Positions 1 to 32,000 of a DNA stretch of 32,000 nucleotides are shown piece by piece. The stretch is from Candidatus Nanobsidianus stetteri (GTDB taxonomy: Archaea; Nanobdellota; Nanobdellia; Nanobdellales; Nanobdellaceae). A model generated the notes under the pieces. That model searched no databases and was not told the DNA's origin. It was given only the letters and a program-made list of their open reading frames with translations. Each line of letters opens with the position of its first letter. Position 1 is the stretch's first letter. The translations under genes were made by a program, and so were the position numbers. Where the stretch lies: positions 43,014 through 75,013 of the forward strand of contig APJZ01000003.1 in assembly GCA_000387965.1 (NCBI GenBank). Reading direction: 5' to 3'.

Positions 1-1506
1 TGCAATTATACCAGTTATAACAGCAGCTTCAGAAGGAGATTGACCACTGGCTTCATATAATAATTCCATTGTAGCTCTCAATTGCGATGATGGTATTTTA
101 GATAGAGCTCCATATCTCATATCAAATATCGAATCATAAAATGATAAACCTACCCTTAAATTTTGATATACTTTTGATATAAAATCTCCAATTGGACTAC
201 CTTTATATTTTGGGTAAACATATATCATCGCCTTTTCGAGTGGATAACCTTCATTTAATGCAGAACTTAAAGATAATAAAAATGATGGCAAATCTGTTCC
301 TATTCTTTCTAAACTTTTATATAAATCTTTATAATGCGAATAGTAAATGAAAGCAATTAATGAAACAGATAAACCCGTTAAAAACACTAAAAATTCTGAT
401 AATAATATTCCTGAAATATCGAATTTATATAAATATTGATATATTACAAAAAAGATTATGAAAAATAGTAATATACCTACTGAAAGTCCACTGGCTACTG
501 ATATTAATTTATTTGTTAAATCTTCCCTCTTTAAATAATAAAATAGATATATATCATCATTTGAAAAAACATTAATAATTTTTGAGGAAATCGAATAATT
601 AATTGCATAAAATGCTAAAAATGGTATTAAAATATCAAATAATATAAATAAAACGAGAGGACTAAATATATTTTCTAAGAATATTGATGCAAGAGGAAAT
701 ACTGTTAATAACATAACTGGTAAAGTTATACCCAACATAGATACAAGATTTATTGTAGATCTTATTTCCCTAGAAAATTCATATAGTTCATTTACCAATT
801 CCTCCAAAGCTTCTTCTATGGATTTATCTATCTGGAAATTCCTTCTATCCTTATCTGGATCATATAAGGCACTTAATATAAGCATAATACCAGTATAAAA
901 GAATTTTGCATTTTTTTCCCAAGATCTTGAATATTCTACTAAAGCTTCTGATGCAGAAACATATTTTCTATTATATATATCTCTTAACAATCTTAACAAA
1001 TCTAATTTTAATGGTAAGTTAATATTTTTTGCGGCAAATAGTATAGCTTGTTCTACATTTGGATTTTGTCTTAATTTAATAGCTAACAATAATAATAGAC
1101 TTATTAATTGAGATTTCTTCTTGTTATATAAATTATTATATAAAATAACATAATAATAATCGATCAATATGTATGATAATATACCAAAGGAAATAAATAG
1201 TAAGAAATATAAAGTAGATATTATTATTGATGGAATTATTCCTATAAAGATGAATAATATTAGAAAAAATATTGCTGCCGAATCTATTTGATCAATGCTT
1301 ACATCTAAAAATAGTTCTTCATTTATTTTTTCAAAATTTTTTCTTTTTTTATTATTTGATTTTATCTTTATTATATTTCCAAATGTTTTAACAATCTTTT
1401 CATAATATTTTAATTTATTACCAAAATAGAAATATTTATATAACTTTAATTTACCTTCTAAATTCTGATTATCTAATCTATTTAACTCAATTTCTGATAT
1501 ATCCAT
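1..1506 (-). CDS. GspF/TadC/FlaJ-family polytopic membrane protein (partial; C-terminus lies beyond window start)
   Basis: Absent from the ORF track because it runs off the window edge. My manual minus-strand translation from ATG 1506-1504 (MDISEIELNRLDNQNLEGKLKLYKYF...) stays open for 502 codons down to nt 1. It alternates long hydrophobic runs with two soluble helical domains. Its start overlaps the stop of the upstream secretion ATPase by 25 nt, suggesting an operon. Confidence 0.6.
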   Translation of the reverse strand, partial: MDISEIELNRLDNQNLEGKLKLYKYFYFGNKLKYYEKIVKTFGNIIKIKSNNKKRKNFEKINEELFLDVSIDQIDSAAIFFLILFIFIGIIPSIIISTLYFLLFISFGILSYILIDYYYVILYNNLYNKKKSQLISLLLLLAIKLRQNPNVEQAILFAAKNINLPLKLDLLRLLRDIYNRKYVSASEALVEYSRSWEKNAKFFYTGIMLILSALYDPDKDRRNFQIDKSIEEALEELVNELYEFSREIRSTINLVSMLGITLPVMLLTVFPLASIFLENIFSPLVLFILFDILIPFLAFYAINYSISSKIINVFSNDDIYLFYYLKREDLTNKLISVASGLSVGILLFFIIFFVIYQYLYKFDISGILLSEFLVFLTGLSVSLIAFIYYSHYKDLYKSLERIGTDLPSFLLSLSSALNEGYPLEKAMIYVYPKYKGSPIGDFISKVYQNLRVGLSFYDSIFDMRYGALSKIPSSQLRATMELLYEASGQSPSEAAVITGIIA

Positions 1507-3725
1507 TTCTTCATATTATCTAATATATAATCTTTTACAATTTCATTATATTCTTTAATACTTTTATCCACATATTGATAAAACACTTCATTGTACGCAG
1601 AAACAAAATCTGCTTCTAAAATATCTTTCCTATTCTTTTCTCTTGCTATATCTACTAATATCTTTTTTGATAAACCTATTGTTTCTATCATATTCCATAT
1701 TCTTTCCCAAGATTTTGACAAATATCTTATCCTAGATGCAACAGCTTTTAATATATCAGAATCTCCATTTATTAATTCTAATGTTGGTTCTAAATTATCC
1801 TTTTCCGCATCATAAACCATTAAATCAACAAAACCTTTTTCTTTTAATGGATCCTGATCCCATAATTTTCTTACTTCAGTTATCCTTAATACTCTTCTAT
1901 ATCTTTTTAATCCAGAAGGTTCTTTAATTGGATTTACAATTACTATTATATCTGTAGCTTTGAATGATGTTTTAGGAACTCCAAGATCATTTACAACTCT
2001 ATCATATACTCCATAGGGGCTTTCTGCATGCAAAGTACCCATTACCGCATTCGCTACGGCACCAACTCTCATAGCTTCATATAATGTTAAAGCCTCTTTT
2101 GATCTAACTTCTCCAACAATTATAGCACTATCTCCCATTCTTAAAGATACTCTTAAACCTTCCTCAGCAGATAATTCTGCAGATTTTAATGAAAATGGAC
2201 TCCTAACTTTCATAGGAACTATATTATATCCTATTGATCTAAAAAATTCCGCAGGTATTTCTAGAGTATCTTCTACAGTTATCATCCTAACTTTTTTAGG
2301 TATTTCTAACATTAAAGCTGTTAATAATGATGTTTTACCACTTCCTCTTGTACCAGCAATTAAAATTGTCCTTCCATTTGCAACTAAAAAAGATAATAAA
2401 CCTGCAGCCTGATAATTTAGCATTTTATTATCTATAAATAAAGGCAAAGTCCATGGTTTACTTCTATGTCTTCTAATTATATATGATAATCCGAAGGGAG
2501 ATAATGGTGGTGATAATGCTGCAACTCTTAATAATATATTATTTCCAATTACTAAATCTGTATCTAAAACTGGATTTGCTTCATCAAATGGTCTTCCAGA
2601 TATTAATCTTAATTTTGTAGCCCAAGATTCTACCTCCCTTCTAGTTGGAGTTACATTTGTAACACACATTTCATATTTAGAATGCTGTAAATATATTGGA
2701 GTTATACCTGCTGGCGGGTTTATAAATAGATCTTCTAAATTTTCATCTAAAACTATTTTCTCTATTATTCCAAAACCAATCGTATATCTAATAATTATAC
2801 TTTTAATTAATTCCAACCTATTTTTATCTATATTTATATTATATATAGACATTAATTTCGCTAGTATATTATTTAGTATATTATTATATATTTCTCTCAA
2901 TCTTTCTACATCTAGATAATCTTCCTTTCTAGGTTCATATTCTTGTAAAATTTCTATTGCCTTATGGGATAAAAATGTTTCTTCAGAGAATATTTTATAT
3001 TCTTCTGGAAATATATAATATCTAAAAACTGTTTCTTCAGGATTCTTTAATATAAAAACTTCCGTATTTTTATCCAATCTATAAGAATCTACAATATTAT
3101 AACTTTCTGAAATTTTATTTATATATTTTGTATCTATAAATTTTGGTTTTATATCTCCCAATAATATTCTTCTATATATTTCTCTATTCCCAATTTGATA
3201 TCCGATTAGAAATGGTTTAATATACTTATATAAAGGCAATGATTCAAATTTTATTAAAAAATTATCTATCAATGATATTAAATTTGATATTTGATTTTCT
3301 AAATCTTTATTATTTTTTAATATTGACATTAATTTTCTTTTCATTCTTCTTATAAATATATATGTACCAATTGGATCTCTCAAATACCCTTTATCCAAAT
3401 AATCTATTATAGTTTTTATTTCGGAATATAATGGATTGCCAGTTAATAAATATTTATAATATTCCGATATATTATTTTTAATAGAGAGATATACATCAAG
3501 AAAACTATTTAATACTTTTATACTATCCTCATAATATTCTATATTTTCATCTTGCTCGATTACTATAGTATTTACAAATGGATCTATAGATAATATATTT
3601 AATATATATTCCATTATATTTGGATCATCTTCAATTGTAGCAATATTATTATAATTTTTAGCATTTACATATAATACTCTTTCTTTTCCATTCATTTTAA
3701 TTTCATATTGTAAATTATTTAGCAT
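1482..3725 (-). CDS. FlaI/GspE/VirB11-type secretion (archaellum or type IV pilus) ATPase with a long N-terminal extension
   Basis: 747 aa. Walker A AGTRGSGKTSLLTAL, Walker B-like AIIVGEVRSKEA and His-box-like GTLHAES are present. It is followed by a FlaJ-like membrane partner gene. Confidence 0.85.
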   Translation of the reverse strand: MLNNLQYEIKMNGKERVLYVNAKNYNNIATIEDDPNIMEYILNILSIDPFVNTIVIEQDENIEYYEDSIKVLNSFLDVYLSIKNNISEYYKYLLTGNPLYSEIKTIIDYLDKGYLRDPIGTYIFIRRMKRKLMSILKNNKDLENQISNLISLIDNFLIKFESLPLYKYIKPFLIGYQIGNREIYRRILLGDIKPKFIDTKYINKISESYNIVDSYRLDKNTEVFILKNPEETVFRYYIFPEEYKIFSEETFLSHKAIEILQEYEPRKEDYLDVERLREIYNNILNNILAKLMSIYNINIDKNRLELIKSIIIRYTIGFGIIEKIVLDENLEDLFINPPAGITPIYLQHSKYEMCVTNVTPTRREVESWATKLRLISGRPFDEANPVLDTDLVIGNNILLRVAALSPPLSPFGLSYIIRRHRSKPWTLPLFIDNKMLNYQAAGLLSFLVANGRTILIAGTRGSGKTSLLTALMLEIPKKVRMITVEDTLEIPAEFFRSIGYNIVPMKVRSPFSLKSAELSAEEGLRVSLRMGDSAIIVGEVRSKEALTLYEAMRVGAVANAVMGTLHAESPYGVYDRVVNDLGVPKTSFKATDIIVIVNPIKEPSGLKRYRRVLRITEVRKLWDQDPLKEKGFVDLMVYDAEKDNLEPTLELINGDSDILKAVASRIRYLSKSWERIWNMIETIGLSKKILVDIAREKNRKDILEADFVSAYNEVFYQYVDKSIKEYNEIVKDYILDNMKKWIYQKLS

Positions 3726-3763
3726 ATAAAGATTAATATATATTAAAATATAATAGTTTTACT

Positions 3764-4126
3764 ATGAATGATCCAGAGACACTTAGGAGATTAAAATATT
3801 TAGAAGAGAAAATTTCAATGTTCAATAATATACTGCAAACTATAGATGTAACTACCAGAAGTTCTTTAGATGATTTCAAATTAGAGATAGAAAACATTAA
3901 GAAAGAAATAAATGATATAAAACAAGAAATAAATGATATAGAAATAAAAATAAAGGCAATAATGGATGAATTATCAAATTTTGCTACTACAGATCAATTA
4001 AAAATTATAAATTCCATTCTAGACTACATAAATCCATTTGATTTTGTTACTAAGAAGGAACTGGATAAATTAGTAAAAGAAAAAATTATGGAATATCTCG
4101 ATAACCTATATAATCAAAAAGGTTAA
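3764..4126 (+). CDS. small coiled-coil protein, function unknown
   Basis: 120 aa with a heptad-like repetitive K/E/I/N sequence (EIENIKKEINDIKQEINDIEIKIKAI). It is divergent from the ATPase gene. Confidence 0.5.
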   Translation: MNDPETLRRLKYLEEKISMFNNILQTIDVTTRSSLDDFKLEIENIKKEINDIKQEINDIEIKIKAIMDELSNFATTDQLKIINSILDYINPFDFVTKKELDKLVKEKIMEYLDNLYNQKG

Positions 4127-4158
4127 ATTTATAATATTCAATATTTTTATTAAGAATT

Positions 4159-4863
4159 ATGAGAAGTCTACTCGGTCTATTTAGTAAGAAAGGTAATAAA
4201 GATCAGAGTGACCAACAGAATTTAGACAACCTATTTCAGGACTTTAATAGTCCAATACCACAAAATAATGGACCATTCAATCAATTTCAGCAGAGTAATA
4301 ATATTAATCCAATAGCAAATAATTACCAGAATTTTTCTTTTGGTCAAACAAATCAGCAAATGCCATTACAGCAAAATATTTCAAGCCAATTTAATCAGTC
4401 ATGGAACTTACCTCCACAACCAACCCCAAGTCCAAGTTTAAATCAATTTCAACCACAACAACAAGTTCAAAGTCAACCGGAATTTGGACAAAGTAATTTT
4501 TCTATAGATGATAGACTTGAACAATATATAAACAATACAATAAATGATATATTAAAAGATAAATTGAATGAAGTACATGATGAATTATCACAAATAAAAA
4601 TATGGAAAGAGAAAGTAGAATATCTTATTAATAAAATGCAAGAACAAATTGATAAATTAGATAATAAAATAACCGAAATAAATAATTTAGCAACTAAAAA
4701 ATTGGAAGAGTATGATAAAGGAATGCAAGAAGCAACAACAGAAATACAAGCATTACATAGATTGATAAGAACAATGATACCCGCAATATCTGAATCTACA
4801 AAAGAATTAAGAGAAACAGTAGAGGAATTAAAATCTTTAAGAGATTCAATTAGAAAACCTTAA
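4159..4863 (+). CDS. P/Q/N-rich low-complexity protein with C-terminal coiled coil (paralog of 12825-13217)
   Basis: 234 aa. The N-terminus is MRSLLGLFSKKGNKD, followed by ~100 aa of Q/N/P-rich sequence and then a long helical K/E-rich tail. Confidence 0.55.
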   Translation: MRSLLGLFSKKGNKDQSDQQNLDNLFQDFNSPIPQNNGPFNQFQQSNNINPIANNYQNFSFGQTNQQMPLQQNISSQFNQSWNLPPQPTPSPSLNQFQPQQQVQSQPEFGQSNFSIDDRLEQYINNTINDILKDKLNEVHDELSQIKIWKEKVEYLINKMQEQIDKLDNKITEINNLATKKLEEYDKGMQEATTEIQALHRLIRTMIPAISESTKELRETVEELKSLRDSIRKP

Positions 4864-4891
4864 ATTTTTTAATCCTTTTTAATAAATTTTA

Positions 4892-5290
4892 TTGATGGAT
4901 AAAAGGGAAACCATAATAGTAGGGATAATACTATTAATATTATTAGCATTAGGATTTATAATTGCTCCATTGTTATATCCAATAAATAATAACCAGAACT
5001 TAAATCAGAATCAATTATATCAAATATATCAGATTGCACAATACTGTCAAGATCTATGTATATATGCAAAGTATAATTTATCTATAAGTAACTTAAGTAA
5101 TACCTGTCTAGTATCAGAAAATTCTATATTATATCAATCTTGGATCTCTTATCCAAATGCATATAATTGGGGATGTGAAGTATCGGATAATAATTTGAAT
5201 TTGTGCAACAATAGTAATTATATAGTATTGGACGATAATTGTTCTATAATTAATATATATTATCAAAATAGACAATTAAATATAACATGA
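4892..5290 (+). CDS. small N-terminally membrane-anchored or secreted Cys-rich protein
   Basis: 132 aa. It has an N-terminal hydrophobic segment (IIVGIILLILLALGFIIAPLL), 7 Cys and several N-x-S/T sequons. Its stop overlaps the tatD start (ATGA). Confidence 0.5.
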   Translation: MMDKRETIIVGIILLILLALGFIIAPLLYPINNNQNLNQNQLYQIYQIAQYCQDLCIYAKYNLSISNLSNTCLVSENSILYQSWISYPNAYNWGCEVSDNNLNLCNNSNYIVLDDNCSIINIYYQNRQLNIT

Positions 5291-6012
5291 GATATATTGA
5301 TTCTCATTGTCATTTATATAAATTCAATGAGATAGAAATTAAAAGAATAATAAAAAATAAAGATATAACAATATTATCAGTCTCTGAAGATTTAGAGTCC
5401 TCATTAAAAAATTTGATTTTATCTCAATTAAACGAAAATGTAATACCAGCTATAGGAATTCATCCATGGAATATAGAAAAAGTAAATGAAAATACATTTA
5501 AAATAATAGAAGATATAATAAAGGATAATAAAATAAAAATACTTGGAGAAATTGGGTTAGATAAAAAATTTAAACCAGAAACATTTGAAAAACAGAAAGA
5601 GATTTTTGAAAGGTTCTTAAATTTAGCAAAGGAATATGATCTAAATCTAAATCTTCATACTCCAAATGCTTCAAATGACGTATATGATCTTTTAATAAAG
5701 TATGATATTAAAAAAGCATATTTTCATTGGTATAGTGGAGATGAAAAATTACTAGAAGAGATAATTGATAAAGGATATTTTATAGGAATAAATGTTGCAA
5801 CAATAGTAAATGAAAAATATAGAAAATATATAGAGATTACAAATATAAAAAATATAATAACAGAATCGGATGGTCCATATAATTATAAAGGTGTTATACT
5901 TCATCCAGATATGTTAAAAGATCTTTATAAATTAATTTCTGATATAAGAAAAATAGATCTAGAAGAACTATCAAATATTATACAAAACAATTTTGCTAGG
6001 TTTATATATTAA
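5287..6012 (+). CDS. TatD-family metal-dependent hydrolase (copy 1)
   Basis: 241 aa with the N-terminal DSHCHL (HxH) motif, EIGLD, and later conserved His/Asp positions (NLHTP, FHWYSG, TESDGPY). Confidence 0.8.
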   Translation: MRYIDSHCHLYKFNEIEIKRIIKNKDITILSVSEDLESSLKNLILSQLNENVIPAIGIHPWNIEKVNENTFKIIEDIIKDNKIKILGEIGLDKKFKPETFEKQKEIFERFLNLAKEYDLNLNLHTPNASNDVYDLLIKYDIKKAYFHWYSGDEKLLEEIIDKGYFIGINVATIVNEKYRKYIEITNIKNIITESDGPYNYKGVILHPDMLKDLYKLISDIRKIDLEELSNIIQNNFARFIY

Positions 6013-6018
6013 CATTTT

Positions 6019-6110
6019 GTTAACATGATTTAACATGAAGTTAATATTTATAAATTTTAGGATAGATATTCATTAACGTTATATTAAATATGATTAACAT
6101 GACGTTAATC
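6019..6110. promoter_or_regulatory. paired operator-like elements upstream of tfe
   Basis: A ~20-nt direct repeat, ATGATTTAACATGAAGTTAAT (6025-6045) and ATGATTAACATGACGTTAAT (6091-6110). Each copy contains the palindrome TTAAC-N5-GTTAA (6030-6044 and 6094-6108). Related sites are GTTAAC at 6019-6024 and TTAACGTTA at 6073-6081. The repeats flank a TATA-like ATTTATAAA at ~6046-6055. Confidence 0.45.
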
Positions 6111-6124
6111 AATAATGTTTATAA

Positions 6125-6664
6125 ATGTCAAAAAACCTTATAGGTATTATGAGCTACTTGCTCAATGAAAACTATTTAAAAATATTAGAATATATAGCGG
6201 ATAAAAAGGAATTTACAGAAAAAGAAATAAAGAGACAATTAAAGATAAAGGAAGAAGAAATTAGGAAACTATTATATATATTAGAAGAAAATAATATAGT
6301 ATATCCAATAAGCATAATAAATAATAATGGAAAATTTGATTTTAGATGGGGAAATAGAATACAAGATAAAGAAAAATTATTTAGCTTATTAATTAATAAA
6401 GAAATTAATAGAATTAATGAAGAAATTAAAAATACACCAAAAACATTATATTATTGTAATGAATGCGGAAGTGCATATAACTTTGATGAAGCATATGAAA
6501 ATGATTTTATATGTAAAGAATGCGGATCATTATTGACCGAAAAGGAAAATTTTAGAATAATAGAGTTAGAAAATATAATACATAACTTACAAATATTATT
6601 AGATAAATATTCTTCAAAGGTTGCAAAGAAAGAAAAAGCATCAAGGGCAAAGGGTAAAAAATAA
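6125..6664 (+). CDS. tfe: transcription factor E alpha (TFIIE-alpha homolog)
   Basis: 179 aa. It has an N-terminal winged-helix-like region and a zinc ribbon, CNECGS...(x16)...CKECGS. Confidence 0.75.
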   Translation: MSKNLIGIMSYLLNENYLKILEYIADKKEFTEKEIKRQLKIKEEEIRKLLYILEENNIVYPISIINNNGKFDFRWGNRIQDKEKLFSLLINKEINRINEEIKNTPKTLYYCNECGSAYNFDEAYENDFICKECGSLLTEKENFRIIELENIIHNLQILLDKYSSKVAKKEKASRAKGKK

Positions 6665-6694
6665 TCTTTTATTTTTTATTTAAATTTATATTTA

Positions 6695-7846
6695 ATGATA
6701 TTTAAGGTTAAGATATATGATTTAACTGAAATATTTAAAGAAACAAAATCAAAACTAGTTAAAACAAATATAGATAATGGAGCAAAAGTATATGGAATAA
6801 AACTTGATAAAATGAAAGGAATGATTGGGTTTGAAATATTACCAAATAGAAGAATAGGAACTGAATTTTCTGATATTGCAAAAAGATTTGGATTAAAGGG
6901 AATATTGCATTCGGATGAGTTACCAAACTATGGAATATCTGAAGAGGAAGTTAAAAATGTTAAAAGAATGTTAAACTGTTCGGATGATGATGCTTTTATA
7001 TTATTAATATCAAAAGATTATGAAGTAACAAAGAAGGTTTTTAGTTTAATAATAAATAGAATAAATGAATCAATTAAAAGAATACCAAAAGATACTAGAC
7101 AAGCAAATGAAGATGGTACTACATCTTTTTTAAGACCACAGCCAGGTTCCGAAAGAATGTATCCCGAAACAGATCATCCCTATATATATATTAATAAAGA
7201 TATAATTGAAAATAATGAGTACAATATAATAAGATATTATATAAATTATGGAGATATTAAAGAAACATTTGATATATACTATTTAAAAAAATTTGACAGA
7301 GATTTATATATTAAATTGTTAAATGAAGGTAAAACAATATTAAATTCTATTGATCCAGAATTTATTAAACAAATATTAAAATCTTTTGGATATAATGATA
7401 AACAAATTGAAAACATAATATGGAGTGAATATATATATGATATAATAAAAATATCTTTTGATTTAGATCCAAATACTGTATATTATTTATTCTTTCAAAT
7501 GATTGGAGATACTGAAAATTTATTTAAAGAAAAAATAGAAAAATTTGATTTAGATTTTATATATAAAATAAAAGATTATTTAAAAGATAAAAAGATTGTA
7601 AAAAATGCAATTCCAATAATATATTATCATTATGTTAAATATAATAAAGATATTGAAGATATAATAAGAGAAAATAACTTATATAAAAGAAATAGAGAAG
7701 AATTAAAGAAAGAAATTGAAGAATATTTAAAATCGATAAATACTAATGATAAAAAAGTTATTTTTTCAAATGTATTTAGTAAATTTAAATATGTGGCAGA
7801 TAGTGAAGATATAAAAAGAGTATTGGAAGAAATATTAAACATATAA
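6695..7846 (+). CDS. gatE: Glu-tRNA(Gln) amidotransferase subunit E, C-terminal ~60% only (stand-alone fragment or split gene)
   Basis: 383 aa. It contains the GatE signature stretch EILPNRRIGTEFSDIAKRFGLKGILHSDELPNYGISEEEV and DGTTSFLRPQPGSERMYPETDHP. The N-terminal catalytic cradle portion (about 260 aa in full-length GatE, from memory) is not encoded upstream. Confidence 0.75.
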   Translation: MIFKVKIYDLTEIFKETKSKLVKTNIDNGAKVYGIKLDKMKGMIGFEILPNRRIGTEFSDIAKRFGLKGILHSDELPNYGISEEEVKNVKRMLNCSDDDAFILLISKDYEVTKKVFSLIINRINESIKRIPKDTRQANEDGTTSFLRPQPGSERMYPETDHPYIYINKDIIENNEYNIIRYYINYGDIKETFDIYYLKKFDRDLYIKLLNEGKTILNSIDPEFIKQILKSFGYNDKQIENIIWSEYIYDIIKISFDLDPNTVYYLFFQMIGDTENLFKEKIEKFDLDFIYKIKDYLKDKKIVKNAIPIIYYHYVKYNKDIEDIIRENNLYKRNREELKKEIEEYLKSINTNDKKVIFSNVFSKFKYVADSEDIKRVLEEILNI

Positions 7847-7868
7847 AATTTTTATATATTAAATTTTT

Positions 7869-8276
7869 ATGGAGGAATGCATATTTTGTAAAATAATAAA
7901 TAAAGAAATACCATCATATATATTATATGAAGATGAATATTCTATAGCATTTCTAGATATAAATCCAATAAATAAAGGACATACATTATTTGTACCAAAA
8001 AAGCATTTTGAAAGAATATCAAATATTGATGATGAATATATAAAGAACTTCTATGTTAGTTTTACAAAGTTCCTAAAATTATTTGAAGAAAGAATGTCAA
8101 AGGATTATAATATAATAGTAAATAATGGAAAAAAAGCAGGGCAAGCAGTATTTCATGCACATATACATATAATACCACAATATAATGAAAATGGATATAA
8201 AAATATATTTAATTGGAATACGCACAAATTATCAAAAGAAGAGGCTGAAGAAATAATAAAAAAATTTACTTCTTAG
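7869..8276 (+). CDS. HIT-family (histidine triad) nucleotide hydrolase
   Basis: 135 aa with the histidine triad HAHIHIIP and an N-terminal CIFCKI motif. Confidence 0.85.
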   Translation: MEECIFCKIINKEIPSYILYEDEYSIAFLDINPINKGHTLFVPKKHFERISNIDDEYIKNFYVSFTKFLKLFEERMSKDYNIIVNNGKKAGQAVFHAHIHIIPQYNENGYKNIFNWNTHKLSKEEAEEIIKKFTS

Positions 8277-8965
8277 ACTTCTTTATATTCAATAATTCCA
8301 TCATTTACTATTTTAAATTTTATAGATATCCCTTCTGGTAAATATCTATGCTTTCTTAATATTGCCTCTCTAACACCATTATCTAAAATTCTTAATTCAA
8401 CCAAACACTTTGACCAATATTTTATTAAATCACCCCCAACAATTCCGATTGTATCCCTATTATCAAATAATGAATATACCTGATTTATAACTAGAACTGG
8501 TATATTATATTTCCTAGAAATTTCTGAAAATATTTGTAATTGTTTTGCAAGTTCTATATTTACTTCATTTACATTGCTATCGCCTCTTTCCAATCTATAT
8601 AACATTGATATAGAATCTACAACAATTAATCCGATATCATTAGAATTCTTTTTTACATAATCATATGTTAAATATATTGCCTTTTTTTGTTCAGAAAAAT
8701 TTACTGGCTTATATAATAATATATTTTTCATTGCGTTCTCAAAATCTTCTTTTGCAATTTGTTTTAATCTTTCAAGGGAAAAACCACCTTCAGTATCTAT
8801 ATATATTACCTTTTTTCCAAATCTAGAAACATTATAAGAAGTTATTATTGCAATATTTGTTTTTCCAGATGCAGAGGGACCATAAAATGATGTAATAATA
8901 TCTGTTTCAATACCTCCATCTAATAATTTATCTATGGGATATATTCCAGTAGAAATTTTACTCAT
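8273..8965 (-). CDS. radB: RadB-type RecA-family recombinase paralog
   Basis: 230 aa. Walker A GPSASGKTN and Walker B-like LIVVDS are present. It lacks the N-terminal HhH domain of RadA. Confidence 0.75.
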   Translation of the reverse strand: MSKISTGIYPIDKLLDGGIETDIITSFYGPSASGKTNIAIITSYNVSRFGKKVIYIDTEGGFSLERLKQIAKEDFENAMKNILLYKPVNFSEQKKAIYLTYDYVKKNSNDIGLIVVDSISMLYRLERGDSNVNEVNIELAKQLQIFSEISRKYNIPVLVINQVYSLFDNRDTIGIVGGDLIKYWSKCLVELRILDNGVREAILRKHRYLPEGISIKFKIVNDGIIEYKEV

Positions 8966-8999
8966 ATAAAAATTTTTTTATTATTTTTTAAAAATATAA

Positions 9000-10280
9000 C
9001 TAATACTTAATTTCAATTTCTTTTTCCCCTATCTTAATATATAGATATTTAACTTTTTTCCTAATACTATTTTTATAATTGTTTATTATAAATTCTAATG
9101 CTTTATATATATCATTTATTTTTCTCTTTGTAACTGCATATATTTTTCCATTTCTAATTATTAATTCCTCATCCTTATGCTTTTCATAAAATCTATTATA
9201 ATCTTTTTCTTCCCATAATAATGGACCCTCTCTTATTTCATATTCTGGTAATTTATCTGGATAATATAATACATAACCATATAAATAATTTTCATCGAAA
9301 AAATAATAGTAATTGAAAATTTTGAATCCAATATTATTTATCCATTTTTTAATATTATTAAATAATGATAAAGCTTTGCTATTTTTTATATCTTTATTAT
9401 TCGAATCTCCCTCAATTTTTAAATATATCATATTTACATTATATTTTTCAGCCAATCTTTTTATTTCATCATAATCCATATATATTTTATTAAAGAAGAA
9501 TTTTTCTTTATCCTCAGATAATAAAAATATCTTAGAATAATATATAAATTCTGAAAATTTTTGTAAAGAAACTGAAGCTGCAACATTTCTATATTTATCA
9601 GTTGGATCAATTATTATTATTGGAGATTTTATTTTATCTTTAGATAAATTTTTCTTTATCTCGTTATAGTTTTTATAATATTTTTCTAAATCTATTATTA
9701 CTTTTGGTCTCCAATTAGATACATTTTTTATTGTATTTTCAAAAGATCCATAATTTATTAATATTAATTCTATTGCATATCCAGAAAATCCTCTAACATA
9801 AGATTCAGCTCCATAAACATTTATATTTTTTGTAAATAATTTTAGTAATCTAACTTCATCCTTCATTTTCTCATTTAATTTACTTATTACATATTTAACA
9901 TGAAATGGTGATAAATCTGTAGTATTTTTAGCTTCCTTTATATCATTTATCTTTAATATTGGGACTAATTCGAATATTAAACCTTTATAACTTACTTTAA
10001 AATAATCTCTAGAACCCCTTATCCTTATATAATCCAAATTCTCTTTCTTTAATACATTTTCAACAATATTAGATATATTTTTATCATCCTTAAATAATAA
10101 GAAAGTATCTACATCAAAATCATTTTTTATCCATGTATCCTTTGCAAAGGATCCTCCTAAAAAGGGTTCTAAATTATTTGATCTTAATATATCAAAAAAT
10201 TCATTTATTATATTATATACTTTCTTTTTTTCTTCTTCAGATGGTTTTATTTTAGATAATATTTTATTATAATCTATCAT
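9000..10280 (-). CDS. cca: archaeal class I CCA-adding tRNA nucleotidyltransferase
   Basis: 426 aa with the catalytic motif GGSFAKDTWIKNDFDVDTFLLF. Its length is typical of the family. The tRNA-Val in this window lacks an encoded CCA. Confidence 0.8.
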   Translation of the reverse strand: MIDYNKILSKIKPSEEEKKKVYNIINEFFDILRSNNLEPFLGGSFAKDTWIKNDFDVDTFLLFKDDKNISNIVENVLKKENLDYIRIRGSRDYFKVSYKGLIFELVPILKINDIKEAKNTTDLSPFHVKYVISKLNEKMKDEVRLLKLFTKNINVYGAESYVRGFSGYAIELILINYGSFENTIKNVSNWRPKVIIDLEKYYKNYNEIKKNLSKDKIKSPIIIIDPTDKYRNVAASVSLQKFSEFIYYSKIFLLSEDKEKFFFNKIYMDYDEIKRLAEKYNVNMIYLKIEGDSNNKDIKNSKALSLFNNIKKWINNIGFKIFNYYYFFDENYLYGYVLYYPDKLPEYEIREGPLLWEEKDYNRFYEKHKDEELIIRNGKIYAVTKRKINDIYKALEFIINNYKNSIRKKVKYLYIKIGEKEIEIKY

Positions 10281-11359
10281 ATTTTAAATCTTAATATTGC
10301 ACCTATTTTAAAGTTTGAAAATTGTTCCCCTTCAGGATGGTTTTTTGATATTATTTCAACTTTTGCATTTGTTTGTTTTATTAAATCCATTAATTCTTTA
10401 ATTTTATCTTTATAATCTTCAGATATTAATATTGTATCTACTGCACCAATTTCTAATGCTTTTTTTACATCATCAAATCCATAAACTACAAGACCTGTAC
10501 CTTTTCCAAGATGTTCAAAAAATAATTTTACTAATTCTATTTCTCTTACATATTCTGTTTTTTCTAATACATCTTTTGCCCTTTCCAATAATTCTTTTAA
10601 TCCATATTCATTTGAATATGCTGTATCATATACACCTAGAACTTTTTGTTTAAGATGATATGGTAAATAATCCCCATTAACAAATTGTTCTTTAAGTAAT
10701 CCAGGTCCTCCAACCAAAATACCAACCAACTTATCTAAATCTTTTTCAAAATAGTTTCTAACTTCATCTGCTAAATATTTTAACCATAAATGAACATCTT
10801 GTTCTATTAGCCTTTGAAATCTTACAGAAGATTGTCCTCCCGCTCTTATTTTACCAGGAACCCATGATTGTTTATTTTCTAATATTATTAGTTGATTACC
10901 TTTTAATACTCCTATAGAAGCTTCTCCCCTATCTAAAACAATCAATCCATATATTTGTTTTGGTAATATTAGTTCTTTTAACGGATCTAATACAAATCTA
11001 GAATCACATCTATATAATCTAATATTTAATTTGTCTGGAGGTTCTATCGCCCATAACCTAATATCGACATCTCCAGGCTTATTTGAAATATTTCCACAGA
11101 ATATTACTAAACCCCTCTCAGGAAGTTTTTTTAATCCTTTTAGATAATTTATAATTTTTGCCAATGCATCCATTACATGTTGTCTGGTATTTTTATCCTT
11201 AATGTTTTGTGCAGTTGAATATTCATAACTTAAATGATCTAGAACTTTGGCTAAATCATATCCAGCTGGTATATAGTATGAAATTAGTTCTGTGGCTCTA
11301 CCATTATAATTACTTAATTCTTCTATTAACATTTGTAATTCAAGTTCTTCAACATCCAT
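10277..11359 (-). CDS. prf1: peptide chain release factor aRF1
   Basis: 360 aa. It has the GGQ motif (RAGGQSSVRFQR), the YxCxxxF motif (YRCDSRF) and a NIKS-position motif that reads NIKD. Confidence 0.9.
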   Translation of the reverse strand: MDVEELELQMLIEELSNYNGRATELISYYIPAGYDLAKVLDHLSYEYSTAQNIKDKNTRQHVMDALAKIINYLKGLKKLPERGLVIFCGNISNKPGDVDIRLWAIEPPDKLNIRLYRCDSRFVLDPLKELILPKQIYGLIVLDRGEASIGVLKGNQLIILENKQSWVPGKIRAGGQSSVRFQRLIEQDVHLWLKYLADEVRNYFEKDLDKLVGILVGGPGLLKEQFVNGDYLPYHLKQKVLGVYDTAYSNEYGLKELLERAKDVLEKTEYVREIELVKLFFEHLGKGTGLVVYGFDDVKKALEIGAVDTILISEDYKDKIKELMDLIKQTNAKVEIISKNHPEGEQFSNFKIGAILRFKI

Positions 11360-11383
11360 TATATAGAAAATTATGAATAATTT

Positions 11384-12076
11384 TTAAATACCAATGTATT
11401 CTCTTATATATTTCATATCATAATCTAAGTCCAATTTTTTTGATATGTTTAATATATTGTTTAAATCTCTATTAAGAAATTCTTCAGAATATGGAGAATC
11501 AGTTGGTATCGATTGAGATACATCTATTATATATGGAACATTATTAAATATAATTATATTATATTCTGAAAAATCTCCATGAATTAATTTAGCTTTATTA
11601 TATATTTTTTTATATTGATCCAATATATCAAAAAATAATCCTTCCTTATTTTCAATTGAATCATAACTATCATGTAATAATAATGGCCCTTTTTCATAAC
11701 CTACATATTCCATTACTAATATATTTCCCTTATATAAGTATGGAATTGGAACTCTTACCAAATTTTTATACATTTTTCTTAAATTCATATATTCTTTTTT
11801 TACCCATGTATATATTATTCCAATCTTTGTTCTTGGAAATTTATATATTCTTGGATCTGCCTTTAAATAATTTACCTGTTCTTTATAACTTATTGACATT
11901 ATTTTATATATCTTTATTGCAAATTTTCCAGATCTTACAACAATTGCTTCTTTACCTTCAGATATTAATGTTAAATCATCTTCAATATAATGATCTTTAT
12001 ACAATTTATCTAAATAGTATAATGTATTTTTATCAAATACCTTTCCATATACCTTCCATATTTCCCTATATTTCAT
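11384..12076 (-). CDS. RIO-type atypical serine protein kinase
   Basis: 230 aa with GKEAIVV...K, the catalytic LIHGDFSEYNIII, and IIDVSQS. Confidence 0.8.
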   Translation of the reverse strand: MKYREIWKVYGKVFDKNTLYYLDKLYKDHYIEDDLTLISEGKEAIVVRSGKFAIKIYKIMSISYKEQVNYLKADPRIYKFPRTKIGIIYTWVKKEYMNLRKMYKNLVRVPIPYLYKGNILVMEYVGYEKGPLLLHDSYDSIENKEGLFFDILDQYKKIYNKAKLIHGDFSEYNIIIFNNVPYIIDVSQSIPTDSPYSEEFLNRDLNNILNISKKLDLDYDMKYIREYIGI

Positions 12077-12825
12077 ATTAATATATCTATAAGACTAGTT
12101 CTTAAGCCTGGTAGAAATCCTAAATAAAATAACATTAAGTATATTACATTTCTTAGATCATCCTTTAAATAATATTTTGTATAAAGGGCAATAAATAATG
12201 TTAAAAATAGTTTTAATCCATAAAATAATAATGGATTATTATATTGAAAAATAAGGATATTTAATAACTGATGTTCAGATTGTAAATTAAAATAATATAC
12301 TGAGATAATTGAAAAAATAGTTTCATAGATTTCCCCAAATATTGATAAATAGAATAATTTTTCTGTATATGATAAATAAATTAAAATAGAAAATAATAAA
12401 ATGAATATTAAAGATGGTAATAAATTTATTGGCCTTCCAAAAATAAAAAATGGAATTTCCAATATTAAAATTACCAATAATATATATAGGTAATATTTTC
12501 TGTATTTATATAAAAATAGAACTGGTAAAAAAGATATTAAGATCCATAGTTCTAATAGAGGTGTAAATAATAAATATGTTTTTATTGTATAACCAAGATC
12601 AATATTTACTCTTGGAATAATAAATATTGTAGTTAAAATAATTAGATCTAATAAAAAATATCTATCAATAATTACTTTTTTATTTTTTACAAAGAGATAA
12701 TAAAAAAGAATAAAACCTACAACAAATAATAATCCATATAAAAATGTATTATATATATTATATTGATATTGATATCCTATTACTGGATATATAAAATATT
12801 GATAAAAAATTTGATATAAATTCAT
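12073..12825 (-). CDS. polytopic integral membrane protein, function unknown
   Basis: 250 aa with about 7-8 hydrophobic segments. It is translationally coupled to both neighbours through overlapping stop and start codons. Confidence 0.5.
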   Translation of the reverse strand: MNLYQIFYQYFIYPVIGYQYQYNIYNTFLYGLLFVVGFILFYYLFVKNKKVIIDRYFLLDLIILTTIFIIPRVNIDLGYTIKTYLLFTPLLELWILISFLPVLFLYKYRKYYLYILLVILILEIPFFIFGRPINLLPSLIFILLFSILIYLSYTEKLFYLSIFGEIYETIFSIISVYYFNLQSEHQLLNILIFQYNNPLLFYGLKLFLTLFIALYTKYYLKDDLRNVIYLMLFYLGFLPGLRTSLIDILI

Positions 12826-13217
12826 TAACGCCTATAATATTGAAAATATTGGAGTAAATTGTTTAATAGAGCAATTATATTATCTAACTTCGTTGCAATT
12901 GTATCTAATTTTGTATTTAGCATTTGTATTAAATTATAATCAAAATTTGAATATTGATTATTATATCCATAATTTTGTGGAAAATTTGGTAAATATGCTT
13001 GAGGATTTAATTGTCCTGGAAATTGATTTTGTTGAAGTGTATTTTGACTTTGAATTGGTGGTGGAGGAGGTGGTAATAATGGCTCATTTGGATATGGACC
13101 TGGAGGATAATTTCCTGGTCCTTCTGGTGGGTAATTCATAAAATCTCCCTGTTGGTTTATACCATAATCTTCATTATCCCTTTTTCCAAAAAGATTCTTA
13201 ATAAAATCCAATGCCAT
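12825..13217 (-). CDS. P/Q/N-rich low-complexity protein with C-terminal helix (paralog of 4159-4863)
   Basis: 130 aa. The N-terminus is MALDFIKNLFGKRDNED, followed by a proline-rich core (PPPPPP encoded by a local G+C spike at ~13050-13080). The C-terminal segment NFDYNLIQMLNTKLDTIATKLDNI resembles NFSIDDRLEQYINNTINDILKDKLNE of the 234-aa protein. Confidence 0.5.
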   Translation of the reverse strand: MALDFIKNLFGKRDNEDYGINQQGDFMNYPPEGPGNYPPGPYPNEPLLPPPPPPIQSQNTLQQNQFPGQLNPQAYLPNFPQNYGYNNQYSNFDYNLIQMLNTKLDTIATKLDNIIALLNNLLQYFQYYRR

Positions 13218-13248
13218 ATAATATTATAAAATTCCTTAATATATAAAA

Positions 13249-13872
13249 TTATTCTTCTTCCTCTTCCAAACCCTTTTCCATAAATTCTTCATAAGATATA
13301 GGTAATTCTCCCTTTTTAGATAATAATCCCCTATTCCTTAAGTATTCTCTAGCAATAATATAATATAATAAAGCTAAAGATTTTGCCCCTCTATTATTTG
13401 CCGGTATAGCAATATCTATATAACTTAAAGAATTATTTGTATCAACAAAAGCAATTGTTATTTTTCCAGTTCTATATGCATCCAATAAAGCATTTCTATC
13501 AAGTATAGGATCTGTTATTATAACAACATCAACATCCTTAAATATATCTAAGGCAGGATTTGTTAATAATCCTGGAGGATATCTCTTTGGATAAACATTT
13601 ATTCCAGTATACTTATTTAACATTTGAAGTGGTTTTCTTGCAGTTTCTCTTCTTCCAACTGCTAATATTTGATATGGTTCATATCTAGATAATAATTTTG
13701 TTGATAATCTCAATCTTTCATCCAATTTTATTACATCTATAATTGCCAATCCATCAGATCTTACTCTAGCAATAAACTTTTTTGTTTGTTTATTCTTTAT
13801 TTTTGTACCTATATGAACACCCGCTTTTATATATTCCTCCAAACTAACCAACCAAATATTTTCTTGTGCCAT
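13249..13872 (-). CDS. rps2: ribosomal protein uS2
   Basis: It matches uS2 (GVHIGTK..., ITDPILDRNAL, IPANNRGAKSLAL). I place the start at the internal Met (MAQENIW, ATG 13872), which sits 1 nt after the uL2 stop, rather than at 13920, which would overlap uL2 by 47 nt. Confidence 0.88.
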   Translation of the reverse strand: MAQENIWLVSLEEYIKAGVHIGTKIKNKQTKKFIARVRSDGLAIIDVIKLDERLRLSTKLLSRYEPYQILAVGRRETARKPLQMLNKYTGINVYPKRYPPGLLTNPALDIFKDVDVVIITDPILDRNALLDAYRTGKITIAFVDTNNSLSYIDIAIPANNRGAKSLALLYYIIAREYLRNRGLLSKKGELPISYEEFMEKGLEEEEE

Positions 13873-13873
13873 T

Positions 13874-14605
13874 TTATATTGCTTTCTTTCTTCCTGTTCT
13901 CCTTGAGCCATATTTACCATACTTTATTGGATATCCATGCTTTGGTAATGGAGTCATTCCACCCTTATTTCTCTTATGTTTACCTCCCAATGGATGATCT
14001 GCAGCATTTCTTGCAGTTGGTTTACTAATTGGCCAATTTCTATGATGAGCTTTTTTAAAATAATATTTATTTCCAGCTTTAACAAATGGTTTATCCGTTC
14101 TTCCACCTCCGGCAACTATTCCAAATATTGCTCTAGAATATAAATTGACCATCTTTGTTTTTCCAGATGGTAATTTTAATATTGCATATTTATCTGTTTT
14201 TTGAACTAATATACATGATGTACCAGATGTTCTTGCAATCTTTCCACCATCACCAGGAGAAATTTCTACCATACAAACACTTGATCCATCTGGAATAACC
14301 TTTAGTGGTAAAATATTTCCATTTTCTACTGGAGCATTTACACCTGCATAAATTTCTTTTCCAACATATAAACCTTCAACAGCGGGAACTAAAATTGTTT
14401 CCCCAGTTTCAAATTTTATCTTGGCAATTGGAGCATAATGAACCTTATCTTTTATTATATCTACAACAATACCTTTTACCTTATCTTTCATTTCTTTTTC
14501 ATCTAAAGGTCTAAAATAAAATTCTCCTATTGAATAAAAATCTGGGACCTTATATATATTCTTTCCTTTACCTAACCTCTGTTGTAATATTGTATTTCCA
14601 CCCAT
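13874..14605 (-). CDS. rpl2: ribosomal protein uL2
   Basis: 243 aa with ARNAADHPLGGKHKRNKGG and GRTDKPFVKAGNKY, which are canonical uL2 motifs. Confidence 0.95.
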   Translation of the reverse strand: MGGNTILQQRLGKGKNIYKVPDFYSIGEFYFRPLDEKEMKDKVKGIVVDIIKDKVHYAPIAKIKFETGETILVPAVEGLYVGKEIYAGVNAPVENGNILPLKVIPDGSSVCMVEISPGDGGKIARTSGTSCILVQKTDKYAILKLPSGKTKMVNLYSRAIFGIVAGGGRTDKPFVKAGNKYYFKKAHHRNWPISKPTARNAADHPLGGKHKRNKGGMTPLPKHGYPIKYGKYGSRRTGRKKAI

Positions 14606-14606
14606 T

Positions 14607-14867
14607 TTATATTAATCCTAATTTAGATAATATATCTTGAGCCTTATATTCCTTTTCTAATGTAACATATGCCTTTTTTCTTCCTTTATAATCTATTAAT
14701 GTATTTAATTTTTTTACTTTAACATTAAATAATTTTTCAACAGCCTCTTTTATATCTTTCTTTGTAGAAGACCTATTTACAATAAAAATGACCTTATTAT
14801 ATTTATCAAGTAAATACATATCTTTTTCTGTTAATTCAGCATAAAGTATAACATCTTTTATATCCAT
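14607..14867 (-). CDS. rpl23: ribosomal protein uL23
   Basis: 86 aa. Both its position between uL4 and uL2 and its sequence (TEKDMYLL...KKAYVTL) fit uL23. Confidence 0.85.
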   Translation of the reverse strand: MDIKDVILYAELTEKDMYLLDKYNKVIFIVNRSSTKKDIKEAVEKLFNVKVKKLNTLIDYKGRKKAYVTLEKEYKAQDILSKLGLI

Positions 14868-14876
14868 CTTATAATT

Positions 14877-15704
14877 TCATATGTATAAATTTCTTAAATC
14901 TTCTATTGCCTTTTCACTCCATATAATAAATCTACCCAATTTACCACCAGGAGCCAATTTTTCTATATTTAATTGATCTACTTTTGAAAACTCTACACCA
15001 TCAATGGAAACCTTTGGTAATTGAGAATCGGAAGATAATACAAATAAAATTCCTCTATATTTTTTTATTCTCCTATTCCTCATTTTTCCCTTTCCAGCTC
15101 TTTGTTTTTTATTTTCTTTTATATATTCGATAAAGTTTATTATCTTTAATTTATTAAATAAATCTCTATATTCTTTCGCTTTCTTTAATTCTTCTAGATT
15201 AGATATAACAATTGGTAGACCAAAAGTATTAATTGATTCATTTAAATAAATAAAAGATTTTATATATCTATTTTTTATATAATCTAAATTTGAAGATGCA
15301 GAAATTGCAGATAATATTGCTAATCTTTTTTCTTTTTTATTTATTTTTTTATACCAATTTTTTTCTGGTTTTGGTGGATGAGCTCTCCTTCCCTTTACAG
15401 AACCTGGTATTACTCTAGCTATCCATATAAAATTACCAGCAATCTTTGCAAATATTGATCTAGGAACCCTTGATATACCCCTTTTATATGAAGATCTATA
15501 TGTATATCTCCTCTTTGATGTCCATGCAGAAGCTTCCATACCTGCATATTTATATGAACCATATGGTACTCTATGACTTAACATATATGCTCTAAATACT
15601 TTATATACTATATCTTCTCTTATTTCATATTTAAAGTGTTCTGGTAATTCTATTTCTTTTATTTTATTACCTTCCTTATCATAAACTGGTATCATATTTT
15701 CCAT
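14877..15704 (-). CDS. rpl4: ribosomal protein uL4
   Basis: 275 aa with GRRAHPPK and QRAGKGKMRNRR motifs, located upstream of uL23. Confidence 0.85.
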   Translation of the reverse strand: MENMIPVYDKEGNKIKEIELPEHFKYEIREDIVYKVFRAYMLSHRVPYGSYKYAGMEASAWTSKRRYTYRSSYKRGISRVPRSIFAKIAGNFIWIARVIPGSVKGRRAHPPKPEKNWYKKINKKEKRLAILSAISASSNLDYIKNRYIKSFIYLNESINTFGLPIVISNLEELKKAKEYRDLFNKLKIINFIEYIKENKKQRAGKGKMRNRRIKKYRGILFVLSSDSQLPKVSIDGVEFSKVDQLNIEKLAPGGKLGRFIIWSEKAIEDLRNLYI

Positions 15705-15767
15705 GGCTATATTTTATATATAAAACATATTTAAATCTTTATAATAACTCACATTAACTATTAAGAT

Positions 15768-17417
15768 ATGTATGAACTTATTAATGATATTATAAAAAAG
15801 AGCCTTAGAAAGATTACCATAATATTTAGTATAATAATTGCATTAATAATTATAATAGGAAAATATTTACCGGTATTAAAAATATACTATCCAATTTTAT
15901 ATTTGTCAGCAGTTGTTTTTTCATTGGAGGTTATATTTCTAGAATATTATAAAACAAAAAAATCATTGGATAAATCCTTACTATATTATATAGCATATTT
16001 ATATTCTCTCTCATTTTCTACAAGTAATATTAAAAGATTATTAGAAATTGCAATTGAAGAAAAAACAGAATTTAAGGATATAAATTATTATATGTCAAAA
16101 ATTCTTTTTTTAACAAATAAATATAATTATACAATCCCAGAAGCTATAAGATATGTATTACCATATATTCCAAATAGTAATTTTAAAAGTTTTTTAGAGA
16201 GATTTGCAACTTCAATTGATATTGGCGAAGAAATATCAGAATTTTTATATAAAGAATATGAAACACAATTAGCAATATATGAAGCAAATTATGAAAAAGG
16301 TTTAGAAAATATAAGATTATTAGATGAATTTATAATATCTTTATTATCATCTTTAGGATTTGCATTTTCTTTAATATTGTTTATACCATTCTTAGTAAGT
16401 GCAAATATAATATTTTTACTAGCAGATTTTTTTATAATATTCATTGTAATTAATTTACTCATATATTATGTATCAAAATATTATATCCCTGATGATGGAT
16501 TATGGTCTCATTCAAAAGAAAAACCAAAAGAATATATAACAATAAGATATTTATTTTACATTTTATCATTCTTATCTTATATATTATTTTTAGCATTATT
16601 TTTAGTATTAAAATTACAATTATTAGAGGCCTTTGCAATAGCAGTTACACCCTTAGCATATGTAAGCTATAGGATGATATTATTAGAGAGAGCATTAAAA
16701 ATAAAGGAAAATCATTTTCCAGCATTCTTTAGTAGTATAATAGAATATTCAGAAATATTTGGAAGTAATCAAACAAAAATATTGGATAATGTTATTATAC
16801 ATGATTTTGGTTTATTAAATGAAGATATTAACAGATTAAGGAAAAGGATAAACATAACAAAAAATTATTCCGAATCTTGGAGATATTTTATAGTTGAATT
16901 GGGTAGTTCTATTGCAGAAAAAATAATAAAGGTATTTGAAAAAGTTTTATCATATAATGGAGATACAAAAAAAGCAGGAGATATGTTATATAATATATTA
17001 ATAAAGATAATTGAGCTTAGATCTAGAAAATCTCAATTTATATCAAATTTAAGGGGTATTATATATGGAACATATATAGCATTTATAGCAATTTTATTCA
17101 TAATTGCTCAAATATTATATTTATTAAACCAGATGTTTCAAGGTGTATCTACAGCACTTGGTTCTGCAGTAGCTCAGATAGGTATAAATATATATACATT
17201 TTCAATACCTTTATATATATTGCAGGATTATATATTTGTAATATCTATTATTGAAGCTTTTATTTTAGCAGGAGCATTGAAAAATATAGATGGAGGATCT
17301 AAACTTGGAATGTTCCTGGATGCGACAGTTATGATATGGTTAAGTGCATTATTGAATATTTTGGTATATTATTTATTTACATATGTATTTTCGGGTCTAT
17401 CTTTAGTAAAGCTATAA
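15768..17417 (+). CDS. FlaJ/TadC-like polytopic membrane protein (second paralog in the window)
   Basis: 549 aa. It has two repeated cytoplasmic helical domains (IPEAIRYVLPYIPNSNFKSFLERFATSIDIGEEISEFL and FPAFFSSIIEYSEIFGSNQTK...), each followed by clustered TM segments. Confidence 0.65.
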   Translation: MYELINDIIKKSLRKITIIFSIIIALIIIIGKYLPVLKIYYPILYLSAVVFSLEVIFLEYYKTKKSLDKSLLYYIAYLYSLSFSTSNIKRLLEIAIEEKTEFKDINYYMSKILFLTNKYNYTIPEAIRYVLPYIPNSNFKSFLERFATSIDIGEEISEFLYKEYETQLAIYEANYEKGLENIRLLDEFIISLLSSLGFAFSLILFIPFLVSANIIFLLADFFIIFIVINLLIYYVSKYYIPDDGLWSHSKEKPKEYITIRYLFYILSFLSYILFLALFLVLKLQLLEAFAIAVTPLAYVSYRMILLERALKIKENHFPAFFSSIIEYSEIFGSNQTKILDNVIIHDFGLLNEDINRLRKRINITKNYSESWRYFIVELGSSIAEKIIKVFEKVLSYNGDTKKAGDMLYNILIKIIELRSRKSQFISNLRGIIYGTYIAFIAILFIIAQILYLLNQMFQGVSTALGSAVAQIGINIYTFSIPLYILQDYIFVISIIEAFILAGALKNIDGGSKLGMFLDATVMIWLSALLNILVYYLFTYVFSGLSLVKL

Positions 17418-17857
17418 TTTATTTTTCTTTCTTTTGGTATAAAATCTTTCAATATATTATTTTTAATATAAACACTACATAAAATATCATTACCATCTTT
17501 TGCTATATAAAAACCATTTTCATAATTTTTTTCCAATTTTATATTTTCATAGAATTTATAAAAAAGGTTTTCCTTTTTTATTTCAATAATTTTATTAGAA
17601 TTTATTCCAAAAATTTGTGCACCTTCTATACTAAATCTATATATATTATTTTTCTCTATTTTAATTACATATAAACCATATTTTTTTATATATTTTTCAT
17701 CTAAAAAATCTGGAAAATTTTTATTAAACATATATATTTTATCTTTATTAATGAAAAATCTATATTTCTTTATTATTGACTTATCTATATTTATATTATA
17801 ATATTCTTCTATTTTCTTGAATATTTCTTCTATATTCTTTTTATTTAATTCCTTCAT
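17369..17857 (-). CDS. small conserved protein, possibly NIP7/PUA-like (tentative)
   Basis: 162 aa. GLYVIKIEKNNIYRFSIEGAQIFG resembles the NIP7-type N-domain/PUA architecture from memory only. It forms an operon with rfcL through a 4-nt overlap. Confidence 0.35.
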   Translation of the reverse strand: MKELNKKNIEEIFKKIEEYYNINIDKSIIKKYRFFINKDKIYMFNKNFPDFLDEKYIKKYGLYVIKIEKNNIYRFSIEGAQIFGINSNKIIEIKKENLFYKFYENIKLEKNYENGFYIAKDGNDILCSVYIKNNILKDFIPKERKINYSFTKDRPENTYVNK

Positions 17858-19080
17858 AATTTTTCTACAGCTTCTTTTATATATGATATTTCATTTTCAT
17901 TAAATCCTAGTATTTTTGCATACTCTTTTCCTATTTTTTCATTTTCTTTCATTAAAACAATTAATGTATTTATATATACTTCCCTAATTCTCTTTTTTGA
18001 TGTATGGACCTTCTTTTGTAAATTTTTTGATAATTCTTCAATTTTTTCCCTTATTTCCTTATTTTGCGATAATTTTTTTACATATTGTGGCATTCTATAT
18101 TTTGTAAATTTATTATATCTCTTTTCTTTTGCTAATGCAACTCCAGCATACATTAATGTTGTAAAATATTTTAATAGATCCCAATATTGTCTTCTATAAA
18201 TTCTTCCATAAAATACAACTGCCAAAGATAACCAATTATAAGCTTCATATATTTCTTTTATATTTTCATATTCATTTGATATATTTTCTTCAACCCATGC
18301 TTTAATTTCCTCAGGATCCATATCTACATCTGCAAATGGTAATGTAGCACCCATTATTGTGTTTGCCTTAAACATTTGACCCAATGCTCTAAATATTGTA
18401 ATCTCCCTTTCTCTATAACCTAAAACTTCTAAATCTTTCAATGTAATATGATTAGTCATTGTTGCCAATGCTTGTAGATCATTTATTGCACTTCTTAAAT
18501 CTCCGGATGATCTTTCTACAAGTGCAGATAATGCATTATCATCAATTGTTATCTTTTCATTTGTACAAATTCTCTTTAATTGTCTTATTATATCGGTATT
18601 TGATAATTTTTTGAATTCAACCATATCACATGAATCTCTTAATTTCTTAAATTTTGGATCCCATGGATCATTTGCAGTCAATATTATAGGCCATCTTGAT
18701 TCTTCTACTATTTTTACCAATGCTCCAATTCCACCTTTATCTTGAAATCCAGCTAGTCCATCTACTTCATCAACCAAAATTATCCTTCCTTTTTTGAAAA
18801 ATGGTTTTCCCTTTATTGCTTCTCCCAATTTTTCATGTATAACCCTTGCATTTCTATTATCAGAAGCATTTAATTCTACAACTTCATAATCTAAATCATT
18901 TGCAATTGCATATATTGATGAAGTCTTTCCAACACCTGGAGGTCCATATATTAATAATGCTTTTTTACTTACATTTGGATATTTTTCAATAAAGGATTTT
19001 ATTTTTCCAATAGCCTCTGATTGATTAATTATTTCATTAATATGTTTTGGTGCATATTTTTTTATCCATGGTTCAACCAT
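17854..19080 (-). CDS. rfcL: replication factor C large subunit
   Basis: 408 aa. It starts with WIKKYAPKHINEI, and has Walker A GPPGVGKTS, Walker B ILVDEVDGL and a sensor region SGDLRSAINDLQ. Confidence 0.88.
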   Translation of the reverse strand: MVEPWIKKYAPKHINEIINQSEAIGKIKSFIEKYPNVSKKALLIYGPPGVGKTSSIYAIANDLDYEVVELNASDNRNARVIHEKLGEAIKGKPFFKKGRIILVDEVDGLAGFQDKGGIGALVKIVEESRWPIILTANDPWDPKFKKLRDSCDMVEFKKLSNTDIIRQLKRICTNEKITIDDNALSALVERSSGDLRSAINDLQALATMTNHITLKDLEVLGYREREITIFRALGQMFKANTIMGATLPFADVDMDPEEIKAWVEENISNEYENIKEIYEAYNWLSLAVVFYGRIYRRQYWDLLKYFTTLMYAGVALAKEKRYNKFTKYRMPQYVKKLSQNKEIREKIEELSKNLQKKVHTSKKRIREVYINTLIVLMKENEKIGKEYAKILGFNENEISYIKEAVEKL

Positions 19081-19127
19081 TATTTATATTTTTATATCAA
19101 AATATATAGATTAATATATGTTATCTA

Positions 19128-19196
19128 ATAGTTACTATTTGATGATAGATAGTAACGATAAATTTAAAAAATTTTTCCAACAATAATTATAGTATG
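19128..19196 (+). promoter_or_regulatory. island promoter/operator cassette, copy A
   Basis: ATAGTTAC-N13-ATAGTAAC boxes, including the inverted repeat TTACTAT-N10-ATAGTAA at 19132-19155. The TATA-like TTTAAAAAA at 19163-19171 is centred ~27 nt before ATG 19194. It is near-identical to copy C (2 substitutions in the first 43 nt). Confidence 0.6.
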
Positions 19197-19808
19197 ATAG
19201 ATACATTCTCATATCAAAACAAATCTGAGATAATAGAAGAAAGAATAAGATGGGCTAGGCAAAGAGCTAAAGAAAGTGAAAGTCCTGATATGCATGGATA
19301 TGCAATAATATTAGAAGTACTGTATAATTTGGCGCGAGAGAGAGCTCCAGAAGTCTTACGACAATTAGAAAAAGTAGTAGAAAGGACAGATGCCTTTACT
19401 TATGATATTCAAAAATTATCAGCAATTAGAGACTACATTAGAGATCATATATCTCCTTCAGAACAAGAGAATACTCGCAAACAGAAGATACAATACTTAA
19501 AAGAAGGTTTAGAAAAACTATTAGACTGGGATGTAGAAGATTACCTATATGATTTGTATAAGAGTATACGTTCTGGAGATCTTATTCCATTAGATTTTGA
19601 TTTCTATCTAGAAAGAGTAAGAGATTGGGCATATTTTACTGGTCATAGATTAGATTGGGAAACTAAAATAAGGTATGCACGAAAAGAAGCAGCATATGAC
19701 CGTCTTAGCTCTCATATAAAATGTTTATTAAGTAATCCTGAAGGGTATATGCAACACCTGAAATCGGGCGATTTAGAAAAGTTTGTTAGAGAATTATGTA
19801 AGTCCTAG
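19194..19808 (+). CDS. island orphan protein A (204 aa, soluble, helical-looking, R/E/D/W-rich)
   Basis: Long ORF in locally G+C-richer DNA that uses CGN Arg codons (for example CGA at 19335-19337). The promoter cassette is positioned for a leaderless start. I recognise no motif. Confidence 0.7.
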   Translation: MIDTFSYQNKSEIIEERIRWARQRAKESESPDMHGYAIILEVLYNLARERAPEVLRQLEKVVERTDAFTYDIQKLSAIRDYIRDHISPSEQENTRKQKIQYLKEGLEKLLDWDVEDYLYDLYKSIRSGDLIPLDFDFYLERVRDWAYFTGHRLDWETKIRYARKEAAYDRLSSHIKCLLSNPEGYMQHLKSGDLEKFVRELCKS

Positions 19809-19925
19809 CTAGAGTTTGAGTAAATCAATTAAAAGTTGTGGAAAAAATCTGAAAAAGTATATACACAACACATATAAGAGAGAAAATTATACAAATAAGT
19901 AAAGAGCTAAGCAAAATAAAGTATC

Positions 19926-19944
19926 TTTTTGTTATATATTTTTT
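19926..19944 (+). terminator. oligo-T tracts downstream of island ORF A
   Basis: T5 at 19926-19930 and T6 at 19939-19944. Archaeal RNAP terminates at oligo-T, but T runs are common in AT-rich DNA. Confidence 0.25.
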
Positions 19945-19975
19945 AAAATATCAAATTATATATAACGAATTTAAT

Positions 19976-20042
19976 ATAATTACTGTATAATAGTAGATAA
20001 TAACAATAAACTTAAAAAATTTCTAATAATTAATTAGTTATG
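19976..20042 (+). promoter_or_regulatory. island promoter/operator cassette, copy B (diverged)
   Basis: ATAATTAC-N13-ATAATAAC boxes and CAATAAACTTAAAAAATTT align in register with copies A and C (roughly 80% identity by eye). The TATA box is centred ~26 nt before ATG 20040. Confidence 0.5.
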
Positions 20043-20726
20043 ACGGATGGACATGATATTAAGAATGACATAATAATTAAGTATGGCCTTTCCCATATAC
20101 TTTTTACTGAACTGCAGCAATGTGGAGCAGATTTCAAAAATACATTAGCAGAAGGAAATCGTCAAATATTATATATCACAATTGATGTATTTGAGAAAAT
20201 GGGTACTGAAATGTTCTATAAGGCAGACAAAACACTCCGATCATCATTAGATGAATTAATGAAAGCTATAATGGAATGGAGGAAATGTAAAACACCTCCA
20301 AATGATTATGATAGTCTTATAAGATGTCTAACAGAATGCCGCCTTACAACCGGTATAGCAGGGGCTATTAATGAATACTTAAAAGAAATTAACGCTACGG
20401 ACTTTGAAAAGAAAGTTTATAATTTAATCGAAGCTATAGAGCATCTATCACGTTCATATGTACTTGACGCTTTGTATGAAAGACTAAAAAATAAAACTAA
20501 TGATGAAATTTATAGATCTATAGATAAACTATCTAGAAATTCTGAATCCAAAGAAGGATCAACCAACTATCTAGAAAAAACTAAAAAAGGTGTTTATGAA
20601 ATTAATCATATTTTTCAAAAAGCATCTCAAGATGTTAAAGAGCCCATAAAAATTCTATTAAAAGATCCTAAAAAGAATATAAAACTATTTTATGCAATTA
20701 TAGGTTTTAATTTGTATAAAAACTGA
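20040..20726 (+). CDS. island orphan protein B (228 aa, soluble, helical-looking, Cys-containing)
   Basis: Long ORF with several CGN Arg codons (cgt, cga, cgc). It has its own promoter cassette. I recognise no motif. Confidence 0.7.
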   Translation: MTDGHDIKNDIIIKYGLSHILFTELQQCGADFKNTLAEGNRQILYITIDVFEKMGTEMFYKADKTLRSSLDELMKAIMEWRKCKTPPNDYDSLIRCLTECRLTTGIAGAINEYLKEINATDFEKKVYNLIEAIEHLSRSYVLDALYERLKNKTNDEIYRSIDKLSRNSESKEGSTNYLEKTKKGVYEINHIFQKASQDVKEPIKILLKDPKKNIKLFYAIIGFNLYKN

Positions 20727-20774
20727 AAAATCTCAACATCTTTAGATGATCATCATTATTAGAAGACATGCATA

Positions 20775-20780
20775 TTTTTT
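20775..20780 (+). terminator. oligo-T tract downstream of island ORF B
   Basis: T6 located 49 nt after the stop codon. Confidence 0.25.
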
Positions 20781-20842
20781 ATTCCTAGCCTAGTCATTAT
20801 TTTTATTTTAGAATATTAAAGTTACATAAAATATACTTAAGC

Positions 20843-20910
20843 ATAATTACTATTTGATGATAGATAGTAACAATAAATTTAAAAATTTTCCAACAATAAC
20901 TTTTAGTATG
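20843..20910 (+). promoter_or_regulatory. island promoter/operator cassette, copy C
   Basis: ATAATTAC-N13-ATAGTAAC boxes, with the inverted repeat TTACTAT-N10-ATAGTAA at 20847-20870. The TATA-like ATTTAAAAA at 20877-20885 is centred ~27 nt before ATG 20908. Confidence 0.6.
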
Positions 20911-21612
20911 AGATATATATCTTCAGATAAAGACTTATATGGAAAAATAAAAGGAGAAACTCTGAAAATAGAAGAAATATTGAAAAAAATAAAGGAAAAA
21001 AGAGGGATGGACAAGCTTATCGACGAAGTTGATGATTCACAATATTTTATAGAAGAAGTATTAAAAAAAATAAAGGAAAAAGAGGGGATAGACACACCTA
21101 TCGATGAAGTCGATAAGTTAAAATATTTTTATAAATACATAGTAGGGGACATACTCATAAAAATATCAACAAATGCGCCACAGACTGCAGGAAAATACGT
21201 AAGATTAGTAGAAAAATTACAGGAATTGGACATATGTAAAAGTTCTTTAATTAAAGATTGGGAAGCTCTCTACCAGTGTATGGGTGAATACTACTTTAAG
21301 ATTGGCATAATAATGGGTACCCGCCGTTATATTGAATTGCATGGTGAATTCTTATCTAAACCAGGAGAACTTGAAAATTTTATTAATGGTTTGGAAACTT
21401 TAGTAGATGGTAAAGTAATAAAGGGCCTGTATAAACTCTATCAAGAAGTAAAAGAACTAAACTCAAAATATCTATTAGATGTAAATAAATATAATCATTC
21501 AGTATCTCAAGAAGATATAATTATAATGTCATATGAATTAGCATCTAAGTTTGTTGCGGATCTTATATTTAGCTATTTATTAGGATATATATCATTAGAA
21601 ACTGCAATATAG
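20908..21612 (+). CDS. island orphan protein C (234 aa from Met 20908; contains a 2 x 27-aa tandem repeat)
   Basis: The ORF track opens this frame at 20854 (TTG/ATG inside the conserved cassette). The cassette geometry shared with A and B points to ATG 20908 (MRYISSDKDLYG...) as the start. It uses CGC and CGT Arg codons (TRRY). Confidence 0.65.
   Translation: MRYISSDKDLYGKIKGETLKIEEILKKIKEKRGMDKLIDEVDDSQYFIEEVLKKIKEKEGIDTPIDEVDKLKYFYKYIVGDILIKISTNAPQTAGKYVRLVEKLQELDICKSSLIKDWEALYQCMGEYYFKIGIIMGTRRYIELHGEFLSKPGELENFINGLETLVDGKVIKGLYKLYQEVKELNSKYLLDVNKYNHSVSQEDIIIMSYELASKFVADLIFSYLLGYISLETAI
20971..21132 (+). repeat. 81-nt in-frame tandem duplication inside island ORF C
   Basis: EEILKKIKEKRGMDKLIDEVDDSQYFI (20971-21051) versus EEVLKKIKEKEGIDTPIDEVDKLKYFY (21052-21132). 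The period is exactly 81 nt. Confidence 0.85.
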
Positions 21613-21698
21613 CAACATATAGATTATATGGTGACTGTAAAACAGAAAATCAAAATGCATAAGACTTTTTGATAAAATCTTTTTTATTTAATTTTTAT

Positions 21699-22118
21699 TT
21701 AATGACCAAATAAAGAGAAAAGTCCACTTAATATACCACCTTTACTTTCAACTATTTGGCATGGTAAAATTGCCTCATATTGATTACCATTCACAGTATA
21801 ATATACTCTTACATATGCATTTAATATAATAATATTATTATTTACACTACATGCATTCATAGATCCATAACTTATATTTCCTAAATTGCATGTTGAATTT
21901 TCATAGAAATTATATACTGTTACATTTTCCAAATTTTGTTTTGCAGTAATTATGATAAGAGATGTTCCATTTGAATATTGACAATTATATGTAAAATATT
22001 CCAAATATGGTGGCAAATAAGATGTTACATAATATGTATATATTGCATATAGCACAATCAATATAAAAGCTGCTACACCAACCCAGATTACAAATTTTGG
22101 TATCTTTGATATATCCAT
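21699..22118 (-). CDS. small N-terminally anchored or secreted Cys- and sequon-rich protein
   Basis: 139 aa. It has an N-terminal TM segment (FVIWVGVAAFILIVLYAIYTYYV), 4 Cys and several N-x-S/T sequons (NGT, NVT, NST, NIS). Confidence 0.5.
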   Translation of the reverse strand: MDISKIPKFVIWVGVAAFILIVLYAIYTYYVTSYLPPYLEYFTYNCQYSNGTSLIIITAKQNLENVTVYNFYENSTCNLGNISYGSMNACSVNNNIIILNAYVRVYYTVNGNQYEAILPCQIVESKGGILSGLFSLFGH

Positions 22119-22122
22119 AAAA

Positions 22123-22437
22123 TTAATTTTGATCTACATATATATAAACATAGATATATTTATTCCCCCTATCTTCAATCTTCATATTTTTTATAATCTC
22201 TTCATATTTTTTATTATCTATATCAAATAAATCTGGATATTTATTTAATATATAATCCATTATTAATCTTTTTATCATAATATCCCCATTCTTATACATA
22301 TTTTCAGAATAATATTCATCTAAAATCCCTTCTATTATATATTTTGGAATCTTAAATTCATATTCAATATTATACGGCATGTAAAATTTTACTATTTTCC
22401 AAAATATAAATGATTGCTTTATATTCTTGAATTTCAA
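22123..22437 (-). CDS. small hypothetical protein
   Basis: 104 aa ORF between rfcS and the 139-aa gene. The start is uncertain, with an internal Met at 22380 possible. It has no recognisable motif. Confidence 0.4.
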   Translation of the reverse strand: MKFKNIKQSFIFWKIVKFYMPYNIEYEFKIPKYIIEGILDEYYSENMYKNGDIMIKRLIMDYILNKYPDLFDIDNKKYEEIIKNMKIEDRGNKYIYVYIYVDQN

Positions 22438-22453
22438 AAATGATTATCAAAAA

Positions 22454-23422
22454 TTATTTTCTACTTTGCAAACCTCTAAGCCCTATATATGCTAACAAAG
22501 CACCTAATTGTATTATTGGATCTGAACCTTCTAACAATCTATATTCTACTTCTCCAGCATAATATATTATATCTAATTTTTCTTTTTCTGGTATATTCAT
22601 AGAATAAACTTCTTTTGATAAATATTTAATTATATCTTCTCCTGCAAGACCATATTTTATCATTAAATCAATTAATTTTTCTCTAGCCTCAACAAATTTT
22701 CCTTCATATGCTAATTTTAATACTTCCTGTAATTCTTGCGGCTTTGCTACAGAAGCAACTTCATATATTAATTCTGGGGTTATATCTTTAGAATATAAAG
22801 CTGCAGCTTGTAACATATTTATTGATTTTCTCATATCACCTTCTGAAATATAGTATATTGCTTCTAATGCATCATCACTTATATTCAAATTTTCTTTTTC
22901 AGCTATTGATCTTAATAAATCGAATACATCTTTTTTATCTAATTGTTTAAATCTAAATATAACAGTTCTAGATTGTATTGGTTCTATAATTTTTGATGAA
23001 TAATTACATGCCAATATAAATCTTGTTATTGAAGAATATTCTTCCATTATTCTTCTCAAAGCTTGCTGTGCATCTCTTGTCATTGCATCTGCTTCATCCA
23101 AAAATACAATTTTAAATGGAAAATCTCCAATTGGTTTTGTTCTTGCAAATTCTTTTACTTTTTCTCTTATTACATCAATTCCCCTATCATCTGAAGCATT
23201 TAATTGTAGTACATTTTGTTCCCATTTATCTCCATATAATTCTCTTGCCAATGCCAATGCAGCAGTTGTTTTTCCAACACCAGCAGGTCCTGCAAATAAT
23301 AGATGAGGCATATTTTTATTCTCTACAAATGCCTTCAATCTTTTTACTATTTCATCTTGTCCTTTTATATCATCCAATCTTTTTGGTCTATATTTTTCTG
23401 TCCATATTTCATTCTCTGGCAT
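22454..23422 (-). CDS. rfcS: replication factor C small subunit (intein-free)
   Basis: 322 aa. It starts with [13 protein letters not shown], and has Walker [10 protein letters not shown], Walker B LDEADAMT, an SRC-type motif (QSRTVIFRF) and sensor 2 [11 protein letters not shown]. Confidence 0.92.
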
Positions 23423-23462
23423 AAATTAATAATTTAAATTAAAACTTAAATATAATGTTATT

Positions 23463-24122
23463 ATGGACTTTGAATATGTAAAACATAATGATCTAATAAT
23501 ATATTATAAGATTTATGATCTTGAATGTTATCCACCAAAGGAAGATTCCTTTTTATTAAATGACCATATAAAAGAGTTTGCTAGAGGTAAAAGAGTATTA
23601 GATATTGGATGTGGATCTGGAATTCAGGGTTTAGAGGCATATAAATATACAAAAAACGTATCTTTTTCAGATATATCTGAAGAATGTTTAAAAATATCTA
23701 AAATAAACTTTTATATAAATTATATAGATAATAATTCTGATCTTGATTATTTATATAAAAATATAGAAAAAATGAATTTACCAGTAAAATTTTATCTATC
23801 CGATTTATTTAATAATATAAATGAAAAATTTGATCTAATATTATTTAATCCTCCATATTTACCAGAAGTGAGTTATGAAGGAGTAAAGGTCAAAAGATGG
23901 GTTTCTGGAGGAAAATTTGGATATGAAACAATTGATAGATTTTTATATCAAAGTATAACTAAATTAAATAATTTTGGAGAAATATTAATAATAATGTCTT
24001 CAATAACAAATCCTCAATATATATTAAATAAATATTCAAAATTTTATGATTATAGAATAATAGATAACAAACACTTCTTCTTTGAAGATATATTTTTAAT
24101 ATATTTAAAGAAAAAGTTTTAG
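23463..24122 (+). CDS. HemK/PrmC (Mtq2)-like N5-glutamine SAM-dependent methyltransferase
   Basis: 219 aa with the SAM motif VLDIGCGSGIQG and the catalytic NPPY (LILFNPPYLP). Confidence 0.75.
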   Translation: MDFEYVKHNDLIIYYKIYDLECYPPKEDSFLLNDHIKEFARGKRVLDIGCGSGIQGLEAYKYTKNVSFSDISEECLKISKINFYINYIDNNSDLDYLYKNIEKMNLPVKFYLSDLFNNINEKFDLILFNPPYLPEVSYEGVKVKRWVSGGKFGYETIDRFLYQSITKLNNFGEILIIMSSITNPQYILNKYSKFYDYRIIDNKHFFFEDIFLIYLKKKF

Positions 24123-24124
24123 TT

Positions 24125-24886
24125 ATGATAGCTGATGACCATGCTCATTTATTTTTATATAATAATGTAGATGAAAAAATAAGAGAAAATGTTGAAAGAA
24201 ATGTAAAATATATAATCGAAAATTCTATAGATATTGAAAGTATAAATAAAGTAATTGAAGAATCTAGAAAATATGATATAATATATTATGCTTTGGGATT
24301 ATATCCTGAGGAAATTGAAAAAATGAATGATAATGATATAGAAAAAGTATTCGAATTTATTGAAGAAAATAAGGATAGAAAATTTTTAGCAATTGGAGAA
24401 GTTGGATTGGATTTTTCTAATGTAGATGAAAACAAAATTAAAAAACAGAAAATATATTTTGAAAAATTTTTAGAATTAGCTGATAGATTAAAGAAACCAG
24501 TAATAATTCATGCTAGAAAAGCTGAAAAGGATGTATTAGATATATTAACAAGTTATAATAATAAAAAAGTATTACATACATTTTGGAAACCTTCTTTAGT
24601 AGATAAAGCAATTGAAATAAATTGTTATTTATCAATACCAGCAATTGTTTATAGAGATCCTGGATTTCAAAAAATTGTAAAAGATGTACCATTAGAATTT
24701 ATTTTAACTGAAACAGATTCTCCATATTTGGACCCAATAGAAAAAGGTAAAGCAGTAAATAATTCATGGAAGATAATATATTCATTGAAAAAGATATCTG
24801 AAATAAAAGATATAGATGAGAAAGAGTTAGAAGAAATAATATTTAATAACTTTGTTAAAGTATATAATATAAATAATGATGAATAA
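24125..24886 (+). CDS. TatD-family metal-dependent hydrolase (copy 2)
   Basis: 253 aa with DDHAHL, EVGLD, IIHARKA and TETDSPYL motifs. Confidence 0.8.
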   Translation: MIADDHAHLFLYNNVDEKIRENVERNVKYIIENSIDIESINKVIEESRKYDIIYYALGLYPEEIEKMNDNDIEKVFEFIEENKDRKFLAIGEVGLDFSNVDENKIKKQKIYFEKFLELADRLKKPVIIHARKAEKDVLDILTSYNNKKVLHTFWKPSLVDKAIEINCYLSIPAIVYRDPGFQKIVKDVPLEFILTETDSPYLDPIEKGKAVNNSWKIIYSLKKISEIKDIDEKELEEIIFNNFVKVYNINNDE

Positions 24887-24927
24887 ATATAGGCTGAAAA
24901 GTGATGTAGAACCCGGAAACTGATAAA
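24872..24927 (+). ncRNA. candidate C/D box sRNA (2'-O-methylation guide)
   Basis: The elements, in order, are: C box ATGATGA (24876-24882), an 11-nt spacer, D' CTGA (24894-24897), a 3-nt linker, C' GTGATGT (24901-24907), the 12-nt spacer AGAACCCGGAAA (24908-24919), and D CTGA (24920-24923). This is the canonical archaeal C-D'-C'-D layout. It sits in the tatD/xth junction and is locally G+C-richer. Confidence 0.4.
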
Positions 24928-25677
24928 ATGAAAATTATATCATGGAATATTAATGGATTAAAATCAATAATTCAAAAAGGTTTAATTGATTTTATTAAAA
25001 AATATAATGTGGACTTTTATCTATTTCAAGAAATAAAAACAAAAGAAATACCATTAACATTTCAATTACTTGGATATAATGTTTATTCATTTCCCGCAAA
25101 GAGAAATGGTTATAGTGGTATATTAACATTATCTAAAATAAAACCAAATAATGTAAAATATGGAATTGGAATTGAGAAATTTGATATTGAAGGGAGGGTT
25201 ATAACAATGGAATATGATAAATTCTATTTAATAAATGTATATTTTCCAAATGCTGGAGTTGGGACATTAAAAAGATTAGATTTTAAATTAGAATTTGATA
25301 AAGAATTTGAAAAATATGTACTATCTTTAAATAAACCATGTATAATTTGCGGAGATTTTAATGTTGCACATAAAGATATTGATATATATGATCCAATAAA
25401 TTTGAAAGGCTATGCAGGATTTACAGATCAAGAAAGGCAATGGTTTGATCATTTTTTATCTTTAGGATTTATTGATACATTTAGATATATAAAAGGAAAT
25501 ATAAGAAAATATAGCTGGTTTTCATATTCAATTATTGCAAGAAAGAAAAATGAAGGATGGAGACTTGATTATTGTGTAGTAAGTAAAGAATTAAAAGATA
25601 AAATTGTTAATGCAGATATATTAGATAATGTATATGGATCTGATCATGTTCCAATATTATTAGAAATAAATATATAA
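24928..25677 (+). CDS. xth: exodeoxyribonuclease III / AP endonuclease
   Basis: 249 aa with an N-terminal SWNINGL, then LFQEIK, GDFNVAH, and a C-terminal GSDHVPI. Confidence 0.9.
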   Translation: MKIISWNINGLKSIIQKGLIDFIKKYNVDFYLFQEIKTKEIPLTFQLLGYNVYSFPAKRNGYSGILTLSKIKPNNVKYGIGIEKFDIEGRVITMEYDKFYLINVYFPNAGVGTLKRLDFKLEFDKEFEKYVLSLNKPCIICGDFNVAHKDIDIYDPINLKGYAGFTDQERQWFDHFLSLGFIDTFRYIKGNIRKYSWFSYSIIARKKNEGWRLDYCVVSKELKDKIVNADILDNVYGSDHVPILLEINI

Positions 25678-25700
25678 AAAATAAAAATCATTTTTTATCT

Positions 25701-27251
25701 ATGGGTATAAATCTATTACCTGAAAAACCAAAAGTTGAGATAAAGAGTGAAGAATTAAGAAAAATAATAAAATATGATAACGATGGTCTACCAATATTTC
25801 CAGCATTTATTAATGGAGAATGGTATTATGGAAATGGAGAATATATAACTATTAATACTCCAATAGATTTATCACCTGTTGCAAAAGTTCCAAAAGTTCA
25901 ATATGAAGTTGTAGAGAAAGAAATTGATAGATTATATAATGAAAGATTTAATGCAAAAAATTATCCAGGATATTTAAGGGTTGAAAAATTATTAAAAACT
26001 GCAGAATTATTAGAAAAGTATTCAGAAGACTTTGTAAATTTATTAATTATAAATGCTGGAAAAACAAGAAAGCAAGCTTTAGGAGAAATAGAATCTACAA
26101 TTAATAGAATAAAAAATATTGAAATCGATTATAGAAAAATTGTTGGAGATTATTTACCAGGTGAATTTAGTAAAGATTATTTAGAATCTGAAGGAATTAT
26201 AAAAAGAGAACCTTTAGGATTGATTTTAGCAATAGCTCCATTTAACTATCCATTATTTGATTCTGTAAATAAAATAATATTTTCATTATTACCTGGAAAT
26301 GTATTAATTATTAAACCTCCATCTTTAGATCCATTACCAGTAATATTATATATTAGATTATTAGAATTAGCAGGTTTTCCAATGAAGTATATATCATTAA
26401 TAACAATACCTGGAAGGGATATGAATAAAATAACACCAAATAAAAAAATATCTTCAATAATATTTACTGGATCTACAGAAACTGGAGAAGAAATAATAAA
26501 GAATTCTGGAATTAAACAATATTTAATGGAACTGGGTGGAGGGGCTCCTGCATTTGTATTAAATGATGTTGATATAAATGATGCAGCAAAAAGAGTTGCA
26601 TCTGGTATTATATCATATTCTGGACAAAGGTGTGATTCTATAAAAATAATATTTGTAGAAAAAGAAATATATGATAAATTTAAAGAAAAATTAATAGAAG
26701 AAATTTCAAAGGTAAAAATAGGAGATCCTAGAGATGATAATACAACATTTGGACCAATTGCAGATCCTAAGACTGTAGATGAATTTATATATTCTTTAGA
26801 AGATGCAAAACAAAAAGGAGGAAAAATATTATATGGAGGAAATAGATTAGATAAAACATATATTGAACCTACTTTGATAGAAGTTGATAAAGAAAATGTA
26901 GATAAATTATATTTATTTAATAAGGAAGTATTCTTATCTGTAGCATTATTAGTAAAAATAGATAATATAGATGAGGGATTAAAAATTATAGAAAAAAGAA
27001 GATATGGATTAGATGCAGCAATATTTGGAAATGATATAAATAAAATTAGAAAGATAGCAGAATATTTAGAAGTTGGGGCTGTATATATTAATGATATGCC
27101 AAGACATGGAATTGGATATTATCCTTACGGAGGTAGAAAAGATTCAGGAATTGGTAAAGAAGGATTGGGTTATGGAATTGAATTTACTACAACATATAAA
27201 TCAATAGTATATAATTATAAGGATAAAGGCGTTTGGAATTATAAGACATAA
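25701..27251 (+). CDS. aldehyde dehydrogenase superfamily, GAPN-like (non-phosphorylating)
   Basis: 516 aa with FTGSTETG, ELGGGAP and the catalytic Cys in GQRCDS. The GAPN subtype assignment is an inference. Confidence 0.8.
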   Translation: MGINLLPEKPKVEIKSEELRKIIKYDNDGLPIFPAFINGEWYYGNGEYITINTPIDLSPVAKVPKVQYEVVEKEIDRLYNERFNAKNYPGYLRVEKLLKTAELLEKYSEDFVNLLIINAGKTRKQALGEIESTINRIKNIEIDYRKIVGDYLPGEFSKDYLESEGIIKREPLGLILAIAPFNYPLFDSVNKIIFSLLPGNVLIIKPPSLDPLPVILYIRLLELAGFPMKYISLITIPGRDMNKITPNKKISSIIFTGSTETGEEIIKNSGIKQYLMELGGGAPAFVLNDVDINDAAKRVASGIISYSGQRCDSIKIIFVEKEIYDKFKEKLIEEISKVKIGDPRDDNTTFGPIADPKTVDEFIYSLEDAKQKGGKILYGGNRLDKTYIEPTLIEVDKENVDKLYLFNKEVFLSVALLVKIDNIDEGLKIIEKRRYGLDAAIFGNDINKIRKIAEYLEVGAVYINDMPRHGIGYYPYGGRKDSGIGKEGLGYGIEFTTTYKSIVYNYKDKGVWNYKT

Positions 27252-27360
27252 TTTTTATTATCAATTAAATTCTGTATATGTTAAATTAAGTAAAAATACA
27301 GTCCTAGGTTAAAAGGTCAACATTATAACTTTTAAGTACAATTTAGATAAATAATTTATA

Positions 27361-27726
27361 ATGAAAAAGATAGGTGATGTAGAATTAAGATTGGCAAAAG
27401 GACCCGTTCCACATTATAAAGAATTAAAAGAATTAGAAAGAAGTATAGTAAAAGTAATTATTGAAGAATTCGGGACAGAAGAATTAATAAAAAGATATTC
27501 AAATCCATTATGGTTTAATTCTTTAGCATGTTTACTTGGATTTGAATGGAATTATTCTGGAATGACTACTGTAACTCTAAAAGCATTAAAAGAAATATCT
27601 ATAGAAGATAATCTGCCAATAATTGTTTTAGGAGGAAAGGGAAAGGATTCTAAAATAACTGAAGAGATAGAAACTAAAGATATAAAAGACAAATTAAAAG
27701 ATAAGATAAAGGTTTATTATCAATAA
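27361..27726 (+). CDS. truncated duplicate of the N-terminal part of the gene at the right window edge (possibly DUF763-like N-domain)
   Basis: 121 aa. Its 3' 50 nt (27663-27712) are the exact reverse complement of 31951-32000. Homology decays after that point, and a stop follows 5 codons later. The DUF763 family recall (WF..L....GF.W..SG.TT...ALKE) is from memory and is tentative. Confidence 0.55.
   Translation: MKKIGDVELRLAKGPVPHYKELKELERSIVKVIIEEFGTEELIKRYSNPLWFNSLACLLGFEWNYSGMTTVTLKALKEISIEDNLPIIVLGGKGKDSKITEEIETKDIKDKLKDKIKVYYQ
27663..27712. repeat. left arm of perfect inverted repeat
   Basis: AGAGATAGAAACTAAAGATATAAAAGACAAATTAAAAGATAAGATAAAGG equals the reverse complement of 31951-32000, checked base by base. 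Confidence 0.95.
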
Positions 27727-27800
27727 GAAGAAAAATAAAAGAAGATAAAATTATTGTATATTTAAAGACTACAGATATTGAATATGAATCTTCAATAGTA

Positions 27801-27808
27801 TTTTAAAA
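27801..27808 (+). promoter_or_regulatory. TATA-like box for tRNA-Val
   Basis: TTTTAAAA is centred ~28 nt upstream of the mature tRNA 5' end. Confidence 0.35.
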
Positions 27809-27832
27809 TTTTTACAAAAATATTAAATGAAA

Positions 27833-27905
27833 GGGACCGTGGTCTAGTGGCTATGACGCCACCCTTACAAGGTGGAGGTCCGGGGTTCGAATCCCCGCGG
27901 TCCCA
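27833..27905 (+). tRNA. tRNA-Val (anticodon UAC), no intron, no encoded CCA
   Basis: Hand-folded cloverleaf. The acceptor stem is GGGACCG/CGGTCCC, the anticodon stem CCACC/GGTGG with loop CTTACAA, and the T arm CGGGG-TTCGAAT-CCCCG, with discriminator A. It is 47/73 G+C by my count. Confidence 0.9.
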
Positions 27906-27937
27906 AAATTTATAAACAATTTTTATAAAAATTTTAA

Positions 27938-28576
27938 ATGCCAGAAATATCATTATTAGAAAAATCTACTGATAAATATGCAGTCGATAAAGATGAGAAA
28001 ATATATAAGTTAAAATTATTGATAAGAGATGTAACCCCGAATTTCTTAAATGTTTTAAGGAGAGCAATACTGGAAGAAGTAAAAACATTGGCAATTGAAG
28101 ATGTTTATATTATAGAAAATAATTCTGCAATATGGGATGAAATGTTAGCACATAGATTGGGTTTGGTTGTATTAAATACTCCTGAAAATATTAAAGAAAA
28201 TGAAGAAATAAAATTTTATTTAGAAAAAAATGAAAAAGGATATATATATGGTTCTGATTTAAAGACTGATAAAAAAGACGTATATGTAGTTTATCCAGAA
28301 ACAATGATTGCATATATTGATGAAAATCAAAAGGTAAAATTAGAAGCTGTCGCAATACTTGGTAATGGAAAACAACATGCAAAATTTATACCTGGACATG
28401 TTTATTATTATAGAACTGGAGAATTGAAATTAGAAGGAAAATTAGATGAAAAGGAATTGGAAAATTTAAAATTGTTAGGAGTAGAAATAAAGAAAAATAA
28501 AATACAAATACCAAAAGAAAAAGAATATGATAGAACTTTTTTAGATTCAATATTTCGAAATCGGAAGTTATATTAG
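27938..28576 (+). CDS. rpoD: DNA-directed RNA polymerase subunit D (Rpo3)
   Basis: 212 aa with FLNVLRRAILEEVKTLAIEDVYIIENNSAIWDEMLAHRLGLVVL and GKQHAKF motifs. I could not find the usual C-terminal F-x-x-E-S/T-x-G motif. Confidence 0.8.
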   Translation: MPEISLLEKSTDKYAVDKDEKIYKLKLLIRDVTPNFLNVLRRAILEEVKTLAIEDVYIIENNSAIWDEMLAHRLGLVVLNTPENIKENEEIKFYLEKNEKGYIYGSDLKTDKKDVYVVYPETMIAYIDENQKVKLEAVAILGNGKQHAKFIPGHVYYYRTGELKLEGKLDEKELENLKLLGVEIKKNKIQIPKEKEYDRTFLDSIFRNRKLY

Positions 28577-28721
28577 AACCTGCCATAAATGTTAATCCAT
28601 TTTCTTCAGATAATCTAATATAATATTTATCTCTTACACATTCTATATATGTACCTTCTCTATATTCTCCTCCACTTATTTTACAAAACATCTCAAATTC
28701 TTTTTTAATCTTATTTTCCAT
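28386..28721 (-). CDS. small hypothetical protein (extent uncertain)
   Basis: 111 aa. Its start is coupled to the upstream DUF59 stop (TAATG). The first ~48 aa lie outside rpoD. The F/L-rich remainder is antisense to the K/E-rich rpoD 3' end. Confidence 0.35.
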   Translation of the reverse strand: MENKIKKEFEMFCKISGGEYREGTYIECVRDKYYIRLSEENGLTFMAGSNITSDFEILNLKKFYHILFLLVFVFYFSLFLLLTILNFPIPFHLIFLLISILQFYNNKHVQV

Positions 28722-29017
28722 TATATTCCCAATTGTTTTCTTACTTCTGGGCTTACTCTATCCAAACTCCATTTATTTTCAAAATCTATCTCTATTTTTG
28801 AATTATCATATATATTTAATTCTTTCAATTTTTCATCTATTTGTTCTAAAATTGCGGATATAAATGGACAAAGAGGGGAAGTAGGTAAAAATTTTATAGT
28901 ATATATTCCATTTTCTTCTCTAACATCTTCTATTTCTCCTAAAGATACGATATCATATCCAAGTTCTGGATCTGTTACTTCTCTTAATTTATTTAATATA
29001 TCTTCAATTTTTACCAT
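28721..29017 (-). CDS. DUF59 / SufT-MIP18-like Fe-S assembly-related protein
   Basis: 98 aa with VTDPELGYDIVSLGEI and a conserved Cys in PTSPLCPF. Confidence 0.7.
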   Translation of the reverse strand: MVKIEDILNKLREVTDPELGYDIVSLGEIEDVREENGIYTIKFLPTSPLCPFISAILEQIDEKLKELNIYDNSKIEIDFENKWSLDRVSPEVRKQLGI

Positions 29018-29982
29018 TTCTTTGTTTTAATATATAGGAAAGCACTATATGCGGCTACAGCACCTTGTGCTGCTGATGTAACAACCTGTCTTAAATTACA
29101 TATTTGTATTGTTACATCTCCTGCAGCAAGCAATCCTACAACATTTGTTTTTCCACATTGATCTACAACTATATGTCCACTTTCATCCATATTTACATTT
29201 AAACCTTTAACTATTTCAGATAATGGGACTAATCCTATTGCTACAAATAACCCATCCAATTTCATTGAACTTATTTCTCCTGTTTTTGTATCTTGTAAAA
29301 CTACTTCTTCAACTTTTTCTGTTCCTTTTATTTCCTTTACAACTTTATTTAATATGAATTTAATTTTTGGATTCTTTTTTGCTTCTTCAACTTCTACAGG
29401 ATCTGCCCTAAATTCATCTCTTCTATGAATTATATATACTTCCTTTGCATGTTGAGCAAGTACTTGAGCATCGTGGAATGCACTATTTCCTCCTCCAACT
29501 ACTCCAACTATTTTATCTTTAAAAAGTGGAGCGTCACATTCTGCACAATATGATACTCCCTTTAAATTCTCTCCAGGAACACCCAATTTTCTTCTTTGAG
29601 AACCAGTTGCAATTATAACTGCTTTTGCAATAAATTCTTTACCTAGATTTGTAAGAACTTTAAAGTTTCCATCAGGTAATTTTTCAATTCTAGCAACACT
29701 TTCTAACAATGTTTTTGCACCATATTTTTCTGCATGTTTTTTAAACAATTTTCCCATTTCAGACCCTCTAAAGTTTTCCAATCCAGGATAGTCATCAATA
29801 ATGTTTGCATCATTTAATGTTCCCCCAACATCTTTTGTTATTACTAATGTTTTTAATCTATATCTTCCACAGTATAATGCAGCAGTATAGCCTGCAGGAC
29901 CTCCTCCTACTATGATAACATCCCATTCTTTATCTAAATTCTCTACATTAGATACATTACTTAATGATAAACTTATAGGCAT
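29011..29982 (-). CDS. trxB: thioredoxin reductase (low-Mr FAD-dependent pyridine nucleotide-disulfide oxidoreductase)
   Basis: 323 aa. It has the FAD motif GGGPAGYTAALY, the redox CxxC (CAECDA), the second dinucleotide motif GGGNSA, and a C-terminal GD motif. Confidence 0.9.
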   Translation of the reverse strand: MPISLSLSNVSNVENLDKEWDVIIVGGGPAGYTAALYCGRYRLKTLVITKDVGGTLNDANIIDDYPGLENFRGSEMGKLFKKHAEKYGAKTLLESVARIEKLPDGNFKVLTNLGKEFIAKAVIIATGSQRRKLGVPGENLKGVSYCAECDAPLFKDKIVGVVGGGNSAFHDAQVLAQHAKEVYIIHRRDEFRADPVEVEEAKKNPKIKFILNKVVKEIKGTEKVEEVVLQDTKTGEISSMKLDGLFVAIGLVPLSEIVKGLNVNMDESGHIVVDQCGKTNVVGLLAAGDVTIQICNLRQVVTSAAQGAVAAYSAFLYIKTKKW

Positions 29983-30005
29983 AGAAAAAATTTGTCTAAA
30001 AATTT

Positions 30006-30455
30006 TTATAAATATAATCCTTGATAATTTGAGAAAATAGATATTTTAACTGCCATTTTAACACCTTTTCCTATATTTGCTAATTGATACAAATTCCAAT
30101 CATTTGTTATCATCTCTATTTTATCATCTAAGTCGTGATCTTGTAATATTTCTACTGGTTTTCCTTTTATGTATTTTTCTAATTTACTATATTGAGGTCC
30201 TATATAAGAAATGTCAAAAATAGTTCCCTCTAATCTATATGAATCAAATATTTTTTTGTTATAATTTGATAAATTATTTATAATTTTTTTGTAAGAATAC
30301 TTAGGAACATAAATGCTACCAATTACTTTAAATGGGTTTTCCAAATTTTCAATATTTATATATGAAGCTCCAGATATTTTAAGGATATATAGATCCGCAC
30401 TTATCGCCGTTATTGGCCCATCTTCTATATTAAATAATTTATAGTTACCCAACAT
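30006..30455 (-). CDS. hypothetical protein within the redox operon
   Basis: 149 aa ORF with no recognisable motif, flanked by PDO and trxB on the same strand. Confidence 0.45.
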   Translation of the reverse strand: MLGNYKLFNIEDGPITAISADLYILKISGASYINIENLENPFKVIGSIYVPKYSYKKIINNLSNYNKKIFDSYRLEGTIFDISYIGPQYSKLEKYIKGKPVEILQDHDLDDKIEMITNDWNLYQLANIGKGVKMAVKISIFSNYQGLYL

Positions 30456-30492
30456 AAAAATCCAATATATGTTGAAATTTATAAAAATATAC

Positions 30493-31197
30493 CTATTTAG
30501 AAGCCTTTTCTAAACTTTCTTTTATTTTATTAGCGAATATTTCCATTTCCCCAATAGCCCCCTCCCATTCTGTTAAAACATTTCCATCTTTATTTATTAT
30601 TGCAATATGTGGTACACCATATACTTTAAATTTTTCAGCAAATTCTGGAAATTCATATGATTCAATCATTATTCCTCTAATATTACTTTTTACCATTGCA
30701 AATTGATGAGAATGATGTGTCATATATGGACAGTACGGACATGTTGGAGTTACAAATACATATATATCTATTGGTTCATTTATTGATGCTAGTTTCTTTG
30801 CTGTAGCTCCATCTATATCAAAATGTTCATTTGATACATGTATTATATCTTCTAAAAATATTGGAAATTCTTCTCCAGATGGTAATCCATAATATATAAT
30901 TCCCGGATATTTTTTGAATACAAATATTGGACCTCTCCTATTTCCATACTTATCTATTAACAAATTTTTACTTTTCATTTCTTCCTCTACTTTTGGATCA
31001 TATGCATCTAGGAATTCAAACTTTATCTTATCATTTATTTGCATTAATAGTTCTCCAATTTTCTTTGCAAAATCACTAGTTTCCTTATTATTTTTTTCAT
31101 CTAAGTATACAGTTATTTCTACTGGGTTCTTCAAGTTTTTATCAAACATTTCTTTTAATGCTTTTTTGTCATCTTCACTTAAAATTTCCTCAGCCAT
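30493..31197 (-). CDS. thermophile-type protein disulfide oxidoreductase (two thioredoxin-fold units)
   Basis: 234 aa with a CPYC active site in the C-terminal unit (VTPTCPYCPYM). Its size and layout resemble archaeal PDOs. The N-terminal unit has no Cys. Confidence 0.75.
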   Translation of the reverse strand: MAEEILSEDDKKALKEMFDKNLKNPVEITVYLDEKNNKETSDFAKKIGELLMQINDKIKFEFLDAYDPKVEEEMKSKNLLIDKYGNRRGPIFVFKKYPGIIYYGLPSGEEFPIFLEDIIHVSNEHFDIDGATAKKLASINEPIDIYVFVTPTCPYCPYMTHHSHQFAMVKSNIRGIMIESYEFPEFAEKFKVYGVPHIAIINKDGNVLTEWEGAIGEMEIFANKIKESLEKASK

Positions 31198-31233
31198 TTA
31201 ATAATATATGATATCCATTATTTTATAAATTTA

Positions 31234-31905
31234 TCATATATTTATTAATTCATTTAATTTTCTCAAAGATCTTAATTTAAAATTATTATTAACTTTTGCT
31301 TCTTCAATTGCATTCCTTAATAATTCTGCTTCTTCTAACATTAATGTTCTTTTAACATAATATGGTTTTCCAACTTTTGTTCCATGTGCAAATGTATATA
31401 TTATTGGATCTTTCCATGATAATTCACTTCCATATATTATTTTTGCGGTATATGCCAGTGCTCTTAACAATCCAGGTCCAAAACCTTTTATAAATAATAA
31501 ATCTTTGAAATTTTCTACAGTCCTATTAATTTCCAATGCTTTCCAATATATTTTATCTGGTATCTTTAAATAGTAAGGTAATTCCTGATAAAATATATAA
31601 TCATTGTTTTCTTTATTAATATATTTTAATATAGTATTATTTTTATTTTGATATGATTTTAATCTTATTATATATTCTTTTATTTTTTCTATTCTCTCAT
31701 CATTAATTATTTCTAAAATATTCTTCCTTAATTCTTCAGATTCTTTTGATGATAAATTTAATGTTTTTGTATTTGACCCAAAACCAATTTGGGAATCATC
31801 AAAATAATTTATATTTATCCAATGAAATCTTCTGACTTTTTGTTCTTTTATTGACATTTTTTGATTTATAATAGTCATATTACTTTTTTCATCAGAAATT
31901 TCCAT
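31234..31905 (-). CDS. C-terminal part of a conserved protein (HhH-like GFGPGLLRALA; possibly DUF763 C-domain)
   Basis: 223 aa. Its ATG (31905-31903) lies inside the last codons of the upstream partial ORF, which is in another frame. It contains WKDPIIYTFAHGTKVGKPYYV. The family call is tentative and from memory. Confidence 0.55.
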   Translation of the reverse strand: MEISDEKSNMTIINQKMSIKEQKVRRFHWININYFDDSQIGFGSNTKTLNLSSKESEELRKNILEIINDERIEKIKEYIIRLKSYQNKNNTILKYINKENNDYIFYQELPYYLKIPDKIYWKALEINRTVENFKDLLFIKGFGPGLLRALAYTAKIIYGSELSWKDPIIYTFAHGTKVGKPYYVKRTLMLEEAELLRNAIEEAKVNNNFKLRSLRKLNELINI

Positions 31906-32000
31906 CTTGAATTAAATAGTTATCAACTTTTGCAGAAGTTATTGATACATCCTTTATCTTATCTTTTAATTTGTCTTTTATATCTTTAGTTTCTATCTCT
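31892..32000 (-). CDS. 3' end of a partial ORF running off the window (full copy of the N-terminal part duplicated at 27361-27726)
   Basis: Manual translation of the minus strand gives ...EIETKDIKDKLKDKIKDVSITSAKVDNYLIQDGNF*, with the TGA at 31894-31892. It is identical to the 27361 ORF through ...KDKIK. Confidence 0.6.
   Translation of the reverse strand, partial: EIETKDIKDKLKDKIKDVSITSAKVDNYLIQDGNF
31951..32000. repeat. right arm of perfect inverted repeat (truncated by the window end)
   Basis: Reverse complement of 27663-27712. It probably continues beyond nt 32000. Confidence 0.95.

Follow-up and report, generated by a model that had tools for sequence, protein, structure and literature searches.

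A probable fast-evolving tandem array of paralogs between rfcL and the rfcS block of Candidatus Nanobsidianus stetteri

What are the three genes that lie between rfcL and the rfcS block in Candidatus Nanobsidianus stetteri Nst1, and did they arrive there from outside? An earlier note on a 32,000-nt stretch of this genome (here 'the window') described three plus-strand ORFs of 204, 228 and 234 aa at this place, and took them for a compositionally foreign island of orphan genes, acquired horizontally as one co-regulated accessory module. The ORFs are present as described. ORF A (19194-19808, 204 aa, 100% identity to Nst1_464), ORF B (Nst1_465, 20040-20726, 228 aa) and ORF C (Nst1_466, 20908-21612, 234 aa from the ATG at 20908) follow one another on the plus strand. 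ORF C contains an 81-bp tandem duplication (20968-21129, plus strand) that encodes two 27-aa repeats, ~82% identical.

On the left, the block faces rfcL, the gene of the RFC large subunit (17854-19080, minus strand), with its Pfam AAA, RFC lid and RFC1 C-terminal domains. RfcL is 92-98% identical in nine related genomes, and rfcL anchors the array on the left as a conserved gene. The divergent intergenic stretch from the rfcL start to the first promoter cassette (19081-19131) forms the left edge, and in all array-bearing strains a distance of 68-72 nt separates the rfcL start codon from the start of the first cassette core. The right edge is the 3′ UTR of ORF C (21613-21698); it shares 93% identity with the stretch that follows Nps_02355 in N. 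acidilobi. Three minus-strand genes follow: tm139, which encodes a 139-aa membrane protein and, likewise conserved, anchors the array on its right (Nst1_467, arCOG05419, 21699-22118); a small conserved ORF, called 83-85 aa in related strains (Nst1_468, 22123-22437); and rfcS, the gene of the RFC small subunit (22454-23422, Pfam Rep_fac_C and AAA). The array sits, on the opposite strand, within a string of rfcS, small ORF, membrane protein gene and rfcL that is contiguous in a more distant relative. The three ORFs had been said to run opposite to every flanking gene, which holds for the immediate neighbours but not for FlaJ (15768-17417) or the genes after 23463, all on the plus strand.

By eye, the three proteins had been judged not to resemble each other. 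Profile-profile comparison with hhalign reverses that judgement. ORFs A, B and C belong to subfamilies SF0, SF2 and SF1, respectively, and the comparison gave 96.3% for SF0-SF1 (E 1.7e-9, 149 columns), 96.2% for SF1-SF2 and 92.1% for SF0-SF2, against at most 1.6% for reversed controls. When single-linkage was applied at BLASTP E<1e-5, all 36 of 36 island proteins were joined. Nor are the ORFs orphans, as 23, 9 and 3 homolog clusters were found for A, B and C, respectively, all of them Nanobsidianus/Nanopusillus-type sequences.

Family proteins are ~200 aa long, some being fused doublets of ~400 aa, and two invariant Cys are among their conserved residues. ORF A has the C-terminal motif CLLSNPEGYMQHLKSGDLExFVRExC. 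We counted 119 distinct intact family CDS, and the majority of copies have an intact ORF. The absence of a known family or function, stated by the earlier note, is borne out: no Pfam, NCBIfam, PHROG or PADLOC family could be assigned to ORFs A-C, nothing in Pfam exceeded the cut-off for the family, and a literature search yielded neither a match for the locus tags nor a description of the family. ORFs A, B and C are thus diverged paralogs of one previously undescribed, Nanopusillaceae-specific family of Nanoarchaeota from hot springs. For annotation, a caution follows that pairwise comparison makes three paralogs look like unrelated orphans.

The paralogs share their upstream sequence, as the earlier note had also seen. 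A cassette of ~60 bp occurs in three copies in the window, upstream of A, B and C and nowhere else there, and no copy was found in ~250 kb of flanks. The ORF A cassette (19132-19170, plus strand) consists of a palindrome, TTACTATTT-GATGAT-AGATAGTAA (19132-19155), and a BRE/TATA-like element, CGATAAATTTAAAAA, with the ATG 23 nt downstream. The ORF B cassette (19976-20039, plus strand) is a more diverged copy with the core GATAATAACAATAAACTTAAAAA at 19996-20018 and the ATG 21 nt downstream. The ORF C cassette (20847-20885, plus strand) has a palindrome identical to that of ORF A and the ATG 22 nt downstream. From 139 distinct instances, the consensus is a 9-N6-9 palindrome, TTACTATCT-N6-AGATAGTAA, directly abutting a BRE/TATA-like AACGATAAATTTAAAAA; in 109 of them the ATG lies 21-23 nt downstream. 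The database start of ORF C, which gives a 251-aa product, is probably wrong, because it falls inside the operator and breaks this spacing rule.

Such a cassette precedes nearly every family gene across related strains, so the genes can be called co-regulated in the sense of a common promoter/operator. When metagenomes were scanned with the cassette pattern, family genes were present on 40 of 90 matching stretches. Each family gene would then be its own transcription unit behind its cassette, probably yielding a leaderless mRNA, and one shared DNA-binding regulator may bind the palindrome. The conserved palindrome is a handle for finding that regulator.

Comparison of the interval between related genomes revealed content swapping. 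Among 22 distinct complete intervals from related genomes and contigs, the rfcL-tm139 gap ranges from 219 to 5002 bp and holds 0-5 genes. The order of subfamilies is shuffled, being SF0-SF2-SF1 in the window, SF0-SF3-SF2-SF4-SF0 in the related strain L001 and SF4-SF1-SF0-SF2-SF3 in L007. One 7.9-kb contig is made up solely of at least eight family genes. At the other extreme, a site of 222 bp that looks empty is an internally deleted family gene that also carries a nonsense codon, and the family gene of another strain has a stop at codon 10. The module is therefore accessory rather than core, as the earlier note proposed, since at one and the same place strains have anything between a decayed remnant and five genes. 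Because family genes were also located in at least two further genomic contexts, one beside a serpin and a 476-aa protein and the other beside thioredoxin reductase, the rfcL site is not its sole home. Incidentally, assemblies tend to break within the array.

Traces of exchange between copies are also seen. The C-terminal 28 codons are near-identical in nucleotides between paralogs that are 35% identical overall, down to the rare codons CAC, CTG, TCG and GGC. In N. acidilobi, Nps_02360 has on either side a copy of a piece of the 3′ end of tm139. A sliding-window mosaic analysis was suggestive at most. Direct-repeat cassettes and conserved gene ends probably provide the homology on which unequal crossing-over, gene conversion and inter-strain exchange act, and through such recombination the array would expand, contract, shuffle and decay.

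The genes change fast while staying in place. Between the window strain and L001, dS of ORF A is 0.151 and that of the flanks is 0.06-0.20; the same dS as in the flanks indicates that ORF A was inherited vertically between these two strains. On the other hand, its dN/dS in this comparison is 0.58 vs 0.03-0.30 for the flanks. The dN/dS values were 0.58-0.69 for ORF A, 0.35-0.47 for ORF B and 0.77 for ORF C, and non-synonymous evolution of the family proteins is several times faster than that of their neighbours. A value of 1.87 for ORF B against the SF2 gene of L001 is unreliable, coming from a saturated comparison at 42% identity. Because dN/dS was below 1 for all close pairs, relaxed constraint fits as well as positive selection.

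With a probability that we put at roughly 60%, the block is a fast-evolving, accessory and variable tandem array of paralogs. Homologous neighbours on the same strand, strain-variable content at a conserved chromosomal site and repeats fit for recombination, three of the marks of a tandem paralog cluster, are all found here; for a fourth, switchable or selective expression of members, the one indirect hint is that a single member of two was detected in the N. acidilobi proteome. In a genome that is otherwise highly syntenic, gene content appears to have a hotspot of variation at this locus.

The AF2 model of ORF A (pLDDT 91.8, pTM 0.88) is all-alpha with 10 helices and that of ORF C (pLDDT 74) is all-helical, in agreement with the helical proteins expected by the earlier note. 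No structural match of the ORF A model was found in PDB or among viral structures (BFVD), and the family shows no motif, partner gene, secretion signal or fold match that points to a function. In the proteome of N. acidilobi, one of the two family members was detected, namely the ORF C homolog Nps_02355, which contributes 0.44% of spectra and is the 55th most abundant among 656 proteins (PMC4935971, Supplementary Data 1). It has neither a TM segment nor a signal peptide. The family proteins are soluble and all-alpha, without a detectable relative among known folds. The possibility that ORFs A-C are non-coding artefacts was ruled out by the proteomic detection of a homolog, the confident fold prediction and dN/dS <1, and they are taken as real genes for these reasons.

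Such proteins may be diversifying binding proteins. They would be used, effector-like or immunity-like, in a conflict or specificity interaction between this obligate ectosymbiont and either its crenarchaeal host or viruses. We tentatively suggest, as a possibility well short of an even chance, that the locus is one in which a single regulator controls a variable repertoire, drawn from a population pool of diversifying all-alpha proteins of new fold that are delivered to, or act against, the crenarchaeal host or nanoarchaeal viruses and set host range or compatibility.

A related and doubtful alternative is a poly-immunity or defence locus, in which the divergent small cytoplasmic proteins would each counter a toxin or viral protein of their own. 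It would suit proteins that are small, soluble and helical, are encoded by tandem paralogs, differ in repertoire from strain to strain and show raised dN/dS, and it may be relevant because Nst1 was reported to lack CRISPR-Cas (PMC3655853). However, neither a toxin gene nor a recognised immunity or defence domain accompanies the family, certain strains have a decayed array or a single pseudogenised gene, and no experiment links the family to immunity. The defence or toxin-antitoxin set considered by the earlier note likewise found no significant model match in PADLOC or Pfam, the best PADLOC E-values being 0.005-0.03, sub-threshold and on short stretches.

Tandem immunity arrays of polymorphic toxin systems, such as those of the SUKH family, consist of small divergent cytoplasmic paralogs whose repertoire varies by strain. 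The array of Nst1 has the same build and the same difference of repertoire between strains, but no toxin is linked to it, and its proteins match no known immunity family in sequence or fold.

Whether the array is foreign was the original question, raised by its composition. The local G+C richness that had been proposed does not hold up: bulk G+C of the ORF A-C block is 27.3% (z=1.67), equalled or exceeded by 13 of 121 windows, and the ribosomal-protein and TrxR regions of the window reach 28-32%. Codon and oligonucleotide usage, by contrast, clearly deviate. GC3 is 0.20, 0.19 and 0.22 in A, B and C vs a typical 0.12 in the window. The CGN arginine codons pointed out by the earlier note are confirmed, at 6/19, 4/9 and 2/5 of arginine codons in A, B and C (12/33 in total) vs 3/~340 for the window's remaining 35 ORFs. 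Among the 121 other 2.6-kb windows, none reaches the block in tetranucleotide distance (z=3.8) or in CpG count (30 vs a mean of 10.9, z=4.4). Of the amino acid bias reported for the three proteins, rich in R/E/D/W/C/H rather than K/I/N, only that of ORF A stood (0.33/0.17), B and C being ordinary.

The same deviation recurs across 11 strains, with GC3 of 0.183 in island genes vs 0.119 in flanks (Mann-Whitney p=1e-15) and CGN making up 26.6% vs 1.3% of Arg codons. Strand bias was rejected as the cause of the codon deviation, as GC3 is 0.07-0.11 in the window's other plus-strand genes. The GC3 rise is even along the family genes and not concentrated at their homogenised ends, so GC-biased gene conversion limited to gene ends fails to explain the composition. 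The deviant codon usage is a trait of the whole family in all strains and is no evidence of recent import; being family-wide, it is alone no proof of foreign origin. An external source of the cassettes is possible.

That the block is a foreign island which settled between rfcL and rfcS, whether as what is left of a virus or plasmid or as some other mobile element, is unlikely, even though its codon, CpG and tetranucleotide usage is the most deviant of the window, it lies on the strand opposite to its immediate neighbours, its presence or absence differs among strains, and a more distant Nanopusillaceae MAG (RfcL 77% identical) lacks it, having a gap of 35 bp. Within ±10 kb of eight loci, no integrase or recombinase Pfam domain was found; no tRNA lies beside the array, the only one in the window being at 27833; and no att-like flanking repeats were found, the sole repeats being the internal promoter cassettes. 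No viral relative emerged from IMG/VR when it was scanned with the family alignment, nor any homolog from PHROGs and BFVD. When 1.84 billion representative proteins were searched with a profile, only 27 matches were obtained, of which those with known source were all Nanopusillaceae-type, and the ORF A and B matches that carry a source name are Nanobsidianus or Nanopusillus. In these general protein and viral collections, no donor homolog was seen outside Nanopusillaceae-type sequences. The array occupies the same chromosomal site across the genus, its genes are mutually paralogous rather than an assortment of unrelated cargo, and dS of ORF A equals that of the flanks. All this speaks against a recent horizontal acquisition of three genes; an ancient acquisition or a de novo origin in the ancestor of the genus is possible.

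Alternatively, the paralogs could be drifting and dispensable, as copies of a selfishly amplifying unit of promoter and ORF that is kept by duplication and has little adaptive role. The dN/dS range of 0.35-0.77, the nonsense and deletion alleles, and the arrays of zero or one gene in otherwise similar genomes are consistent with this. We regard it as improbable nonetheless, as dN/dS is still <1 with 119 distinct intact CDS, the fold is confident with conserved residues including the two invariant Cys, the operator/TATA cassette is strongly conserved, and one member ranks 55th in the proteome of a ~600-kb genome under strong reduction.

An integron-like site-specific cassette system with the palindrome as its recombination site is very unlikely, because the likeness to integron arrays (cassettes in a single orientation, each bounded by an imperfect palindrome, a fixed chromosomal site, strain-variable content in shuffled order, and short duplicated junctions around one unit) is outweighed by the lack of an integrase, with no recombinase within ±10 kb of any locus, by a sequence-conserved palindrome fused to a TATA-like box, which lies a promoter's distance ahead of each ATG and gives every cassette its own promoter, and by the membership of all cassettes in one protein family.

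The preferred reading, a variable tandem array of paralogs, has parallels in bacteria. The lpl genes of Staphylococcus aureus are said to have been described by Tsuru and Kobayashi in 2008 as a tandem paralog cluster with copy-number variation. The present array resembles lpl in its tandem paralogs of the same orientation, whose copy number and order vary among strains, and in a conserved unit that appears to run from the 3′ end of one gene through the intergenic region to the 5′ end of the next, which would be homology for unequal crossing-over or gene conversion. While lpl products are lipoproteins with signal peptides, encoded on a bacterial genomic island, the proteins here are soluble, all-alpha and of an unrelated family in an archaeal ectosymbiont, with a palindromic operator for each gene.

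The erp (ospE/F-related) loci of Borrelia combine a conserved 5′ operator with diversified coding regions, and their regulators are known. As at erp, a highly conserved promoter/operator stands here before many divergent paralogs in a host-associated organism with a reduced genome, a likeness from which one regulator for a variable repertoire is suggested. The erp genes encode surface lipoproteins and are dispersed on cp32 prophage-plasmids, unlike the chromosomal tandem array described here.

Genomes of the Nanopusillus/Nanobsidianus group are ~0.6 Mb in size. They have been described as lacking CRISPR and as having a paralog density close to the lowest in Archaea (PMC3655853). With its hotspot of variation, expanding family, own cassette, fast evolution and abundant member, the array is a concrete and experimentally reachable candidate for the factors of symbiont-host or symbiont-virus specificity, and the abundance of one family member was seen in the cultured N. 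acidilobi-Acidilobus system. If the array does hold a variable repertoire under one regulator, it would be an archaeal counterpart of the effector and variable-antigen multigene families of bacterial and eukaryotic parasites, kept in a genome otherwise remarkable for its near lack of paralogs and its lack of CRISPR.

The evidence supports reading the interval between rfcL and the neighboring membrane-protein gene as a recombination-driven, co-regulated tandem array of paralogs from a new lineage-specific family. The earlier note had the right ORFs and coordinates. On the plus strand, ORF A (19194-19808, 204 aa) matches Nst1_464 from Candidatus Nanobsidianus stetteri at 100% identity, ORF B (228 aa, between A and C) is Nst1_465, and ORF C (234 aa, from the ATG at 20908) is Nst1_466 and contains an internal 81-bp tandem duplication. 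They are flanked on the minus strand by rfcL (17854-19080) on one side, and on the other by the gene for a 139-aa membrane protein (21699-22118), a small ORF and rfcS (22454-23422).

Pairwise BLASTP among A, B, and C yields only hints of relatedness (E ~0.002-0.003). When the proteins that related genomes encode in this interval are compared, all 36 fall into one single-linkage cluster at E<1e-5, with five main subfamilies. A belongs to SF0, B to SF2, and C to SF1. Profile-profile comparison gives 96.3% for SF0-SF1 (E 1.7e-9, 149 columns), 96.2% for SF1-SF2 and 92.1% for SF0-SF2, while controls with reversed sequences stay at or below 1.6%. A, B, and C are paralogs. Fused doublets of ~400 aa also exist in SF1.

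The array was examined in rfcL-anchored loci from 10 genomes, in homolog contexts and in metagenomes scanned for the cassette pattern described below; several contigs stop within the array. Among 22 distinct complete intervals from rfcL to the membrane-protein gene, the gap is between 219 and 5,002 bp wide and holds anything from a decayed remnant to five genes, and the flanking proteins are 92-99% identical in all of these intervals. The subfamily order is SF0-SF2-SF1 in the window, SF0-SF3-SF2-SF4-SF0 in the related genome L001, and SF4-SF1-SF0-SF2-SF3 in L007, and one 7.9-kb contig is made up solely of at least eight family genes. In a more distant Nanopusillaceae MAG (RfcL 77% identical) the gap is 35 bp, and the string of RFC genes, small ORF and membrane-protein gene runs uninterrupted on a single strand.

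No family member was found in ~250 kb of flanking sequence. At least two further contexts appear in metagenomes. One is a second conserved locus (L083 6161-8378, also L066, L095, L109, L069, and L110), where a family triplet of SF0-SF4-SF0 type with the same cassette is flanked by the gene for a 476-aa protein of unknown function and by a serpin gene, which is in fragments in L066 and L109. A third context, in L052, adjoins thioredoxin reductase.

In all strains, almost all family genes have a common element on their 5′ side, with 139 distinct instances. It is a palindrome with 9-nt arms, TTACTATCT-N6-AGATAGTAA, immediately abutted by AACGATAAATTTAAAAA, and the ATG follows 21-23 nt downstream in 109 of the 139 instances. 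The window has three such cassettes (19132-19170, 19976-20039, and 20847-20885). Because the TATA box of archaeal promoters precedes the start site by ~26 nt, each family gene would be transcribed on its own, into an essentially leaderless message, under a single regulator that binds the palindrome. The spacing of 21-23 nt between the TATA-like box and ATG also favors ATG 20908 as the probable start of ORF C. Incidentally, in the stretch 20854-20907, its database starts (a 251-aa product and a 252-aa TTG ORF) fall within the palindromic operator.

The deviant composition claimed for the three genes is confirmed in their codon and oligonucleotide usage, whereas their bulk G+C is no outlier. A, B, and C have a GC3 of 0.20, 0.19, and 0.22 versus ~0.12 elsewhere in the window, and CGN codons make up 12 of the 33 arginine codons in A-C versus 3 of ~340 in the other 35 ORFs. 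The island exceeds all 121 other windows of its size in CpG count (z=4.4) and in tetranucleotide distance (z=3.8), but its G+C of 27.3% (z=1.67; 24.4% in the whole window) is equaled or surpassed by 13 of the 121. The proposed R/E/D richness applies to ORF A only, not to B and C. Across 11 strains, GC3 is 0.183 in 32 island genes versus 0.119 in 183 flanking genes (p=1e-15), and the CGN share of arginine codons is 26.6% versus 1.3%. The composition signal is thus a trait of the whole family.

An old acquisition, or ongoing exchange with an unsampled pool, could still be the source of this deviant codon usage. On the other hand, the recent import of a three-gene island is unsupported, because neither an integrase, tRNA or att site nor, in the databases searched, a donor was found, the array occupies one and the same site throughout the genus, and the dS of ORF A between the window and L001 (0.151) is like that of the flanks (0.06-0.20). 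GC-biased conversion at gene ends is likewise unsupported, since the GC3 elevation is even along the length of the family genes. A strand effect is rejected, as other plus-strand genes have a GC3 of 0.07-0.11.

In the recombining paralog array, proteins change fast. Between the window and L001, the nonsynonymous rate of ORF A is 5-10 times its neighbors', with dN/dS of 0.58 versus 0.03-0.30 in the flanks; against their closest relatives, dN/dS is 0.35-0.47 for B and 0.77 for C. The SF2 genes of the window and L001 are just 42% identical. Array position 2 differs in subfamily between these two, and relatives 88-90% identical to B stand in arrays with other neighbors, which together indicate that cassettes are exchanged within the population. 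Another sign of recombination is that SF0 paralogs only 35% identical overall are near-identical in nucleotides, rare codons included, over their last 28 codons.

In N. acidilobi (CP010514), Nps_02360 has on either side a duplicated ~30-nt piece of the membrane-protein gene's 3′ end (island 736-850 and 1575-1605, window orientation), which looks like an insertion or duplication footprint at the right border of the array. Downstream of Nps_02355, the sequence shares 93% identity with the right edge of the array in the window, and the Nps_02360 operator is degenerate. Decay was observed as well. The ‘empty’ 222-bp site of MAG RSNS12 (L011 8583-8804) is a decayed, internally deleted Nps_02360-like gene that retains the promoter, the first codons (with a CAG to TAG nonsense change) and the last ~60 nt, and the sole family gene of MAG RSNP5 (L010 5670-6387) stops at codon 10.

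Elsewhere in the window, DUF763 lies in two pieces ~3.5 kb apart, an N-terminal fragment (27361-27726, plus) and a C-terminal fragment (31234-31905, minus); in related strains it is a single 363-aa gene, with thioredoxin, a 141-aa ORF, TrxR and FeS after it. The block at ~27.7-31.9 kb is thus inverted in this single-cell assembly, which may reflect a genuine rearrangement or else an amplification or assembly chimera. An Rpb3-like gene (27938-28576) encodes 212 aa versus 257 aa in L052. In N. stetteri DDW05 (L018 7731-8213), an additional 160-aa FtsJ/SAM-methyltransferase-like gene, absent in L001 and L004, sits between the genes for aldehyde dehydrogenase and DUF763. A 549-aa membrane protein (15768-17417, plus) matches the archaellum/type IV pilus platform ArlJ/FlaJ (NCBIfam E 9e-81, under the equivalog cut-off), and the 3′ end of its gene shares 49 nt with a convergent NIP7/PUA-like ORF (17369-17857). 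Unusual polymorphism is reported for a FlaJ/TadC homolog in Nanoarchaeota populations (PMC6142677); the ArlJ/FlaJ-like gene has an ordinary dN/dS of 0.08 between the window and L001.

The island proteins have no match in Pfam, NCBIfam, PHROGs, PADLOC, PDB sequences or IMG/VR viral contigs. Among 1.84 billion representative proteins searched by profile there were 27 hits, one being a spurious repeat protein, and we found no description of the family or locus in the literature. In the N. acidilobi proteome, the C-type homolog Nps_02355, which lacks both a TM segment and a signal peptide, makes up 0.44% of spectra and ranks 55th of 656 proteins, while Nps_02360 is undetected (Wurch et al. 2016, Supplementary Data 1; PMC4935971). 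The array is built like tandem paralog clusters and variable families with shared operators already known elsewhere, but its protein family, cassette and organismal setting are new. Considering the fast protein evolution, the repertoire variation, one abundant member and the obligate ectosymbiotic lifestyle, we favor that these would be diversifying binding proteins, effector-like or immunity-like, in conflict with the host or viruses.

Follow-up and report, generated by a model that had tools for sequence, protein, structure and literature searches.

Three consecutive genes in Candidatus Nanobsidianus stetteri Nst1 are each preceded by nearly the same short piece of DNA, which raises the question of what keeps that piece alike in front of genes that look so different. 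We analysed these genes within a window of 32,000 nt (the whole stretch examined here) and against related nanoarchaeal DNA, and the reading that we favour, with a probability of about 0.7, is that the piece is part of a duplicated bidirectional promoter region under purifying selection, in which a putative transcription factor would bind just upstream of BRE/TATA and from which leaderless single-gene transcripts would arise.

The locus is bounded on the left by the gene for the large subunit of replication factor C (RFC-L; 17854-19080, minus strand), which carries the Pfam AAA, RFC lid and RFC1_C domains, shows 93-98% amino acid identity across syntenic loci and points away from the first gene of the array, its 5' end being the left edge of the duplicated unit. 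The 113-nt divergent intergenic region between them consists of an AT-rich RFC-L promoter side (19081-19127, minus strand), found again inside the arrays of other strains, and of cassette A on the plus strand, with its family-specific, operator-like boxes at 19128-19156 (box 1, ATAGTTACTAT, 19128-19138; box 2, AGATAGTAAC, 19147-19156) followed at 19157-19193 by BRE/TATA (GATAAATTTAAAAAA, 19157-19171) and a spacer that ends at the predicted leaderless start. Gene A (Nst1_464; 19194-19808, plus strand) encodes a 204-aa protein of subfamily A1 of an orphan all-helical family, modelled by AlphaFold2 with a pLDDT of 92. Between genes A and B, positions 19923-19962 (plus strand) hold oligo-T, terminator-like runs that are at the same time remnants, now decayed, of the RFC-L promoter and 5' coding sequence, such that 19927-19944 resembles 19045-19062 and 19948-19962 resembles 19094-19108 on the RFC-L side. 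Cassette B (19976-20039, plus strand; box 1 19976-19986, box 2 19995-20004, BRE/TATA 20005-20019, spacer 20020-20039) leads into gene B (Nst1_465; 20040-20726, plus strand; 228 aa, subfamily D4), and the interval that follows contains, at 20769-20809 (plus strand), T-runs that are likely the terminator of gene B as well as remnants of RFC-L, namely of its 5' coding sequence (20769-20780 equals 19051-19062 at 12 of 12 positions) and of its start region (20795-20809 resembles 19078-19092, CAT included). Cassette C (20843-20907, plus strand; box 1 20843-20853, box 2 20862-20871, BRE/TATA 20872-20885, spacer 20886-20907) precedes gene C (20908-21612, plus strand; 234 aa counted from the ATG, subfamily C0), which contains an internal 81-nt tandem duplication at 20968-21129. 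The right edge of the array (21613-22118, minus strand) comprises the 3' flank and the gene for a 139-aa membrane protein (21699-22118), the last 40 nt of which (21699-21738) recur as relics in the arrays of other strains, and beyond it the gene for the small subunit of replication factor C (RFC-S; 22454-23422, minus strand) is a conserved flank that fixes synteny.

Comparison of the three copies with one another confirmed that they are ~68 nt long, lie where the original prediction had placed them and can be aligned in register as far as the ATGs at 19194, 20040 and 20908; over the first 43 nt, two substitutions separate A from C (19131/20846 and 19157/20872, both G/A). Copy B had been put at ~80% identity, which is right against C (80%) and too high against A (70%; both ungapped over 60 nt). 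The paired boxes, said to be 21 nt apart, were recovered as ATARTTAC-N13-ATARTAAC without a mismatch at these three sites only; the inverted repeat TTACTAT-N10-ATAGTAA is indeed present in A and C, and the 10-mer ATGATAGATA does occur both at 19142-19151 and at 19194-19203. The claim that CAATAAA is shared by all three copies had to be corrected, since copy A has CGATAAATTT instead. The first T of TTTAAA (CTTAAA in B) is 31 (A), 29 (B) and 30 (C) nt upstream of the ATG. Conservation reaches farther upstream than had been reported, to about -120, and the conserved stretch also takes in the four decayed RFC-L relics located above. The cassette module is a copy of the entire divergent intergenic region between RFC-L and the family, a relationship that the original prediction had not noticed.

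Evaluating where this module occurs, an nhmmer search of 428 kb of related DNA with a cassette profile revealed 164 copies, 141 of them unique; exactly three lie in the window. A protein 60 aa or longer could be read behind 148 copies, and in every case it was a member of the same family. Behind 135 copies the predicted ATG opened a complete ORF encoding 100 aa or more, and the profile found no copy away from family genes anywhere in the 428 kb. A weight matrix for the boxes likewise gave no convincing site outside the arrays, its sole outside match scoring 9.3 against a possible 44.2. In a metagenome-wide scan for the exact pattern, nanoarchaeal matches fell inside family arrays, and the matches without a full cassette lay on contigs that bore no other resemblance, many of them differing in GC content. 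A scan of the genome collection, limited to an exact 23-mer, returned only two Nanopusillus MAGs and one chance match.

The genes behind the cassettes had been described as unrelated-looking, yet they are not unrelated: by profile comparison (hhalign E=4.7e-9 for A-type against C-type and E=5e-5 for B-type against C-type), genes A, B and C are deeply diverged paralogs. A and B match each other weakly when compared directly (E=0.053) and are joined transitively through C. All 137 unique downstream proteins formed a single BLAST component at E<=1e-5. The family is a fast-evolving, lineage-specific, previously undescribed group of all-helical proteins in hot-spring Nanoarchaeota. Its members look cytoplasmic, with neither signal peptide nor transmembrane segment; they gave no match to Pfam, PDB, defence-system or phage families, and a HMMER search of 1.84 billion cluster representatives returned 40 clusters only. 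Neither family nor cassette is mentioned in the papers on Nst1, N. acidilobi and single-cell Nanoarchaeota. Family orthologs gave dN/dS values of 0.4-0.6, whereas RFC and the 549-aa flanking genes gave 0.03-0.14 at the same dS; values above 1 were discarded, as they came from saturated or paralogous pairs of 41-45% identity.

Across strains, the number of genes per array varies from 2 to 9 or more, most arrays lie between RFC-L and the 139-aa membrane-protein gene, and gene order is shuffled even among strains whose flanks are 93-99% identical. As had been proposed, promoter and ORF move together as one unit in these arrays. The RFC-L start ATGGTTGAACCATGGATAAAAATATA recurs in 34 internal spacers, followed there by short ORFs only, and 26 contain the terminal 40 nt of the 139-aa gene; the distance from the end of the latter relic to the family ATG is mostly about 143-158 nt, and about 121-122 nt in four. 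Because internal spacers hold relics of both flanking genes, the repeat unit is the whole duplicated interval; the repeated module is ~150-190 nt long and the cassette is its best-conserved core.

Turning to the core promoter, the original prediction of leaderless geometry was borne out, with TTTAAA 29-31 nt before the ATG in 122 of the 141 unique copies and a Shine-Dalgarno-like motif within -20 to -1 in none of them. Every position of the TATA element TTTAAAAA is at least 91% conserved, a purine-rich BRE (RATARR, -36 to -31) is conserved directly upstream of it in the 141 copies, most of which have a T immediately in front of the ATG. Runs of A (5-6) and T (0-7) differ in length between copies while the overall spacing stays at 29-31 nt. 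In Nanoarchaeum equitans, TTTAAA lies 26-27 nt upstream of mapped transcription starts and terminators are T-stretches (PMC3491384). We predict that the cassettes yield leaderless, single-gene transcripts that start at the ATG. This part of the design is not peculiar to the family, as a TATA box with a TATA-to-ATG spacing of roughly 30 nt is generic for the Nst1 genome and a TATA-like 8-mer is centred at -31 to -23 before 16 of the 36 other genes in the window.

What sets the family apart are the boxes at -65 to -37 (consensus ATARYTWCTAT and AGATARTAAC, directly upstream of BRE/TATA), which every copy retains in conserved form and which occur nowhere else in the 428 kb. Between subfamilies, identity was 0.70-0.75 in the boxes and 0.84 in TATA, as compared with 0.61 in the spacer, 0.46 in the first 33 coding nt and 0.48 in the far-upstream part, and in a distant lineage whose array adjoins CTP synthase the stretch from -65 to -23 is almost unchanged. 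The ATAR motifs are 21 nt apart and the TTACTAT/ATAGTAA dyad is near-invariant at 6 of 8 positions; a direct-repeat and a dyad reading both fit. We infer that the boxes are the putative binding site of a transcription factor that would co-regulate all family members, and their position just upstream of BRE suggests recruitment or activation, or else repression by blocking TFB/TBP. No obvious specific transcription factor is encoded beside the array among the window ORFs. The boxes are also upstream of the RFC-L promoter; those of the first copy may act on RFC-L too, and they could even serve RFC-L instead of the family gene.

The strongest competitor to a regulatory explanation, which we regard as possible yet improbable, is that the intergenic DNA is conserved mainly as a substrate or site of recombination, integron-like without a recognisable integrase, with regulation secondary. 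In its most developed form, equally doubtful in our judgement, the module would be the exchange site of a nanoarchaeal cassette system in which divergent alleles of one locus are concatenated, shuffled and moved as self-expressing promoter-plus-ORF units, with crossover at the joint of the RFC-L and 139-aa stubs around CCATGG. The differing gene order of close strains speaks for such a module, as do arrays in at least three genomic contexts and, at a largely fixed junction upstream of different subfamilies, well-kept relics of both flanks. These presumably functionless stubs differ from the real genes by 0-3 mismatches in some internal spacers, so that selection need not lie behind all of the module similarity, part of which could come from recent copying or recombination. 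In one contig (L066), a 4.46-kb array is inserted within a homolog of the window ORF at 30006-30455; both ends of the insert fall around CCATGG within the RFC-L relic, and the arrangement is circularly permuted. Two other contigs end at cassette units (L003 inside a cassette, L002 just past its first array gene), which can be counted in favour of a recombination module and is also expected of repeats. Against it, the relocation evidence comes from a single junction, and cassette identity is no higher within a locus than between loci, so that within-genome homogenisation is not needed, and we dropped within-genome gene conversion on the same ground. Moreover, conservation is higher in boxes and TATA than in the flank relics, and both elements are still there in the distant lineage, in which the RFC-L relic far upstream is much harder to make out. 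A Pfam scan of the 39 long predicted ORFs of the 32-kb window (short and overlapping ones left out) found no integrase or site-specific recombinase, only a RadA/RadB-type ATPase, and there is no conserved attC-type hairpin. Cassette segments tested for tracking the upstream or the downstream gene gave weak gradients.

Other explanations fared worse. That the cassette is merely the consensus promoter of an AT-rich genome, standing upstream of most genes, gains something from the TATA-like 8-mers before other window genes and from the leaderless geometry that these share with the cassettes. The original claim of a dedicated promoter is supported for the boxes and not supported for the TATA and its spacing. 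For -65 to -37 this reading is refuted by profile and weight-matrix matches at family genes only, by three occurrences of the 23-nt core GATARTAACRATAAAYTTAAAAA against 0.04 expected by chance and by the confinement of metagenomic nanoarchaeal matches to family arrays, and as a whole we hold it to be very improbable. A hairpin formed by TTACTAT-N10-ATAGTAA, acting as terminator of the upstream gene, small RNA or cruciform, is hardly credible even though a stem of 7-8 bp is predicted in A and C: copy B lacks the stem, DNA fold z-scores were non-significant (-1.6, +1.3 and +0.1), no compensatory change between the dyad arms appeared in 141 copies (the -62:-37 pair is A:C in 72), no Rfam family matched, and copy A has no same-strand gene upstream to terminate. 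We give next to no credence to the cassette being a conserved N-terminal extension of the proteins, for which one could cite the listed 252-aa ORF that opens with a TTG inside cassette C (20854-21612) and a similar one in L078. Single-nt indels between copies shift the frame, the ORFs of copies A and B start at ATG, and conservation ends at the ATG, with a constant TATA-to-ATG spacing that fits a promoter; the TTG start listed for gene C is an artefact of an open frame.

The promoter reading, to which we return, would connect these observations as follows. The interval from RFC-L to the 139-aa gene was joined head to tail, whereby each gene retained a promoter of its own and the spacers retained stubs of both flanks, and later recombination between modules expanded, contracted, shuffled and sometimes relocated the arrays; the sequences themselves show this much. 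Each module has an ordinary archaeal BRE/TATA ~30 nt before the ATG, from which a leaderless mRNA of one gene would be made, with its end at oligo-T runs, and its boxes would be bound by the putative factor. Purifying selection on the box site would account for promoter DNA that is 75-85% identical before proteins with identities down to ~15-25%.

The locus shows that a paralog family has been missed since its proteins diverged beyond simple clustering, and that it was recognisable only via its conserved promoters. Fast evolution, copy number varying in near-identical strains and restriction to hot-spring Nanoarchaeota together make it a candidate locus for host interaction, conflict or an arms race in an organism that lives as an obligate ectosymbiont and of which very few adaptive genes are known. 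The 29-nt box element offers a bait for a nanoarchaeal transcription factor and a test case for leaderless-promoter control in DPANN, and the module can serve as a marker for finding and counting arrays in metagenomes. Were the cassette-exchange reading true, an archaeon whose genome is among the most reduced would possess a dedicated diversity-generating locus, interaction with the host or defence against viruses being plausible uses.

Several known systems share parts of this arrangement. The arrays resemble integrons in their single-gene units of variable content and order, with related repeats between them and more than one genomic site. Integron cassettes, however, are mostly promoterless, carry a 3' attC hairpin and enter the array through the action of an IntI integrase encoded next to it, whereas every unit here has its own BRE/TATA, with no conserved or covarying hairpin and no integrase nearby. 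Tandem segmental duplication with unequal crossing-over comes close, as head-to-tail duplication predicts junctions with both flank stubs at a largely fixed position; unlike in ordinary cases, the promoter module is recognisable though the coding regions have diverged past easy detection, and units of different subfamilies have been reshuffled between close strains. With respect to the boxes, Ptr2 of Methanocaldococcus jannaschii and TFB-RF1 of Pyrococcus furiosus have activator sites directly upstream of BRE/TATA, two of them about two helical turns apart and suited to TBP/TFB recruitment, which are biochemically defined and whose proteins are known. Position and the 21-nt spacing are alike here, whereas our boxes are known from conservation and position alone, and repression by occlusion is equally possible.

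In Mycoplasma, the vlp/vsp loci are tandem diverged paralogs in a reduced genome, each with a highly conserved promoter and 5' region, in arrays whose size and order vary by strain; homopolymer tracts lie in the promoters, which switch via poly-A slippage or site-specific inversion, and the products are surface antigens. The nanoarchaeal arrays are like these in their tandem diverged paralogs, each with its own conserved promoter, and in strain-variable array size and order, and differ in that A/T runs vary with TATA-to-ATG fixed at 29-31 nt and that the proteins lack both signal peptides and transmembrane segments. In Borrelia burgdorferi, every paralog of the erp loci on cp32 prophages is preceded by ~145 bp of conserved promoter and operator (the 'upstream homology box'), through which shared DNA-binding proteins bring about cross-talk and coordinated control (PMC9112904). 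The erp promoter is a bacterial sigma-70 promoter with a 14-nt leader, whereas the nanoarchaeal cassette is archaeal and predicted leaderless; erp genes are spread over multiple prophage plasmids and encode surface lipoproteins with conserved leader peptides, in contrast to one chromosomal tandem array of cytoplasmic-looking helical proteins; and the erp binding proteins BpaB, BpuR and EbfC are known, whereas the nanoarchaeal factor is putative. What the two have in common is a conserved stretch of promoter and operator (a putative one in the nanoarchaeal case) before each member of a diversified, polymorphic and recombining paralog family.

The three copies of the promoter cassette described in the original prediction (a stretch of ~68 nt with two boxes, a BRE/TATA element and a spacer; 19128-19196, 19976-20042 and 20843-20910) line up in register, each stopping at the ATG of one of three consecutive ORFs on one strand. 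These ORFs encode 204, 228 and 234 aa, and we call them genes A (19194-19808), B (20040-20726) and C (20908-21612). Remeasuring the copies upheld the two differing positions between A and C within the first 43 nt, the ~80% identity of copy B (80% against C), the inverted repeat shared by A and C, and the 10-mer ATGATAGATA repeated within copy A, with one small error in that CAATAAA, thought to occur in all copies, is CGATAAA in A. The pairing of the boxes held as well, with ATARTTAC-N13-ATARTAAC matching perfectly at these three sites only in the window (GC ~24%) and the 23-nt core GATARTAACRATAAAYTTAAAAA occurring 3 times versus 0.04 expected. Genes A and B are identical to Nst1_464 and Nst1_465 of Candidatus Nanobsidianus stetteri, a nanoarchaeon of a Yellowstone hot spring, and the array is flanked by the gene for the replication factor C large subunit (RFC-L; 17854-19080, minus strand) on one side and by a 139-aa membrane-protein gene on the other, beyond which lie a 104-aa ORF and then the small subunit (RFC-S). 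The window also holds genes for a general transcription factor resembling TFE-alpha and for a short recombinase paralog of the RadA/RadB type (6125-6664 and 8273-8965), neither of which adjoins the array or showed any link to it. Its DUF763 gene is split into an N-terminal third (27361-27726, plus strand) and C-terminal two-thirds (31234-31905, minus strand) ~3.5 kb apart, but related contigs L007 and L008 carry it whole (363 aa), so the window carries a ~4.2-kb inversion whose breakpoint in this gene adjoins tRNA-Val (27833-27905); it may represent a genuine split gene of the nanoarchaeal sort, or else an artefact of assembly such as the Nst1 authors mention.

Evaluating the encoded proteins revealed that the three genes, which had been taken as unrelated-looking, are instead paralogs. 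Pairwise BLAST between A, B and C is marginal, and their relationship emerged from shared motifs (CKs.LtND.E.L..C.DEY.F..GI, GLE.L..G..VI..LY..Y and L..YL.NPe) in a five-sequence alignment that took in a 400-aa two-domain protein from the corresponding site of a Nanopusillus MAG, from profile-profile comparison (A-type with C-type, 96% probability, E=4.7e-9; B-type with C-type, E=5e-5; A with B directly weak, E=0.053), and from a single BLAST component (E<=1e-5) uniting 137/137 unique cassette-downstream proteins. This family comprises at least 5 subfamilies, with A, B and C each in a different one. Sequence searches of Pfam, PADLOC, PHROG and PDB gave no match to it, and the AlphaFold2 model of gene A (ten helices, pLDDT 92) has no significant structural neighbours in PDB or BFVD. 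We found 40 family clusters at 50% identity among 1.84 billion representatives and 54 family proteins in a 5.8-billion-sequence set, the named sources being Nanobsidianus/Nanopusillus records and the remainder metagenome records. Compared at equal dS (~0.15-0.3), dN/dS was 0.4-0.6 for family orthologs, 0.16-0.25 for the 139-aa gene and 0.03-0.14 for the RFC and 549-aa flanking genes. Gene C holds an 81-nt (27-aa) tandem duplication (20968-21129; copies 81% identical), so the family also expands internally, and members of ~400 aa are two family domains fused in one ORF (contig L002, 19-1221, minus strand; proteins P0001-P0017).

We next consider how closely cassette and family go together. Related loci came from homolog-encoding contigs and from a single scan of metagenomes for a degenerate 23-mer. 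Searching the collected DNA (428,650 nt) with an nhmmer cassette profile gave 164 copies, exactly three of them in the window and none outside the arrays. Behind 135 of these copies a complete ORF (100 aa or longer) begins at the predicted start codon, and 17 others run off contig ends. As to whether the cassette is a generic promoter, TATA-like 8-mers centred 23-31 nt before the ATG also precede 16 of the 36 other window genes, with a sharp peak at -28..-25, so the TATA box and leaderless geometry are genome-wide habits and this part of the proposed design is not specific; the boxes, by contrast, stood up, a boxes-only weight matrix (-65..-37) yielding no convincing match in the nanoarchaeal DNA beyond the arrays. 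By these comparisons each unit is shown to have its own predicted promoter, and the module (cassette plus a conserved block further upstream) to be specific to the family within the collected DNA.

Across 141 unique copies the consensus reads tATArYTwCTATyTrrTrAyAGATArTAACrATArrTTTAAAAA, followed by a T-run, a ~17-nt spacer and T|ATG, with T the base just before the ATG in most copies and variable positions being mostly transitions. In 122 of these copies TTTAAA begins 29-31 nt upstream of the ATG (counted from its first T), and none of the 141 has a Shine-Dalgarno-like motif. TTTAAA precedes mapped starts by 26-27 nt in N. equitans, where terminators are T-stretches (PMC3491384), and archaeal initiation typically falls ~23 bp downstream of the TATA box (PMC4247193), spacings that predict 5' ends at the ATG or up to 4 nt ahead of it, from which we infer leaderless mRNAs. 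The A-run and T-run between TATA and start, present in every copy (19168-19176, 20014-20022 and 20881-20889 in the window), vary among near-identical copies (A5-6, T0-7) with total spacing kept at 29-31 nt; slippage there could move the point where a leaderless mRNA begins and thereby turn the gene on or off.

Between copies preceding different subfamilies, identity was 0.84 for BRE/TATA, 0.75 for box 2, 0.70 for box 1, 0.61 for the spacer, 0.48 far upstream (-121..-90) and 0.46 for the first 33 coding nt. In a distant lineage with its array beside CTP synthase, -65..-23 is almost unchanged. Taken together, these comparisons show boxes and TATA box to be under strong constraint, and we conclude that purifying selection acts on them; local homogenisation fails as the cause because identities are equal within and between loci. 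For the inverted repeat there was neither compensatory change nor significant folding nor an Rfam match, and it is thus a DNA-level site. The first codons ATGGTAGATACA (M-V-D-T-S-S; 19194-19205, +1..+12 of most copies) are conserved from one subfamily to another even though the model has residues 1-7 disordered; they resemble box 2 (TAGATA) and might serve as an additional operator half-site or reflect a constraint on leaderless translation. The distant lineage (contig L078) has a stable three-gene array (2988-5212) and a lone family gene 6 kb off (11233-12005), 4/4 of these genes carrying the cassette, with HEPN/nucleotidyltransferase-like and PIN-like small ORFs nearby.

The module can be traced to the divergent RFC-L/family intergenic region, as its further-upstream block (TTAGAATATTAAAAT.TGTA ... 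CAACCATTAT), read on the other strand, is the promoter and start codon of RFC-L. The first 26 nt of RFC-L (ATGGTTGAACCATGGATAAAAATATA) recur with at most 5 mismatches in 34 internal spacers, with short ORFs only behind these relics, and the 3'-terminal 40 nt of the 139-aa gene recur in 26, ending ~143-158 nt before the family ATG in most and ~121-122 nt in four. Decayed relics in the window lie at 19927-19944, 19948-19962, 20769-20780 and 20795-20809. Because spacers hold relics of both flanks, the repeat unit runs right flank, left flank, divergent intergenic region, gene, the order left when an entire interval is joined head to tail. The sequences thus show that the module arose by whole-interval duplication, with later rearrangement between modules, and the RFC-L stub, read on the plus strand, probably supplies the oligo-T run terminating the preceding gene. 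RFC-L-site arrays hold 2, 3, 4, 5, at least 6 or at least 9 genes in differing subfamily order, among strains with 93-99% identity in RFC-L and RFC-S. Two contigs from Nanopusillus MAGs break at or near cassette units, inside a cassette in L003 (position 2584) and just after the first array gene in L002 (position 1), so the repeat evidently fragments short-read assemblies and MAG array sizes are underestimates.

These patterns are consistent with a dedicated factor that would bind the boxes, immediately ahead of the BRE, where archaeal activators such as Ptr2 and TFB-RF1 also bind. Such a factor would co-regulate all paralogs, and perhaps RFC-L too, through transcripts predicted to be leaderless and single-gene. 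The main rival, that the module is conserved as a recombination substrate, draws on the well-preserved stubs of the flanking genes and on contig L066 of another strain, where a 4.46-kb four-gene array with cassettes (417-4877) is inserted between the equivalents of window 30228/30238, disrupting the homolog of a 149-aa ORF (30006-30455); the insert ends lie within an RFC-L relic around CCATGG, the left being the first 14 nt of RFC-L and the right the continuation of that relic. As the main cause of conservation, however, we consider recombination unlikely given the gradient of conservation and the lack of a recombinase among the 39 long predicted ORFs scanned in the window (the RadA/RadB-type paralog aside).

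The family/cassette locus goes undescribed in the Nst1 and N. acidilobi papers and in those on single-cell Nanoarchaeota, the Nst1 paper reporting very low paralog density. Among known systems, the locus fails integron tests. The nanoarchaeal arrays are also similar to the vlp/vsp arrays of Mycoplasma. Their closest analogue is the upstream homology box and operator of Borrelia erp genes (PMC9112904).
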